A DNA stretch of 64,000 nt from Pseudomonadota bacterium (GTDB taxonomy: Bacteria > Pseudomonadota > Gammaproteobacteria > Burkholderiales > Burkholderiaceae_C), in assembly GCA_029561195.1 (NCBI GenBank), contig JAKQJK010000240.1:2240-66239 (forward strand), written 5' to 3'. Below are positions 1-64,000 of this stretch, piece by piece. A model generated the notes under the pieces. It was given only the letters and a program-made list of their open reading frames with translations. It made no database searches and was not told the origin of the DNA. Made by a program: the position numbers and the translations under genes. The stretch's first letter is position 1. Each line of letters starts with the position of its first letter.

Positions 1-2953
1 TGCCGCCCACAATGACCCAACCAATCTGGCGACGGCTCTCCGCACCTGCACCCGAGGCAAGCGCCAACGGCACTGCGCCCAGCACCATCGCTCCAGTGGT
101 CATCATGATGGGGCGCAAACGCTGGGTGGCGGACTGCTTGATGGCTTGCAAAGTGTCCAGCCCCTGCTCGCGCAGCTGATTGGCAAACTCCACAATCAAA
201 ATACCGTGCTTGGTAATCAAGCCTACGAGCGTGATTAGACCAATCTGGCTAAACACATTGAGTGTCCCGCCCGACCACTTCAAGGCAATCAACGCACCCG
301 CCATTGACAGAGGCACGCTAAGCAAAATGACAAATGGGTCGACAAAACTTTCAAACTGAGCCGCCAGCACCAGAAAAATGAATACCAGTGCCAGAACGAA
401 CACCAGTGACAAAGAATCAGACGACTTCCGGAACTCGCGACTGGATCCATTCAGGTCGGTTGCATAGCCAGGCTTGAGAACCTTCCTGGCTGTTGCATCC
501 ATGAAATCCAGCGCTTCGCCCACGGAGTAGTCTGCAGACAGATTGGCCGTAATGGAGGCCGAGCGCCGCTGCCCGAAATGGTTGAGTTCCCGCGGCACCA
601 CCACTTCCCGAATCTTGACCAGCGCCGACAGCGGAATCATCGCGTCATTTTTTCCTCGCACAAAAAGTTTCTCAATGTCGTCCGGTGTATCCCGCCCCGT
701 TGGGTTGGTCTGCACGATTACATCGTATTGCTCACCTTCCCGCTTGTAGCGGGTGACGTTCCGGCCGCCCAGCATGGTCTCCACTGCGCGCGCAATAGCA
801 TCGACGCCAACACCCATGTCAGCAGCACGTTCACGGTCTACCTCAAGTTTGATCTCGGGCTTGTTCAGACGCAAATCGGAATCGACCTGAACAAACCCCG
901 GGTTCTTCGCCAACTCGTCCTGAAACACGCGGACGGTCTGGGCCAGATTCTGGTAGCTCTCGGAAGTGATGATCACAAAATTGATGGGCCGCTGGGTAAA
1001 GCCCTGGCCCAGCGATGGCGGGGTAATTGGGAAGGCTGTCACACCAGACAGGCTGGACACGCGCGGCGTCATTTCCCGGGCCATCTCCAGCGTGGTTTTT
1101 TTACGCTCTTCCCATGGCAGAGCCCGAAAGAAGATATTGCCCTGGGCCACGGTTGGGTTGCCAACAGTCGCAAAAACACGATCAAATTCCGGAAAATTCT
1201 GCCCGACCCGCTCAATCGCCAAAGCGTAGCGATTGGTGTAATCCAGCGTTGCGCCGTCAGGCCCGTTGATCTGTGCAACCACCACACCCCGGTCTTCAAT
1301 AGGCGACAGCTCGCGTTTGATATCGGCTTGCACAACATAGGAAACCACACCACTTCCCACCATCACCAGCAACACCACCCAGCGGTGCCGGAGTGTCCAG
1401 CCGAGAACGCGCGCGTAGCCGCGTGTCACCGCCTGCAGGACGTTCTCCATACCCCGGTCAAAACGGGAAGGTTTGGGGTTATGCCGCAGAAGGACCGACG
1501 ACAGCATGGGCGACAGCGTTAACGCGACAACACCCGACACCACCACGGCACCCGCAAGCGCCAGTGCAAACTCAGTAAACAGGCGACCCGTACGACCCGG
1601 CGCAAAGGCCAGCGGCGCATAAACGGCCACCAGCGTCATGGTCATCGCGACGATGGCAAAGCCCACTTCCCGCGCACCCTTGATTGCGGCCTGAAACGGC
1701 GCCATGCCTTCTTCAATGTGCCGGTAGATGTTCTCCAGCATTACGATGGCATCATCCACCACCAGACCAATCGCCAACACCAACGCCAGCAGCGTGAGGG
1801 TGTTGATGCTGAACCCGGCCAGCGCCATCAATGCAAACGCACCAATCAGGGCCACGGGAATTGTGATGAGTGGAATCAACGACGCACGCAGCGTGCGCAA
1901 AAACACAAAAATTACCAGTGCCACCAGCACCGACGCCTCAATAATGGTCTGGAACACAGCCTTGATGGACCTGTCGATAAACACGGAATTGTCGTTGGCG
2001 ATTTCGACCTGCACCCCCGGCGGCAAGTCCTTTTGAACCTTGGTCAGCAACTGGCGAACCCCTGCGGACAAATCCAGTGGGTTGGCCGTGGCCTGACGAA
2101 TCACGCCCAGCGCCACGGAGTCGCGCCCGTTCAGGCGAACACTGGAACGCTCATCGACCGGGCCCTGCTGCACACGCGCCACATCGGCAATCCGCACGGG
2201 CAATCCATTGACCGTACGAATAACCACCTGGGAGAATTCCTGCGGACGCTGCAAGTCGGTAGCCGCAGTCACATTGAATTCACGCTGCCTGCTCTCAATA
2301 CGTCCTGCGGGCACTTCCAGATTGGAGCGCCTAAGGGCATCCTCCAGATCCTGAATGGTCAGGCGATAAGCCGCCAGTTTGTCGGGGTCCACCCAGATTC
2401 TCATTGCAAACTTGCGCTCGCCAAACACGTTGACATCCGCAGCGCCTGGGGCTGTTTGCAAAACGGGTTTGACCAGAGAATTGGCCATTTCTGACAGTTG
2501 CAGCGAACTGTGGGTATCTGAACTGAGCGTCAGAAAGATGACCGGGAAAGCGTCAGCCTCCACCTTTGCAATGACAGGTTCGTCAATACCTTGCGGCAAG
2601 CGCTGGCGCACGCGAGAAACTTTGTCCCGCACATCAGCGGCGGCGGAATCGGCGTCACGGGCCAGGGAGAAACGGATTGAAATCTGACTGCGCTCCTGCC
2701 GGCTGGACGACGTGATGACGTCCACGCCTTCAATGCCGGCCAGCGAATCCTCCAGAACCTTGGTAACCTGCCCTTCCATCACCTCACTTGAAGCGCCACC
2801 AAACCGGGTCTGTACGGACACCACCGGCTCGTCAATTTTTGGGTACTCCCGAACGTTGAGCCGGTTGAATGACACGGCACCGATCAGCACGATCAACAGC
2901 GACAGTACCGTAGCAAAGACGGGGCGACGGATAGACGTTTCAGCGAGTTGCAT
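1..2953 (-). CDS. RND (HAE1, AcrB/MdtB-like) efflux permease, 3' end cut by window edge
   Basis: Absent from the ORF track because no stop lies in the window. My translation of the minus strand from ATG (2951-2953) gives MQLAETSIRRPVFATVLSLLIVLIGAVSFNRL... It stays open to base 1, ending ...RLRPIMMTTGAMVLGAVPLALASGAGAESRRQIGWVIVGG, the conserved C-terminal TM region of RND pumps. It starts 18 nt after the adaptor gene stop. Confidence 0.9.
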   Translation of the reverse strand, partial: MQLAETSIRRPVFATVLSLLIVLIGAVSFNRLNVREYPKIDEPVVSVQTRFGGASSEVMEGQVTKVLEDSLAGIEGVDVITSSSRQERSQISIRFSLARDADSAAADVRDKVSRVRQRLPQGIDEPVIAKVEADAFPVIFLTLSSDTHSSLQLSEMANSLVKPVLQTAPGAADVNVFGERKFAMRIWVDPDKLAAYRLTIQDLEDALRRSNLEVPAGRIESRQREFNVTAATDLQRPQEFSQVVIRTVNGLPVRIADVARVQQGPVDERSSVRLNGRDSVALGVIRQATANPLDLSAGVRQLLTKVQKDLPPGVQVEIANDNSVFIDRSIKAVFQTIIEASVLVALVIFVFLRTLRASLIPLITIPVALIGAFALMALAGFSINTLTLLALVLAIGLVVDDAIVMLENIYRHIEEGMAPFQAAIKGAREVGFAIVAMTMTLVAVYAPLAFAPGRTGRLFTEFALALAGAVVVSGVVALTLSPMLSSVLLRHNPKPSRFDRGMENVLQAVTRGYARVLGWTLRHRWVVLLVMVGSGVVSYVVQADIKRELSPIEDRGVVVAQINGPDGATLDYTNRYALAIERVGQNFPEFDRVFATVGNPTVAQGNIFFRALPWEERKKTTLEMAREMTPRVSSLSGVTAFPITPPSLGQGFTQRPINFVIITSESYQNLAQTVRVFQDELAKNPGFVQVDSDLRLNKPEIKLEVDRERAADMGVGVDAIARAVETMLGGRNVTRYKREGEQYDVIVQTNPTGRDTPDDIEKLFVRGKNDAMIPLSALVKIREVVVPRELNHFGQRRSASITANLSADYSVGEALDFMDATARKVLKPGYATDLNGSSREFRKSSDSLSLVFVLALVFIFLVLAAQFESFVDPFVILLSVPLSMAGALIALKWSGGTLNVFSQIGLITLVGLITKHGILIVEFANQLREQGLDTLQAIKQSATQRLRPIMMTTGAMVLGAVPLALASGAGAESRRQIGWVIVGG

Positions 2954-2971
2954 GGTGAGTGTCCAGTCTGT

Positions 2972-4573
2972 CTAGCGGCTGGCTGCAGTGGCTGGCATAG
3001 CCGCAGCAATAACGGCGGCAGACGCCCCACCCGAAGGCGCAGACGCAGCACCTTGTGGCGGACGCCCCAACTCAACAATGCGCAAGGCTGTCCCGTCGCG
3101 CTGCAGGCGCTGCTGGCCAGCCAACACCACTGTCTCGCCTTCTGCTACACCCTCGGTAATTTCCACTTTTCCTTGCCTGCGCACACCCAGCTTGACTTCT
3201 TGTCGCTGGGACACAAATTTCGTATCCGGGGGCAATGGTGTCGAACCATCGGCGGGTGTGGCGGGCGCATCAATAACTTTGAACACAAACTGGCGACCAC
3301 CCTGGGGAACAATTGCCTCTTCAGGTACAACCAGCGCAGAATCCTTGATGGAGAATACTGTTGTTACCCTTGCAAACATGCCAGGACGCAACGGAGCGGG
3401 AGTTCCGCTACCAGCGCCTGGGGTGCCACCAGCCACTGGACGAGCAGTACGGGGTACAGCTGAACCGCCAGCAGCCTGCGCTATGGCAGGGGCAGACGCG
3501 GAATCAACAGGGCATCCATTGGCATCGACCAGACCTCTGGCCGCCGGACGGCCTGGCGCCGATGCGCCCGGCTGACCTGATGTGCCTGCCCTGCCAGGCT
3601 GTCTGGCAGCTACCTGGCTCCTGACTGCCACAGGTTTGCCGCCAGCCGCCTTGGCGCCTGAAGCCGCACCAGTAGGCTTGACAGCAGCGCCGCCCTGCCC
3701 TGCAGCACCCGGGCGACCACCGCCCTGAGCCATGGGTTCGCCCATGGTGTTGGGCAAGACAGCACGCACACCGACAGATCGCCCGTTGGCGTCGAGCAGC
3801 GGGTCAATGGCTTCGATACGGGCCTTGAATGCGCGGCCAGGAAATGCGTCAAGCTGCAATTCAACACTTTGCTGCGGCCGCAATTTACCCTGAAAACGTT
3901 CAGGCAGGCGGAAGTCAACATACATGCTGCTGATGTCTTCCAAGTTGATCAGATCAGCGCCATCCTTGACGTAATCTCCTAGGTTGACATTACGGATACC
4001 GACCGTCCCGTCAAAGGGTGCGATGATGGCCATGCGGGAAAGCCGTGCGCACGAAAGTGCGAGCTGTGCTTCCACTACCTGCAAGTTGGCGGCACTCTCA
4101 TCCAGTACCCGTTGGGCAACAAAGTTCTGTGCCACCAGTTCCTGATTTCTCTTCAGATTGGCCTGGGCGATGGACACCTGTGCCTGAGCCTGTCGGATTT
4201 CGGCACGCTGCAACACGTCATCGAGTTGCACCAGCACCTGCCCTTTTCGCACACGTGCACCATCAGAAAAACCCAGTTCCTTTACCCGGCCCGCAACCTC
4301 TGGACGCATCATCACGCTCTGGCGGGACCGCAGGGAACCGACAGATTGAGCGTCGTCCTGCAATGAGGTTCTTTCCACCTTGGCCACCTCCACACCAGCC
4401 GCACGTGGTGCAGATGCAGCCCCGGCAGGAGTTCCTGCGGCATTGGCTGCGGAAGCCGGTGATCCTGTTATTTCTTTCGGCCCGGTGGGCCTGGACTGGT
4501 ACCACCAGGCGGCACCAGATGCCGCTGCGATACCGACTACTGCCACTACCGAATAAACTGCTTTGGAGGCCAT
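2972..4573 (-). CDS. efflux RND periplasmic adaptor (membrane-fusion protein) with long low-complexity insertion
   Basis: 533-aa ORF with an N-terminal membrane anchor, a coiled-coil hairpin (QAQAQVSIAQANLKRNQEL...ANLQVVEAQLA), and IIAPFDGTV and LRPGMFARV motifs typical of the HlyD/AcrA family. Lies immediately upstream of the RND permease. Confidence 0.85.
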   Translation of the reverse strand: MASKAVYSVVAVVGIAAASGAAWWYQSRPTGPKEITGSPASAANAAGTPAGAASAPRAAGVEVAKVERTSLQDDAQSVGSLRSRQSVMMRPEVAGRVKELGFSDGARVRKGQVLVQLDDVLQRAEIRQAQAQVSIAQANLKRNQELVAQNFVAQRVLDESAANLQVVEAQLALSCARLSRMAIIAPFDGTVGIRNVNLGDYVKDGADLINLEDISSMYVDFRLPERFQGKLRPQQSVELQLDAFPGRAFKARIEAIDPLLDANGRSVGVRAVLPNTMGEPMAQGGGRPGAAGQGGAAVKPTGAASGAKAAGGKPVAVRSQVAARQPGRAGTSGQPGASAPGRPAARGLVDANGCPVDSASAPAIAQAAGGSAVPRTARPVAGGTPGAGSGTPAPLRPGMFARVTTVFSIKDSALVVPEEAIVPQGGRQFVFKVIDAPATPADGSTPLPPDTKFVSQRQEVKLGVRRQGKVEITEGVAEGETVVLAGQQRLQRDGTALRIVELGRPPQGAASAPSGGASAAVIAAAMPATAASR

Positions 4574-4721
4574 TAAAAGTCTGCTCTTGTGAGATTGTTG
4601 AGGCGCCAGCCGACCCGTGAATGTAGCAGGACGGCTGCAATTCGGTGCGGCGCCACAAGGAACCCCAGACTTCCGGTCAAGTCTTTTACCGGAACTTTAC
4701 AAACGACGTTGACATGGGTGC

Positions 4722-5171
4722 TCAAGCACGGCCCAAGGCCTTCTCCACGCCTTTGTTGGCCAGCGCATCTGCCCGCTCGTTGCCCGGGTCACCGGAGTGA
4801 CCCTTGACCCAGCGCCAAACTATTTTGTGACCCGAAGACGCAACCAGAGCGTCCAGCTTTTGCCATAACTCTACGTTCTTGACAGGTTGCCTGGCTGCCG
4901 TTCGCCAGCCCCTCGCCTTCCAGCCCTGAATCCATTCGGTGATGCCCTTGCGTACGTATTCACTATCCAGATAAAGCGTCACGGCGCAGGGACGCTTGAG
5001 GGCGTCAAGCGCCTCAATCACAGCTGTCAGTTCCATGCGGTTATTGGTGGTGTCGAGCTCCCCGCCAAACAGTTCCTTGTTCACATGACCCTGCTTCAGC
5101 CATACCCCCCAGCCACCGGGGCCGGGATTACCCTTGCAGGCTCCATCGGTATAAATTTCAACGTGATTCAA
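4722..5171 (-). CDS. rnhA: ribonuclease HI
   Basis: 149 aa; [26 protein letters not shown] and [12 protein letters not shown] motifs. The start codon is TTG and overlaps the stop of the upstream methyltransferase (TTGA). Confidence 0.95.
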
Positions 5172-6004
5172 ACGCGTTCCTTGTCAGTTGTCCATTCGGA
5201 ATGACCGGCTTTTCGGACCTGATTCACCACCGAAACCGGCTTGCCCGCAACACTTTTACTGATTCTCCACGCGGGCTCCAGCAACCGCATGCCATGCACC
5301 CGCTTGACCGCCGACACGCAGTACACAGCGCCTAGTATGGGCCACCAGCGGTCTCCCAGGGGGTCCATCCAGGCATACCGGTCCAGCCACTTCTGGCTCT
5401 GCACTGCCGGGCGGTAGCATCCGAAATGGCCCGACTCGACTTCAAAGCTCAGCAAGCGAAGCCAGTCACGCAAACGCCAATAGCCAATGAACTCTCCCGC
5501 TTCGGGCAAATACAACTCGCCAAAGCCGAGGCGTTGATACAAATGACCCCGTCGCTGCCGCAATCCCCACAAGCTCGCCGGATTTAGACCGCATATCACG
5601 ACTCGGCCTTCCGGCACCAGCACCCGCTCCACCTCGCGAAGCGTGGCGTGTGGGTCCGTGTGCAGCTCCAGGGCATGCGGCAGCACCACCAGATCCAGAC
5701 TACCCGCTGGAAATGGCAATGCGGCAAAGTCGGTTACCAGGGCAGCAGAAACTTTATTGCCTTCTTCCACTATGGGGCTTTGTACTTCTGAAGGCCCCTG
5801 ATTCCTCCCAGCACCAGTAGCCAGCCAGCGATGGGGCATGCGGTTGCTTTGTAAAGCGTCAATTTCAGGCAAACCCAGTTGCAGAGCGTGGTACCCGAAA
5901 ACATCCGCCACTGCCGCGTCGAACTGCACACGCTCCCAATCGAGCAGGTAACGACCCGGCGGCGTCTGAAACCAGTCCTGCAAACCTATAATTTGACTGC
6001 TCAT
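5168..6004 (-). CDS. class I SAM-dependent methyltransferase (conserved rnhA/gloB neighbour)
   Basis: The ORF track gives 5168..6037. The internal ATG at 6004 ([21 protein letters not shown]...) is the more likely start and forms a CATG overlap with the divergent gloB ATG. The [10 protein letters not shown] region is methyltransferase-like. Confidence 0.75.
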
Positions 6005-6770
6005 GAATCTGATACCGCTTCCTGCTTTTTCCGACAACTACATCTGGCTGCTGCACGATGGTCACAATGCCATCGTTGTGGACCCTGGTGACGCCCAACC
6101 CGTATTGAATGCCCTGCAGCAACATGGCTTGCAACTGGACGCGATTCTAGTCACGCATCACCATGCCGACCACGTTGGCGGCGTTAATACCTTGCGTGAA
6201 GCCACTGGGGCACGGGTGTGGGGGCCAGCGCGTGAACGCATTCCCGAGCCTCTGCATCGTCTGGAGCAAGGCGACAAAGTGGTTGAACTGGGCTTTGAGT
6301 TCAACGTGATGGACGTACCGGGTCACACTTCAGGGCACATTGCCTATTTCTGTCAGTCGATGGAAGGTTCACCCCTGCTTTTTTGCGGTGACACGCTTTT
6401 TTCAGGGGGGTGCGGGCGCCTTTTTGAAGGCACTCCCTCCCAAATGCTGACATCGCTGGATTCGCTGGCCGCTCTGCCCGGTAACACGCGGGTCTGTTGC
6501 ACCCACGAATACACGCTATCCAATTTGAAATTTGCGCGGGCCGTGGAACCGGGCAATGTCGAATTGACTCTATACAGTGCCTGGTGTGAAAAGCAACGCG
6601 CAAATGGACAACCCACGCTGCCGTCTTCCATCACCAAAGAACTTTTGATCAACCCCTTTCTGCGTACCCGCCAGAGCACCGTTGTGGCACAGGCTGTTGC
6701 GCGTCAAGCCAATGGACAAGACGAAGTGGCCGTTTTTGCTGCCATCCGTCAATGGAAAAACGAGTTTTAA
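6003..6770 (+). CDS. gloB: hydroxyacylglutathione hydrolase (glyoxalase II)
   Basis: 255 aa; SDNYIWLL and the metallo-beta-lactamase motif THHHADHVGG. Confidence 0.93.
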   Translation: MNLIPLPAFSDNYIWLLHDGHNAIVVDPGDAQPVLNALQQHGLQLDAILVTHHHADHVGGVNTLREATGARVWGPARERIPEPLHRLEQGDKVVELGFEFNVMDVPGHTSGHIAYFCQSMEGSPLLFCGDTLFSGGCGRLFEGTPSQMLTSLDSLAALPGNTRVCCTHEYTLSNLKFARAVEPGNVELTLYSAWCEKQRANGQPTLPSSITKELLINPFLRTRQSTVVAQAVARQANGQDEVAVFAAIRQWKNEF

Positions 6771-8350
6771 TGACCAACTTTCGTACCCACTTTCGAATTT
6801 TGGGCTTGAGCAGCCTGCTCTGGCTAGTTGGCTGTGCCAGCACCGCCATTAGCACCAGCTCACCAACCAGCGCTGATACAACCACAAGCCCGCAAACCAG
6901 CACTGCACCGGCTGGTGCGCCTGACACATCGGCCGTCAGCAAGGTACCTGCGACACCTGTACCTGGCGCGGCCATCAGCACCCAGACAACCGGCCCGGAT
7001 CAAAACGTCGCCTCTGCCCAGGTGAGCAGCCGTTCTGTAGCCTTGACCCAGCCGCCCGCCGATTTGTGGGAGCGCATCCGCCGCGGATTTGCCATGCCGG
7101 ATCTGGAACATGAACTGGTCCGTGACCGCGAGCAGTGGTATGTGACCCGGCCAGACTACATCTTCCGCATGACGGAACGTTCGCGCAAATACCTGTTCCA
7201 TATCGTTGAAGAACTGGAGCGGCGCGACATGCCGACTGAGTTGGCCCTGCTGCCCTTCATTGAAAGCGCGTTCAACCCGCAGGCGGTTTCCAGTGCCAAA
7301 GCCGCGGGCATGTGGCAGTTCATGCCTGCAACAGGGAAACACTTCGAACTCAGGCAGAACGTGTTTCGTGACGACCGGCGCGACGTGCTGGCCTCCACGC
7401 GGGCTGCGCTGGACTACCTGCAGAAATTACACAACATGTTTGGTGACTGGCATCTGGCTCTGGCGGCTTACAACTGGGGGGAAGGCAGCGTAGCGCGGGC
7501 CATCGCGAAAAACAAGCGTGCGGGACTGGGTACCTACTATGCCGCGCTGGGCATGCCTGCCGAAACACGCCTGTACGTTCCCAAGCTGCAGGCCGTGAAA
7601 AACATCGTGGCCAACCCGCAAAACTTCAATGCCAGATTGCCTGATATCGAGAACCACCCCTATTTTCAGTCCGTTGACATCACGCGCGATCTGGATGTTG
7701 CACTGGCAGCGCAACTGGCTGAAATCCCACTTGAGGACTTCAAGGCGCTGAATCCTTCAGCCAACCGCCCCGTCATTCTGGCGGCTGGCACACCACAGAT
7801 CCTGCTGCCGTGGGACAACGCCATCATTTTTCAGACGAATCTCAAAGCCCGTAGCAACAGCCGCCTTGCCAGCTGGACCGCCTGGACAGCACCGTCCACC
7901 ATGAAGGTGGCTGACGCCGCCAAACGGGTGGGCATGCATGAGAGCCAGCTCATGTCCATCAACAATATCCCGCCCCGAATGCTGATCAAGGTGGGGTCCA
8001 CCCTGCTGGTGCCCCGCTCGGAGGGCATGTCCAAAGATGTGTCGGAGCATGTGGCAGACAACGGCCACATGGCGCTTGCGCCAGAAGTTGTGTTGCGCCG
8101 CAGTACGCTCAAGGCCCGCAAAGGCGAATCCGTGGCAACCATTGCCAAACGCTACAAAGTCAGTGCGGCCAGCGTGGCTGAATGGAACAAGGTAGGCAGT
8201 TCTGCCATCTTCAAGACAGGGCAGCAGATTGTGGTTTTCCTGCCAGCGCGCGCCAAGCAGGTTGCGCGGATCAGATCGGGCACCAACAATATGCAGACGA
8301 TCAAGACAGCACGGCGCGCGGTCGTCATCCAGAAGAAAAAGCGCAAATAA
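6752..8350 (+). CDS. mltD: membrane-bound lytic murein transglycosylase D-like lipoprotein with LysM repeats
   Basis: Lipobox LWLVGC; SLT catalytic region LLPFIESAFNPQAVSSAKAAGMWQFM; two C-terminal LysM-like repeats. An alternative start at 6770 (TAATG overlap with the gloB stop) gives MTNFRTHF... Confidence 0.88.
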   Translation: MEKRVLMTNFRTHFRILGLSSLLWLVGCASTAISTSSPTSADTTTSPQTSTAPAGAPDTSAVSKVPATPVPGAAISTQTTGPDQNVASAQVSSRSVALTQPPADLWERIRRGFAMPDLEHELVRDREQWYVTRPDYIFRMTERSRKYLFHIVEELERRDMPTELALLPFIESAFNPQAVSSAKAAGMWQFMPATGKHFELRQNVFRDDRRDVLASTRAALDYLQKLHNMFGDWHLALAAYNWGEGSVARAIAKNKRAGLGTYYAALGMPAETRLYVPKLQAVKNIVANPQNFNARLPDIENHPYFQSVDITRDLDVALAAQLAEIPLEDFKALNPSANRPVILAAGTPQILLPWDNAIIFQTNLKARSNSRLASWTAWTAPSTMKVADAAKRVGMHESQLMSINNIPPRMLIKVGSTLLVPRSEGMSKDVSEHVADNGHMALAPEVVLRRSTLKARKGESVATIAKRYKVSAASVAEWNKVGSSAIFKTGQQIVVFLPARAKQVARIRSGTNNMQTIKTARRAVVIQKKKRK

Positions 8351-8370
8351 ACTTAGTATTAAATAGCACT

Positions 8371-8415
8371 CTAGCTCACGTGAAATGTGCGTCAGTAGCT
8401 ATTCAATTTATAGCA
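8371..8415 (+). repeat. 45-bp AT-rich dispersed repeat, copy A (intergenic, between convergent genes)
   Basis: ctagctcacgtgaaatgtgcgtcagtagctattcaatttatagca. 34/45 identical to reverse-complemented copy E and 34/45 to copy D by hand alignment. Contains the GCTAT(n)ATAGC inverted core. Confidence 0.75.
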
Positions 8416-8434
8416 TGCAAGCGCGAATTAGAGA

Positions 8435-9481
8435 TCAAGCCTTGAATTTGGCTTTGGCTTTTCGGGAAAATTCGTTGGTGAAAGTCTTTGCCAGATCAAT
8501 CTTGTCAGCATTCAGCGTCGGCTCAAAACTGCCCAAAGCCTTTAGCGCAACCCTGGCACCGTCTTCCGGTATCAGACCATCCAGAGCAATGGCTTCTCGC
8601 ACCTTGTCGAACGAAGCGAGATACAGGCCACGGTCACCCAGCAAATAGGCTTCTGGCACCGTCTTCATCAAGTCGCTGGGGCCTGCCGTTTGCAGCCACT
8701 TCAGACTGTGAACGATGGCGTTCGCAAGCGCCTGCGCCGTGTTGGGATTTTTTTCCAGAAACACTGTGGGCGCGTAAAGGCAGCCAGCAGGCATCGCCCC
8801 GCCAAACACTTCAACCGTACCCTTGAGCGTACGCGTATCGGCAATCACCCGAATGTCGCCTTTCTGTTCCAGCATGGTCATCACCGGGTCCGAGTTGCAC
8901 ACGGCATCCACCTGGCCGGACCTTATTGCCGCCAGAGCACTCACACCCGTGCCAACGCCCACAAAGGTAACCTCACCGGGTTTGATGCCGCCACGTGAAA
9001 GCACTAGACTGGCCACCATGTTTGTGGAAGAGCCGGGTGCGGAAACCCCAATCTTCTTGCCCCGCAGATCAGCCAGCCCCCTGTAGGCGGGTAAGGTCTT
9101 GCGGGATACCCCCAGCGCAATCTGGGGCGCCCGCCCCTGCAGCACAAACGCCTGGAAAAACTGGTTTTTAGCTTGCAAGGCGATGGTGTGCTCAAAAGCA
9201 CCACTCACAACATCCGCCCCACCCTCCAAAGCGGACTGCAACGCCTGAGCACCACCGGCAAAATCGTTAATGACGACATCGAGGCCTTCGGCTTTGAAGA
9301 ATCCAAGTTGCTCGGCGATGGTCAGTGGCAATGCGTAAAAAGCCGCTTTCCCTCCCACGGCGATGACAACTTTTGCTTTTTCAACCCGGGCCTGGGCGCT
9401 CAAATCCCGAGAAGCCAGACACGCTGCAGCCAACCCCAAAGCAGAGGTGAACCTTCGCCGACTCAAAGACACCTGCCGCAT
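8435..9481 (-). CDS. ABC transporter substrate-binding protein (NMT1/SsuA/TauA-like), Tat signal
   Basis: 348 aa; twin-arginine leader MRQVSLSRRRFTSALGLAAACLA; overall periplasmic-binding-protein pattern. No permease or ATPase gene is adjacent. Confidence 0.7.
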   Translation of the reverse strand: MRQVSLSRRRFTSALGLAAACLASRDLSAQARVEKAKVVIAVGGKAAFYALPLTIAEQLGFFKAEGLDVVINDFAGGAQALQSALEGGADVVSGAFEHTIALQAKNQFFQAFVLQGRAPQIALGVSRKTLPAYRGLADLRGKKIGVSAPGSSTNMVASLVLSRGGIKPGEVTFVGVGTGVSALAAIRSGQVDAVCNSDPVMTMLEQKGDIRVIADTRTLKGTVEVFGGAMPAGCLYAPTVFLEKNPNTAQALANAIVHSLKWLQTAGPSDLMKTVPEAYLLGDRGLYLASFDKVREAIALDGLIPEDGARVALKALGSFEPTLNADKIDLAKTFTNEFSRKAKAKFKA

Positions 9482-9535
9482 ATTGATCCCTTGCTGATTT
9501 ATTTATTGCTGTTATGCAGCAAGCGTACCAAGTCA

Positions 9536-9573
9536 ACAAAAAACCCGCATCAGGAACTTCCCGAGCGGGTTTG
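9536..9573 (-). terminator. rho-independent terminator downstream of the MAPEG gene
   Basis: Stem aacccgc (9542-9548) / gcgggtt (9566-9572). On the minus strand it is followed by a U-run (plus-strand A-run 9537-9543). Confidence 0.6.
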
Positions 9574-9607
9574 TACTTAGGGGAAATTTTCAGCAATCAG
9601 CGCAAGC

Positions 9608-10021
9608 TCAGCGGTAACCCACAAACATGATCCCGACATTCACGGCCAGTGCCAGCACCCAGATGATGGAACGGATGGTCGCCGAGTCTGCCACGTACAT
9701 CATGATGTAAACGAGACGCAGCACCACAAATACGAAGGCCAGTGCATCCAGCGGGCCCTGGGCCGCTCCCAGTTGGTGCGCCACGATAACGGCAGCCGCA
9801 AAGAAGGGAAAGGCCTCAAAACTGTTAGCCTGCGCGGCATTGGCACGTGCACGCCAATCAGTCTGGATGGCCAGCCAGGTGCGCGGATTGTGATTGTCGT
9901 ACCCCCCCTCGCGGCGGGGCTTGCCGAACATGCCAGCTTTGGCAATACCGGTGCATACAAAAGGCAACAGGGCGGCAATCAGCACACACCAGTAGGCCAT
10001 GGTGAAGTGGGAGTAGGTCAT
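9608..10021 (-). CDS. MAPEG family membrane protein
   Basis: 137 aa, 4 predicted TM helices, with NHNPR...ANSFEAFPFFAAAV typical of bacterial MAPEG proteins. Confidence 0.8.
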   Translation of the reverse strand: MTYSHFTMAYWCVLIAALLPFVCTGIAKAGMFGKPRREGGYDNHNPRTWLAIQTDWRARANAAQANSFEAFPFFAAAVIVAHQLGAAQGPLDALAFVFVVLRLVYIMMYVADSATIRSIIWVLALAVNVGIMFVGYR

Positions 10022-10030
10022 AGGAAATAA

Positions 10031-10621
10031 TTATCGGCGATCTACCAGTGCATGCGCGATAGTACCCAGATCAACATACTCCAGTTCGCTACCCACCGGC
10101 ACGCCACGCGCCAGCCGTGTGGTCTGCAAACCACGCGCTTTCAGTGCTTCACCGATCACATGCGCCGTAGCTTCGCCCTCAGCCGTGAAATTGGTAGCCA
10201 GAATCACCTCGCGCACGGTGCCGTCGCTTGCGCGGTCAAACAATTTTTTGAGGCCAATGTCATGAGGTCCGATGCCATCCAACGGACTGAGCTTGCCCAT
10301 CAGCACAAAATACAGCCCCTTGTAGGCACCAGTGCGCTCCACTGCCGACTGATCGGCCGGCGTTTCCACCACACAGAGCTTGGACGCATCACGACGTGGA
10401 TCTAGGCAGGTACTGCATAGATCGCCTTCAGTGAAGGTGTGACACCGCTCGCAATGCTTTACGCTGCCGACTGCATGCTGCAAAGCGCGTGACAACGTCT
10501 GTGCGCCTTCACGGTCATGCTGCATCAAATGAAAAGCCATGCGCGAGGCAGACTTCACGCCCACGCCCGGCAAACGGCGCAGGGCCTGAATAAGCCCTTC
10601 CAGGGAGTTGGAATCGGTCAC
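10031..10621 (-). CDS. recR: recombination protein RecR
   Basis: 196 aa; helix-hairpin-helix [14 protein letters not shown], zinc finger [16 protein letters not shown], Toprim region. Confidence 0.95.
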
Positions 10622-10649
10622 GCCCGGATGCTGCCAGGGGAAAAGTGCA

Positions 10650-10982
10650 TCAGAACGGAAACTTCATGCCGCCTGGCAAGCCCGGCATGCCCGCGGTAAG
10701 TTTGCCCATCTTTTCCTGCGATGTTTCTTCAGCTTTGCGCACCGCTGCGTTGAAAGCGGCAGCCACCAGGTCTTCCAGCATGTCCTTGTCGTCGGCCAAC
10801 AGGCTGGGGTCGATAGTGACACGTCGCACATCGTGTTTGCAGGTCATCAGTACCTTGACCAAGCCGGCCCCGGACTCCCCGGTCACCTCGATATTGCCCA
10901 GCTCGTCCTGGGCTTTTTTCATGTTGTCCTGCATCGCCTGGGCCTGCTTCATCAGGCCGGCGAGTTGTCCTTTGTTGAACAT
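10650..10982 (-). CDS. ybaB: YbaB/EbfC nucleoid-associated protein
   Basis: The ORF track starts at 11072, but the family-typical start [28 protein letters not shown] is the ATG at 10982 (110 aa). Sits in the dnaX-ybaB-recR order. Confidence 0.9.
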
Positions 10983-11025
10983 GTTGTTTATCCTTGCGTT
11001 CGGTTTTGAATTTGCAATTGCGTGA

Positions 11026-12900
11026 TCAAACAGGTTTGATCGATCCAGGCACGATTTTCGCCCCAAAATCACGCATCATGGCCTGCACAAACGGGTCTTC
11101 GAAAATGATCCGCTCGGCGGCCAGCTGTTTCTCCGCGGCCAGTGCAGCGTTACGTCGACTGGGGCTATCGGTAACGCGGCCGATTTCAACTGCTAGTCCC
11201 ACTTCATGTCCAGCGGTCCGCAGAGCCTGTGACAACCTCTCGCGGCTGCCACTCTGGTTAAGTGACTCCCGCTCGACCCGCAACAACCATTGGTCAGTGT
11301 CGCGGGCCACCAGTTGCGACTGCAAAGCCAGTTCCCGAACCAGCGCGGTGATCACCTCCTCTGCAATGAGGTGCTGGACCGTGGTGTGCCAGAAATCACC
11401 CTCTTCGGTCGGTATCAGCGTCGTGGCGGCAGACTGGCCCGCTGCAGCTTCGGAACGCGAGTCCGCCTGCACCCGAACTGGAATTGCTACAGCTTTTGTG
11501 GCGTGTTGCGCATATTCAACGAGGGCTACAGCCTCTTTTTCTTCCAAGTTCGGCGGATCTTCATGTGTCGGCGCACCTGCGAGCCCTGCCACCACGTGCA
11601 GCACCTGCCCGGCGGGAGGGCCGCTGGCCCTATCGACAGGCATCGCAGCAGGCGTCGGTTGGACAAGCCTTTCTGGCATCATCGACCGCACGGTCACAGC
11701 GGGTGGCGGCGCTGCCGCAGCCGGAGTAACCGACACAGCCGCCACAATCGGCGGCCGGGTCTCAATCAGAGTTTTTTTTTCAGCCTTTGGCGCAGCAGCC
11801 GTTCCAGGTTTGAACGCCAGCAGCCGCAGCAACACCATGGTCAGTGCAGCATAGTCATCCGGCGCCAGCCCCAACTCGCCACGCCCGTGCAGACACAGGC
11901 TGTATAGCAATTGCGTTTCATCGGCGGGCATGGTTTCTGCCAGCCGCGCAATCTGGGTGGCTTCGGGATCAGTTTCGTCCACAGCGGCGGGTACCGCCTG
12001 CAGCACTGCCATGCGCTGCAGCACTGTACTCATTTCTTCCAGTGTGGACGCCGCGCTCAGGCCGTTCACGCGCAGCAGCTCCGAGGTTTCGACCACCGTC
12101 TTGCCGTCGCCCTGCGCCAGCGCCTCGATCAATTGAAACACGTAGGAGCGGTCCACGCTGCCCAGCATCTGGCGCACCGTGGCTTCTTCCAGCGCACCCG
12201 CGCCAAACGCTATGGCCTGATCGGTCAGCGACAGCGCATCGCGCATGGAGCCCCGCGCAGCACGGGCCAGCAGCCGCAACGACTGCGCGTCAGCGGCCAC
12301 CCCCTCGTCCGCGAGCACATGCACCAAGTGCTCGCGGATGGTCTCGGGCGCCATCGGGCGCAGGTTGAACTGTAAACAACGTGACAAAACTGTAACCGGC
12401 ACTTTTTGCGGATCGGTCGTGGCGAGCACGAATTTCAGATAATCTGGCGGCTCTTCCAGCGTCTTCAACATGGCGTTGAACGCCGTGTTGGTGAGCATGT
12501 GAACCTCGTCGATCATGAACACCTTGAAGCGCCCCTGGACCGGTTTGTAAACCGCCTGTTCCAGCAGGGCCTGGACTTCATCGACACCCCGGTTGGAGGC
12601 AGCATCCAGCTCGGTGTAATCCACAAAACGGCCCGAATCAATGTCCGTACACGCCTGACAGACGCCACACGGAGTGGCTGTGATGCCACCGTGCCCATCG
12701 GCGCCCAGACAGTTCAGCGATTTGGCGAGAATACGTGACACCGACGTTTTACCCACGCCCCGTGTGCCGGTGAACAGATAGGCGTGGTGCAACCGCTGCG
12801 ACGTCAGCGCGTTGGTAAGCGCACGAACCACATGTTCCTGCCCCACCATGCCGGCAAAATCCTTCGGGCGATATTTTCTGGCGAGCACAAGATATGACAT
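11026..12900 (-). CDS. dnaX: DNA polymerase III subunits tau/gamma
   Basis: 624 aa; Walker [10 protein letters not shown], zinc module CGVCQAC, Ala/Pro-rich linker, C-terminal tau domains. Confidence 0.95.
11762..11781 (-). other. candidate programmed frameshift / transcriptional slippage site in dnaX (A9 run)
   Basis: Minus strand reads G AAA AAA AAC TCT GAT TGA (codons 374-377 = E K K T). The -1 frame gives AAC TCT GAT TGA (stop after 3 codons). The +1 frame gives CTC TGA (stop after 1 codon). Confidence 0.6.
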
Positions 12901-13012
12901 TGGGGGGATTCTAAGGTGCGGCCAATCCGGGTAGACTCAAAACCGCCGCGAGGCTGATTCCTTTGCTTTGGTGGCGGTTCATTCAATTTTGTTCACATCA
13001 CAGGAGATTGTC

Positions 13013-13351
13013 ATGGCTGGAAAGTTTGAGATCAGCAAGTCCAAGAACGGGAAGTTCATGTTCAACCTGAAAGCCGGCAACGGTCAGGTGATCCTGACCA
13101 GCGAGATGTATGAAACCAAGGCCAGCGCGGTCCAGGGGGTCGAATCCTGCAAGAAAAACGGTGCCATGGACGAACGCTTCGAAAAAGCCACCTCCAAATC
13201 CGGCCAGCCCTATTTCAACCTGAAGGCCTCCAACGGTCAGGTCATTGGGCGCAGCGAGATGTACGCCTCGGCCTCATCCATGGAAAACGGTATCGCCTCC
13301 GTCAAAACCAATGCGGCCAGCGCGAGTGTCAAAGACCTCACCGAAGGTTGA
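13013..13351 (+). CDS. YegP/DUF1508 family protein (two tandem repeats)
   Basis: MAGKFEISKSKNGKFMFNLKAGNGQVILTSEMYETKASA, repeated as GQPYFNLKASNGQVIGRSEMYASASS. AGGAG lies 7 nt upstream of the ATG at 13013; the ORF-track start at 12968 is less likely. Confidence 0.85.
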   Translation: MAGKFEISKSKNGKFMFNLKAGNGQVILTSEMYETKASAVQGVESCKKNGAMDERFEKATSKSGQPYFNLKASNGQVIGRSEMYASASSMENGIASVKTNAASASVKDLTEG

Positions 13352-13378
13352 ACACCAGGCCAAGCCTTACAATACCCA

Positions 13379-13476
13379 TTGACGGGCCTTCCCGCATGGT
13401 GAAGCGGCCAACCGGGTCAGGTGGGGAACCAAGCAGCCCTAACTGTGGAGCCAGTGCCGGGGTCAAGGCTCGTCAA
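13379..13476 (+). ncRNA. ffs: signal recognition particle RNA (small/4.5S type)
   Basis: Domain IV core GGGUCAGGUGGGGAACCAAGCAGCC matches the E. coli 4.5S GGUCAGGUCCGGAAGGAAGCAGCC (GGAA tetraloop, AGCA loop). Conserved CCCGCA and GUGCCGGG elements are present. The terminal stem ttgacgggcctt (13379-13390) pairs with aaggctcgtcaa (13465-13476). TACAAT lies 5 nt upstream of the predicted 5' end. Confidence 0.85.
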
Positions 13477-13487
13477 CCTATTCTTCA

Positions 13488-13511
13488 GAAAGCCGCCTAT
13501 GTGCGGCTTTC
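13488..13511 (+). terminator. hairpin downstream of ffs
   Basis: Perfect 9-bp stem gaaagccgc / gcggctttc with loop ctatgt. Only a short U tract follows. Confidence 0.5.
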
Positions 13512-13514
13512 GTC

Positions 13515-13964
13515 ATGGGGCATCTCACGGTGAAATATCTCAATGGCTGGCAACGGATCTGGCTGGTGTTCACCATCGCGCTGTCCCTGTGGTGCCTGCT
13601 GTACATGCCGGTCAAATCTTACGTGTACAGCGCGAGGGCCGATGCCGGGTATCGAAAAAACATTCAGGCGGATTTCGACAGCGGCAACTGCGATGCCTAC
13701 ATCAACGGGGCGCTGGCGCAATTAACCGAGCCCCCCTACTTCGAAGATGGCGGAACCTGCTGGTTTATTTTCAAAACGCGGACCACTTACAAAATCGAGA
13801 AAACACCCTTCACGAAGAATGATGCCGAAAACCATGAACTGTGGGAACGATTCAAGAGTATCGGTGGTGTTTTCTTCACAGGCCTGCTGATCCTGCTGGG
13901 ATGTTCCGGCCTGTTGTATCTGGTTGGTCTGGCAGTAGCCAGGATCCAAAAGGGCCGCGCTTAA
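13515..13964 (+). CDS. hypothetical membrane protein (2 TM)
   Basis: 149-aa ORF with hydrophobic segments IWLVFTIALSLWCLLY and VFFTGLLILLGCSGLLYLVGLAV. No recognisable family. Visibly AT-richer than its neighbours. Confidence 0.5.
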   Translation: MGHLTVKYLNGWQRIWLVFTIALSLWCLLYMPVKSYVYSARADAGYRKNIQADFDSGNCDAYINGALAQLTEPPYFEDGGTCWFIFKTRTTYKIEKTPFTKNDAENHELWERFKSIGGVFFTGLLILLGCSGLLYLVGLAVARIQKGRA

Positions 13965-14146
13965 CGCGTGAAGTGCCGCACAGCAAACACAACAGCAACA
14001 CCCAAAATCAGCCAAAGGGCAATCCTGGGTAACGTCACGCCATCCTGGGGCTTGGGTTTGACATGACTGCTGCTGACAGGCCCCAAACCCGAAGGGATGG
14101 TGTTGACTGGCCCGAGCATTGATGGGATCGTGGTGTTGTTATCCAT
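13961..14146 (-). CDS. hypothetical small protein with C-terminal TM segment
   Basis: 61-aa ORF ending IALWLILGVAVVFAVRHFTR. Overlaps the stop of 13515..13964 convergently by 4 nt. Weak support. Confidence 0.3.
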   Translation of the reverse strand: MDNNTTIPSMLGPVNTIPSGLGPVSSSHVKPKPQDGVTLPRIALWLILGVAVVFAVRHFTR

Positions 14147-14252
14147 GGTTGTTCTGCGTACACCTGACTATCTAAACCCCGATTATTTTGCCCCGGGTCT
14201 TTGCCCAGCTGCGGCAGATTCTAATGACTTCCTCGCAAATGTGCGTGCCACA

Positions 14253-15509
14253 TCAGCCACCAGCCTTCAAAAATTTCAGCACGCCCAGTCCAGCCTGTTT
14301 GCCGCTGGCCAAACAGGCTGTGAGCAGGTAGCCCCCGGTTGGCGCCTCCCAGTCCAGCATCTCGCCAGCGCAAAACACGCCCGGCAGCGCGCCCAGCATG
14401 AGTCCGCGGTCCATCGCCTCGAACGGCACGCCGCCGGCGCTGCTAATGGCTTCATCGATCGGGCGGGTAGCCACCAGCCGAATAGGCAGCGCCTTGATGG
14501 CCGCTGCCAGTTTGGGCGCATCCGCAACGTCGGCCCTGGAAAGCAATTCGTAAAGGATTGCCGCCTTGATGCCGTCAATACCGAGCCGGCTTTTCAGGTG
14601 GCTGGACAGCGAGCGTGATCCGCGGGGGTGGGTCACCTCCGACAGCACCCGCTCGGTCGAAAAATCGGGCAGCAGGTCCAGATAAAACGTAGCGTCGCCT
14701 TTCTTGGCGATGTCGTCGCGCAGCAGGCTCGAAGCCGCATAGATCAGGCTGCCTTCGACGCCGGTAGCCGTGGCAACGAATTCACCCCGGCGCTCGAACC
14801 GCTGGCCTTGCGCGTTCGTGAATTGAATGGCGACCAATTTAAAGGGCTGGCCCGCAAACCGGCTTGTGAAATGCTCACTCCAGCCACCCGCCACATCAAA
14901 GCCACAGTTGGACGGCAGCAGCGGCGCCACCGCTACGCCACGCTGTGCCAGCAGCGGCACCCAGGCGCCATCCGACCCAAGGCGCGCCCAGCTGCTGCCA
15001 CCTAATGCCAGCACCACGGCGTCGGCCTGGGCCGTGACCTTGCCGCCCGGCGTCTCAAACTTCAATTGCGTGCACGCTGCGCCGTCAGACTGCCAGCCCG
15101 TCCAGCGGTGCCGCATGTGAAAACACGCCGCCTGTCCAGTTTCGGGATAGCGCAGGCGATGCAGCCACGCGCGAAGCAAGGGCGCGGCCTTCATGTCCGT
15201 GGGGAACACGCGCCCCGACGTGCCAACAAAGGTGTCCACGCCCAGCGTCTTCGCCCAATCGCGAACCTGTGCAGCACCAAAGGTTGCCAGCAGGGACTCG
15301 ATCTGCCCGCGCCGGGCACCAAAACGGGTCACAAAAATGTCGGCAGGTTCGGAATGCGTCAGGTTCAACCCGCCCTTGCCAGCCAGCAAAAACTTACGAC
15401 CCACGGAGGGCATGGCGTCATACACATCGACGGACACACCAGCGCCGCAAAGCACATCAGCCGCCATCAAACCGGCGGGGCCACCGCCCACCACGATCAC
15501 TTTTTTCAT
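14253..15509 (-). CDS. NAD(P)/FAD-dependent flavoprotein (HI0933/BaiN-like)
   Basis: 418 aa; dinucleotide-binding motif KKVIVVGGGPAGLMAA and the C-terminal GVFCAGEMLDWEAPTGGYLL typical of this family. Confidence 0.8.
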   Translation of the reverse strand: MKKVIVVGGGPAGLMAADVLCGAGVSVDVYDAMPSVGRKFLLAGKGGLNLTHSEPADIFVTRFGARRGQIESLLATFGAAQVRDWAKTLGVDTFVGTSGRVFPTDMKAAPLLRAWLHRLRYPETGQAACFHMRHRWTGWQSDGAACTQLKFETPGGKVTAQADAVVLALGGSSWARLGSDGAWVPLLAQRGVAVAPLLPSNCGFDVAGGWSEHFTSRFAGQPFKLVAIQFTNAQGQRFERRGEFVATATGVEGSLIYAASSLLRDDIAKKGDATFYLDLLPDFSTERVLSEVTHPRGSRSLSSHLKSRLGIDGIKAAILYELLSRADVADAPKLAAAIKALPIRLVATRPIDEAISSAGGVPFEAMDRGLMLGALPGVFCAGEMLDWEAPTGGYLLTACLASGKQAGLGVLKFLKAGG

Positions 15510-15544
15510 TTTTTTCCTGAACTGATATTTCTATTACTTGTTTG

Positions 15545-18500
15545 TCACGCGGGCAGTTCAACCAGCTCCCCATGCCCCGTCAGGAACGCGGCTTTTACAG
15601 TGGCATCCGGGTTGATGGCCTGCACCGCATTGCGGTAGTTTTGCAGTTGCGCCACCAGCTCCGGCTCGGCTTGTGGGGCATGGGCCGATTTGTAGTCCAG
15701 CACCCACCAGTCCAGCGTGTCCTTGCGTTGCACCAAGCGGTCCAGTCGCAGCGGCTCACCCTGGTACATCAATTCAACTTCATTCTCCTGCCAGCCGACA
15801 ACGGCATGGTCCCACACCCAGGCGCCCGCACCATGGAGCATACGCTGCGCCAGTGACAGGGCCTGCGCGCTCTGCGAGGGCGACAGCTGAAACTCGAGGG
15901 CCGCCGCCGATGCGTTGGCGTCAGACGCATCGCCCCACTCCAGCAAACGGTGCATGGCCTGGCCGATGCGGGAAACAACCGGGTTGTCTTCAGCGCGGTG
16001 AATTTCCGCTTCTGTTTGGATAGCGACCTGCGCAGATTTGAATGGGGCTGGCGGCAGTTCCTTGATGTAAAAAGTGACTCGTCCGGTTAATGGCTGCGCT
16101 AAAACATGCTGCGCCGCATCAGGCAGGTTCGTTACCTCAGGCATCAGATCACTCAGCCGCTGCCACCAGCTGCGTTGTGCGTCGCGATACGGCTCGATGG
16201 ATGACAGGACCAGCGTGTGCCGGGCTCGCGTGAGCGCCACATACAGCGCATTGAGCTCTTCGCGCCCACGCTCGGCCCGCTCGGCCTCCAGCGTCGCCAC
16301 GGCGCAGGCCGGTGGCTGGCTCTCGCTGGCAAGAAACACAAACTTGGCCGGGAATGCAGCCTCGCCTGGCCAGTCCACGAGTACCCCCATGGTCTCGGCG
16401 TTGCGCTCGGGTGTGTCGGTGTCCAGCAGCAGCACGGCCTGCGCTTCCAGCCCCTTGGCACCGTGGATGGTGAGCAGGCGCACCGCCTTCGGGTTGACCG
16501 CCGCGGGTGCGACAACACCACCCGCCTTGAGCGCCCTGACAAAAGCATAGGGCGTGGCAAAACGGCCGCCACCCATTTGCAGCGACATGCCCAACAGCGA
16601 CTGCAGGTTGGCCAGCACGGTGTCGCGCTGCGTGGCGGGCGCTGCCACTGCAAAGTGGGCCAGCACGTCACCGTCGGCATAAATGGCCTGCAGCGCATCA
16701 TGGGGCGGCAATTGGTCCAGCCATGCCTTCCATCGAATCAAAATGGCACCTAGCCCCTTCAAGCTATACGTGAGAAGCTCCGTTTTTTGTAGCAAATCAA
16801 ACCACGATGCATTGATCTCGCGGCGCAACAAGGCCAGTTCCACCAGCGATTCATCCGGCAAGCCAAACAACGGCGACTTCAGCGCACGGGCCAGCGACAG
16901 GTCGTGCTGCGGCGACACCAGCACGTCCAGCAGCGCCACCACGTCCAGCACCTCGCAGCTGGCGATCAGCTCGGTTTTCTCGCCAATCTGGGCAGGAATA
17001 CCCAAGGCGCGCAACTCATCCTGCAGGGGCAGCAGCCCGGCCCGCTTTCGCGACAACACCATGATTTCCTGCGGAGGCAGCCCGACAGCTACTTGCCCGG
17101 CTATCCAGCGCGCGGCCTGGCGCGCTTCCAGGGTGCGCACAGTGTCTTCAACCGTCTCGCGCGGCGTGGTGAGGCTGTCGCGCCAGACGGCGTCTTCGGC
17201 AGTGGTGGGATCCGGGGGCGTATTTCCGGATACCCTGGATATCCGATGTATAGGCGGCAATTTACCTACCGAACCGGCCTCGGTCGAACTGGTGGTGTGT
17301 TTACGAAACCCTTCGTAATGATCTTGCTCACGTGCCACTGCCATAGCGGCGTTGACGGTTGTCATCACCTGACGGGCGTTGCGCCGCGTGTGGTCGCAAC
17401 TGAGCAGGTCACCCCCCAGCCCTTCGCGCACAAACGCCTGCGCCGCGCGAAACACCTGCGGCTCGGCCCTGCGAAACCGGTAGATGCTCTGCTTGGGGTC
17501 GCCTACGATGAACACGCTGGGCGACTGCGCTCCGCCGCCACTTCCCGCGTAGCTGCTGAGCCATGACAGCAGCGCCTGCCATTGCAGCGGGTTGGTGTCC
17601 TGGAACTCGTCGATCAGCAGGTGCCTGATGCGGGCATCAAGGCGTTGCTGCACCCAGCCCGAGAGCACGGGGTCCCCCAGCATCACCAGCGCGGCGCGCT
17701 CCACATCATTCATGTCCACCCAGCCGCGCTCGCGCTTGAGGGCAGCAAACTCGGCAATCAGCACCCGGGTGAGGCGCGCCATACGCTGCTGGTAAAGCCA
17801 GGCGTCGTGCTGGTGGCGGGCGGCAACGACCCGTAGAACGAGGTCTTGTGCCATACGCACCTGCTCGATCCCGACAATCTTTTGACCGAACTTGCGGGGG
17901 GTTCCTTTTTGTGTGAGCAGCGCGTCGAACGCTGCAGACATGTCGCCCACTGTCAATGCCTGTTCCAGCGCAACGCCCGCAGCCGAGAACGATGGCGCAC
18001 TGGCGCGACCCAGAACCACGGCCGCATCACGGAGCACCTGCAGACGTGAACGATTCGCTGTCAACCACGCTTCAGGGGTTTCGAGCCCGCCGAATTCCGT
18101 GAATTGCGCAGTGAAATGCTGCACCGAACCATCCACCACACCCCGCGCATCGGCCAGCGCAAATTCCACGCGTTTGTCCAGCGCCGTTTCCAGCGCGTTC
18201 AGCGTCTGGGCACGTCCGTAATCGAACACCACTGATTCAAAGTCAGTCTTGCGCGGCGCATCGGCTGCCAGCGCCGCATAAAAACGCCGCCACACTAGCG
18301 TCTTGGCCGGCGCGTCGTCTTCCAGCAACTCGTAATTCAGCGGCAGCTCCAGCTGCTGCAACACCGCCAGCGGCGCGCTGCGCAGCAACGCAGCGAACCA
18401 GCTGTGAAAGGTGCGAATCTGCACCTGCCGCCCGGTAGCCAGCACGCTTTGATACAAATTGGATAGCTGCTCAGGCATATCGGGCGAGGCTTGAATGCCT

Positions 18501-18847
18501 TTCTTTATATGTACACCACGAATGTTCAGCTCTTTTTGCAGCGTGGCGCGATCGGCCACCGCAAACGCCTCCAGCCACTGGTACAGGCGCTCGCGCATCT
18601 CGCTGGCCGCACGCTTTGTGAAGGTGATGGCCAGAATCTCATGTGGCTGCACCTGCAAATGGCCATCGGTTGTATCCACACCGTCCAGCAGCGCACGGAT
18701 GATGCGTGAGACCAGCATCCAGGTTTTGCCAGCTCCTGCGCAGGCCTCCACGGCTACACTTCGGAGAGGGTTGCAGGCAATGGCATAAAAAGCATCCGCG
18801 GAGATGGGATTGCCGTTGTACTGGTAGGCGGGTTGTTGTTCGCTCAT
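15545..18847 (-). CDS. addA: UvrD-type helicase with C-terminal PD-(D/E)XK nuclease, AddA-like
   Basis: Walker A ACAGAGKTW, helicase motifs (LLIDEFQDTNPLQW, IVGDPKQSIYRFRRA, TIHGAKGLE, YVALTRAR), C-terminal nuclease (VLDYK). The likely start [10 protein letters not shown] at 18847 forms an ATGA overlap with the addB stop; the ORF track starts at 18910. Confidence 0.85.
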   Translation of the reverse strand: MSEQQPAYQYNGNPISADAFYAIACNPLRSVAVEACAGAGKTWMLVSRIIRALLDGVDTTDGHLQVQPHEILAITFTKRAASEMRERLYQWLEAFAVADRATLQKELNIRGVHIKKGIQASPDMPEQLSNLYQSVLATGRQVQIRTFHSWFAALLRSAPLAVLQQLELPLNYELLEDDAPAKTLVWRRFYAALAADAPRKTDFESVVFDYGRAQTLNALETALDKRVEFALADARGVVDGSVQHFTAQFTEFGGLETPEAWLTANRSRLQVLRDAAVVLGRASAPSFSAAGVALEQALTVGDMSAAFDALLTQKGTPRKFGQKIVGIEQVRMAQDLVLRVVAARHQHDAWLYQQRMARLTRVLIAEFAALKRERGWVDMNDVERAALVMLGDPVLSGWVQQRLDARIRHLLIDEFQDTNPLQWQALLSWLSSYAGSGGGAQSPSVFIVGDPKQSIYRFRRAEPQVFRAAQAFVREGLGGDLLSCDHTRRNARQVMTTVNAAMAVAREQDHYEGFRKHTTSSTEAGSVGKLPPIHRISRVSGNTPPDPTTAEDAVWRDSLTTPRETVEDTVRTLEARQAARWIAGQVAVGLPPQEIMVLSRKRAGLLPLQDELRALGIPAQIGEKTELIASCEVLDVVALLDVLVSPQHDLSLARALKSPLFGLPDESLVELALLRREINASWFDLLQKTELLTYSLKGLGAILIRWKAWLDQLPPHDALQAIYADGDVLAHFAVAAPATQRDTVLANLQSLLGMSLQMGGGRFATPYAFVRALKAGGVVAPAAVNPKAVRLLTIHGAKGLEAQAVLLLDTDTPERNAETMGVLVDWPGEAAFPAKFVFLASESQPPACAVATLEAERAERGREELNALYVALTRARHTLVLSSIEPYRDAQRSWWQRLSDLMPEVTNLPDAAQHVLAQPLTGRVTFYIKELPPAPFKSAQVAIQTEAEIHRAEDNPVVSRIGQAMHRLLEWGDASDANASAAALEFQLSPSQSAQALSLAQRMLHGAGAWVWDHAVVGWQENEVELMYQGEPLRLDRLVQRKDTLDWWVLDYKSAHAPQAEPELVAQLQNYRNAVQAINPDATVKAAFLTGHGELVELPA

Positions 18848-21408
18848 GCAGCACCTTCGCCCGGACGCTCTTCCCAAAAGTCTTTGCGACACAGGCCCCG
18901 TGCAGCGCAATACTCGCAGGCCTTTCCCTCCCCCAGCGCGGGCATCCCGGCGCCGCTGGCGACGCGTCCCATGTCGTGCTGAATGCCTTCCAGCAAATGG
19001 TCACGCAGCACCACAATGTCGTGCTGCTGGTGGGTATGGGTGCCGTCCTTCTCACCCACGTTAACATACGCGGCAGCCAGCGTGTCGTCGCTCAGCAGGG
19101 CTGCGTAAAACGCCAGTTGTGTGTCCTCCAGCGCGCCCTTGATGCGTTCTCGCGTCTGGGTGTCGCTCTCGGTTTTGTAATCGATGACCAATACGCTGCC
19201 ATCCGCGTTGTGGTCGATGCGGTCGATGCGGCCCGTCAGCGTGACGGCGCCTACCGGCATCTCCCGCTGCACTTCCGACTGGTCAAAACTGGCGCCTGTG
19301 GCTTCATGTTTGGCAAGCCACTCCAGATAGCCGTCCCGCACGCGGGGCCAGGATGCAGCGAACGGCAAGAACTCGGCGTCGGACAAACCCAGATCGGTTG
19401 TCGCCTGAACGGACGCTACATTTATCATAGCTACCCGCCCATGTAAATCAGGTTCTGGAGTGATTTTCAATGCCTCTTGGAAGTGCCCGAGCAGGCTGTG
19501 TAGCCATGTACCAAAGTCGCGCTTGCTTACGCTCGTGTCCAGTTCGTCGACTTCCTGCAATTTGAGCTGGCGCAGCGCAAAGAACCGATAGGGGCAACTG
19601 CGCAGATCGTCATAAGCGCTAGCCGACAGGCGCGAGATCGTCAACGCCTGCCCCACCGGCCGCGACATGCTGGAGGGCTGTGCCTGCAGCTCGCGCAACA
19701 CGCGCGGATCGGGCATCGGGGCTATCGCCGAGTCCCCCGGGTTGGCCGCGTTTTGAAGCAGCATCGCCTGCACAAAACCGCTGGGCATCAAGCGTTCACC
19801 ACCTTCGCTGGTGCGCCACAACACGTCCAGCCACGGGGACTTCAGCGCGTATTGCCACGACGAGCGCAACGCAGCAGTCAGCTCGGCACGCGCGGGCAAG
19901 CCGAGCCATTCGCGTTGCGCCGGTGTCCAGTTGTCTGGTGGTTCGGGTGCCACCGGCATGCGCATCTCGTCACAGCCTGGCAACACCACGGCAGGCAAGG
20001 CGCGCCCCAGCAACTGGCTGAGCGGCAGGATAACCACCTGCGCCTGCGCCGGGTGCGCAGGCAAAAAGCTCGCCGCCTCCAGTGTCTGGCTGACCCAAGT
20101 GGTTAAATCATTCAGGCTCAGACTACCTGCTACGTCGGCAAATGCCGCGTCGGCGCCTTCGCGCAGGCTGAGCGCCGTCAACACGGCTTCGCCGGCTGGG
20201 TCGGTATTCAAACCAGCCCATTGCCCTGCGCTTTCCAGCGCTGCCCGCACATCTCGCAGCCAGGCCGCCAGCGACCTTCCCGGTTGCAGCGCTTCGCGCA
20301 GCAGTTGTACCCTCTGCGCGATGCCGTCCGTGGCAAGAACCTGTCGCCAATCGCGCGTACCGGCTTTGCGCAAACCGGCCTCCAACTCGACCACTTCGCC
20401 AGGCTCAAAGGCAGATGCATTTTTCAGCCAGTCCAGCACGGCATCTGTCGAAGCGTCCCAGACGCACGCACGCAGCAAGCCCATCAACCCGGCAGCCGCA
20501 CGTGTGGTGGACAGCTTCCACCCCGTTTCGTCCCGCACCGCCACGCCACGTTCTCCCAACAGAGCGCGCACCTGCCGCGTCAGTACTCGGTCTTGCGCCA
20601 CCAGCGCCACCGGGCTACGGCCTGCGGCCAGATGCGCAAGCACGCAGGCTGCGGCGCGGTGCGCTTCGTCCTGCAAGTCCAGCGCTGCGTGCAGGGACAC
20701 CGAGCTCTTCAACCAACTACGCTCATGCGGCTGCGCGCCCGTATCCGCCGTACCGTTTGTGTCCAGCGCCAAGGCAACCACACGGTCACCCCACAGTTTA
20801 TGCAAGGCCTGTGCAAGGGGTTCTGACTGGAAGCCTTCCAGAACGACAACCAGTTCTGCCCGCGCTGTAAACACCCGGTCCGTCGGGTAGCTGGAGCTGG
20901 CGGCCCAGGCCAACGCGATGCGCCCGAGGCGCGCATCCAGTTCCAGCACAGGGGCCGCCATGTCAGTCGTCAACCCCGTCGCCATTCGGGTGCCCCAAGC
21001 CAGGCGCTCATGGGGCGCGACGGACGCAGCCAGTCTGGCCAGGCTCCACGCGGCAGCCATCAGACGTCCGGCCAGGGCATTTTTCTGGGGCGCCATGCCA
21101 GCACGGGCCAACAATGAGGCGGCCGTCAACACGTCGCGTGCCGGGTCCATGCGCAGGTCGTCACCGTCGGGCACAAACCCGCCCAGACTGCGCGTCCAGT
21201 TCATCGTGGTCTCGAATCGGGGAACGAAACCGGGCACATTCAAGGCCGTGGCCCAGGCCTGACGGGCCTCCAGCATCAATTGGGCATAGGGCACCAGCAC
21301 AACAGTCTGTGCTGCGTGGACCTTACGACGCACCATCTCCTGACGAATGCCGTCAATCACCCGCCCCCAACCAGCAGTTGCGTGATGTTTTTTTGCTATT
21401 TCATCCAT
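18844..21408 (-). CDS. addB: PD-(D/E)XK nuclease family protein, AddB-like, with Fe-S cysteine staple
   Basis: 854 aa. C-terminal nuclease (GRIDRID...VIDYKT) flanked by CPYRFF and [10 protein letters not shown] (C...CxxCx5C), as in AddB. Translationally coupled to the addA-like gene. Confidence 0.8.
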
Positions 21409-21505
21409 AGCGTCGGGGTACCGGGTAAATCACGGACGGGGGGCCTTGGTTTCTGTCACAATTTCCCCACTTTACCTGTACCGCCCTCATTACAAGGAAA
21501 TCCCC

Positions 21506-21838
21506 ATGGCCAGCGAATTAATCAAACATGTGTCCGACGCGTCTTTCGAAACCGACGTCCTGAAGTCCGCTCAACCTGTGCTGGTGGACTACTGGGCTGA
21601 GTGGTGCGGCCCGTGCAAGATGATCGCCCCCATCCTGGATGAGGTAGCAACCGGGTACGAAGGCAAGCTGCAGATTGCCAAGATGAATGTGGACGAAAAC
21701 CGTGACATTCCTGCCAAATTCGGTATCCGTGGCATTCCTACGCTGATGATTTTCAAGGATGGCCAGCTTGCCGCCACCAAAGTTGGTGCCATGAGCAAGT
21801 CGCAATTAACTGCGTTTATTGATCAGCAACTGGCCTGA
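21506..21838 (+). CDS. trxA: thioredoxin
   Basis: [19 protein letters not shown]...[16 protein letters not shown] (WCGPC active site). The start at 21506 is preferred over the ORF-track start at 21446. Confidence 0.95.
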
Positions 21839-21860
21839 ACCCTTTACACCGAACTTTCCA

Positions 21861-21896
21861 AGCGGCCACAATATCGTTTTGTGGCCGCTTTTTTTC
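21861..21896 (+). terminator. rho-independent terminator after trxA
   Basis: agcggccaca / gtggccgct stem followed by a T7 run. Confidence 0.85.
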
Positions 21897-21976
21897 CTGT
21901 CATAATCCAGCCTGATCGCCGGTTCATAACCTGAAACGGTTGGAGTTCCCGGTTTAGAACTTTGAGGCAAAGGCCA

Positions 21977-22030
21977 CCGTCTTGTCTCTTCCCAAACCTC
22001 CCCTGATTTTCGTCACCCTTCCGATTATTC
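21977..22030 (+). promoter_or_regulatory. C-rich/G-poor rut-like tract in the rho leader
   Basis: In 21981-22030 I count 20 C versus 4 G, in a genome where G and C otherwise look balanced. Lies just upstream of the rho ATG. Confidence 0.4.
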
Positions 22031-22057
22031 GGTCAACTGCCCTACGGGGTCACCTCC

Positions 22058-23320
22058 ATGCATTTAAACGAACTCAAAGCACTGCACGTGTCGGAAGTCC
22101 TCAAGCAGGCTGAAGAGCTTGAGATTGAAAACACCGGCCGCATGCGCAAGCAGGAGCTGATGTTCGCGATCATCAAAAAGCGAGCCCGTACCGGCGAGCA
22201 GATCATTGCCGATGGCGTGCTGGAAATTCTGCCCGATGGCTTTGGCTTTTTGCGCAGCCCCGACACCAGCTATACCGCCTCTACAGACGACATTTATATC
22301 AGTCCCAGCCAGGTGCGCCGCTTCAACCTGCACACCGGTGACATGATTGAAGGCGAAGTGCGTACGCCCAAGGATGGCGAGCGTTACTTTGCACTGAACA
22401 AACTGGACAAGGTTAACGGCGGCGGCCCGGAAGAGAACAAGCACAAGGTGATGTTCGAGAATCTGACGCCACTGTTCCCCAAGGAGCAGATGAAGCTGGA
22501 GCGCGACATCAAAGGTGATGAAAACATCACCGGCCGCGTGATCGACATCATTGCCCCCATCGGCAAGGGCCAGCGCGCCTTGCTAGTGGCGCCACCCAAG
22601 AGCGGCAAGACGGTGATGATGCAGCACATTGCGCACGCCATTTCCGCCAACTACCCCGACAGCTACATGATGGTGCTGCTGGTAGACGAGCGCCCAGAAG
22701 AAGTGACCGAAATGCAGCGTACAGTGAAAGGCGAAGTGATTGCCTCCACGTTTGATGAGCCCGCTGCCCGCCACGTGCACGTCGCCGAAATGGTGATTGA
22801 GCGCGCCAAGCGCCTGGTCGAACTGAAAAAAGACGTGGTGATCCTGCTGGACTCCATCACCCGCCTGGCCCGCGCCTACAACAACGTAGTGCCTTCTTCC
22901 GGCAAGGTATTGACCGGTGGTGTGGATTCCAACGCGCTTCAGCGCCCAAAACGCTTTCTGGGTGCTGCCCGTAACGTGGAAGAAGGCGGCTCGCTCACCA
23001 TCATCGCCACCGCACTGGTCGATACAGGCAGCCGCATGGATGAGGTGATCTTTGAAGAGTTCAAGGGCACCGGCAACAGCGAAATCCACCTGGACCGTCG
23101 TTTGTACGAAAAGCGCGTGTTCCCGTCGATCCAACTCAACCGTAGTGGCACCCGTCGGGAAGAATTGTTATTGCAACCTGAAATACTGCAAAAAACCAGA
23201 ATTCTCCGACAATTCTTGTACAACATGGATGAAATCGACTCAATGGAGCTGGTTTTGAAGCAGATGAAGGCCACAAAGAACAACATGGAGTTCTTCGATC
23301 AGATGCGCCGGGGCGGCTAA
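22058..23320 (+). CDS. rho: transcription termination factor Rho
   Basis: 420 aa; MHLNELK..., the RNA-binding OB region with RRFNLHTGD, Walker A APPKSGKT, and [27 protein letters not shown]. Confidence 0.97.
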
Positions 23321-23418
23321 CTCCGCTACACCTAACTGGGCTATAATCGAAGGCTGCACGCGAAAAGTACGCTGGATGGTCCGGCGCGGCTGGCGCAACT
23401 GAATTGAAAGAAGAGATC

Positions 23419-23676
23419 ATGAAAGAAGGCATTCACCCCAACTACCGCGAAGTTTGTTTTGTGGATTTGTCCAACAACTTCAAGTTCGTCACCCGTTCGT
23501 GCGCGAACACCAAGGAAATGATCAAGATGGAAGATGGCCGTGAGCTGCCGTTGTACAAGCTGGATACTTCCAGCGAGTCACATCCTTTCTATACCGGCAC
23601 GCAAAAATCCGTGGATAACATGGGCGGTCGTGTAGAGAAGTTCCGTAACCGCTTCGGCAAAGTGGCAGCCAAGTAA
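23419..23676 (+). CDS. rpmE2: 50S ribosomal protein L31, type B (no CxxC zinc motif)
   Basis: [27 protein letters not shown]...HPFYTGTQK. Lacks the paired CxxC motifs of type A. Start at 23419. Confidence 0.9.
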
Positions 23677-23701
23677 CCTGACACCAGGTTCAGGCAAGAC
23701 A

Positions 23702-23733
23702 GGCAGCCCGGAAAACCGAGCTGCCTTTTTTTT
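23702..23733 (+). terminator. rho-independent terminator after rpmE2
   Basis: ggcagc / gctgcc stem followed by a T8 run (23726-23733). Confidence 0.85.
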
Positions 23734-23756
23734 ACCTCACTTCCGTCCAAACCCTT

Positions 23757-25469
23757 GTGACCCGCCCAACGCCAGCCATCGTCGCACAAGGGTCGGTTCG
23801 CCGTCTGCCACGAGCGGCTTTATTGCTGCTGGCTGTCAGCTACATACTTGCCGGGTTCATTGGCCGCGAGCCATGGCGCAATGCCGACGTTACGGCGTTC
23901 GGTTACATGATGGGACTGCTCCAGACCGGTTCGGACTGGTTTTCTCCAAAACTCATGGGCCTGAGCCCTGAAGTTGACGCCTTGCTTCCTTACTGGCTTG
24001 GTGCCTGGGCGATACAACTGGCCCCAAAATGGATTCCCTCCGATTTAGCAGCCCGCATACCGTTTGGCCTGATGCTGGGTGTGACTACGCTCTGTACTTG
24101 GTATGCCACTTATTACCTCGCCCGCAACCCCAAAGCCCAGCCCGTGGCCTTTGCGTTTGGCGGAGAGGCGTCACCGCCTGATTACGCACGAGCCCTAGCG
24201 GATGGCGGTCTTCTGGCTTTCATTGCTTGTCTCGGGTTGGCGCAGCTATCGCACGAGACAACTCCTGCACAGGCGCAACTTTGCTTCACAGCTCTTTGTT
24301 TCTATGCGGTGGCCGCACTACCCTACCGAACCGTTGCGCCATTACTTGGCGGTGCCATTGGACTGACAGGATTGTCATTGTCAGGCGCGCCAGCTATGGC
24401 CATCCTTTTCGGACTCGGAAGCGCCCTCGCTTACGGTGTCGACCAACAACAAGCTAGTGGTCAACCATCCGCCCCAGTTACCCGCCGTGTTGCCGGAATA
24501 CTACTGCTCACTCTGGTTGCAGCCATGTTGGCTACTTTGCTTGATCTCTGGCACTGGCGCATCGAGCTACCTGACCTGAGTTATGCCAAGGGAAAAAGCA
24601 TCGGTCGGCTGCTGCTCTGGTTCACCTGGCCAGCGTGGCCGCTGGTTTGCTGGACACTATGGCGGTGGCGCCGCCAGCTTGGAAGCAAAAAACCAAGTCT
24701 CCATTTGACCCTGCCGCTTTGGTTCGCAAGTGTCTGCCTTGGCACCGCCATCGTGACAGCTTCAACTGACCGCTCTCTTTTGCTGGCGCTGCCGGCCCTG
24801 GCTGCACTCGCTGCATTCTCCCTGCCGACCCTGGGACGTAGTGTGGCTGCGTTGGTTGACTGGTTCACGTTACTGTTCTTCTCTGGCTGCGCATTCATCA
24901 TATGGGTCATCTGGCTGGCCTTGCAAACGGGCATACCCAAACAGCCCGCTGCTAACGTCGCCCGGCTGGCTCCGGGCTTTGAGCACAGTTTTTCACTTGC
25001 CGCCTTTGCCATTGCCCTGCTTGCTACCGTCGCCTGGATCTGGTTAGTCCGATGGCGCGTGGGGCGCCAGCGTGCCGCTATCTGGAAGAGCCTGGTGCTG
25101 CCCGCTGGCGGAGCGGTTCTTAGCTGGCTGTTGCTGACAACCTTGTGGATGCCGTTGCTAGACTATGTTCGTGGCGACGTTCCACTGGCTCGGCGCATCA
25201 TTGCTATCGTCGAATCACCATCCTGTGTGGCGGCTCATGGCTTGACCAGGAACCGCATCGCTGCGTTGCAGTTTTACGGCCAGCTGAAGATGGAGCCCGC
25301 AGGGACCGCAACTCGCTGCCCATGGTTGTTCGTCGAGCGTGATGCCTTGGGCAGCCTTTCGACTGTCGTCGACATGAAACTTTGGCAGCTTGACAGTACG
25401 GTTCGCCATCCTGCAGACCGTGAAGGAAACCTGTATCTGTTCAGACAAAAGGCTGGGTCTCCACCTTAA
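23757..25469 (+). CDS. polytopic membrane protein, possibly ArnT/PMT-like (GT39/GT83-type) glycosyltransferase
   Basis: 570 aa, GTG start, more than 10 hydrophobic segments. The first loop GREPWRNADVTAFGYMM vaguely resembles the ArnT/PMT loop. The family assignment is tentative. Confidence 0.45.
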   Translation: MTRPTPAIVAQGSVRRLPRAALLLLAVSYILAGFIGREPWRNADVTAFGYMMGLLQTGSDWFSPKLMGLSPEVDALLPYWLGAWAIQLAPKWIPSDLAARIPFGLMLGVTTLCTWYATYYLARNPKAQPVAFAFGGEASPPDYARALADGGLLAFIACLGLAQLSHETTPAQAQLCFTALCFYAVAALPYRTVAPLLGGAIGLTGLSLSGAPAMAILFGLGSALAYGVDQQQASGQPSAPVTRRVAGILLLTLVAAMLATLLDLWHWRIELPDLSYAKGKSIGRLLLWFTWPAWPLVCWTLWRWRRQLGSKKPSLHLTLPLWFASVCLGTAIVTASTDRSLLLALPALAALAAFSLPTLGRSVAALVDWFTLLFFSGCAFIIWVIWLALQTGIPKQPAANVARLAPGFEHSFSLAAFAIALLATVAWIWLVRWRVGRQRAAIWKSLVLPAGGAVLSWLLLTTLWMPLLDYVRGDVPLARRIIAIVESPSCVAAHGLTRNRIAALQFYGQLKMEPAGTATRCPWLFVERDALGSLSTVVDMKLWQLDSTVRHPADREGNLYLFRQKAGSPP

Positions 25470-26818
25470 GCATTCTTTGTAGTACCCTGGCCGACAGACA
25501 CCCGGCTCGCAGGAAAAACGATTGTGAAAGTCGATCCCTGTCCCGGTGTGCTATCAATTTTTAGCTCTGCCCCGTGGCGTTGTGCTACGTGTTTCACAAT
25601 GGCCAATCCCAGCCCGGTCCCACCGGTTTCACGCGAACGGCTTCGGTCAACCCTATAAAAACGTTCGGTGAGCCGCGGAATGTGCTCAGGCGCTATACCA
25701 GGCCCGGTGTCCTGAACCGAGAACACCAGGCGCCCCTCGGAATCATCCCTGCAAATGACCTGGACCTCCCCATCGGCCGGTGTATAGCGAATGGCGTTAC
25801 CAACCAGATTGCTCATCGCACTCAGCAGTTCCGAAGAAACACCCAGCAACTCCCGACCCGACGCGCAAGAAAAACTCAACGTTTGCGCAACTCCCGGGCT
25901 TCGATTAACGAGACCAGATAGTGCACGAGCCTCCGATTCAACCTGCTGCATCAATGTGGAAACAGACACTCGTTCATCCAGTCCTGGCAACGGACTGCCC
26001 TCAATGCGTGACAGGGTGAGCAAGTCCTTTACCAATGTCTGCATCCGATCCGCTTGCTGAGCCATCAGAGCCAGATAACGTTGACGGTCGGTTTCGTCCA
26101 ACTGGAGAGTTTGCAAAGTCTCAACAAAACCACCGAGTACCGTCAACGGCGTTCTGACTTCGTGAGAAACATTCGCCACAAAATCCCGGCGCATCGCTTC
26201 AGCTTGCTCCACGGCCGTGATGTCACGTGAAAGCAAAAGACTGCGCCCATCGCCATAGGGGTGCAAGTGGACAGCAAGCGTGACCGGTCGGGAGGCCGTG
26301 CTCGTGCGACCAGGCATCATTACACCGTCCTGATAATCTTTGCCAGCAAAGTACGCGGCAAAACCAGGGTCACGCACCAGGTTTCCGAAATGCTGCAGCA
26401 AGTCTCGTTGCGGTTCAAAACCGAAATGTTCGGTCGCGGTTTGATTGAACCATTCGATACGCCCCTGGGCATCCAGCAGTACAACTCCGTTGGGGGAGGC
26501 TTGCAGCGCAGCCAGAAAATCATTCAAACGATTCTGACTATCCAGTGTTTGTCGTTCCCGCGAACGCACCAGTCTGCGCGTCCGGTCGGAAACTTCCCCC
26601 CACAAACCGTGGGCCATCACACCATCGGACACATCGCCAGCGCGCAGCCATTCCAGAAGTTTGACACCACGCGCCAAGTCAACAGCAAACCAGATCGAGC
26701 TTCCAAGTACAACACCAGCTACCAACCCAAAAGCCTGATTGGACGAGGGAGCGACATACCAGCCCAGAATGCCAACGACAAGTTGACTGGAAATAAAGGA
26801 AACGAAACGCCAAAGCAT
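25466..26818 (-). CDS. phoR: phosphate regulon sensor histidine kinase PhoR
   Basis: 450 aa; two N-terminal TM segments, a PAS region, H-box FVANVSHEVRTPLT, N/G boxes (NLVGNAIRYTP, DTGPGI, GGTGLGLAIV). Lies downstream of phoB. Confidence 0.92.
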   Translation of the reverse strand: MLWRFVSFISSQLVVGILGWYVAPSSNQAFGLVAGVVLGSSIWFAVDLARGVKLLEWLRAGDVSDGVMAHGLWGEVSDRTRRLVRSRERQTLDSQNRLNDFLAALQASPNGVVLLDAQGRIEWFNQTATEHFGFEPQRDLLQHFGNLVRDPGFAAYFAGKDYQDGVMMPGRTSTASRPVTLAVHLHPYGDGRSLLLSRDITAVEQAEAMRRDFVANVSHEVRTPLTVLGGFVETLQTLQLDETDRQRYLALMAQQADRMQTLVKDLLTLSRIEGSPLPGLDERVSVSTLMQQVESEARALSGLVNRSPGVAQTLSFSCASGRELLGVSSELLSAMSNLVGNAIRYTPADGEVQVICRDDSEGRLVFSVQDTGPGIAPEHIPRLTERFYRVDRSRSRETGGTGLGLAIVKHVAQRHGAELKIDSTPGQGSTFTIVFPASRVSVGQGTTKNA

Positions 26819-26825
26819 GATGAAT

Positions 26826-26852
26826 CATGACACAGGGAAAACCTGTGTCATG
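26826..26852 (-). promoter_or_regulatory. perfect 11-bp hairpin in the phoB-phoR intercistronic gap
   Basis: catgacacagg gaaaa cctgtgtcatg. On the mRNA strand it ends 7 nt upstream of the phoR ATG. No U-run follows. Confidence 0.5.
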
Positions 26853-26862
26853 GAAAAGAGGG

Positions 26863-27588
26863 TCAGGCGTGAGACTGAACCGATGACGCCACTGTAGGCA
26901 CAGGTTGCGCCGTCAGCCTATAGCCTGCGCCACGGACGGTTTCGATCATAGGCCCCGCTGCACCAAGAGCCTCCCGCAGGCGCTTTACATGAACATCGAC
27001 CGTACGTTCCTCAATAAACACGTGATCACCCCAAACCTTGTCAAGCAATTGCGACCGGCTATGTACCCGCTCGGGGTGATTCATCAAATAGTGGAGCAGC
27101 TTGAATTCAGTGGGACCAAGCTTAAGTAACTGTTCGCTAAAGCTTACCCGATAGGTCGCCGGATCAAGTGACAGGGCACCTACAGAAACAACACCTGCGG
27201 CGCGCTCGGGCGTGCGCCGCCTTAACACAGCACGAATTCTTGCCAGAAGCTCCTTGGTGGAAAAGGGTTTGGCAATGTAATCATCCGCCCCGGCATCAAG
27301 GCCCGCGACCCGATCCATTTCGTCCCCACGCGCTGTCAGCATGATGATGGGAACTCCTTTTGTGCGCGCGTCCGCCCGCCAGCGCTTGGCGAGCGACAAG
27401 CCGCTTTCCCCCGGCAACATCCAGTCAAGCAGGATCACATCAGGCAAAACGTTATCCAGTTCACGTTGAGCGGTGGCGCTATCCATAGCCCACAGCGGCC
27501 GAAATCCGTTGTGTCGCAGATTGACAGCGATGAGCTCGGCAATTGCCGGCTCGTCTTCCACAATCAAAACACCCGGTTGATTTCTCAT
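26863..27588 (-). CDS. phoB: phosphate regulon response regulator PhoB
   Basis: 241 aa; receiver domain (LIVEDEPAI...DVILLDWMLPG) and an OmpR-type winged helix (RTVDVHVKRLREAL...TVRGAGYRL). Overlaps the phoU stop by 4 nt. Confidence 0.93.
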   Translation of the reverse strand: MRNQPGVLIVEDEPAIAELIAVNLRHNGFRPLWAMDSATAQRELDNVLPDVILLDWMLPGESGLSLAKRWRADARTKGVPIIMLTARGDEMDRVAGLDAGADDYIAKPFSTKELLARIRAVLRRRTPERAAGVVSVGALSLDPATYRVSFSEQLLKLGPTEFKLLHYLMNHPERVHSRSQLLDKVWGDHVFIEERTVDVHVKRLREALGAAGPMIETVRGAGYRLTAQPVPTVASSVQSHA

Positions 27589-28286
27589 TTCACGACGGAT
27601 TCAATTTGTTCCATCGGCGTGTGTCGCACGTCCTCACCCTTGACAACGTAAATGATGAACTCTGCAATATTCTTCGAATGATCGCCGATGCGCTCAATAG
27701 CCTTGGCCAAAAAGAGCAGATCCAGACTTGGGGAGATCATGCGTGGGTCTTCCATCATGTACGTAACCAGCTTGCGCACAAAACCGTCGAACTCCTTGTC
27801 AATCAGGTCATCTTCCTTCAGGATAGCAACTGCTGCGGCAGTATCCAGTCGTGCGAACGCATCCAGCGCCTTGCGCAGCAGCCCGGAAGCCAGGTCTGAC
27901 GCCACTCTCAATTCGAGAGATGGCAGTGACCGGGGTGCACCACTGTTGATGATGCGGCGAACCATCCGCGCAATTTTTTCTGCCTCATCGCCCACCCGCT
28001 CCAGATTGGCAGTGGTCTTAGAAATGGCTATCAGCAATCGTAGGTCACGTGCAGTGGGCTGTCGTCTGCTGATGATGGAGGACAGTTCGCGGTCAATCTC
28101 CACTTCCATGGCGTTTACCCGGGCTTCAGCCTCAGTCACCTGGTTAGCGACCTCAGCGCTGAACTGCGAAAGCGCATAAATGGCATTGCGAATCTGGGAT
28201 TCAACCAACCCCCCAAGCTCCATGACTCGGGTGGAAACTGCACTGAGTTCGCTGTCGAACTGCGTGGAAAGATGTTTTTCAGGCAT
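27585..28286 (-). CDS. phoU: phosphate signalling regulator PhoU
   Basis: 233 aa with two PhoU repeats (ANLERVGDEAEKIA and KAIERIGDHSKNIAE). Lies downstream of pstB. Confidence 0.93.
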   Translation of the reverse strand: MPEKHLSTQFDSELSAVSTRVMELGGLVESQIRNAIYALSQFSAEVANQVTEAEARVNAMEVEIDRELSSIISRRQPTARDLRLLIAISKTTANLERVGDEAEKIARMVRRIINSGAPRSLPSLELRVASDLASGLLRKALDAFARLDTAAAVAILKEDDLIDKEFDGFVRKLVTYMMEDPRMISPSLDLLFLAKAIERIGDHSKNIAEFIIYVVKGEDVRHTPMEQIESVVK

Positions 28287-28296
28287 GTCTGCTTCC

Positions 28297-29076
28297 TTAG
28301 CCGAACCGGCCGGTAATGTAGTCTTCTGTTTCCTTACGTGAGGGCTTGAAAAACATTTGCTCGGTTGAACCGAACTCCATCAAGTCGCCCAGGTACATGT
28401 AAGCGGTGTAATCACTGCAGCGAGCTGCCTGCTGCATGTTGTGCGTCACGATTACTACCGTGTAGTCATTTTTCAATTCGGTAATCAGCTCTTCAATCTT
28501 GGCTGTGGAGATGGGGTCCAGAGCAGAGCAAGGCTCATCCAGCAGCAGCACCTCCGGCTTAATTGCAATGCCGCGAGCAATACAAAGCCGTTGCTGCTGT
28601 CCACCAGAAAGTCCAGACCCGCTCTGATTGAGTTTGTCTTTCACTTCGCTCCAGAGAGCGGCCTTGCGTAGCGCCCACTCAACACGCTCTTCCATATCCG
28701 TCGCATTCAGGTTCTCGAACAGTTTGACGCCAAAAGCAATGTTGTCGAAGATGGACATGGGGAACGGCGTCGGCTTCTGGAACACCATGCCGACCTTGGC
28801 ACGAAGCAATGCCACGTCCTTCTTGCTGGTCAGCAAATCCTCACCGTCAAGCAGAATCTCACCTTCTGCGCGTTGCTCTGGATACAACTCAAACATGCGG
28901 TTGAATATCCGCAACAAAGTAGACTTTCCACAGCCGGACGGCCCGATAAATGCCGTCACCTTTTTTTCCGGAATTTCCAAGTTGATGCCCTTGAGGGCGT
29001 GGAATTTCCCATAATAGAAGTTCAGGTCCTTGACCGAAATTTTTGAATGTTCCTTGATGGCCGTAGCAGTATTCAT
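28297..29076 (-). CDS. pstB: phosphate ABC transporter ATP-binding protein
   Basis: 259 aa; Walker [10 protein letters not shown], signature LSGGQQQRL, Walker B LLLDEP. Confidence 0.96.
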
Positions 29077-29128
29077 TTTTTTCCTTGTGGGAGTCGAGGC
29101 AAGTGCTTGTACAAACGTGTGATACCGA

Positions 29129-30010
29129 CTACCGGGCTCTGGTCACAACGCGGGCAATAATGTTCAAGCCCAACACCGTTACCGTAATCAGGAAGACACC
29201 AGCCCAAGCCAGTTTTTGCCAGTTTTCATAAGGGCTCATGGCAAACTTGAAAATGGTCACAGGCAAACTGGCCATTGGTTCGCTCAGGCTGGAAGTCCAG
29301 AACTGATTGCTCAATGCAGTAAACAGCAAGGGGGCTGTTTCACCGGCAATGCGCGCAATTGCCAGCATTACGCCGGTGACGACACCAGCACGCGCTGACT
29401 TGAGCGTGATGCTGAGAATGACCTTCCATTTTGGCGCGCCCAAGGCATACGCAGCTTCGCGCAAGCCGGAAGGAACCAGTTGCAACATGTTCTCGGTGGT
29501 CCGAATCACCACCGGAATAACGATCAGCGCCAAAGCCATCACGCCAGCCCAGCCCGAGAAAGACTTGAAACGTGACACGACCACAGCGTAGACAAAAAGT
29601 CCAATCACGATAGATGGCGCCGACAGCAGGATGTCATTGACGAAACGCGTTACGTTCGCCAGCCAGCCTTTGGTGTCAAATTCAGCCAGATAAATGCCGG
29701 CCATGATGCCAATGGGTGTACCTACAAAAGTGGCCAGCATTACCATCAGGAACGAGCCATACATGGCATTAGCCAGACCGCCTTCGTCATTGGGAGGTGG
29801 CGTCATCTGGGTCAGGGTCGCGAGCGAGAGCCCGCCCACACCCAGTCGAACGGTTTCAAACAAGATCCAGAAAAGCCAGAACAAACCAAAAGCCATCGCC
29901 ATCAAAGAGAGGGTGAGTGCAACGCGATTGACCAGTTTGCGCTGCGAATACTTCGCCTGCCTGACCTCATCCAGTGCTGCCGCTCGCAACAAAGTTTCTC
30001 CGGTGGTCAT
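29129..30010 (-). CDS. pstA: phosphate ABC transporter permease PstA
   Basis: 293 aa, 6 TM, EAA-type loop [13 protein letters not shown]. Overlaps the pstC stop. Confidence 0.92.
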
Positions 30011-31038
30011 GTTTTTGCTCCTTCATTCTTTTTCAGCTGCGCCAACAGCAGTTTTGACAGAGCCAGCACCACAAAAGTAATAAAGAACAGCACCAGACCG
30101 AGGTACATCAGAGCCGCCTGATGCAGCCCTTCACCGGCCTCTGCAAACTCATTGGCCAGCGCTGACGTGATGCTATTGGCCGCTTGAAAGAGGCTGAGCG
30201 AGTCCAGTTGGTTAAAGTTGCCGATGACGAAGGTTACCGCCATGGTCTCTCCAATGGCCCGGCCCAAGCCCAGCATGATGCCGCCAATTACGCCCGCTTT
30301 GGTGTAAGGCAATACCACCTGCGAAACCACTTCCCAAGTAGTCCCCCCAAGAGCGTAGGCTGACTCCTTGAGCATGGGCGGGGTGACCTCAAAAACGTCC
30401 CGCATGACAGCGGCGATAAACGGGATGATCATGATTGCCAGAATGATGCCTGCAGACAAAATGCCAATGCCAACGGGCGGACCGGAAAACAGGGCACCGA
30501 CGTACGGAACGCCGCTAAAAAGCGCCTGCAACGGCTGCTGCACGTAAGTTGACAATACCGGGCTGAACACCAGAAGGCCCCACATGCCATAAACAATGGA
30601 CGGCACGGCGGCCAGCAATTCAATGGCAGTTCCGAGTGGACGCTTCAACCAGGCTGGCGACATCTCGGTGAGAAACAATGCAATGCCGAAACTTACTGGC
30701 ACAGCAATTAGCAACGCGATGAACGAAGTCATCAACGTGCCGTAAATCATCACCAACCCGCCGAACTCCTCTTTCACAGGGTCCCAGGTGGTGCTAGTGA
30801 GGAAACCCAAACCATACTTGCTGATGGCTGGCCATGCACTGACAGTGAGCGACACCAGAATGGCTGTCAGAATGGCCAATGTGAGTAGCGCCGCACCTTT
30901 GGCCAGCACGCCAAAGATGCGATCAGCCATAGGCCCTGAACGGGCAGCCTTAATTGGTGGAGGTTTGGTCATTACACGTCCGGAAGACAGGGCAGACTGG
31001 TTAATCGGCATCTCTTTTGCCGGAAGTGTAGTGGACAC
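30007..31038 (-). CDS. pstC: phosphate ABC transporter permease PstC
   Basis: 343 aa, EAA-type loop [17 protein letters not shown] start at 31038; a later start (for example MADRIF) is possible. Confidence 0.9.
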
Positions 31039-31051
31039 GCGCGTGCTCCTT

Positions 31052-31078
31052 CGTTTGGGTTAACTCAGTCGCCAAACG
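31052..31078 (-). promoter_or_regulatory. intercistronic hairpin between pstS and pstC
   Basis: cgtttgg / ccaaacg 7-bp stem with a 13-nt loop, immediately after the pstS stop. Confidence 0.3.
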
Positions 31079-31079
31079 C

Positions 31080-32123
31080 TTACTTCAAGGCGACAGGCTT
31101 GCCTGCCGTGTCAGTCACCTGACCCCAGGCTTTTTCAATCGCTCCAATAACGTTGTCGGGCATTGGCACATAGTCCAGATCTGCAGCAATCTTGCCGCCA
31201 CTCTTGTATGCCCATGTGAAGAATTTGAAGGTTTCGGTAGCGTTAGCTGGTTTTTCCTGTTTGATATTCATCAGAATGAACGTAGCGGTAGAGATTGGCC
31301 AGGCATTTTTGCCGGGTTGATTCACAATCAACTGGAAAAAAGACTTATTCCAGTCTGCCCCGGCAGCAGCGGCCTTGAAAGTTTCATCGTCAGGGGCAAC
31401 GAACACACCATCCTTGTTCTTCATGAGTGTGTAGGTCATCTTGTTTTGCTTGACGTACGAGTACTCAACATAACCAATGGAGTTGGGCAGGCGATTGACA
31501 AAAGCAGCTACACCCTCGTTACCCTTGCCACCCGCGCCTACCGGCCAGTTCACGGCAGTACCTTCACCAACTTTGGCTTTCCACTCAGGATGCACCGAGC
31601 TGAGGTAATTCGTGAAGTTAAAGGTTGTTCCAGAACCGTCAGCGCGGCGAACCGGGGCAATTGCCGCGTCCGGAAGAGCCAGGCCGGGGTTCAAAGCCTT
31701 GATGGCTGCATCGTCCCATTTGGTGATCTTGCCCAGGAAAATGTCGCCCAGAACCTGACCATCCAGTTTCATCTGTCCTGGTGCGATCCCTTTGATGTTG
31801 ATCACCGGGACAGTGCCGCCAATGACTGTAGGAAATTGAATCTGACCCTTGGTTTTAAGGACTTCATCTGTTTGCGGCATATCGGATGCACCAAAATCGA
31901 CCGTTTTGGAGTCAATCTGCTTGATGCCGGCACCGGAACCGACCGATTGATAGTTGATCTTGACGCCAGTGGCCTTGTTGTAATCTGCCGCCCATTTGGC
32001 GTACACGGGGGCGGGGAAGCTGGCACCGGCGCCGGTGATTTCCTGCGCGCTGGCCAACGAGACAAACGAAATTGCAGCGAACCCTGCTGCGGATATCAGT
32101 GACATTTTGAAAGCGGTTTTCAT
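31080..32123 (-). CDS. pstS: phosphate ABC transporter substrate-binding protein PstS
   Basis: 347 aa; signal peptide ...FVSLASAQE; GAGASFPAPVY, YQSVGSGAGI and GSGTT phosphate-binding motifs. Confidence 0.96.
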   Translation of the reverse strand: MKTAFKMSLISAAGFAAISFVSLASAQEITGAGASFPAPVYAKWAADYNKATGVKINYQSVGSGAGIKQIDSKTVDFGASDMPQTDEVLKTKGQIQFPTVIGGTVPVINIKGIAPGQMKLDGQVLGDIFLGKITKWDDAAIKALNPGLALPDAAIAPVRRADGSGTTFNFTNYLSSVHPEWKAKVGEGTAVNWPVGAGGKGNEGVAAFVNRLPNSIGYVEYSYVKQNKMTYTLMKNKDGVFVAPDDETFKAAAAGADWNKSFFQLIVNQPGKNAWPISTATFILMNIKQEKPANATETFKFFTWAYKSGGKIAADLDYVPMPDNVIGAIEKAWGQVTDTAGKPVALK

Positions 32124-32185
32124 GAAGTACCTTTAATCAAGTTAACAAGGAGTAGTGGACAGCTCGTACACAAATGTAAGAAAGA

Positions 32186-32207
32186 TTTGTGACGATGATG
32201 TGACAAA
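32186..32207 (-). promoter_or_regulatory. Pho box upstream of pstS
   Basis: The minus strand reads TT TGTCACA TCAT CGTCACA AA: two 7-mers at 11-bp phasing, resembling the E. coli CTGTCAT-N4-CTGTCAT consensus. About 63 nt upstream of the pstS ATG. Confidence 0.75.
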
Positions 32208-32210
32208 AAG

Positions 32211-32243
32211 TAAAAAAGCCACCAGGCAAAAGACTTGGTGGCC
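32211..32243 (-). terminator. rho-independent terminator after phoX
   Basis: gccacca / tggtggc stem. On the minus strand it is followed by a U6 run. Lies 30 nt downstream of the phoX stop. Confidence 0.75.
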
Positions 32244-32272
32244 ATGGCATAAGGCACACGGGCCCCAGTGCA

Positions 32273-34495
32273 TCAAGTCCCGATTTGGCCCCCGTCAACC
32301 TTGGTGATCACCACCGTTGCGGAACGCGGGCGCTTGCCAGCCCCGTAGCCAGCGTTGGCAGGCCACTGGCTCTCGTACTTTGCGGGATCACCAATAGCGG
32401 CCATCTTGGTGTTCTCTCCCGGGTGCTGGATATTGACAAACATGGCTTTTCCATCCGGCGTTTCGCACCAGCCGGTGATTTCAGCGCCTTTGGGTCCAAC
32501 CAGAAAGCGTTTGAAGCTGGCCTCAGACTGAGCTTTTCCAACATACGTATCCACGGTTTTGGAACTGCCGTCACTGCGTTTGTATGAGAGTGTTTTTTTG
32601 GCGCCATCACCCACCCGGCCGGGAATTGCGGCCATGAGCATGCAATTGGTCTGATCCGTGTACGCCCCATCATCTGTCTCAATCCAGCATATTCCCGTGG
32701 CCTGGCTGAAAACCAGACCATCAGGAGATGACAGGTCGTTGGCGTCGGTCAGGTTCGAAAGGTTGACCTGACCTTTGTCTGCACCTGCCTCTGAAGCAAA
32801 CAGATACACGTCCCACCTGAAGGTGGAATCGGCAGGTTGGCCATGCGCCAGGCGAACGATGTGGCCATTTACATTGCCCACCGCTTCTTTGCCAGCCTTC
32901 ATGTCTTTGTACATTCTCGGATTCGCCGCATCAACCGCCATTTCGCCATCCACCGTCCGGTTGCTGTTGTTGGTGAGCGTGATGTACACCTCGCCGTTGC
33001 GGGGGTTCACACCGGCCCATTCAGGACGGTCCATTTTGGTTGCACCCACAGCATCAGCCGCCAGGCGGGTAAAGATGGCCACATCGGCGTCTGACTTGAA
33101 TTCAAAGTCCGGGTTGGCCGCCACAACGGGGTTTTTCATGGACAACTCAATCCATTCGCCTGTGCCGTCCTGCTTGAACTTGGCCACAAACAGCGTACCC
33201 TTGTCCAGGTATTTGTCGCCCACTGCAAGCCGATCATCAGCATTGGCATCTGCGGCAATCCAGCGGGCTTCAGACACGAACTTGTAGATATATTCTCCGC
33301 GGGAATCGTCGCCCATGTACCCGACGATGGGCTGGCCGACTACTGCTTTGGCAAAAGTCACGTTCTCATGACCCAATCGCCCTAAAGCGGAACGTTTGCG
33401 CAATGCCTGCATCGGCTTGTAAGGGTCGATTTCAACAATGTACCCAAAGGTGTTCATTTCATTGCGGAAATCGTCGCGGGCACTCGCGCCGATAACGCTG
33501 TTGTTCCAGCGCATGTACTGATCGCCTGGGCCTGCACTCTCCCAACCGTGGCGGCTGGCAGCGCCAGCCCGGCGACCGTAACGATTCAAAGCCGTGATGG
33601 CTTTGTTATTTTTTCCAAGTTTGTCATCATCCTTGGCATCCCGTGCAAAGTAGCCAAACCAGTTCTCTTCACCCGAAGCATAGGTACCCCAAGGGGTCTT
33701 CCCGGTACCGCAGTTGTTAAGTGTGCCCCGAACCTTTGCTCCATCAAGGCTGTAGCGGGTGATCAGGTGTTCACTGCCGCGTGCCGGGCCGTGCATGGCG
33801 GCCTCGGTCATGGTGGTGACCCGACGGTTAAAAGCAGAACCTGCTTTGTAGCTCCATTTACCGGCCTGCGCCTCGACTTCAATGACCGAGATGCCGTGGA
33901 TCAATAGTTCTTTGTCGACCTCGGCGGCCTTGCGTGGCAGTGTTGATGATCCACCATCAGCATGCAGGAAGAAAGAGGACAGCTTCTCATCCGTGGTCGC
34001 TTCGTGATTCATGGCAATGATGCCGCGCGTGCCGTAGCTGTTTGAAGGTTTGCCACTGGCATCCAGACTGAACCATTCCATGCCGTCGTGGTGGTCTCCC
34101 GCACGTTTGTCAAAGTCGGTGTCTGTGCCATCGTTTTTGAAAGCGGCTGCTCCCGCCATGATGGGGTCGCCCAACGCATACAACACTTCTGCCCTGTAGC
34201 CTGCTGGCACACTCACTACATCTTCCAGGCTTTTGGGAACGGCAGCAAAGGCAAGCGCTCCCAGATTTGTACTTGCCGGTGCTGACCCCATGGTCGAACC
34301 AGCGACCCCGCCGGTCGCGCAACCGGTAAGAGCAGTGCCCCCCAGCGCCAGCGCGCCAACAACGCCCACGCCACTGCGCAGAATATTGCGGCGGCTCAGC
34401 CGGGCACTCAATACTGCATCAAAGTGCACATTGGTGGAGGTATTCGAGTCTTCGTTATTGAAGATGTCAGATGGGCGGTCAGTTGAATGATCCAT
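32273..34495 (-). CDS. phoX: PhoX-family (DUF839) alkaline phosphatase, Tat-exported
   Basis: 740 aa; twin-arginine leader SRRNILRSGVGVVGALALGG; beta-propeller-type repeats with PDGLVF, GHENV and MDRPEW motifs typical of PhoX. Confidence 0.85.
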   Translation of the reverse strand: MDHSTDRPSDIFNNEDSNTSTNVHFDAVLSARLSRRNILRSGVGVVGALALGGTALTGCATGGVAGSTMGSAPASTNLGALAFAAVPKSLEDVVSVPAGYRAEVLYALGDPIMAGAAAFKNDGTDTDFDKRAGDHHDGMEWFSLDASGKPSNSYGTRGIIAMNHEATTDEKLSSFFLHADGGSSTLPRKAAEVDKELLIHGISVIEVEAQAGKWSYKAGSAFNRRVTTMTEAAMHGPARGSEHLITRYSLDGAKVRGTLNNCGTGKTPWGTYASGEENWFGYFARDAKDDDKLGKNNKAITALNRYGRRAGAASRHGWESAGPGDQYMRWNNSVIGASARDDFRNEMNTFGYIVEIDPYKPMQALRKRSALGRLGHENVTFAKAVVGQPIVGYMGDDSRGEYIYKFVSEARWIAADANADDRLAVGDKYLDKGTLFVAKFKQDGTGEWIELSMKNPVVAANPDFEFKSDADVAIFTRLAADAVGATKMDRPEWAGVNPRNGEVYITLTNNSNRTVDGEMAVDAANPRMYKDMKAGKEAVGNVNGHIVRLAHGQPADSTFRWDVYLFASEAGADKGQVNLSNLTDANDLSSPDGLVFSQATGICWIETDDGAYTDQTNCMLMAAIPGRVGDGAKKTLSYKRSDGSSKTVDTYVGKAQSEASFKRFLVGPKGAEITGWCETPDGKAMFVNIQHPGENTKMAAIGDPAKYESQWPANAGYGAGKRPRSATVVITKVDGGQIGT

Positions 34496-34537
34496 AACGT
34501 CGTGGTTTTGAGTTGAAAACGGCTAGGATGCAACAGG

Positions 34538-34560
34538 ATCGTGACAGTAGCGTGACACTT
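34538..34560 (-). promoter_or_regulatory. Pho box upstream of phoX
   Basis: The minus strand reads AAG TGTCACG CTAC TGTCACG AT: a perfect direct 7-mer repeat with a 4-nt spacer. Confidence 0.75.
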
Positions 34561-34627
34561 TTTACGGCTAATTCAGGCTAGTGTTGACGACGAAACCAAA
34601 GACAGCTGATACCTAATAGTTCACTAT

Positions 34628-34645
34628 TTTTCACGGAACTGTCAT
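34628..34645 (+). promoter_or_regulatory. Pho box upstream of ppk2
   Basis: TTTTCAC GGAA CTGTCAT, followed 12 nt downstream by a TACTAT -10-like hexamer. Confidence 0.65.
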
Positions 34646-34735
34646 CGAAACTTCTTACTATGGGCGACGCAATAAATCCTTCTGGTTAAAACGTCCCGAC
34701 TCAAAAAGCAGGTTGGGACAGAAACAGGACAACCC

Positions 34736-35647
34736 ATGAGCTCAAGCGAAGAAGAACTGGTCCAGCGCATCCGCCGCGACCTGACAGACAGCTACGATGA
34801 GGAACTTGAACTGGAGCTGGAAGACCGCCACGTTGACGAATTGGGCGGAAGCGAAACTGATTCGGAGTCGTACAAGGAAAGTCGGCGACTGTATTTCCGT
34901 GAGTTGTTCCGGATGCAGGGTGAACTGGTCAAATTGCAGGACTGGGTCGTCAAAACAGGGCACAAGGTGGTCATTCTGTTTGAAGGTCGAGACGCAGCAG
35001 GCAAAGGCGGCGTCATCAAGCGCATTACCCAGCGTCTGAACCCACGTGTGTGCCGTGTGGCCGCCCTGCCAGCACCCAACGACCGCGAGCGTACGCAATG
35101 GTATTTTCAACGCTATGTATCTCACTTGCCTGCGGCGGGCGAGATCGTATTGTTCGATCGCAGCTGGTACAACCGTGCCGGTGTAGAGCGGGTGATGGGG
35201 TTTTGTTCCGACGAGCAATACGAAGAGTTCTTCCGCACCGTACCGGAGTTCGAACGCATGCTGGCCCGCTCAGGCATCCAGTTGATCAAATACTGGTTCT
35301 CCATTTCGGATGAAGAGCAACATTTACGCTTTTTGGGCCGAATTCATGACCCGCTCAAGCAGTGGAAGCTCAGCCCGATGGACCTGGAATCCCGCCGCCG
35401 ATGGGAGGAATACACCAAAGCCAAAGAAGTGATGCTGGAGCGCACACATATTGCCGAAGCTCCCTGGTGGGTGGTGCAGGCGGTTGACAAGAAGAAGGCC
35501 CGGCTCAACTGCATCGACCATTTGCTGGGACAGATTCCCTACAGCGAAATAGAGCATGCGCCCATCGTGCTGCCGCCCCGGGTGCGCCATGAAGACTACG
35601 TGCGGGTACCGGTTCCGCAGGAAATTGTGGTACCCGAAAAGTATTGA
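34736..35647 (+). CDS. ppk2: polyphosphate kinase 2 (single-domain PPK2)
   Basis: 303 aa; Walker A FEGRDAAGKGGVIKRI, DRSWYNR, and the lid region with KQWKLSPMD. Has an acidic N-terminal extension. Confidence 0.9.
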   Translation: MSSSEEELVQRIRRDLTDSYDEELELELEDRHVDELGGSETDSESYKESRRLYFRELFRMQGELVKLQDWVVKTGHKVVILFEGRDAAGKGGVIKRITQRLNPRVCRVAALPAPNDRERTQWYFQRYVSHLPAAGEIVLFDRSWYNRAGVERVMGFCSDEQYEEFFRTVPEFERMLARSGIQLIKYWFSISDEEQHLRFLGRIHDPLKQWKLSPMDLESRRRWEEYTKAKEVMLERTHIAEAPWWVVQAVDKKKARLNCIDHLLGQIPYSEIEHAPIVLPPRVRHEDYVRVPVPQEIVVPEKY

Positions 35648-35688
35648 AATTAGTCCAAATTCATCTTTCTTATCAATGAAGTTGGCAC

Positions 35689-35733
35689 CTAGCCCTTATG
35701 CAATATGTGTGAGTAGCTATTTTTTATATAGCA
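35689..35733 (+). repeat. 45-bp AT-rich dispersed repeat, copy B (intergenic)
   Basis: ctagcccttatgcaatatgtgtgagtagctattttttatatagca. Near-identical core to reverse-complemented copy E (caatat(t)gtgtgagtagctatt). Confidence 0.8.
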
Positions 35734-35830
35734 ATCATCTTTTATCCAATTCTACTGAATCAGGCCAACCATGGCTGCTGTAGCCGAATGCTATGCTGTC
35801 CGCAACGACAACAGAAAACCAAAACAGCAG

Positions 35831-37348
35831 ATGCAAAATGGAACTCGACTGGCCGCGGTGGATTTGGGCTCCAACAGCTTTCGCCTGGAGATTGGGCAAC
35901 TCGATCACGGGCAGTTTTATCGCACGGAATACCTGAAGGAAACGGTTCGCCAGGGGAACGGCCTGGACGAAGATCGCAATCTGACACTCGATGCCATGCA
36001 AAGAGGTTGGGACTGCCTAGCCCGATTTGGAGAGCGTCTGGCGGGTTTCAAGAAAAACCAGGTGCGCGCCGTAGCCACGCAAACGCTTCGTGAGGCACGT
36101 AATCGCGAAGAATTTCTGCTAAAAGCCAATGACATCCTTGGCTTTCCCATTGACGTCATATCTGGCCGCGAAGAAGCCCGCCTCATCTATCTCGGCGTGG
36201 CCAAACTGTTACCCCAGTCGCCCGAACGCAGGCTGGTGGCGGACATTGGGGGGCGCTCCACCGAGCTGATATTGGGCCAGGGGCCCGATGCTCGGGTGAT
36301 GGAGTCATATCGGGTTGGCAGCATTGCATGGTCAACCCGTTATTTTGCTGAAGGAAAGTTCACTCCCCGCGCTTTCCAGATGGCCGAGATTGCCGCCAAG
36401 GCCGTGCTGGATGAAGCCTTGAATGCCTATCGCCGTGACGCCTGGGATGTGGCGTATGGGTCTGCGGGCACTATAGGCGCTGTGGGCGATGTATTGGCCG
36501 CGGCTGGCTGGCCGCAAGGATCCGTCACACAGGCCGGGCTCGACTGGCTACTGGAAAGACTGCTGGAAGCCCAGTATGCGGATCGTCTGCGGCTTGCGGG
36601 CATGAAGGAGGATCGCAGAACGATTATCGGTGGCGGCTTAAGCATCCTGCGCGCTGCCTTTGATTTGCTGGGCATCGACGAAATGAAGGCTGCCAGCGGC
36701 GGGCTGCGGCACGGCGTGCTGTATGACCTGGCGGGTAGCGCAGATAGTGCAAAAGACGTGGCGGATACGCGGTCGAAGTCAGTTCAGCGATTGATCGCTA
36801 AATTCGACACCGATGTAGCGCACGGCAACCGGGTAGGCAAAGTGGCGACGCAGCTTTTTGATCAGTTCCAGGCCAGCTCAACTGACCTAGCAAGCTTGGA
36901 TCACGAGCGCAACCGCCGCAAGCTGATGTGGGCAGCGCAATTGCATGAAATCGGATCGCAGATTTCGCACAGCGACTATCACAAACACGGTGCCTATATT
37001 CTGGATAACGCCGATGCAATGGGCTTTGCTGCCGCCGAGTTGCACAAGCTAAGCCTGTTGGTGTTGGGACAGCGTGGCAAACTTCGCAAGCTGGAAGCAG
37101 ATTTCGAAGACGTCGTTTTTGTGCAGCAGTTGCTCGCACTGCGTCTGGCCATCATCTTGTGCCACGCTCGCCGGGACCCTGATACTTCCGGCCTGCATCT
37201 TGCGTGCAGCCCCGACGACAAGCATGGCTTTGTACTGACCTGCCGCAAGGGCTGGGGGGAGACTTTTCCCCAGTCAGCGCATTTGTTGCGTGAAGAAATA
37301 ATTGCCTGGCAGAAGACTTCTTGGTCTCTGGCCTTGTCTGGAGTTTGA
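35831..37348 (+). CDS. ppx: exopolyphosphatase / Ppx-GppA family phosphatase
   Basis: RLAAVDLGSNSFRLEI and ADIGGRSTEL actin-like ATPase motifs, plus a C-terminal HD-like domain. The ATG at 35831 (MQNGTRLAAVDLG) is preferred over the ORF-track start at 35771. Confidence 0.9.
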   Translation: MQNGTRLAAVDLGSNSFRLEIGQLDHGQFYRTEYLKETVRQGNGLDEDRNLTLDAMQRGWDCLARFGERLAGFKKNQVRAVATQTLREARNREEFLLKANDILGFPIDVISGREEARLIYLGVAKLLPQSPERRLVADIGGRSTELILGQGPDARVMESYRVGSIAWSTRYFAEGKFTPRAFQMAEIAAKAVLDEALNAYRRDAWDVAYGSAGTIGAVGDVLAAAGWPQGSVTQAGLDWLLERLLEAQYADRLRLAGMKEDRRTIIGGGLSILRAAFDLLGIDEMKAASGGLRHGVLYDLAGSADSAKDVADTRSKSVQRLIAKFDTDVAHGNRVGKVATQLFDQFQASSTDLASLDHERNRRKLMWAAQLHEIGSQISHSDYHKHGAYILDNADAMGFAAAELHKLSLLVLGQRGKLRKLEADFEDVVFVQQLLALRLAIILCHARRDPDTSGLHLACSPDDKHGFVLTCRKGWGETFPQSAHLLREEIIAWQKTSWSLALSGV

Positions 37349-37425
37349 TTCCCATCAGCTCCGGTTTTGACGAACGCAAATAAACCGTATAAACTATATA
37401 AATCGTTTATTTACAGGAAGTATTT

Positions 37426-37821
37426 ATGCCTATTGCAAGAAAAAAAGCCGTGGTGACCAAACCAGCAATCGCAGCACCCGCAAAATCTGTCCGTGCCGTC
37501 CGCCCTCCTGTAGCTGCAAAAAAAGCGCTAGGACCCAAAGCAGCGCCAGTCAAACCGGCCGCGAAAGTAAAAATCAAAATTGAAAAACCAGTCAAAGTCA
37601 AGAAACCCAAACTGGTTCGTGACAGCTTCACCATCCCTAAAGATGAATACGCCATGATGGAAACACTGAAGCAACGTGCTGGCCGCTTGAGCAGCCCCGC
37701 CAAAAAGAGCGAGTTGCTACGCGCTGGCATCAAGGCTCTTGCCGCCATGCCAGACGCTACATTTCTGGCCGCACTGAAGGTCGTCCCCTCCATCAAGACA
37801 GGCCGCCCCGCGAAAGACTGA
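37426..37821 (+). CDS. Lys/Ala/Pro-rich (histone H1-like) protein with C-terminal ribbon-helix-helix-like domain
   Basis: 131 aa. The N-terminal 65 residues are KKAVVTKPAIAAPAKS...KPAAKVKIKIEKPVKVKKPK. The C-terminus RDSFTIPKDEYAMMETLKQRAG...KSELLRAGIKALAAM fits a beta-alpha-alpha RHH pattern. Confidence 0.6.
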   Translation: MPIARKKAVVTKPAIAAPAKSVRAVRPPVAAKKALGPKAAPVKPAAKVKIKIEKPVKVKKPKLVRDSFTIPKDEYAMMETLKQRAGRLSSPAKKSELLRAGIKALAAMPDATFLAALKVVPSIKTGRPAKD

Positions 37822-37854
37822 GGCTTCACGAGCGCTGTAGCCGCGTCTTCGTGG

Positions 37855-38316
37855 CTACAGCACCTCAGGGGACTGGACGGTGACCACCACCGTTTGGGAG
37901 CCAGACTCGCGCTCCCGGTTTCTCAACCACCATACCGCTCCCTTTTTGACCGCACATTCAGACTCTGTCAAACCCATGAGTTGCGCAATGGTCTGACCCA
38001 GCGTAGGTTGATGCCCAATCACCAGCACCGTGTTCCGCGCTTTTGGCCATTGGACCAAGTCCAGTAGCTGCACGGCGCTGCAACCCGGTGAAAGTTCTGG
38101 ACAAATCTTGTATTTGCGGCCAAGTGCGACGGCAGTTTGCTCGGTTCTCTTCGATGGACTGATCAAAATACGGGCTGCGTCTGGCAACTGCCGGTCCAGC
38201 CAGGAAGCCATTCTGGCAGCCTGTTTCTCACCACGCGACGTCAAGGGGCGATCCATATCGTTACCGCCCTCTTCCGATTCCAGTGCTTCTGCGTGACGCC
38301 ACAAAATCAGGTTCAT
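37855..38316 (-). CDS. sixA: SixA-type phosphohistidine phosphatase (histidine phosphatase superfamily)
   Basis: 153 aa; MNLILWRHAEA (RHA/RHG catalytic motif) and IGHQPTLG. Its ATG overlaps the ppk1 stop (ATGA). Confidence 0.85.
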   Translation of the reverse strand: MNLILWRHAEALESEEGGNDMDRPLTSRGEKQAARMASWLDRQLPDAARILISPSKRTEQTAVALGRKYKICPELSPGCSAVQLLDLVQWPKARNTVLVIGHQPTLGQTIAQLMGLTESECAVKKGAVWWLRNRERESGSQTVVVTVQSPEVL

Positions 38317-40421
38317 GCGCGTGCTTTTTCGCTGTTGTTACGCCCCGAATACCGGCTCACCAGAGCAGCTTGTGCACCGTGCGCCAAACGCCGGTTTTCA
38401 GGAATCACCCGAACATACTGGCCATCGGGCAGCATGTCCCAAGCATCCACGTCATCATGAAGGTAGGCTACCAGACACTCGTCCACAATACGCTGCCGCT
38501 GTGCCGGGTCCTTAATTGGCCAAGCCAGTTCCACCCGCCGCATCATGTTGCGATTCATCCAGTCGGCGCTGGAGAGGTAGAGATCTTCTGTATCACCGCT
38601 GCGAAAGTAAAAGACGCGTGTGTGCTCCAGAAAGCGGCCAATCACGGATCGCACCCGAATGTTGTCAGTAAAACCCTGTACCTGGGGCGGCAGGATACAG
38701 GCGCCCCGGACAATCAGATCTATCCTGACACCCTTTTGGCCCGCCCGAATAAGCGACTCAATCAATGCTTCATCTGTCAGGGCATTCATTTTTGCGACAA
38801 TCCGGCCAGATTGGCCTCTCGATGCGGCATCCCCGATGAAATCAATCTTCTGGATAAGTTTTCGGTGCAAATGAAAGGGTGCCATCCACACGTCATTCAT
38901 GCGTGCCAATCGGCTTTGGCCTGCCAGATGGACAAAGATATTAGCCATGTCCGCCGTGAGTGACGTGTCCGAGGTGAGGTGGCTTATGTCGGTGTACAGC
39001 CGCGTTGTCTTCAAGTTGTAATTACCCGTTGACAGGTGCCCATAGCGCCGGAGTTGCTTGCCTTCCCTGCGGGTGATCAACATCATCTTGGCATGGGTCT
39101 TCAACCCAACCACACCGTAAACAACCTGTGCACCTATGGATTCCAGCATCTCAGCCCAGTTGATGTTAGCCTCTTCGTCAAAGCGCGCTTTCAGTTCCAC
39201 AACCACCATGACCTCCTTGCCACGGCGTACGGCTTCGCGCAGCAAATCCATCAGGGCTGAATCTGACCCCGCCCGGTAGATGGTCTGTTTGATGGCCAGT
39301 ACCTGCGGGTCGTGCACAGCCTCACGAAGGAATTCCAGAACCCCATCAAAACTCTCAAACGGCTGATGAATGACGATGTCGCCCTGCTTCAATTGCTCGA
39401 ACAGGGAAAGCCCCGGCGCAATCTGCGTGGGGTAGCACGGCTGATGTGGGGAAAAACAAAGCTGCGGCGAATTGACCAGGTCAATCAACTGCGTGAGGCG
39501 AACTAGGTTGACCGGACCATGCACCCGATACAGCGCCTGTTCCGGCAGCTCAAACTGCTGCAGCAGAAATCTGGACAGGTATTCAGAGCAACCTGCAGAC
39601 ACCTCCAGTCGCACTGCCTGGCCATAGTGGCGGTGCTGCAACCCCTGACGCAAGGCCGTCCGGAGATTTTTGACGTCGTCTTCGTCCACCGACAGTTCAG
39701 AGTGCCGGGTCAGGCGGAACTGTGAGAACTGACCCACCTCACGCCCGGGAAACAGTTCGCCCAAATGCGCCCGTATTACGCTGGAGAGGGAGACAAATAG
39801 TCTGTGTCGGCCGGAGATTGCTTCAGGCATGCGAATGAGGCGCGGCAAGACCCGCGGCACCTTCACAATGGCAATGTCGTTGTCGCGCCCAAAAGCGTCC
39901 AGTCCACCCAGGCGTACGATGAAATTGAGTGACTTGTTGGCCACTTGGGGGAACGGGTGAGACGGATCCAGCCCAACCGGTAACAGCAGGGGCCGAACTT
40001 CCTGTTCAAAATACCGCTTCACCCAGCGACGCTGGGCCGCGTTCCGATCCCCGTGCGAAACAATTCTGATGCCCTGCTTTTCAAAAGCGGGCATCAACTC
40101 GTCGTTGTACAAGGCATATTGCCGCGAGACCAGCACATTCGCTGCCGTCGCCAGCGCGGCAAACGATTCCGTCGTATATGCGCCCTGTCGATCCCCCGCC
40201 CGTTGAGCAGCCACATGAGGCTCTGCACGAACCTCAAAAAACTCGTCCAGATTAGAAGAAACGATGCACAGGTATCGCAGACGCTCCATCAGAGGCACCT
40301 CAGCACGGCAAGCCCAGTCAAGCACTCGCTCGTTGAACGCCAGGATGCTGTGATCCCTGTCCAGCAAAGGCGTCACGGGTGCCTGGCCTGTCGGCTCACG
40401 TACAGATACAGAAGTGAACAT
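38313..40421 (-). CDS. ppk: polyphosphate kinase 1
   Basis: 702 aa; SILAFNERVLDWA N-terminus and two PLD-like HKD-type regions (VGLKTHAKMMLI and GRFLEHTRVFYF). Confidence 0.95.
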   Translation of the reverse strand: MFTSVSVREPTGQAPVTPLLDRDHSILAFNERVLDWACRAEVPLMERLRYLCIVSSNLDEFFEVRAEPHVAAQRAGDRQGAYTTESFAALATAANVLVSRQYALYNDELMPAFEKQGIRIVSHGDRNAAQRRWVKRYFEQEVRPLLLPVGLDPSHPFPQVANKSLNFIVRLGGLDAFGRDNDIAIVKVPRVLPRLIRMPEAISGRHRLFVSLSSVIRAHLGELFPGREVGQFSQFRLTRHSELSVDEDDVKNLRTALRQGLQHRHYGQAVRLEVSAGCSEYLSRFLLQQFELPEQALYRVHGPVNLVRLTQLIDLVNSPQLCFSPHQPCYPTQIAPGLSLFEQLKQGDIVIHQPFESFDGVLEFLREAVHDPQVLAIKQTIYRAGSDSALMDLLREAVRRGKEVMVVVELKARFDEEANINWAEMLESIGAQVVYGVVGLKTHAKMMLITRREGKQLRRYGHLSTGNYNLKTTRLYTDISHLTSDTSLTADMANIFVHLAGQSRLARMNDVWMAPFHLHRKLIQKIDFIGDAASRGQSGRIVAKMNALTDEALIESLIRAGQKGVRIDLIVRGACILPPQVQGFTDNIRVRSVIGRFLEHTRVFYFRSGDTEDLYLSSADWMNRNMMRRVELAWPIKDPAQRQRIVDECLVAYLHDDVDAWDMLPDGQYVRVIPENRRLAHGAQAALVSRYSGRNNSEKARA

Positions 40422-40442
40422 TCAGCGTCAATCAATCGATGT

Positions 40443-40494
40443 ATTACGAATTCATGACAGATTGTTCATTGGTTTCATGACAATGGTGTGACAA
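40443..40494 (-). promoter_or_regulatory. phased Pho-box array upstream of ppk1, overlapping the 3' end of the upstream glycosyltransferase gene
   Basis: The minus strand reads T TGTCACA CCAT TGTCATG AAAC CAATGAA CAAT CTGTCAT GAAT TCGTAAT: 7-mers at strict 11-bp phasing. The first box covers the stop codon of 40475..41557. Confidence 0.7.
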
Positions 40495-41557
40495 CTTCCG
40501 CTTTAACCGGTGAGGAGACGAAACGGTCACCCAGATGGGCGGGTACCAGGTGCCCCATAAATAACTGACTCGCATGCGCCCAACTAAAAGAAAGCGCGCG
40601 CGAGCGGGCCTCATGCCGGGGAGTCGCCAGTGCGCCATACCATGCCTGAAGCAGGTCGTCATGCAGGACACCGCCAGTAACCTGACTATGCCCCGATCCC
40701 AGCACTTCCCTTGGACCATCGACCGGGTAGGCCGCGACGGGTGTACCGCAGGACATTGCCTCCAGCATCACCAGACCAAAGGTCTCTGACTTGCTAGGCA
40801 AAACAAACACGTCAGCACTGGCGTACACCTCTGCCAATTCGCTCCTGGGCAGCAAGCCCAGCCAGCGCACGCCGGGAAAGCGCTCTTTCAAACCAACCTC
40901 CAGCGGCCCCACGCCACACACAATCTTGGTGCCGGGCGCATCCAGCTTAAGAAATGCTTCAATATTTTTTTCATACGACACCCTCCCGACGAACAGAGAA
41001 ACCGGTCGGGCCAACTCACCAAGGTGGGCATGCGGCCTGGCCTGCGCAGCAAAGGCGAATAACTGGGTATCCACTCCGTGGGTCCAGCTGCGAAGATTGC
41101 GAAAACCCCGCTGCTCCAGCATGCGTAGCACCCCATTGGTCGGCACCAATACACCAGAAGATGGCCGGTGGAAGTGCCGAAATAGCGCGTAGCCCCAGGA
41201 CAGAGGAATCTTGAGCGCCGCATTTAGAATTTCAGGGAACTTGGTATGAAACGCCGTGGTAAACGAGAGCCTGCGCTTGATGCAGTAAGCCCGCGCGGCC
41301 CAGCCGAGAGGCCCTTCTGTAGCGATGTGAATTGCCTGGGGAGCCAGAGCATCAAGGCGACCCCAAAGCGCTTTTCCCGCAAAGATCGCCAGGTCAATAC
41401 CCGCGTAGCCGGGACATGGGTGCGTCTTGAATTGACCGGGATGAATGACATGCACCTCATGACCTGCGGACACCATTGCGCGGACCAGCTCCACCAAAGT
41501 GGTTACCACGCCGTTGACCTGGGGTTGCCAAGCATCTGTAATCAGGGCAATTTTCAT
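40475..41557 (-). CDS. GT4-family glycosyltransferase (Agt-like candidate glycolipid synthase)
   Basis: 360 aa; MKIALITDAWQPQVNGVV and SETFGLVMLEAMSCGTPVAA (EX7E region). Sits in an operon with a PlcP-like phosphoesterase. Confidence 0.7.
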   Translation of the reverse strand: MKIALITDAWQPQVNGVVTTLVELVRAMVSAGHEVHVIHPGQFKTHPCPGYAGIDLAIFAGKALWGRLDALAPQAIHIATEGPLGWAARAYCIKRRLSFTTAFHTKFPEILNAALKIPLSWGYALFRHFHRPSSGVLVPTNGVLRMLEQRGFRNLRSWTHGVDTQLFAFAAQARPHAHLGELARPVSLFVGRVSYEKNIEAFLKLDAPGTKIVCGVGPLEVGLKERFPGVRWLGLLPRSELAEVYASADVFVLPSKSETFGLVMLEAMSCGTPVAAYPVDGPREVLGSGHSQVTGGVLHDDLLQAWYGALATPRHEARSRALSFSWAHASQLFMGHLVPAHLGDRFVSSPVKAEVVTPLS

Positions 41558-41568
41558 CTGTGCACTCC

Positions 41569-42414
41569 TTACGCCGTTATTGTTTGTGACACTGGTATGG
41601 CGAATGGCAGCGTATCTATCGGGTTCCAGTGAATTAATTCCAGAAGGCCATCGTGGTGCTCCACAAGTGCCGTTCGGCTCTCTACCCAGTCGCCATCATT
41701 GCAATACAGAATGCCATCGATATCACGCATCTCGGCGCGGTGAATGTGCCCGCACACCACCCCTTGGTGGCCCCGTCGACGGGCCTCGCCAGCCACAGCT
41801 TCCTCAAAGTCGGTCACATAGTTCAATGCCGTTTTCACCTTGTTTTTGAGGTAGGCCGACAACGACCAATACGGCAACCCCAAACGGGCACGCAGGGTGT
41901 TGAGATGGCGGTTCAGTTTGAGAGTGAATTCGTAGAGGTTGTCGCCCACGTAGGCCAGCCATTTGGCGCACTGGATGACGCCATCGAAATAGTCTCCATG
42001 GGTAACCCACAACTGGCGCCCGTCGGCCGTGATATGCACGGCATCTTCGACTACGTCAATACCCCCGAACTGGTGCCCAATGAAGGCGCGTGCAAATTCA
42101 TCATGGTTGCCTGGAACAAAAGTTACCCGACAACCTTTGCGCGCGCGGCGCAGCAGCTTCTGGATCACGTCATTGTGCGTCTGTGGCCAGTACCAGCGCC
42201 TGCGCAACTGCCATCCGTCTACTATGTCGCCGACCAGATACAGGTAGTCACTGGGGTACGAACGCATGAAATCCAGCAAAGCCGTTGCCTGGCAACCTGG
42301 TGTGCCCAGATGCAGGTCCGAGATGAAGATGGCCCGGAAGCGTTTGACAACAACGTCGTCGTCCCGTTCGGGGGAATACGGTCCATCGTCCATGTCAAAC
42401 ATTGCCCGCATCAC
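41569..42414 (-). CDS. calcineurin-like metallophosphoesterase, LpxH/PlcP-like
   Basis: 281 aa; ISDLHLG, GDIVDGW, PGNHDE and CGHIHRAE metal-binding motifs. Confidence 0.7.
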   Translation of the reverse strand: MMRAMFDMDDGPYSPERDDDVVVKRFRAIFISDLHLGTPGCQATALLDFMRSYPSDYLYLVGDIVDGWQLRRRWYWPQTHNDVIQKLLRRARKGCRVTFVPGNHDEFARAFIGHQFGGIDVVEDAVHITADGRQLWVTHGDYFDGVIQCAKWLAYVGDNLYEFTLKLNRHLNTLRARLGLPYWSLSAYLKNKVKTALNYVTDFEEAVAGEARRRGHQGVVCGHIHRAEMRDIDGILYCNDGDWVESRTALVEHHDGLLELIHWNPIDTLPFAIPVSQTITA

Positions 42415-43310
42415 GCACCCAGAAAGTGTTTGCGGTACCGCGATGGCAGGTCTTCCAAGCGGGCCATGATCGGCAAATCCGCGGAGTTGAAGGTGGGGTC
42501 CCAGGCTGGAGGGCCTAGCACCTTGGCGCCCAGCCGAAGGTAGCCCTTGATCAGAGCTGGCGGCTCCACGGCCAGTTTTGCATCAAGCTGCTCAATGGGC
42601 AAGGCGCAGCGTGGAAATACCTGACGCTCGATGGGAGCCAGATGGGTTTTCTCCAGCCGACTCCAAATGCTCGCCGCCGCATGGCCACCATCCGCACCGT
42701 TGTGCGACATGGGAATGCTGGCGCAGCCAATCATGGTCTCAAACTGGTTGCGCACCATGAATTCAAACAGCGCTCCACCCAGCGCCATGATCACGCCACC
42801 ATGGCGATAGTCCTTATGGACACAGCTGCGGCCCAGTTCCACCATGCGCTCGCGCATGCCGCGGAGGCGGGTCAAGTCGAACTCGGTATCCGTATAGGTG
42901 GTGCCAATACGCCTGGCCTGCGCCGGGGTGAGCACCCGGTAGGTTCCCACCACCGCGCCAGTTGCCTTGTCGCGCACCAGCAGATGTTCACAAAAATCAT
43001 CGAACATGTCGATGTCGTGTTCGGGATAAGCCGATGGAGCTGCCGTTTCCAGGCGTGCACCCATCTCACCCGAAAAGATCTCATACCGCAGCCGTTGGGC
43101 TTCGCGCACTTCATCCAAATGTCTGGCCCATACAGCTGTAATGCCGCTCGGTAGTGGTTGCACTTCCGCCGCAGGCGTGGGCTGTGGTGCCGTGACTTGC
43201 TGAGGTTCACGCACCCGAGCAATGCCAAGAAAGTTTGAGCTCCTCAACAGGAAAGCGGGAGACAGCGCAAACGTGGGAGTAGGCAATTCTTTCATGTATT
43301 GTTCCTTCAT
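42411..43310 (-). CDS. GNAT-fold N-acyltransferase, OlsB-like (lyso-ornithine-lipid synthase/hemolysin-like family)
   Basis: 299 aa; RLRYEIFSGEMGA..., VGTYRVL and ELGRSCVHKDYR are typical of the OlsB-type acyltransferase family. An alternative start lies at 43295. Confidence 0.6.
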   Translation of the reverse strand: MKEQYMKELPTPTFALSPAFLLRSSNFLGIARVREPQQVTAPQPTPAAEVQPLPSGITAVWARHLDEVREAQRLRYEIFSGEMGARLETAAPSAYPEHDIDMFDDFCEHLLVRDKATGAVVGTYRVLTPAQARRIGTTYTDTEFDLTRLRGMRERMVELGRSCVHKDYRHGGVIMALGGALFEFMVRNQFETMIGCASIPMSHNGADGGHAAASIWSRLEKTHLAPIERQVFPRCALPIEQLDAKLAVEPPALIKGYLRLGAKVLGPPAWDPTFNSADLPIMARLEDLPSRYRKHFLGA

Positions 43311-43382
43311 CAGGTTGCAGACTTAGCTTGAATAAAGACAGGTAAATGGTGGCTGTTCTTCGTGACGCCTCTATGGCGCTTG

Positions 43383-43400
43383 CGTGGCATTTGCGTGACA
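43383..43400 (-). promoter_or_regulatory. Pho box upstream of the OlsB-like/PlcP-like/GT4 operon
   Basis: The minus strand reads TGTCACG CAAA TGCCACG, about 75-90 nt upstream of the operon start. Confidence 0.6.
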
Positions 43401-45668
43401 ATGCAGAACTTTTTGCTCGACCTCACTAGCTGCATGTCTGTCAAGAATTTTCCCTATGAAGCATCTCCCCTGCGTCAGGGCGCGATGGAGAAGTTGCGGC
43501 TGGCACTACAGGAACAGCAGGTGGTACTGGACAGCGCGGGGATCGGCATCGCGTTTATCAAGGGTCGGGCCGTCATTCGCTGCAACCAGCGATTTGCAGA
43601 AATCTATGGCTATGCGCAGATGCAGGATGTACTTGGGAAAAGCAGTCGCTCCTTATATCCGGATGACGAAGCATTTCGCGCACTGGGAGAGGCGGCCTAC
43701 TCCGTCATGGCCACTGGCGCGCCTTACAAGGCCGAAGTGCGGATGCGTCGGTGCGACGGAAAACTCTTCTGGACCCACCTGACCGGCAAGCTGGTGAACC
43801 CTGCCGACACCGACCAGGGATCGATCTGGATCGTGGACGACATCAATGAACAGAAGGACGCGCAGGACCAGTTGCAATCCGTCCTCATTGAGCAAGGACT
43901 CATTCTTGACAATGCGATGGTTGGCATCGTTTTCCTCCACGATCGCAAGGTAACCCGATGCAACAGCAGCTTCGAGAAACTCTTTGGCTATGGACCGGGA
44001 GAACTCGACGGCAGTTCGTCACGCCAGTGGTATCTGAATGACGCTGACTGGCTGGAGGCTGGACAGCGTTGCTATGCACCCTTTGCGGCAGGCCAGGCCT
44101 TCGAAGGAGAGATGCTTCTTTGCAAAAAGGATGGCACGGCCATCTGCTGCGAAGTGCGCGCCAAAACCATTGACTCCCATGACCTTAGCCAGGGCTCCAT
44201 CTGGATCACCATGGACATCACCGCCCGAAAGCAGGCCGAGAAGGAGTTGTTGCGGGCACAGTCCGATCTTGAAAAACTAGTGGAAATCCGCACCCTGGAA
44301 CTCAGCCACACAGTGATGAAGCTAGAAAGAAAAGCTGCCGAGCAAAAAGAAGCTGAAGCCCATATCCAGCGCCTGGCCCATTTTGATTCGCTGACTGGAC
44401 TGCCCAATCGCATCCTGTTGAATGACCGTTGCCAGCACGCGCTGAGTGTGGCGCAGCGAGCTGGCCAGTCTGTGGCGCTGATGTTCCTTGATCTGGACCA
44501 TTTCAAGAGCGTCAATGATTCGCTGGGGCATCGGGTGGGTGACGAGGTGCTGGTGTTGCTGGCAAACCGGCTCAGAGATGTGGTGCGGGAGCAGGATACC
44601 GTGTCACGACTCGGTGGCGACGAATTCATTCTGCTGTTGCCAGAAACCGATGCAGCAGGCGCCGCCCATGTAGCGGAAAAACTGCTATTAACCGCTTTGA
44701 TACCGTTCCAGATTGAGCAGCATGAACTTACCGTCACGCCGTCCATCGGCATTGCACTGTATCCGCGGGATGGTACGGATCTGGACACCCTCTCTAAATG
44801 CGCAGACGCTGCAATGTACCGCGCCAAGGCGGATGGGCGCAACAATTTCCGCTTCTTCACAACTGAGATTCAAGCCCATTCGGACCGCACCCTGCTGCTG
44901 GTGAACGCTCTGCGCCGCGCGCTGGAGCGTGGCCAGCTGGCACTGCATTACCAGCCACAGATTTCGTTGGCTACCGGGCAAACGGTGGGCGCTGAAGCGC
45001 TGCTGCGATGGCAACATCCCGAGCTGGGCAACGTATCACCCGCCGAGTTCATACCCATCGCTGAAAGCAGTGGATTGATTTTGCCCATTGGTGAATGGGT
45101 CATTCGCACCGCCGTCAACCAGCTGGCCACTTGGGTTGCAAATGGCATGGCACCCATCACCATGGCGGTAAACCTGTCGGCTGTGCAGTTCCGGCATGCT
45201 GATTTGCCCCAACTTGTGTCCGACATCCTCGAAGAGGCCGGGCTGCCCGCCGACCTGCTGGAACTGGAGCTGACTGAAGGCGTCGCAATGACCGACCCGC
45301 TGGGCGCGATTGCCGTGATGGATGACTTGCGCCAGCGTGGCGTACGCATGTCGATTGATGACTTTGGCACCGGCTATTCGTCGCTGAGTTACCTCAAGCG
45401 GTTTCAGGTTTACAAACTCAAGATTGATCAGTCTTTTGTGCGAGATATCACCGAAGACCCCGAAGACAAAGCCATCGTCGGCGCCATCATCAGCATGGCC
45501 ACCAGCCTGGGCATGCAAACCATAGCCGAGGGCGTGGAGTCTGAAGGACAACTGGAGTTTTTGCGCGCACGGGGCTGCACGGAGGTGCAAGGCTACTACT
45601 TCAGTCGGCCCGTGCCGACAGCAGCGTTTGAAGACTATATCCGCCAGGACGCCCACCGGACAGTCTGA
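43401..45668 (+). CDS. PAS-PAS-GGDEF-EAL cyclic-di-GMP signalling protein
   Basis: Two PAS regions, RLGGDEFILLL (GGDEF), EALLRW and DDFGTGYSSLSYL (EAL). The start is uncertain: 43362 in the ORF track, ATG at 43401 or later. Confidence 0.88.
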   Translation: MQNFLLDLTSCMSVKNFPYEASPLRQGAMEKLRLALQEQQVVLDSAGIGIAFIKGRAVIRCNQRFAEIYGYAQMQDVLGKSSRSLYPDDEAFRALGEAAYSVMATGAPYKAEVRMRRCDGKLFWTHLTGKLVNPADTDQGSIWIVDDINEQKDAQDQLQSVLIEQGLILDNAMVGIVFLHDRKVTRCNSSFEKLFGYGPGELDGSSSRQWYLNDADWLEAGQRCYAPFAAGQAFEGEMLLCKKDGTAICCEVRAKTIDSHDLSQGSIWITMDITARKQAEKELLRAQSDLEKLVEIRTLELSHTVMKLERKAAEQKEAEAHIQRLAHFDSLTGLPNRILLNDRCQHALSVAQRAGQSVALMFLDLDHFKSVNDSLGHRVGDEVLVLLANRLRDVVREQDTVSRLGGDEFILLLPETDAAGAAHVAEKLLLTALIPFQIEQHELTVTPSIGIALYPRDGTDLDTLSKCADAAMYRAKADGRNNFRFFTTEIQAHSDRTLLLVNALRRALERGQLALHYQPQISLATGQTVGAEALLRWQHPELGNVSPAEFIPIAESSGLILPIGEWVIRTAVNQLATWVANGMAPITMAVNLSAVQFRHADLPQLVSDILEEAGLPADLLELELTEGVAMTDPLGAIAVMDDLRQRGVRMSIDDFGTGYSSLSYLKRFQVYKLKIDQSFVRDITEDPEDKAIVGAIISMATSLGMQTIAEGVESEGQLEFLRARGCTEVQGYYFSRPVPTAAFEDYIRQDAHRTV

Positions 45669-45683
45669 TGTAACGTCTGAAAA

Positions 45684-45729
45684 TGCTACTATTTTTGTAG
45701 CTCTTCACGCATATTCCACGGGTGCTAAG
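45684..45729 (-). repeat. AT-rich dispersed repeat, copy C (intergenic, reverse orientation, one extra base)
   Basis: The reverse complement cttagcacccgtggaatatgcgtgaagagctacaaaaatagtagca aligns with the family consensus. Confidence 0.65.
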
Positions 45730-45781
45730 GTCACTTTTTGTACCTAAAAATGCCTGAACTTCAGCGTCTTGCAAAAAAGAT

Positions 45782-45811
45782 TCCATATTTCAATTATCAT
45801 TGAAATATGGA
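45782..45811 (+). promoter_or_regulatory. perfect 13-bp inverted repeat (putative ArsR operator) overlapping the arsR start codon
   Basis: TCCATATTTCAAT tatc ATTGAAATATGGA. The arsR ATG (45807-45809) lies inside the right arm. Confidence 0.6.
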
Positions 45812-46163
45812 ATCAAAAATCGCCACTCAGCTATTGGATGAACCTGCCGCTGTCAAAGCCCTGTCAGCGCTGGCACAAGCCCAGCGCCTGCGGGCATTTC
45901 GCGCACTTGTAACCGCCGGGCCCGACGGATTGACGCCTGGCGCCATGGCCGAGCAGCTGTGCGTGGCACCCAGCGCCTTGTCCTTTCACCTGAAGGAGCT
46001 GGCCCATTCGGGCCTCGTGCACATGGAGCCCCGTGGTCGCAACCTGATTTACCGCGCCAACTTCCCACACATGAGCGCACTGCTGGGTTACCTGACCGAG
46101 CACTGCTGCCAGGGTGCTGATTGCGCCGTTACGGGGGTGGCCGATTGCATGAGCTGCGACTGA
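45807..46163 (+). CDS. arsR: ArsR/SmtB-family metalloregulator with C-terminal cysteine cluster
   Basis: 118 aa; winged HTH (LCVAPSALSFHLKELAHSGLV). The C-terminal HCCQGADC...DCMSC resembles the C-terminal As(III) site of Acidithiobacillus-type ArsR. Confidence 0.88.
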   Translation: MESKIATQLLDEPAAVKALSALAQAQRLRAFRALVTAGPDGLTPGAMAEQLCVAPSALSFHLKELAHSGLVHMEPRGRNLIYRANFPHMSALLGYLTEHCCQGADCAVTGVADCMSCD

Positions 46164-46176
46164 GGCACCGCACAGA

Positions 46177-47523
46177 ATGAACATCGCCGACGCCCTCAAC
46201 CACGGCTGCATGTGCCGCACGCTGGACAGCGACCGCCTGCGCGCGCAACTGGAAAAAGACCCCAGCCTCACCGGCCTGGCCAACAGCATGGCCCTCGCAC
46301 AACCGCACCTGTTTTCCAGAAGTGTGGTGTTTCTCTCCACCGCCACGTATCAGGCCATTGCGGACACCGTATCCGCGATAGAGCGCGTGATGGCCCTACC
46401 CGCTTATCAGGCATGGGCGCTGGCGAACGCACCCGCCATTGCCCGACCCGCCTTCGGTCCGCTGGGTGCTTTCATGGGCTACGACTTTCATGTGGACCCC
46501 GGCAACACGGATTTCAAAAGTCCGCAACTCATTGAAATCAACACCAATGCCGGTGGCGCCCTGCTCAACGCCGCACTGGCCCGGGCGCACCAGGCTTGCT
46601 GCGAGCCCATGTTGCTGGCGCTGGACACCTATACCCGGCTTGATTCGCTGGAGCAGCGTTTCTTTGACATGTTCATGAGCGAATGGCGTCTGCAACGGGG
46701 CGATGACCAGACGCTGAGCACTATCGTCATCGTGGACGACGCTCCGCAGGCTCAGTATCTGGCGCCCGAATTTGCACTTTTCCGGCAGATGTTCGAACAA
46801 CGTGGTCTGACAGCTCTCATTGCCGACCCGCAGGCCCTGCAATGGCGTGACGGCAGCTTGTGGCTCGCCCAGACCCGTGTGGACATGGTCTACAACCGCC
46901 TCACCGACTTCGACCTGTCAGAGCCCGCGCATCAGGCCCTGCACGAAGCCTATATGGCGGGTGCAGCGGTCGTCACGCCGCACCCCTATGCCCACGCCCT
47001 GCGCGCCAACAAGCGTAACCTGATTGCGCTTTCCAGCGATGACTTGCTGAATTTATGGGGCGTGTCACCCGCTGACCGGAAACGCTTGGGCGATGCAATC
47101 CCACACACGCAGGCAGTCACCCGCGATCACGCCGACGCCTTGTGGGCACAGCGGCGCCAACTGTTCTTCAAGCCGGTGGCCGGCTATGCAGGCAAAGCGG
47201 CCTACAAGGGTGAAAAATTAACCCGCCGCGTGTGGGATGACATTGTTGCGGGTGACTTCATTGCCCAGACCCTTGTGCCCCCCGGACAACGACTGGTGAA
47301 CGTGGATGGCGTAGCCACGCAGCTAAAGTTCGACGTGCGGGCCTACACCTACGCCGGGCAGATTCAGCTGCTGGTAGCCCGAACCTACAGCGGCCAGACC
47401 ACTAATTTCCGAACACCGGGCGGCGGGTTTTCGCCCGTGCTGGTAGTGCCGCAAATTGACCTCTCCGCCGAAGAGGCCTCAGCCCGATGGCCCACACCCG
47501 AAAACCCCTGCACCAACTGTTAA
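46177..47523 (+). CDS. uncharacterised circularly permuted ATP-grasp-like protein with three cysteine pairs
   Basis: 448 aa. The Mg/ATP-grasp C-motif-like LIEINTNAGG (res 118-127) precedes the lysine-loop-like FFKPVAGYAGKAAY (res 330-343), which is the reverse of the classical order. YDFHVD...LIEIN resembles the GspS-like RxDF...LLEYN motif. Its only cysteines are C11xC13, C141C142 and C445xxC448. Confidence 0.5.
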   Translation: MNIADALNHGCMCRTLDSDRLRAQLEKDPSLTGLANSMALAQPHLFSRSVVFLSTATYQAIADTVSAIERVMALPAYQAWALANAPAIARPAFGPLGAFMGYDFHVDPGNTDFKSPQLIEINTNAGGALLNAALARAHQACCEPMLLALDTYTRLDSLEQRFFDMFMSEWRLQRGDDQTLSTIVIVDDAPQAQYLAPEFALFRQMFEQRGLTALIADPQALQWRDGSLWLAQTRVDMVYNRLTDFDLSEPAHQALHEAYMAGAAVVTPHPYAHALRANKRNLIALSSDDLLNLWGVSPADRKRLGDAIPHTQAVTRDHADALWAQRRQLFFKPVAGYAGKAAYKGEKLTRRVWDDIVAGDFIAQTLVPPGQRLVNVDGVATQLKFDVRAYTYAGQIQLLVARTYSGQTTNFRTPGGGFSPVLVVPQIDLSAEEASARWPTPENPCTNC

Positions 47524-47547
47524 CCACTTCTTTGGAAGCAACTTTCT

Positions 47548-48048
47548 ATGACAAACCAATCCATCAATGTGCTCTTCCTGTGCACGCACAACTCAGCCCG
47601 CAGCATCCTGGCCGAGGCTGTGCTGAACCACATTGGCCATGGCCGCTTCAAGGCTTATTCAGCGGGCAGCAGCCCGCGCGAGAATCAGCAACCCAACCCG
47701 CTGGGCATCAAGACCTTGCAGACAGCAGGCATTTCCACCGAAGGGTTAAAAAGCAAAAGTTGGGACGAATTTGCCAAGCCCGATGCACCGCACATGGACC
47801 TAGTCATCACCGTGTGCGATAACGCCGCTGGCGAGGTTTGCCCCTATTGGCCTGGCCAGCCGGCCACCGCGCACTGGGGTTATGCCGACCCATCTGCCAT
47901 CGACGGCACCGACGAGCAGCGCCTGGAGGCTTTCCGCCAGACCCTGCACGCCATCCGCCGCCGTCTGGAATTGCTGGTGAACCTGCCTGCGCAAAGCGTG
48001 GACAAGCTCATGCTGCAAACCCGCGCGCGTGATCTCGCCAAATCATGA
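47548..48048 (+). CDS. arsC: arsenate reductase, thioredoxin-coupled LMW-PTP type
   Basis: 166 aa; P-loop LCTHNSARS (CX5R) and the VCDNAAGEVCP cysteine pair. Confidence 0.9.
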   Translation: MTNQSINVLFLCTHNSARSILAEAVLNHIGHGRFKAYSAGSSPRENQQPNPLGIKTLQTAGISTEGLKSKSWDEFAKPDAPHMDLVITVCDNAAGEVCPYWPGQPATAHWGYADPSAIDGTDEQRLEAFRQTLHAIRRRLELLVNLPAQSVDKLMLQTRARDLAKS

Positions 48049-48764
48049 GTGCAAACGCTCCACAATCCCATGTTCCGTCCCTGCCACAGCAACTGCTAGC
48101 CGAATTTGCAGGCACCGCCACGCTGCTCTGCGCCGTCATTGGCTCCGGCATCATGGCCGAACGCCTGAGCGGCGGCAACAACGGCGTGGCGCTGGTGGCC
48201 AACACATTGGCCACGGTGTTTGCGCTGTATGTGCTGATCGAAACGCTAGGGCCCATCAGCGGTGCGCACTTCAACCCGCTGGTCACTCTGGTTATGTGGT
48301 CAAAAGGTAATCCAGCCTTCGTCAAATCTGCGCGAGTAGCTATATTATTTATAGCATTTCAATTGCTGGGCGCGGTGACAGGCGCGTGGACCGCCCACCT
48401 GATGTTTGACCTGCCCATCCTCCAGTTCAGCGTCCACTGGCGTGGCGGCTTCGATGCAGCTGGCACGTTCACTGGTTGGGGCCAATGGGTCGCCGAAGCA
48501 GTGGCCACAGGTGGACTGATTTTCGTCATCCTGAAGTCACCACCGGGAAAAGTCAGCGCGCTGGTAGCCTGCTACATCGGTGCGGCCTACTGGTTCACGG
48601 CCAGCACGTCGTTTGCCAACCCGGCGGCGGTGATGGGCCGCATGATGAGCGACAGCTTTGCGGGCATTGCACCAGCCAGCGCGCTGGGGTTTGTGCTGGC
48701 GCAATGTGTGGGCGCTGTTGTCGGCACCACCGTAGCGGGCTGGTTGCAGCCAACGGAAAAATAA
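48045..48764 (+). CDS. MIP-family channel (AqpS/GlpF-like aquaglyceroporin, putative As(III) channel)
   Basis: 239 aa; first NPA box is HFNPLVT, second box is FANPAAV; 6 TM pattern. ATGA overlap with the preceding arsC. Confidence 0.85.
   Translation: MSANAPQSHVPSLPQQLLAEFAGTATLLCAVIGSGIMAERLSGGNNGVALVANTLATVFALYVLIETLGPISGAHFNPLVTLVMWSKGNPAFVKSARVAILFIAFQLLGAVTGAWTAHLMFDLPILQFSVHWRGGFDAAGTFTGWGQWVAEAVATGGLIFVILKSPPGKVSALVACYIGAAYWFTASTSFANPAAVMGRMMSDSFAGIAPASALGFVLAQCVGAVVGTTVAGWLQPTEK
48312..48356 (+). repeat. 45-bp dispersed repeat, copy D, embedded in-frame in the MIP channel gene
   Basis: ccagccttcgtcaaatctgcgcgagtagctatattatttatagca. 33/45 identical to reverse-complemented copy E and 34/45 to copy A. 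Translated as PAFVKSARVAILFIA. Confidence 0.7.
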
Positions 48765-48784
48765 CCTGTTTCAAAATCATTCTC

Positions 48785-49216
48785 ATGACCGATATCACGA
48801 TCTATCACAACCCTGACTGCGGCACCTCCCGCAATGTGCTCGCACTCATTCGCAACAGCGGTGTCGAGCCCACCATCATCGAGTACCTCAAAACACCACC
48901 CGACCGTGCCAGGATGGTAGCGCTGATTGCACAAATGAACATCCCGGTACGCGATGTGTTGCGGCAAAAGGGCACGCCCTACGACGAATTGCAACTGGGC
49001 AACCCGAGCCTGAATGACAACGACTTGATTGACGCGATGCTTGCCCATCCCATCCTGATGAACCGCCCCATCGTGGTCACGGAACTGGGTGCCCGCCTGT
49101 GCCGCCCGTCTGAGGCCGTGCTGGACATCCTGCCCTCTCCCCAGCAAGGCGCTTTCAGCAAGGAGGACGGCGAGCAGGTCGTTAACGCGCAAGGAGCACG
49201 TGTTGCGAGCCATTGA
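48785..49216 (+). CDS. arsC: arsenate reductase, glutaredoxin-coupled (ArsC/Spx fold)
   Basis: [22 protein letters not shown] (catalytic Cys motif as in R773 ArsC). ATG at 48785; the longer ORF-track frame from 48476 overlaps the channel gene. Confidence 0.9.
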
Positions 49217-49928
49217 CGTGATCCAACTCCCCAACGTCAGTGAGGCGCTCTTCTCGGCACCCTCTCAAGCCCAGTTAAGGCCGGTAACTCCTGCAGCCCA
49301 CCCTCCCCGCATCCTGCTGCTATACGGTTCATTGCGCGAGCGCTCGTTCAGCCGCCTGCTGAGCGAGGAAGCCGCCTGCCTGCTACACGCTATGGGTGCG
49401 GATACGCGCACCTTCAATCCCCACGGCTTGCCGTTGGCCGACGACGCACCCGACTCGCACCCGAAGGTGCAAGAGTTGCGCGAGCTGGCCGCGTGGAGCG
49501 AAGGCATGGTCTGGACTTCACCCGAGCGGCACGGAGCCATGACCGGCATCATGAAAACGCAGATCGACTGGATTCCGCTCTCGCAAGGCGCGGTGCGCCC
49601 CACGCAGGGCAAAACGCTGGCGGTGATGCAGGTCAGCGGTGGCTCGCAGTCGTTCAATGCGGTGAATCAGTTGCGCGTGCTGGGCCGCTGGATGCGCATG
49701 CTCACCATCCCCAACCAGTCTTCGGTTGCCAAGGCCTTCATGGAGTTTGATGACGCGGGGCGAATGAAGCCTTCCGCCTATTACGACCGTGTTGTGGACG
49801 TGATGGAAGAGCTGGTGAAGTTCACGCTGCTCACGCGCGACGTGTCACCCTACCTGGTGAACCGCTACAGCGAGCGCAAAGAGAGTGCGGAAGAGTTGAT
49901 GAAACGGGTGAATCAGAAATCGATTTAA
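49200..49928 (+). CDS. arsH: arsenical resistance protein ArsH (NADPH-dependent FMN reductase)
   Basis: [19 protein letters not shown] and [20 protein letters not shown]. Probable GTG (49200) or TTG (49203) start after AAGGAG (49191-49196). The ORF-track start at 49089 overlaps arsC. Confidence 0.88.
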
Positions 49929-49937
49929 CACCGATAT

Positions 49938-49982
49938 CGCTATATATTTAATAGCTACTCACACAATATTGACGAGGGCTAG
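49938..49982 (-). repeat. 45-bp AT-rich dispersed repeat, copy E (intergenic, reverse orientation)
   Basis: The reverse complement ctagccctcgtcaatattgtgtgagtagctattaaatatatagcg is used here as the reference copy. Confidence 0.8.
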
Positions 49983-50114
49983 AGGCTTATATTTCCTGAA
50001 TAATTGCCCTTTTCCGCTCGAAATTCACTGTCTGTGCTCCTGCATTTAGGGGAGGCGAACAGGTGGCAAACGCGCTACCGTAGCTCTGGCTCTTGAGACC
50101 ATGGAGGTACCGCC

Positions 50115-53100
50115 ATGAGCACCGAACCCGTCTGTGCCGACGACTTGACCGACAACTTTGCTGCACTTCGTGCCGTTGAACACGAGGCGATTCAGGCACG
50201 TCGCAAAGCGGTCCTCGGCACTGATGCCAGCGACAATCCGACAGAGCTCAACCTGCCTCAGGTTGGACTTGCTTTGTCGGGTGGCGGTGTTCGCAGCGCC
50301 ACATTTGCGCTGGGGTTGATGCGCGGTATGGCCCAAAACCGCGAGGGGTCCAGCGCCGATCCCGCGAAACGAACGCTGGCCAGTGACGGGCTGTTGGGTC
50401 GTCTGGACTACCTGTCCACCGTATCCGGTGGCGGCTACACCGGCGGCATGTACGGGCGTCTGGTGGCAACCTATGGCCTGCATTGCGCGCAACGCTTGAT
50501 GGCGCGGGGTGATTCGCCCGTGCTGGAATGGCTACGCCGCAATGGCCGCTACTTGACGCCCGCCGGTTCGCGCGACGTCGGCATCGCGGTAGTGACCTAT
50601 TTGCGTGCCTGGCTGGCCATCCACGCCGAATTCATGTTTGCCTGCATCTTGCTGGGTCTGGTGGTGGTGGCACCCCATCTGTGGCAACACAGCTTTCAGA
50701 TGCTGGACCCACGGGGGTGGGAGCTCTGGCGCACGCCTTGGTGGGCCCTGTCGCTGGCGCTGTGGGCAACCCTGGCGCCCGGTTTGATTGCAGGGTATTG
50801 GGCAGCCCGCGATGCACCCAACCCGGCAGCCACGCGCCTGATGCCGGGCTGGCGTGATGCCCTGTTCGTTCTGGCAGCAGCCGGGGGCGCGTACCTGTTG
50901 TTGCGAGCTCTGCAGACCAGTGGCGCCATCAATCCGGTTCGCCACAGCCTGAACTGGCCGGGTGCCGGTGTGTTGACGGTGATCTCGCTAGTAGCGGGCC
51001 AGTTGTGCGTGATGGTGTGGATGGCCGTCAAAGCGGGGCCGCACGGTCTGAAAGTGGCACTGTTGCGCAACTGGCTCACGCGGGCGTTGCGTTGGGTGAT
51101 GCTGGGCACGTTGGCCCTGGCCGGACTGGGCGCGCTGGACCGGCTGAGCTGGTGGGTACTGGAGGAATTTCAGACCGGTAACCAATGGCTGTGGGGTGGT
51201 GTCGGTGTCGGTGGCGTTGCAGTGTTGACCCTTCGCACACTGATGCAGCCACTGCAGCAAATGGCGGCCAAATCCGAGAGCAGTGCGCGAGACTGGTTGC
51301 CCCGGCTGCTCAATTTCGGCAGCCTGCTCGGCGTTTTGGCGCTGGTTACGGCCTGGCTGGTGGTTTTGCAATGGTTTGTGTTCGCGCCGGAGACATTCCG
51401 AACTCTGCGAAGCGTACCCGCCTGGATGCGGGCCAGCATGCTGACGAGCGTGTGGCTCACATGGGTGGTGCTCACTGCGGGCAATTCGCAAATGGCCAAC
51501 ACATCTTCCCTGCATAGTTTTTATCGCGCACGGCTGACCCGTGCCTACCTGGCTGTGGGCAACCGCCAGCGAACCATGGACAACGACGCGGGCACCCGGG
51601 CCGATGTAACCCGCGTGGTGGAAGGCGACGACACACGCCTAGCCAGCTACCGGCCCGAGCTGAATGGCGGACCGATCCACCTTGTCAACACCTGCCTGAA
51701 CCAGACGCGGGACGATAAAAGCGGCCTCTACAACGCTGACCGCAAAGGTACAGCCGTCACGGCAACCTGGCGTGGTTTCGAAATTGGCCAACGCGAGTTT
51801 GTCGCGCTCAAGCCCGAGCACGATGCCGGCACGCTCGGGCGATGGGTTGCGGTGTCGGGTGCCGCAGCGTCGCCGGGCGCAGGTGCGTACACATCGCGAG
51901 GTCTGGCGTTACTGGTGTACTTTCTTGGGGTGCGACTCGGCCACTGGATGCGCGCTCCCCGTGAGCGGGTGGCTTTGCAATGGCTGAGCCATCTGGCTTG
52001 GCGGGCCATTCCCAAGCCCATGATGCTGGCCAGCGAAGCATCAGCCACCTTTTTTGGTGTAGAACGGCCGTGGTGGTACATGTCTGACGGGGGGCACTTT
52101 GAAAACAGCGGCGTGTATCCGCTGCTCAAACGCGAGCTTGGCTTCATCATCCTGTCAGACGCCGGTTGCGATGCCCGTTATGAGTTTGGCGACATGGAAA
52201 ACCTGGTGCGCAAGGCCCGTATCGATTTCGGTGCCGAGATCGATTTCTACAGCCGTGACGAAGCTGCCAGCCTGTTCACGCTGGGCAGCAAGGAATTGAC
52301 AGTGTTGTCACCTGAAGACATGACCAACAACCATTCGTCCCGCGGCGTGTTGCTGGCCCGCATCCGCTACCGTGAGCGCCCCGGGCCGCGCAGGGCAGAT
52401 GGCAGTGAAGGCCCGCCCGTGCGCCCGGAAGGCACACTGCTGGTGATCAAACCCAACCTGCACGACGCGCTCGATGTGGACTTGCTGGCTTACGCGCAAA
52501 AACACGAGAGTTTTCCGCACGAATCCACAGGTGACCAGTCTTTCGACGAGGCACAGTGGGAAAGCTACCACCGGCTTGGCGAAGATTTTGGCCGCTCACT
52601 GCACGCCAGCTGGATGGCCCAACTGCCGGGTTGGCGCACCCCTGCCCGCCACGGCATCCGGGTTGCGGCACGGTTGGGTGCGAACAAGGGCGCCGCGGAC
52701 GCACCCCGGGTCGAACCCCTGTGGCGGCGCAACGCGCGTGCTACCGCCATTGGTACTACGCTGGGTGTTGGTGCTTCGGGAACCTTGCTGTTGTCACTGT
52801 GGCAGGTTCAAGACCAGCTTCAACGCAACCGCACCGATGAACAATACGAAGCACGGCAGCTGTTCACCGAAGTATCTAAGGGCCTTCAGTCCTTCAAGGG
52901 CTCCTGCCCGGACATACCGGAGCATGTCGTCACACAGGCCTCCCTGCTGCTGGATTTGCGTGGCAGCCCCACCATGCGGCCGCTGGAGCAGGCCGGACTG
53001 GAGCGCCTAGCAGGACGCATTGCCGATGAATGCACCCGTGAGGTCGAAGCCAGTCACGAATGCGTTGCCGCCCATCAACGCATACAAGGCAGCCTGTGTG

Positions 53101-53822
53101 CCTTGGTGCTGAAACCACCAACCCAAAATACTGCGCTGAACTACTGGCACCCGGGCGCTTCGCCTGACGAGCAGGCGCGCGACGGCCGCACTGTGCTGCG
53201 AACGGTTCAGTCTGCCGTGGGTCGGTTCCCTGTGTTCGGAACGCTGTTCATGGAAGGTTCGCAGACTATCGGATTAGCCGACCAACAACCTGTGGATAGC
53301 AGCAATACACAGTCGCAGCGGGCCGCTGCGCCACCTCTGACGCCGATGCCCCCAGAGATAGCAGCGGCAGCGTTTTTGCCATCACTGAATGCCTGCTGGC
53401 GCGGGAACGGCCGCACCACGCTATATATCCATATATACGATGAACCGTCCCAAGTGCTGGCAAAAGCGCTTCGTCAGGCCTTATCAGCAGGAGCCGACTC
53501 ATCCGTGCTGGTGGCACCTATCGAGAACGTGATTCGCAGCGCTGATCTTCGCCAGCAGCGCCGACCGGTACCGTGGCCCAAACCCACCCTGGTGTTGCAC
53601 GACCCCTTGAGCCGCGACTGCGCACGGTCGATATCGCGATTCATTGGCGGGCCGTGGGTGCTCCCGGGAGACGCGGACACCGTGTGGCTGCGGGATCTGC
53701 CCCGCACGCTCCTGGCTCGCCCCGGTGTGATTGAGTTGTGGTTACCACCCATTGAAATAACCACATCGGAAAACAACGCGGACCATACTGAAATCGTGGG
53801 CGCGTTGACCCGGGAGCGGTGA
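50115..53822 (+). CDS. giant patatin-like phospholipase with ~8-TM insertion and uncharacterised C-terminal region
   Basis: 1235 aa; oxyanion-hole motif GGGVRS (res 56-61), nucleophile-elbow-like TVSGGG (Ser104), and catalytic DGG in MSDGGHFENSGVYP (Asp658). About 8 hydrophobic helices lie between Ser104 and Asp658. FPHESTGDQSFDEAQWESYHRLGE is followed by one more TM helix and about 400 residues with no recognisable motif. Confidence 0.75.
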   Translation: MSTEPVCADDLTDNFAALRAVEHEAIQARRKAVLGTDASDNPTELNLPQVGLALSGGGVRSATFALGLMRGMAQNREGSSADPAKRTLASDGLLGRLDYLSTVSGGGYTGGMYGRLVATYGLHCAQRLMARGDSPVLEWLRRNGRYLTPAGSRDVGIAVVTYLRAWLAIHAEFMFACILLGLVVVAPHLWQHSFQMLDPRGWELWRTPWWALSLALWATLAPGLIAGYWAARDAPNPAATRLMPGWRDALFVLAAAGGAYLLLRALQTSGAINPVRHSLNWPGAGVLTVISLVAGQLCVMVWMAVKAGPHGLKVALLRNWLTRALRWVMLGTLALAGLGALDRLSWWVLEEFQTGNQWLWGGVGVGGVAVLTLRTLMQPLQQMAAKSESSARDWLPRLLNFGSLLGVLALVTAWLVVLQWFVFAPETFRTLRSVPAWMRASMLTSVWLTWVVLTAGNSQMANTSSLHSFYRARLTRAYLAVGNRQRTMDNDAGTRADVTRVVEGDDTRLASYRPELNGGPIHLVNTCLNQTRDDKSGLYNADRKGTAVTATWRGFEIGQREFVALKPEHDAGTLGRWVAVSGAAASPGAGAYTSRGLALLVYFLGVRLGHWMRAPRERVALQWLSHLAWRAIPKPMMLASEASATFFGVERPWWYMSDGGHFENSGVYPLLKRELGFIILSDAGCDARYEFGDMENLVRKARIDFGAEIDFYSRDEAASLFTLGSKELTVLSPEDMTNNHSSRGVLLARIRYRERPGPRRADGSEGPPVRPEGTLLVIKPNLHDALDVDLLAYAQKHESFPHESTGDQSFDEAQWESYHRLGEDFGRSLHASWMAQLPGWRTPARHGIRVAARLGANKGAADAPRVEPLWRRNARATAIGTTLGVGASGTLLLSLWQVQDQLQRNRTDEQYEARQLFTEVSKGLQSFKGSCPDIPEHVVTQASLLLDLRGSPTMRPLEQAGLERLAGRIADECTREVEASHECVAAHQRIQGSLCALVLKPPTQNTALNYWHPGASPDEQARDGRTVLRTVQSAVGRFPVFGTLFMEGSQTIGLADQQPVDSSNTQSQRAAAPPLTPMPPEIAAAAFLPSLNACWRGNGRTTLYIHIYDEPSQVLAKALRQALSAGADSSVLVAPIENVIRSADLRQQRRPVPWPKPTLVLHDPLSRDCARSISRFIGGPWVLPGDADTVWLRDLPRTLLARPGVIELWLPPIEITTSENNADHTEIVGALTRER

Positions 53823-53834
53823 GCCTGCAGCGCC

Positions 53835-54284
53835 TCACGCAATAGCCCAGAACCAGACCTCCTGGCTGCGCTCAAAGTAGTTGTCGTCGCCATCTGCAAA
53901 CTGGCTGCCATTCCACAGATCCAGGTGGTCGCCTTGCATGCCTTTACCCCAGAAGTTGCGGCACATGACGATGCCCTGCCTGCCGAGAAAAGCGGCAACC
54001 GACGTGTGGCGGGTCCGCTCCACCTTACCGAACTGCCCGGGCCTGGTTTTCAGCCAGGCAGCCAGCTCTTCGGCGCGTAACGTGTGCTTTTCTGCATGCC
54101 CAAACCAGCAGCATTTGGTCTTGGGGTACGAAGAAAGATCAACACCAGCCCGTTGCAGGGTGACACCCATCTTGATGGCGCACTGGTTTTCGAAGTTGGG
54201 CACCCCGGCATCGTTACAACACGGAGATTCCACAAAGTTGTTGGCGGGATGAGCCGCCCAAAGCTGTGCAAAAGTAACTGGCAT
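53835..54284 (-). CDS. Tae4-like (type VI amidase effector 4 family) papain-fold peptidoglycan amidase
   Basis: 150 aa from the ATG at 54284, with GGAG 7-10 nt upstream. NFENQCAIKMGVTLQRAGV compares with Enterobacter Tae4 YFQNACPIRMSYVLNATGF. GDHLDLWNGSQFADGD compares with GHVTLWNGSICSD (Cys/His/Asp triad positions). The comparison is from memory of the Tae4 sequence. Confidence 0.65.
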   Translation of the reverse strand: MPVTFAQLWAAHPANNFVESPCCNDAGVPNFENQCAIKMGVTLQRAGVDLSSYPKTKCCWFGHAEKHTLRAEELAAWLKTRPGQFGKVERTRHTSVAAFLGRQGIVMCRNFWGKGMQGDHLDLWNGSQFADGDDNYFERSQEVWFWAIA

Positions 54285-54358
54285 GGCAACTCCAGGAGAA
54301 AATGGAAAACGGTGCCTGCATGACACGCACGCAGGCACCGAAGAGTGGAGAAAATGAA

Positions 54359-55972
54359 TCAGTCGCCCAGAGGGTTGAGCAAATCAGCCCGCCCTTCGAA
54401 TGCAAAGAGCAGCAAGTCCGTCATGTTGAACCGATTACCAGGATTGTTGACCAGTGCCGTTGGCCTGAATGAAGCATCGCGAACAATGGAATGTGCGCTA
54501 CCTTCCATTGCCCGGTGAAAGGTCTCTGCCACGATACGGCCACCCACACCCGTCAGCTTGCCACCATTGAGTTCGGCTTCACGCAGAATGTAGTACCACA
54601 GAGGCGTTTGCGTACCGACGCTCTTGAGGGCAGCCGGCAAGCCCTGGGTCAGTTTGGCAGCTGTCACTGGTGCAACACCCATCATCGCCGCCATTTGCTG
54701 GCCGCTGGCCAACTCAACCATATTGGCTCGGATCAGATTGCGAAAAGCCAAGTTCAGCTCTTCGGGTGGTGTGCTGCTGGGCCCTCCGAAAGAACCCAGA
54801 GGCAGCGCCTTGAGCGGGTCAACCAGCTGTGTGTCAGTCATCATGGCGAGATTGGGCGCTCCTTCGGGTGGCGTCAGGTCTGCACGCCCCACTTCGGTGA
54901 AGTTGTACAGACGGCGGAAGTCAACGGTCCAGTTGGAGGGCAGTTGCTCAAAACTACCCGACTCCCGGTCGTTGGGTGTGCTGGGTGGCGGCGACAAGGT
55001 GCCGCTGGTGCCCGAAAACTGAAACAGCAAACCGAGGCTAGCCGGAGCGGCTCCGCCCGTACGGAATACGCGGTTCCAGTTGTACTGTTCGCGAATCATG
55101 CTGTGACCCAGACGATATGCAGCCACGGAAAACTCGATGGGCATGGTAGGCATGTTTTCCGGTGTTGCATCTTTTTCGAAAAACTTTCGTCCATTGGTGA
55201 AGACATCGTCGATGATTGCCTGATCAATCAGGCGTGGCAGAAAGTCTGTCCTGATCATCCACTGGTAGTGCTTGACTACGAGTTCGCGTGCCTTCTCAAA
55301 CAGGTCGGCGCTGGGAGTGGCAGGTGCGATCTTGTCCACCACGCGGTTGTGAAACCGGATCATGGCAAGATGCGTTTGTGCAACGATCAGGTTTTCGTCG
55401 TTGCGATGATCGGGAATGAGGGCGGCACGCCGCTCCACCTTGAGAGAACCCTGCCCCACACGCGGCAAGTCGTAGCCATCACGCGGCCCCAGCGTGACAC
55501 CCGCATTGAGCAGATCGGGTGACGGAGCAGTTGTGCCCATTTTGATGCGAATCCCGTCACTGTAAAACTTGCTGTCGTCTGCATCTGCAGGCCCCCGGCC
55601 GTACATGCAGTCCAAGTCCAGGGCGGGTGAGCGGCCCTGCAGCAGTTCTTCAATGGTGACGTTACTTCCCAACGCCTTGGCAGTGCGGTCCATTGTGAGG
55701 TCATGGTCTATGAACTGGCCCAGGTAAGTGAAACCAGCGGGGATAGCCGGTCCGGAAGAATCAGGCCCCGGTGAATCGGTCATGGCCTTGGCGAGGCCAC
55801 TGACGATGGTCTTGTCAACCGCCGTACCTTTGGGGCCCATGCGGGAGAACCGAAATTTCCGTATTTGCGGGACATCCCCAGGAGTGGGATCCGTGGTGGG
55901 CTGACCCTTCGAGTCGCAGTAAAGCAAACCCTCGCCTACGACGTAATAGTTGTAACGTACATGACGCTTCAT
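54359..55972 (-). CDS. animal-haem-peroxidase family protein (peroxidase-cyclooxygenase superfamily)
   Basis: 537 aa; distal site YLGQFIDHDLT, DHRNDENLIVAQTHLAMIRFHNR, proximal His AAYRLGHSMI. No signal peptide is visible. Confidence 0.8.
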   Translation of the reverse strand: MKRHVRYNYYVVGEGLLYCDSKGQPTTDPTPGDVPQIRKFRFSRMGPKGTAVDKTIVSGLAKAMTDSPGPDSSGPAIPAGFTYLGQFIDHDLTMDRTAKALGSNVTIEELLQGRSPALDLDCMYGRGPADADDSKFYSDGIRIKMGTTAPSPDLLNAGVTLGPRDGYDLPRVGQGSLKVERRAALIPDHRNDENLIVAQTHLAMIRFHNRVVDKIAPATPSADLFEKARELVVKHYQWMIRTDFLPRLIDQAIIDDVFTNGRKFFEKDATPENMPTMPIEFSVAAYRLGHSMIREQYNWNRVFRTGGAAPASLGLLFQFSGTSGTLSPPPSTPNDRESGSFEQLPSNWTVDFRRLYNFTEVGRADLTPPEGAPNLAMMTDTQLVDPLKALPLGSFGGPSSTPPEELNLAFRNLIRANMVELASGQQMAAMMGVAPVTAAKLTQGLPAALKSVGTQTPLWYYILREAELNGGKLTGVGGRIVAETFHRAMEGSAHSIVRDASFRPTALVNNPGNRFNMTDLLLFAFEGRADLLNPLGD

Positions 55973-56159
55973 GATGCACCTCCAGAAGAAAATGAAAGAG
56001 GCTTAAAGGTATGCATCAGCTAACCTTCTGTCGTCATCCAATTGAATGAGGATGACATCCATTTATGCCTAGAAAATCACACATTTCATTGGCAAGATTT
56101 CTTGCAGCTATGATGACTGTCAGTCATGTCGACTCTCAAATAACACAGGGATTTTTTCC

Positions 56160-57059
56160 ATGAAACACATTGGATTCATTGGCGCATCAGGCTTGATGGG
56201 CCATGGAATGAGCAAGAACCTTCTCGCCAAGGGATTTGACGTGTCGCTAACTGTGCATCGCAACAAGGATGGCGTGGCAGACTTGCTGGCGGCCGGTGGC
56301 AGACAAGTAGCCAGGCCCGCTGATCTGGGGGCGTGTGATGTCGTAATCCTGTGCGTCACGGGCACACCACAGGTAGAAGCCGCGATGCTGGGTGCCGATG
56401 GCGTATTGTCTCAGGCCAGGTCCGGGCTGATCGTAATCGACACCTCTACCAGCGAGCCAGAGTCAACCCAGCGCTTGGCTGATCTGTGTGCCAGCCAAGG
56501 GGTTACCCTGGTTGACGCGCCACTAGCCCGATCTGCCATGGAAGCAGAGGCTGGAAAGCTCAACACCATGGTGGGCGCCACGCCCGAGGTGTTTGCACAA
56601 ATCAAACCCGTATTGCAGGCCTACTGCGAAAACATTTTCCATGTGGGTGGGCCAGGCGCCGGTCACATCATCAAACTGCTGAACAATTTTGTGGCACAAG
56701 CCATTTGTACAGCGACAGCTGAGGCTTTTGCCGTTGGTGCGAAAGCAGGTGTGGATGTTCAACAACTGGTGAACGTGATTTCGGCCGGTGGCGTTAACTC
56801 AGGCCTGTTCCAGGCGATGGCTAAAACCTTGAACGGCGACTTCACCGGGCTGAAGTTTGGCCTGGACAACGCGCGCAAGGACCTGCGCTATTACAGCCAC
56901 CTGGCCGAAATGGTCAACGTGCCCTCTCTCGTCGGGCAATCCGTGCATCAAAGCCTGGCAACTGCGTCCGCGCTGGGCCACGGCAACTCGTTTGTACCCG
57001 CACTGGTGACAGCGCAGGAGCAACTGACAGGTGCAAAAATTACGCCCGCGTCTCGGTAA
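56160..57059 (+). CDS. NAD(P)-dependent oxidoreductase, 3-hydroxyisobutyrate/6-phosphogluconate dehydrogenase-like
   Basis: 299 aa; Rossmann motif IGFIGASGLMGHGMSKNL and the central DAPLARS...G..GKL region typical of the HIBADH family. Confidence 0.8.
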   Translation: MKHIGFIGASGLMGHGMSKNLLAKGFDVSLTVHRNKDGVADLLAAGGRQVARPADLGACDVVILCVTGTPQVEAAMLGADGVLSQARSGLIVIDTSTSEPESTQRLADLCASQGVTLVDAPLARSAMEAEAGKLNTMVGATPEVFAQIKPVLQAYCENIFHVGGPGAGHIIKLLNNFVAQAICTATAEAFAVGAKAGVDVQQLVNVISAGGVNSGLFQAMAKTLNGDFTGLKFGLDNARKDLRYYSHLAEMVNVPSLVGQSVHQSLATASALGHGNSFVPALVTAQEQLTGAKITPASR

Positions 57060-57079
57060 ACATCAGAAGGAAGTTGGCG

Positions 57080-57595
57080 TCACTCCAGCCACTTTTGCAG
57101 AAACTGGGCATTACCCATCGCCTGTCCGAGCTGGTAATTGTCAAAGCCGATACGCTTGTATAGTTTGATAGCGCCAGCATTGCCTTCGAGCACTTCCAGT
57201 GTGAGCTTGCAGGCGCCTCGCTCCAAAGCAATTTCCTGCGCAAGCGCAAGCATTTTTTCCGCCACACGCTGACCACGATGACCAGGCAGTACAGCTACAT
57301 CGTGCACGTTCACCAAGGGGCGACAAGCGAATGTGGAAAAACCTTCAATGCAGTTCACCAACCCAATGGGCTGCTGACCATCGGGGCCGCCAAATGCCAG
57401 TACGGTAAAAGCCTGTGGTCGCGCCGCCAGCGATGGCACCAGATGCGCTTTGGCGTAGTCACTCAGCCCTTCTCCGCCACCCATGGGATCCTGGGCATAG
57501 GCGTCCAGCATCTTCACAACAGAAGCAGCATGAATCGGATTGGCATAGTCAGCCCGGCATACGCGCACCATATCGGCAGTCAAAGAGGTTGTCAT
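57080..57595 (-). CDS. GNAT family N-acetyltransferase
   Basis: 171 aa; acetyl-CoA-binding motif VLPGHRGQRVAEKML. Confidence 0.8.
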   Translation of the reverse strand: MTTSLTADMVRVCRADYANPIHAASVVKMLDAYAQDPMGGGEGLSDYAKAHLVPSLAARPQAFTVLAFGGPDGQQPIGLVNCIEGFSTFACRPLVNVHDVAVLPGHRGQRVAEKMLALAQEIALERGACKLTLEVLEGNAGAIKLYKRIGFDNYQLGQAMGNAQFLQKWLE

Positions 57596-57612
57596 GGAAA
57601 AGGTCCTCCTGT

Positions 57613-58944
57613 TTAAACAGAGAGGGTGTCAGCAATCCGCTGGGCGTAGGTCTGCGCCTGCACAGCATCACGAGCCTCCACCATCACGCGTACCAGGGGC
57701 TCAGTGCCGCTGGCGCGAATGAGTACACGCCCTGACTGACCCAATTCATCTTCTACTGACTTGGTCTCGCTGGCTAGCCGCACATTTGATTTCCAATCCT
57801 GACCGGGTTTCAGGCGAACATTGATGAGGGTTTGCGGAAATAGCGTCACATCGGTCAGCAGCTCAGACATGCTGCGACCACTGCGCACACAGGCTTGCAG
57901 CACCAGCAGTGCAGAAATCAGGCCATCTCCAGTGGTGTGTTTGTCCAGCGCCAGCAAGTGGCCAGAACCTTCACCACCGAGAATCCATTTATGTTTTTCC
58001 AGTTCTTCCAGTACGTAGCGGTCGCCAACTTTGGCGCGCACAAACTGGACACCCCGACCCTTCAATGCCACTTCAACCGCCATGTTCGTCATCAGGGTGC
58101 CCACAACGCCAGGCACATGCTCGTCACGACCCAGCCTGTCGTCGGCCATGAGATAAAGCAGCTCGTCGCCGTTATACAGACGGCCCTTAGCATCCACAAG
58201 TTGCAAGCGATCGGCATCACCATCCAGAGCAATGCCGTAGTCAGCCTTATGAAACTTGACGGTCTCAATCAAGGCCTGGGGGTGGGTGGCGCCGACTTCA
58301 CGGTTGATGTTCAAACCGTCGGGCGAACAGCCGATGGAAATGACTTCCGCCCCCAACTCGTGAAAGACTTTTGGGGCAATGTGATACGCCGCGCCATGGG
58401 CTGCATCCACGGCGATCTTCATACCGCGCAGTGTCAGGTCGTTTGGAAAGGTGCTCTTGCAGAATTCAATGTACCGGCCTGCGGCATCGTCTAGCCGACG
58501 GGCTTTCCCGAGGTTAGCCGAGTCGGCCCAAACCGGCGATTCTTCCAGCGCCGCCTCAACAGCCAATTCCCATGCGTCTGGCAACTTGGTGCCCTGCGCA
58601 CTGAAAAACTTGATTCCATTGTCGGGAAACGCGTTGTGGCTGGCACTGATAACCACACCCAGCGAAGCCCGTTGCGCACGCGTGAGATAAGCCACACCGG
58701 GGGTAGGCAATGGCCCCAGCAACACCACATCCACGCCAGCAGAATTAAAACCGCTCTCTAGCGCGCTCTCCAGCATGTAACCGGAAATACGGGTGTCCTT
58801 GCCAATCAACACCGTGGGGCGAGATTCGGTTTTCTTGAGTACCCGGCCAACCGCATGGGCCAGTTGCAACACGAAGTCTGGAGTGATTGGGGATTGCCCC
58901 ACCGTGCCACGTATGCCATCGGTTCCGAAATATTTTCTGCTCAT
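57613..58944 (-). CDS. glmM: phosphoglucosamine mutase
   Basis: [13 protein letters not shown] and the active-site loop [15 protein letters not shown]. The ATG at 58944 is preferred over the ORF-track start at 58983. Confidence 0.95.
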
Positions 58945-58988
58945 GTTGGCACCCTGTACCTGCTTTGTTATGGTGAAGTGCAACGATT

Positions 58989-59861
58989 CTAGTTGGCCTG
59001 GCCTAGGGCGGCGAAGACCTTCAGGGCCTGAACAGTCTCGCGTACATCATGCACCCGGACAATGGATGCGCCCCGCTCCACCGCCAGCAAGGCAGCGGCC
59101 ACACTGGGCACCATCCTTTCGTTATGGACTGAGTCTTTCGTTGAAACAGATGGCAGACCCGCAATTGCAGCCAGGGAGGACTTTCTGGACCAACCAGCCA
59201 ACAACGGGTAGCCTCCCGCCAGCAACTCTTTTTGCCGTGCCAGTAATGAAAAATTCTGTTTGGCCGTCTTGCCAAAACCAATACCTGGATCGATAACAAT
59301 CCGGTTCGAATCAACCCCTAGCCTCAGCAAATTATGCGTAACATGCTCTAAAAATGAGAGCACAGGCAAAACCACATCCCCTTCCATCGGATGGATCTGC
59401 ATGGTCGCAGGTTCACCATGCATGTGCATCACACAGATACCGCAACGGGGGTGTGCAGCAACCACCTGCGCGCCATCCAACGAGCCTGGAGCGCCAGGCT
59501 GCCTCAGTGCCCAGATGTCGTTGATGATGTCGGCCCCAAGGTCCAGTGCGGCCTGCATGACTTGCGGTTTGTAGGAGTCCACCGAGATGGGAACGCCGAG
59601 CTTGACGGCTTCCGTGAGCAACGGAAGAACCCGCGCCAGCTCGTCGCCCAGCGGCAGCGGCTGTGCGCCCGGGCGTGTGGACTCGCCACCAATATCTAGA
59701 ATGTCCGCGCCATCCATGAGCAGCTTCTCGCAATGGCGAATGGCAGCCTGCGTGGACGCATGGAGTCCGCCATCCGAAAAGGAATCTGGCGTTACGTTGA
59801 CGATACCCATGACTTTTGGGCTTGCCAGTTCAATCAGGAAACGGGTGGTCTGCCAATTCAT
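58989..59861 (-). CDS. folP: dihydropteroate synthase
   Basis: [16 protein letters not shown] and [10 protein letters not shown]. The ATG at 59861 gives an N-terminus of E. coli-like length; the ORF track extends to 59903. Confidence 0.92.
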
Positions 59862-59931
59862 GTCAAAGCTCGGTTGGTCGGCATCATGCAAAACGGGGCC
59901 CAAGGCCCCGTTTCACACATCGTTATAAAAA

Positions 59932-61848
59932 TCAGGCTGCAGTGGCTGCAGGCTCAGATGCGACAGCTGGCGCACCACCGCTTCCGCCGCCGCCGGATGA
60001 AGGCGTTCGGGGCGTCCAGTCCTTTGGAGGACGGGGATCCTTACCTGCCATGATGTCATCCAGCTGGTCGCTGTCGATAGTTTCCCACTCCAGCAAGGCC
60101 TTGGCCATTGCGTGCATCTTGTCGCTATTGTCTTCAATCATCTTGCGAGCCAACGCATATTGCTGATCGATGATGCGGCGCACCTCCAGATCAACCTTCT
60201 GCATGGTCTGCTCACTCATGTTGGTGGTCTTTGTAACCGAACGACCGAGAAATACTTCGCCTTCGTTTTCAGCATAGACCATGGGACCCAGCGCATCGGT
60301 CATGCCATAGCGGGTCACCATGTCGCGAGCCAGATGGGTTGCACGTTCAAAATCGTTGCTGGCGCCAGTGGTCATTTGCTTCATGAACACTTCTTCGGCA
60401 ATACGACCACCAAACAGCATGCTGATCTGGCTGAGCATGTATTCGCTGTCGTAACTGTATCGATCTTGCGCCGGCAGGCTCATCGTCACGCCCAAGGCAC
60501 GGCCGCGCGGAATGATGGTGACTTTATGGACCGGGTCGCACTTGGGCAGCAGCTTGCCGATCAGCGCGTGGCCGGACTCATGGTACGCGGTATTGCGACG
60601 CTCTTCTTCCGGCATGACCATGCTCTTACGCTCTGGCCCCATCAAAATCTTGTCCTTGGCCTTTTCAAAATCCTGCATTTCAACCGTGCGCGCATTGCGC
60701 CGGGCGGCCATCAGGGCGGCTTCATTACACAGGTTGGCCAGGTCGGCACCGGACATGCCTGGTGTTCCCCGCGCAATGATACTGGCACTGACATCCTGAC
60801 CCAATGGCACTTTGCGCATGTGCACATTCAGGATTTGCTCCCGGCCACGGATATCCGGCAAGGTCACGTAAACCTGCCGGTCAAACCGGCCGGGACGCAG
60901 CAAGGCTGCATCCAGAATGTCAGGGCGGTTGGTGGCTGCAACGACGATCACACCCACATTGGTTTCAAAACCATCCATCTCGACCAGCATCTGGTTGAGG
61001 GTCTGCTCTCGCTCATCGTTCCCGCCACCCAGGCCAGCACCACGCTGACGGCCCACGGCGTCGATTTCATCAATGAAAATAATACAAGGTGCGTTCTTTT
61101 TGGCGTTATCGAACATGTCGCGCACACGGGCCGCGCCCACGCCAACGAACATCTCGACAAAGTCCGAACCACTGATGCTGAAAAACGGAACTTTGGCTTC
61201 GCCTGCAATGCCTTTGGCCAGCAGTGTTTTGCCAGTTCCAGGCGGGCCTACCAACAGCAGGCCACGCGGAATGCGGCCACCCAGTTTTTGAAACTTTTGC
61301 GGATCCTTCAGGAAATCAACGACTTCCTTGACTTCTTCCTTGGCCTCGTCACAACCAGCCACATCGGCAAAGGTCACGGTATTGGTGCTTTCGTCCAGCA
61401 TGCGCGCCTTACTCTTGCCGAAGCTGAAGGCACCGCCCTTTCCGCCACCCTGCATCTGGCGCATGAAATACACCCAAACACCAATCAGCAGCAGCATGGG
61501 ACCCCAGCTGACCAGCAGAGTCATCAGCAAGGAGCCCTCTTCACGGGCTTTCACATCAAACTTCACCCCGTTTGCAATCAGGTCGCCCACCAGACCACGG
61601 TCGAGGTAGGTTGCCGTAGTCCTGACTTTGCGGTCGTCGGTCGTCACAGCGAGGATTTCAGTTCCGCCCTGGCCTTCCTGAATGACGGCGCTCTTGATCC
61701 GGTTGCTGCGGACTTCCTCAAGGAAATCGGAGTAACCCAGATACCCGGCTGTAGCAGTGCTGCGCGAGTCGAACTGTTTGAAAACCGTGAACAGCACGAG
61801 CGCGATCACGAGCCAGACGGCAATTTTAGAAAACCACTGATTATTCAA
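59932..61848 (-). CDS. ftsH: ATP-dependent zinc metalloprotease FtsH
   Basis: Walker [12 protein letters not shown] region, zinc motif HESGHA. Probable TTG start at 61848 ([12 protein letters not shown]...) preceded by GGAG; the ORF track starts at 61860. Confidence 0.96.
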
Positions 61849-61987
61849 GCGAGGCTCCAATGTGGACGCAATTTACGAACTCTGAACGAACTCTGCGTAC
61901 TTGAGACCCATTTTAGGCGTTTCAAGTCACCCGGAACGCCATTTTCGCGGTTTCAGCCACAGGGGGAACAGGGGATTTGGCCGCTTT

Positions 61988-62662
61988 TCAGCGATCTTTC
62001 AATCCCATACCCACCAGAAATGTCTCCGAGGACTTGTCGCGCGAAGCTTTGGGCTTGATGGGTTTGACCACCTGAAACGTCGCCTTGAACAGCTTGACCA
62101 ACTCGTTGTAGCCACTGCCATGGAACACTTTGGCCACCAGCGCCCCCCGCGGTTTCATGTGATTCTGGCTGAATTCGATGGCCAGTTCGATCAGATGGGC
62201 AATACGCGCGGTATCGGCCGAGTCAATTCCAGACAAATTCGGCGCCATGTCCGACACCACCACGTCCGCCTGCCGGCCCGCCATCTCCAGAGTCAGGCGC
62301 TCCAGGACTTCCGGTTCCCGGAAGTCTCCCTGCAGAAAAATTACGCCTTCCACTGGCTCCATAGGCAAAATATCTAGCGCGATGATGGTGCCGTTGAGCT
62401 CACCTGCCGCCGCACCGCCGCCCGTTGCGGTTTTGGGTGACAGCTTTCGGCGGACATACTGGCTCCAGGCTCCAGGGGTCGAGCCCAGGTCCACCACCAG
62501 ATCACCCGGCTTGATCAATCCCAGCGCTTCATCAATTTCCTTGAGCTTGAACGCCGCGCGCGCCCGGTAGCCCTCGCGCTTGGCAAGTTTCACGTAGGGA
62601 TCATTGACATGGTCATTGATCCAGGCCCGGTTGACCTTGCTGCTTTTGGTTTTAACGCTCAT
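61988..62662 (-). CDS. rlmE: 23S rRNA (uridine-2'-O)-methyltransferase RlmE/FtsJ
   Basis: [29 protein letters not shown], the SAM motif [13 protein letters not shown], and the catalytic K...D...K...E spacing. ATG at 62662. Confidence 0.93.
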
Positions 62663-62691
62663 ATTTGATACTCGTAACCGATAATACCGGC

Positions 62692-63165
62692 ATGCCTTCA
62701 ATTCAATTAACCCCAGCCCAACGCAAAGACCACCGTGCCGACGCCCACCACCTTGACCCCGTCGTGATGGTCGGCGGTGACGGACTCACCGACGCTGTCA
62801 AGAAAGAGATCCACCTCGCACTCAATGCCCATGGTTTGATCAAGGTTCGCGTCTTCTCGGACGACCGCCCGGCGCGCGAAGCCATGTTCCAGACCCTGGC
62901 AGATGAGCTCAACGCGGCACCCATCCAGCATATTGGCAAACTGCTGGTGCTCTGGCGCCCCATGCCAGCCAAGGTGAAGGCAGAAGACGAAGACCGCATG
63001 CCCGGCCCGCGTGATTTCAAGGTGCTGAAGTACAGCAAACGCGGCGGTCAGCGCCCGGAAGTCAAAACCCTGCGTGTACTCGGCAACCAGCGCCTCACGG
63101 CGGGTGGGCAGGTCAAGCGTTCAAAACCCAAGCAGACCAGTGTCAAGAAACGCAGCCAGACGTGA
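62692..63165 (+). CDS. yhbY: YhbY/CRS1-family RNA-binding protein with basic C-terminal extension
   Basis: [28 protein letters not shown]...GLIKVRV. ATG at 62692. Divergent from rlmE, as in E. coli. Confidence 0.88.
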
Positions 63166-63187
63166 CATCAATCAAGCCTGACTGCCT

Positions 63188-63625
63188 TTAATCCGGAGTG
63201 TCTCCGGTTGGCTTGGCCACTCTCCACAAAATCATACTCGCGCACAACCATTGCAGCAGGTACATCGCGGTGCCGACGGTATGCCAAACCCTCAGGTTCT
63301 CCCGGGCCACAATCCGGGGCGCCACGGCAAATTCCAGCAACATCACCATCAGCAATCCGAATACTATAAAAATAATAGCTGCTGCCGAACTATTGACGAG
63401 GGCTGGACGCTGTTTTTCCCTGCAACTTAGCAGCAAAACCAGACCACAGGCACCACCCACCCAGGTTTGAGCTGAAAACAATCTGGCAGCCATGTTGCCC
63501 GCCAGGGCCGGGGTCGGAAGATTCGCAAACAGCATGGGAACGACCCAAAAACCGATGGTGGTCAGGGATCCCCACCACAAACAGGCTGCGAATACCGGCA
63601 GGCGTTGGCCCATTTCGCCCTTCAT
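63188..63625 (-). CDS. DUF4149-like 4-TM membrane protein
   Basis: 145 aa, four hydrophobic helices. Family recognised only by overall pattern. Contains repeat copy F. Confidence 0.6.
   Translation of the reverse strand: MKGEMGQRLPVFAACLWWGSLTTIGFWVVPMLFANLPTPALAGNMAARLFSAQTWVGGACGLVLLLSCREKQRPALVNSSAAAIIFIVFGLLMVMLLEFAVAPRIVARENLRVWHTVGTAMYLLQWLCASMILWRVAKPTGDTPD
63362..63406 (-). repeat. 45-bp dispersed repeat, copy F, embedded in-frame in the DUF4149-like gene
   Basis: The reverse complement ccagccctcgtcaatagttcggcagcagctattatttttatagta is 33/45 identical to reverse-complemented copy E. Translated as PALVNSSAAAIIFIV. Confidence 0.7.
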
Positions 63626-63632
63626 TGCGCCC

Positions 63633-64000
63633 TTACACGTAGTGAACAGCGATGACTTCGAAATGCTTTACGCCGCCTGGCGCCTGCACTTCAGCCGTAT
63701 CGCCAACTTCCTTGCCGATCAGTGCACGCGCAATCGGGGAGCCAATGTTGATCAGGCCCAGCTTCAAATCCGCCTCGTCTTCTCCCACGATCTGGTACTT
63801 GACCACATCGCCAGTGGACTCGTCTTCCAGTTCCACCGTGGTCCCAAAAACGACTTTTCCGCCAGCGTCCACACTGGCTGGATCAATGATCTGCGCTGCA
63901 GACAGCTTGCCCTCAACCTCCTGTATGCGACCCTCGATGAAACCCTGACGGTCTTTGGCAGCTTCGTATTCCGCGTTCTCACTCAAATCGCCCTGTGCAC
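63633..64000 (-). CDS. greA: transcription elongation factor GreA (5' end beyond window)
   Basis: C-terminal domain ...[52 protein letters not shown]. The frame is open to the window edge. Confidence 0.9.

Follow-up and report, generated by a model that had tools for sequence, protein, structure and literature searches.

What does a large protein without a name do in the second position of an arsenic-resistance operon, directly between the repressor gene and an arsenate reductase gene? This question is raised by a 64,000-nt stretch of DNA (the window), in which an intact open reading frame with an ATG start encodes a 448-aa protein, here called X. The gene begins 13 nt after the stop codon of arsR and ends 24 nt before the start of an LMWP-type arsC; an earlier interpretation made from the letters alone (the sequence-only reading) had the adjacency right and gave 14 and 25 nt for these gaps, values that our measurements replace. 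The deposited protein HOZ62858.1 is identical to X, and the annotation in all sources looked at is "hypothetical protein". At least 8000 homologues are found at E<=1e-3 (the closest among the matches listed at E 1.6e-284), amounting to 3018 representatives at 50% identity, and by these numbers X is a genuine gene and not a chance reading frame. The family extends over Alpha-, Beta- and Gammaproteobacteria and is frequently found on plasmids. A scan of X against Pfam and NCBIfam returned zero models at E<=1, and the same scans named its neighbours correctly; the earlier statement that X falls outside all known ars functions (ArsA/B/C/D/H/I/J/M/N/O/P and Acr3) is borne out. The family is large but without a name.

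Judged from its layout, X is a member of the ars operon (Table 1): it lies on the same strand as its neighbours, separated from them by the 13- and 24-nt gaps, terminator-like hairpins within the operon were not found above chance level, and arsR with a candidate operator stands upstream. This candidate ArsR operator, whose function is putative, is a palindrome that overlaps the arsR start codon; in 14 of 35 ars-type loci the start of arsR likewise carries a related palindrome, its core being TTCAA-N6-TTGAA. The arsR product carries a C-terminal cysteine cluster (HCCQGADC...DCMSC). At the far end of the operon the start of arsH is uncertain (GTG at 49200 or GTG at 49218, the mechanical reading frame running from 49089). 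X would be co-transcribed with arsR, arsC, the MIP channel gene, the second arsC and arsH, and we propose that, sharing this transcript, it would therefore be induced by arsenite via ArsR.

Table 1. Features of the operon and of protein X, in window coordinates
Feature	Coordinates	Strand	Description and evidence
Inverted repeat (candidate ArsR operator)	45779..45814	.	Perfect 16-nt arms, 4-nt spacer, GATTCCATATTTCAAT-TATC-ATTGAAATATGGAATC; arms 100% complementary
arsR	45807..46163	+	ArsR/SmtB repressor; HTH_20 2.6e-9, NF033788 8e-15
X	46177..47523	+	448-aa predicted circularly permuted ATP-grasp ligase, unnamed family
N8-x-x-C11-x-C13 motif of X	46198..46215	+	N8 in 81/85, C11 in 80/85, C13 in 78/85 members
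Predicted Mg2+/acyl-phosphate site of X, Y102-D103-F-H...L118-I-E120-I-N122-T-N124-A-G-G127	46480..46557	+	Conservation and alignment to GspS D318/E330/N332 and YgiC
Vicinal C141-C142 of X	46597..46602	+	C141 in 64/85, C142 in 67/85 members
Predicted ATP-binding lysine and flexible loop of X, F330-F-K332-P333-x-x-G336-...-Y343	47164..47205	+	Conservation, pLDDT dip
Glycine-rich loop of X, G406-Q-T-T-N410-F-R-T-x-G-G-G417	47392..47427	+	Conservation
Variable flexible C-terminal tail of X, ending P-C445-T-N-C448	47452..47520	+	Not position-conserved; pLDDT 60-73
arsC, LMWP/thioredoxin-type arsenate reductase	47548..48048	+	LMWPc 2.3e-17; TIGR02691 under cutoff
MIP-family channel, aquaglyceroporin-like	48045..48764	+	PF00230 2.4e-17; start overlaps arsC stop
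arsC, glutaredoxin-type arsenate reductase	48785..49216	+	TIGR00014 147 bits vs cutoff 106; ATG at 48785
arsH	49200..49928	+	TIGR02690 407 bits vs cutoff 292

The predicted structure places X within the circularly permuted ATP-grasp class, together with eukaryotic glutathione synthetase (GS), GspS, YgiC/YjfC and Cp1B. An AlphaFold model built on a deep alignment (pLDDT 94.5, pTM 0.93) has its best Foldseek matches among the yeast, human and plant GS/hGS enzymes (E 7e-16 to 1e-13, TM 0.56-0.62), followed by Cp1B, 3n6x, GspS and YgiC/YjfC. The first 49 ranks are all taken by permuted enzymes, which align over 440-500 columns and reach a TM of 0.62, and the non-permuted E. coli GshB (1gsa) follows at rank 50 with 289 columns and a TMq of 0.32; a first, independent and weaker AlphaFold model gave the same ranking. 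The proposal of a circularly permuted, amide-forming ATP-grasp fold is therefore confirmed by two models, both of which match the permuted ligases over the full length and GshB partially, and this at a sequence identity of 10-16% to the solved structural relatives.

Sequence searches are consistent with such a distance. X itself matched no ATP-grasp profile and had no match to CP_ATPgrasp_2 (PF14403) at E<=1, but 16 of 85 members of its family gave weak, sub-threshold matches to this model (best E 2.7e-7; two members scored 26.2 and 16.0 bits against a gathering threshold of 32), so that checking the fold by profile came out negative for the protein and weakly positive for the family. The GSP_synth model was matched by none of the 85 members at E<=0.01, the eukaryotic GS model likewise found no match among them in a Pfam scan that listed four families only, and no added Pfam domains were found in seven longer members. 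Phmmer and hmmsearch runs of X against the PDB gave non-significant matches only, with no GS, the sole sequence match being 3n6x at E 1.9. When the family was compared by hhalign with GspS alone (probability 0.3%) or with a GspS/YgiC/YjfC profile (E 0.003, probability 10%), only the D-F/E-x-N region was aligned, pairing YD103F...E120-x-N122 of X, at low probability, with D318...E330-x-N332 of GspS and the YgiC equivalent; we take these motif alignments as a consistency check and not as proof. They also show that X carries G101-Y-D103 where GspS and YgiC have R-x-D, an Arg that we presume to have an equivalent in glutathione synthetase as well. Because the X family has Gly in place of the Arg that opens R-x-D-F in GspS, X is on this criterion not a GspS orthologue, and of the GspS/YgiC-like motif recognized earlier the D-F...E-x-N part stands, at low probability, while the Arg does not.

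Conservation among 85 diverse family members (37-62% identity) left eleven residues invariant, namely D103, E120, N124, R241, K279, R326, K332, D386, R388, R402 and N410, which argues that X is an active enzyme. The motifs Y102-D-F-H-V-D107, L118-I-E-I-N-T-N-A-G-G127, F330-F-K-P-V-A-G-Y-A-G-K-A-A-Y343 and N410-F-R-T-P-G-G-G417 are found exactly at the residues first reported, with 212 residues between E120 and K332. In the predicted Mg2+/acyl-phosphate site, D103, E120, N124 and G126 are common to all 85 members and N122 to 84. At the predicted ATP-binding lysine, K332 and P333 are present throughout and G336 in 81/85; the pLDDT of the loop 330-343 falls to 81, compatible with a mobile loop, which we infer to be the equivalent of the glutathione synthetase loop. 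The glycine-rich loop has G406, N410 and G417 in 85/85 members, and Q407, T409, R412 and G416 in at least 82.

Our preferred reading, to which we assign a probability of roughly 0.55, is that X is an active ATP-dependent carboxylate-amine ligase that forms amide bonds on small molecules, is controlled by ArsR and has been recruited to soft-metal(loid) resistance loci. The characterised structural relatives are ligases of small molecules as well (PMC12568646). The fold, the residue conservation, the operon structure and the context statistics come directly from the analysis; catalysis, the substrate class, metal binding and any protective role we infer. By analogy with its enzyme class, Mg-ATP would be held by D103, E120 and N122 together with K279 and K332, and a substrate carboxylate would be phosphorylated to an acyl-phosphate that is then attacked by an amine. 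The gene appears to move as a single unit into arsenic, zinc/cadmium (CDF), copper and mercury clusters; since it is mobile without a constant partner, its substrates are probably common metabolites and its product probably gives broad protection from thiophilic metal(loid)s. The likeliest product would be a low-molecular-weight peptide or thiol conjugate, which a neighbouring AsnO-type amidotransferase may further amidate in some lineages.

The genomic contexts of the family bear on how wide this role may be. In 38 of 80 close genome loci X is immediately preceded by arsR, although these loci were drawn mostly from one bacterial family and their synteny is therefore not independent; linkage to ars loci thus extends to relatives, but many copies sit in other metal or housekeeping contexts. 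One relative (47% identical) is divergent from an ars operon, and another (41%) is overlapped by an ArsR-type gene. A CDF gene is located at -1/-2 in 20 loci, and an AsnO-type amidotransferase (TIGR03104, 982 bits) directly follows X in 15 loci, on pPNAP02 and in one further locus (~17). Copper contexts include a P-type ATPase and CopABCD. Of the plasmid homologues, 10/11 sampled adjoin copper, mercury, CDF or RND genes, in a sample biased towards resistance islands, and an As, Cu, Zn or Hg gene lies within three genes of X in 24 of the 60 informative metagenome loci, all these counts being uncorrected for phylogeny. A partner or precursor gene constant across these contexts was not found. An arsenic-specific function is ruled out by the CDF, copper, mercury and RND contexts, and AsnO as an obligatory partner by the window itself, in whose 64,000 nt no AsnO was found. 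The suggestion that X is a component of arsenic detoxification therefore fits the arsR-linked copies but is too narrow for those in CDF, copper, mercury, RND and housekeeping surroundings.

A second line of argument concerns the cysteines. X contains exactly the six paired cysteines that the sequence-only reading had listed (C11, C13, C141, C142, C445 and C448), of which C11/C13 (~92-94%) and C141-C142 (~77%) are conserved in the family; the C-terminal CxxC is not, and is an add-on enriched in ars-linked copies, Cys-pair tails occurring in 16/40 ars-linked loci versus 2/38 others (p 3e-4, kinship ignored). CxC and CC co-occur with an odds ratio of 6.1 in 136 representatives, again with kinship ignored, and both motifs are missing in ~20% of representatives; the cysteines are therefore dispensable for catalysis. 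CxC and vicinal CC are classic As(III)/soft-metal ligand sets, as in Cys32-x-Cys34 of R773 ArsR, Cys12-Cys13 of ArsD and the C-terminal CC of MerA. C11-x-C13 and C141-C142 probably form one putative soft-metal(loid) site that regulates or stabilises X, and the Cys-pair tail of ars-linked copies is probably an additional putative As(III)-binding arm. A simple rule, by which Cys-less copies are housekeeping enzymes and Cys-bearing copies belong to metal islands, had some initial support (4/4 Cys-less members in housekeeping contexts; plasmid copies 11/11 with CC, 10/11 also with CxC) and was dropped, as DinG/Moco-linked metagenome copies keep both motifs.

The same observations allow the conserved cysteines to be read as a structural Zn/Fe-S site or a redox switch in an ordinary ligase rather than as a toxic-metal sensor. 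The retention of the motifs in DinG/Moco-linked copies, beyond resistance loci, speaks for this, as do the N-terminal segment with C11-x-C13, which is predicted to be well packed (pLDDT 90-97 in the deep-alignment model), and the joint retention or loss of CxC and CC, as expected for one cluster site; the established use of both motifs as As(III)/soft-metal ligands and the preference of extra Cys-pair tails for ars-linked copies argue against it, and we consider it a real but somewhat unlikely alternative. This alternative, under which the cysteines would be uninformative about arsenic, touches on their function only and does not conflict with the ligase reading given above.

A bolder version of our preferred reading, which is speculative and on balance unlikely, is that X synthesizes a new low-molecular-weight thiol peptide or conjugate, amidated by AsnO in some lineages, and is activated by As(III), Cu(I), Cd(II) or Hg(II) at its own Cys4 site (C11/C13 and C141/C142). 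If true, bacteria would have an equivalent of phytochelatin or trypanothione that is made by an ATP-grasp enzyme, and X would be a mobile chelator synthase that is encoded by one gene and senses metals itself, representing a new class of accessory gene in ars, cop, czc and mer clusters.

It is doubtful that X is a housekeeping enzyme unrelated to metals, present in resistance clusters through hitch-hiking or Comamonadaceae synteny. Such an explanation would accommodate the 28 of 60 informative metagenome loci without a recognised metal gene, eight of the 60 being DinG-X-MobB-MoeA, the location of Cys-less members beside UbiB/riboflavin, thiolase and Moco genes, and the origin of most close loci from one bacterial family. 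Since about half of the divergent loci lack a recognised metal gene and the DinG-helicase-X-MobB-MoeA loci form a coherent subgroup retaining both Cys motifs, the family and its cysteines both occur outside metal resistance too. However, the linkage to metal genes recurs in three proteobacterial classes with varied metals and arrangements (arsR-X, divergent arsR|X, CDF-X, P-type ATPase-X, mer-X and cop-X), in many cases the gene is in close translational proximity to one for a metal regulator or transporter (the arsR-X gap has a median of 16 nt across related loci), the CDF-X pair of Sphingobium is flanked by IS6100 on both sides, and Cys-pair tails are enriched in ars-linked copies.

X is also improbable as a glutathione (or homoglutathione) synthetase analogue that adds Gly or beta-Ala to gamma-Glu-Cys and so supplies more GSH for the Grx-type ArsC and for As(GS)3. 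Its best structural matches are indeed GS/hGS in closed, substrate-bound forms, a GSH/Grx-dependent ArsC is encoded in the same operon, and extra GSH would also counter Cu, Hg and Cd and thus fit the wider contexts. Yet the identity to GS is 11-14%, none of the 85 members matches the eukaryotic GS Pfam model, X has Gly at the position of the R-x-D Arg of GspS/YgiC (and presumably of GS), GS has nothing that corresponds to the four conserved cysteines, and X would be redundant with the canonical gshB that is normally present in Betaproteobacteria.

Modification of a protein or ribosomal peptide, for example by attaching an amino acid or an amine to a carboxylate group on some metal-handling protein, is improbable as well. 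Such activities have been proposed generally for some circularly permuted ATP-grasp families, and members of CP_ATPgrasp_2, the nearest family by sequence, are predicted to be peptide modifiers; small ORFs beside X in some loci, such as a degenerate Trx3-like ORF and a 92-aa ORF on pSinB, would also fit, but the various contexts have no partner or precursor gene in common and the neighbours in the window are arsR and arsC only. YgiC and YjfC join spermidine to peptides (Pederick et al. 2023, as cited in PMC12568646), but where the function of a solved relative is known, its substrates are small molecules or short peptides.

The X family has no name and no Pfam or NCBIfam model, though ars, cop, czc and mer clusters rank among the best-studied resistance systems, and a search of the literature on ATP-grasp enzymes in ars/metal resistance and on CP_ATPgrasp found nothing on it. 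Because it recurs within arsenic, copper, zinc/cadmium and mercury resistance clusters, the family may be an overlooked part of bacterial toxic-metal defence. Known metal(loid) defences consist mostly of efflux, reduction and methylation. If X is what its fold and context suggest, an ATP-driven biosynthetic step would join them; a new metabolite with a protective effect could come to light, as could a ligase that contains its own soft-metal site, and tens of thousands of "hypothetical proteins" could be re-annotated as permuted ATP-grasp ligases. Culturable hosts of X include Hydrogenophaga pseudoflava, Polaromonas sp. A23, Polaromonas naphthalenivorans CJ2, Caulobacter henricii and Moraxella osloensis.

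Among known systems, the eukaryotic GS/hGS enzymes (human 2hgs, yeast 1m0w, soybean 3kal) share with X the permuted three-domain fold over its full length; X has its invariant E-x-N in the N-terminal quarter and the K-P and glycine-rich loops later in the chain. In contrast to them, X is bacterial, occurs in metal(loid)-resistance operons and carries N-x-x-C-x-C and CC, at 11-14% identity. GspS and YgiC/YjfC (2io7, 7uk8, 7uk6) are thiol- or peptide-linked amide ligases that share the permuted fold (E 4e-13 to 5e-10, TM 0.5-0.58) and the alignable D-F...E-x-N; X differs in having no amidase domain, in G-Y-D-F versus R-x-D-F/L, and in its Cys motifs and context. By sequence, CP_ATPgrasp_2 is the closest family, below its gathering score, and the structural-genomics proteins 3n6x and 3k1t of Methylobacillus flagellatus belong in this comparison, 3n6x with a fold match of 1.4e-13. 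Typical CP_ATPgrasp genes neighbour alpha-E and transglutaminase genes, whereas none was noticed, short of a specific search, in the X neighbourhoods examined.

Cp1B (9cjn), a fungal ligase for the pseudodipeptide E-64, matches the fold of X with E 4.7e-14 and TM 0.56; like X, it carried the label "hypothetical protein", cannot be linked to characterised ATP-grasps by sequence identity, and finds its structural neighbours in hGS and YgiC/YjfC (PMC12568646). It differs in belonging to a fungal natural-product cluster, in ligating epoxysuccinate to an amino acid and in having no metal link. The Ngg/AsnO pathway, in which an ATP-grasp ligase and AsnO make N-acetylglutaminylglutamine amide, resembles the ~17 X loci with AsnO in this pairing, but X shows no homology to Ngg at the level tested, has no GNAT domain and is paired with AsnO in part of the family. 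Trypanothione synthetase (2vpm) has a fold match of 7e-9 to X and is a functional analogy; like phytochelatin synthase, it produces peptides or conjugates with thiol groups, by which As, Sb, Cd or Cu is sequestered. Thiophilic metals switch phytochelatin synthase on, and a similar metal activation is the model that we propose for the Cys site of X; phytochelatin synthase, however, is a papain-like transpeptidase, whereas X is predicted to be an ATP-grasp enzyme.

The gene for the 448-aa protein (hereafter X) begins 13 nt after the arsR stop codon and ends 24 nt before an arsC of the LMWP type, and is followed in the same direction by genes for a MIP channel, a glutaredoxin-type ArsC and ArsH. 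No terminator-like site above chance was found in a scan of the stretches between arsR, X and arsC. An inverted repeat at the arsR start is probably the ArsR operator. Of 35 related ars-type loci, 14 have a related palindrome at the same place (core TTCAA-N6-TTGAA), and among these loci arsR and X lie a median of 16 nt apart. Because of the short gaps, the lack of terminators above chance and the recurring palindrome, X is a real gene and belongs to an arsR-led operon in this genome. The ArsR has a Cys-rich C-terminal end, HCCQGADCAVTGVADCMSCD, which resembles the C-terminal As(III) site of the Acidithiobacillus-type ArsR more than the helix-3 CVC site of R773. The MIP-family channel is the sole transporter-like gene called within the operon, an arrangement that recalls AqpS of Sinorhizobium meliloti; ArsB and ACR3 are absent from the operon, ACR3 being frequent instead in related loci.

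Features of the window around X
Feature	Coordinates	Strand	Basis or remark
127-aa ORF	12968-13351		just upstream of SRP RNA; crude gene caller
Bacterial small SRP RNA	13381-13477		RF00169, 60 bits
Phosphate cluster	27585-40421		few kb from ars operon
Genes resembling phoU-pstBACS	27585-32123		position and sequence
Gene resembling ppx	35771-37348		position and sequence
PPK	38313-40421		Pfam; only phosphate-cluster gene confirmed
Perfect 16-nt inverted repeat, 4-nt spacer	45779-45814		overlaps arsR start codon
arsR (ArsR/SmtB family)	45807-46163	+	Pfam/NCBIfam profile search
X, 448 aa	46177-47523	+	ORF
arsC, LMWP-type arsenate reductase	47548-48048	+	Pfam/NCBIfam profile search
MIP channel	48045-48764	+	start overlaps arsC stop
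Glutaredoxin-type ArsC	48785 (ATG)-49216	+	profile search and start read
ArsH	downstream of glutaredoxin-type ArsC	+	profile search
1235-aa ORF	50115-53822		directly downstream of ars operon
537-aa protein, animal haem peroxidase domain	54359-55972	-	PF03098, 3.5e-19

Among the other features of the window, the 1235-aa ORF gave no Pfam match at E<=1e-5, shows by eye a patatin-like GGGxRS motif at its N-terminus and was found in the window alone among the loci compared. The animal haem peroxidase domain of the 537-aa protein is probably uncommon in bacteria. As for the phosphate genes, the order ppk, metallophosphoesterase, acyltransferase and arsR-X is conserved in several Comamonadaceae loci.

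X has at least 8000 relatives in a 90%-clustered collection, and 3018 representatives at 50% identity match it with E<=1e-3 (1014 of these at E<=1e-30); the sole name for family members in every source is 'hypothetical protein', and the identical deposited sequence (HOZ62858.1, a Burkholderiaceae MAG) is no exception. Profile searches of X against Pfam and NCBIfam gave no match at E<=1, and PDB sequence searches gave nothing significant. A sequence-only reading had deduced a circularly permuted ATP-grasp enzyme from the order of motifs, all of which, together with six cysteines, lie at the residues that it named, and modelling bore this deduction out. A first AlphaFold2 model, from 30 close homologues, was of moderate confidence (pLDDT 77), and a second, from 85 diverse members, reached pLDDT 94.5 and pTM 0.93 (90-97 over the N-terminal 50 residues); the Foldseek ranking was identical for both. 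Eukaryotic-type glutathione and homoglutathione synthetases came top (yeast 1m0w, E 6.6e-16; soybean 3kal, TM 0.61-0.62; human 2hgs), followed in turn by Cp1B (9cjn), a fungal E-64 ligase; by 3n6x from structural genomics; and by E. coli glutathionylspermidine synthetase (GspS) together with YgiC/YjfC, which ligate peptides and spermidine, and trypanothione synthetase. These top matches are all circularly permuted ATP-grasp ligases, aligned over 440-500 columns, whereas the earliest classical, non-permuted one, E. coli GshB (1gsa), stands only at rank 50 (289 columns, TMq 0.32); the ranking thus directly supports a permuted topology for the predicted fold. Profile signals were weak and agreed with this result: although X itself matched no profile, CP_ATPgrasp_2 was matched by 16 of 85 members (best E 2.7e-7; the two known bit scores lie below the gathering score), and hhalign placed Y-D103-F...E120-I-N122 of X, at low probability, on M-D318-F...E330-Y-N332 of GspS and on the equivalent YgiC motif.

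Three cysteine pairs had also been noted in X, and two of them are conserved across the family. Among 85 members with 37-62% identity to the window protein, N8-x-x-C11-x-C13 (CxC) is kept in 78-81 and C141-C142 (CC) in 64-67, but the position of C445/C448 is not conserved. In 136 representatives with the N-terminal region, 65 carry both motifs, 36 CxC only, 8 CC only and 27 neither; the odds ratio of 6.1 (p 3e-5, a statistic that ignores kinship) therefore indicates that the two are usually retained or lost jointly, which suits a single shared site. They are also dispensable for the fold, and this speaks for a function in regulation or metal binding more than in catalysis. CxC and vicinal CC are classic ligand sets for As(III) and soft metals, as in R773 ArsR (Cys32/Cys34), ArsD (Cys12/Cys13) and the C-terminal pair of MerA. 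A structural Zn or Fe-S site, an alternative that concerns the role of the cysteines only, is compatible with our main model. The third pair lies in a variable tail predicted to be flexible (pLDDT 60-73). Tails with at least two cysteines occur in 16/40 ars-linked loci versus 2/38 others (p 3e-4), one of the two exceptions, L007, being a truncated ars locus by tblastn, and their spacing varies by lineage (CxxC, CxC, Cx3C, Cx8-9C); the third pair thus has the look of an addition that goes with ars linkage.

The residue pattern is that predicted for an active enzyme and not a pseudoenzyme, because D103, I119, E120, N124, G126, R241, F245, P268, P270, K279, R326, K332, P333, G345, Q364, D386, R388, R402, G406, N410 and G417 are invariant in 85/85 members. 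Both the fold and the Mg ligands of the permuted GS/GspS class were found in X, and from fold and invariant residues it is a predicted ATP-dependent carboxylate-amine ligase. The best structural matches and the glutaredoxin-type ArsC in the operon would favour a true glutathione synthetase analogue; against this reading count the failure of any profile to match, the family-specific cysteines and Gly101, which stands where GspS, YgiC and YjfC have the Arg of their R-x-D motif. Since this Arg is replaced and the GSP_synth and eukaryotic GS Pfam models matched 0/85 members, X forms a separate family, orthologous to neither GspS-type enzymes nor eukaryotic GS. In membership tests X fell outside PF14403, GSP_synth, eukaryotic GS and every known ars family, the last as the sequence-only reading had held, and a literature search turned up no paper that describes an ATP-grasp gene within ars clusters or those for other metals. 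We therefore regard X as representing a family without a name inside a known enzyme class; the cysteine signature is particular to this family, and its recurrent link to metal(loid) resistance is new.

The arsenic-specific role first proposed survives only in part. Eighty loci of close relatives were compared, each species being represented by a single genome (58-92% identity, mostly Comamonadaceae). In 38 of them the gene immediately upstream of X is an ArsR orthologue, and elsewhere in these loci LMWP-ArsC (30), Grx-ArsC (18), MIP (16), ArsH (15) and ACR3 (18) also occur; but copper, mer, CDF and RND clusters and molybdenum-cofactor operons harbour X too. A second group of 20 loci has a CDF transporter at -1/-2, often with an ArsP_1-type permease, Thioredoxin_3 and OsmC upstream. 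Loci of this CDF type have two small unannotated ORFs near X (in L082, 5677-5991 and 7676-7981) without NCBIfam match; one, of 104 aa, ends CC...CC, and the other, of 97-101 aa and directly upstream of X, resembles a Thioredoxin_3 domain minus its CxxC. In 15 Rhodoferax-type loci an asparagine-synthase-like gene follows X by ~18 nt and matches TIGR03104 (AsnO, N-acetylglutaminylglutamine amidotransferase) with 982 bits against a cutoff of 570; no AsnO was found in the window. The pairing recurs on Polaromonas naphthalenivorans pPNAP02 (X 47% identical to the window copy) and at metagenome locus L171, with AsnO directly 3' of X on the same strand (9266-11065 in L013, one of the Rhodoferax-type loci; 6624-8456 in L098, the pPNAP02 locus). 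None of the neighbours called there was seen to resemble Ngg, and X may take the place of the ATP-grasp enzyme that usually accompanies AsnO.

More divergent relatives extend this range. A 47%-identical chromosomal member is divergent from an arsR-arsC-arsC-MIP operon, and a 41%-identical one is overlapped by an ArsR-type HTH gene. Homologues of 42-60% identity occur on 31 plasmids of Alpha-, Beta- and Gammaproteobacteria, and 10 of 11 plasmid loci examined have metal clusters around X: copper islands (Halomonas HAL1, Moraxella osloensis, Sinorhizobium M14 pSinB, Caulobacter henricii, Janthinobacterium, pPNAP02, Stutzerimonas), a mer operon (Pseudomonas K-62 pMR68), a CDF-X pair bracketed by IS6100 (Sphingobium) and an RND/YeeE cluster (Sulfuricella); the eleventh, in Hoeflea, has only a DUF305 protein and phospholipase D nearby. 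A phospholipase-D-family gene adjoins X in unrelated hosts (Sulfuricella, L089 4263-5906; Hoeflea, L095 2178-3725) and on two metagenome contigs (L111, L112). The X of pPNAP02 (L098 4998-6608) and Stutzerimonas (L099 4965-6626) share a ~110-aa C-terminal extension with the motif ...RF(I/R)L(V/A)DWY..., for which no Pfam match was found. Because plasmids are biased towards resistance islands, we added a sample of 80 metagenome loci, drawn around one central member of the family; 60 of them had at least two called neighbours. In 24/60 a gene recognised as belonging to As, Cu, Zn or Hg handling lies within three genes of X. Only a few percent of random genes would be expected to have a neighbour of this kind, and judged against this general expectation, not a matched control, the enrichment looks strong. 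DinG-like helicase-X-MobB-MoeA-MoaE operons account for 8/60, and 'other' contexts for 28/60, an upper bound given the limited gene panel. The CxC and CC motifs are not confined to resistance islands, since most DinG/Moco-linked copies keep both; four Cys-less members have housekeeping contexts. The DinG arrangement, with overlapping genes up to MoaD/E (L105 3987-9735; L142, L152, L161, L163, L167, L175), includes molybdenum-cofactor genes and marks a distinct subgroup of the family.

About half of these divergent contexts would suit a housekeeping enzyme hitch-hiking in resistance clusters, but this explanation is weakened by the close pairings of X with metal regulators and transporters, which recur in differing arrangements in three proteobacterial classes. 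The absence of any conserved partner gene weakens the case for a ligase that modifies proteins or peptides. X is a single mobile gene without constant partner among As, Cu, Zn/Cd and Hg clusters, and such a gene among toxicants that differ in chemistry but are uniformly thiophilic argues that its substrates are probably ubiquitous metabolites and that its product probably gives general protection against soft-metal(loid) stress. We infer that this product is most plausibly a peptide or conjugate that carries a thiol or acts as a chelator, or else something that spares the pool of thiols; a peptide-like product bearing a free carboxylate would agree with the recurrent AsnO neighbour. It is plausible that the conserved Cys4 set forms a metal(loid) site regulating or stabilising X, and the ars-associated Cys tails may capture As(III). 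The characterised structural relatives all join small molecules or short peptides, namely gamma-Glu-Cys and Gly or beta-Ala, GSH or peptides and spermidine, and epoxysuccinate and an amino acid (PMC12568646), and we take X to work in the same manner as these permuted GS/GspS ligases.
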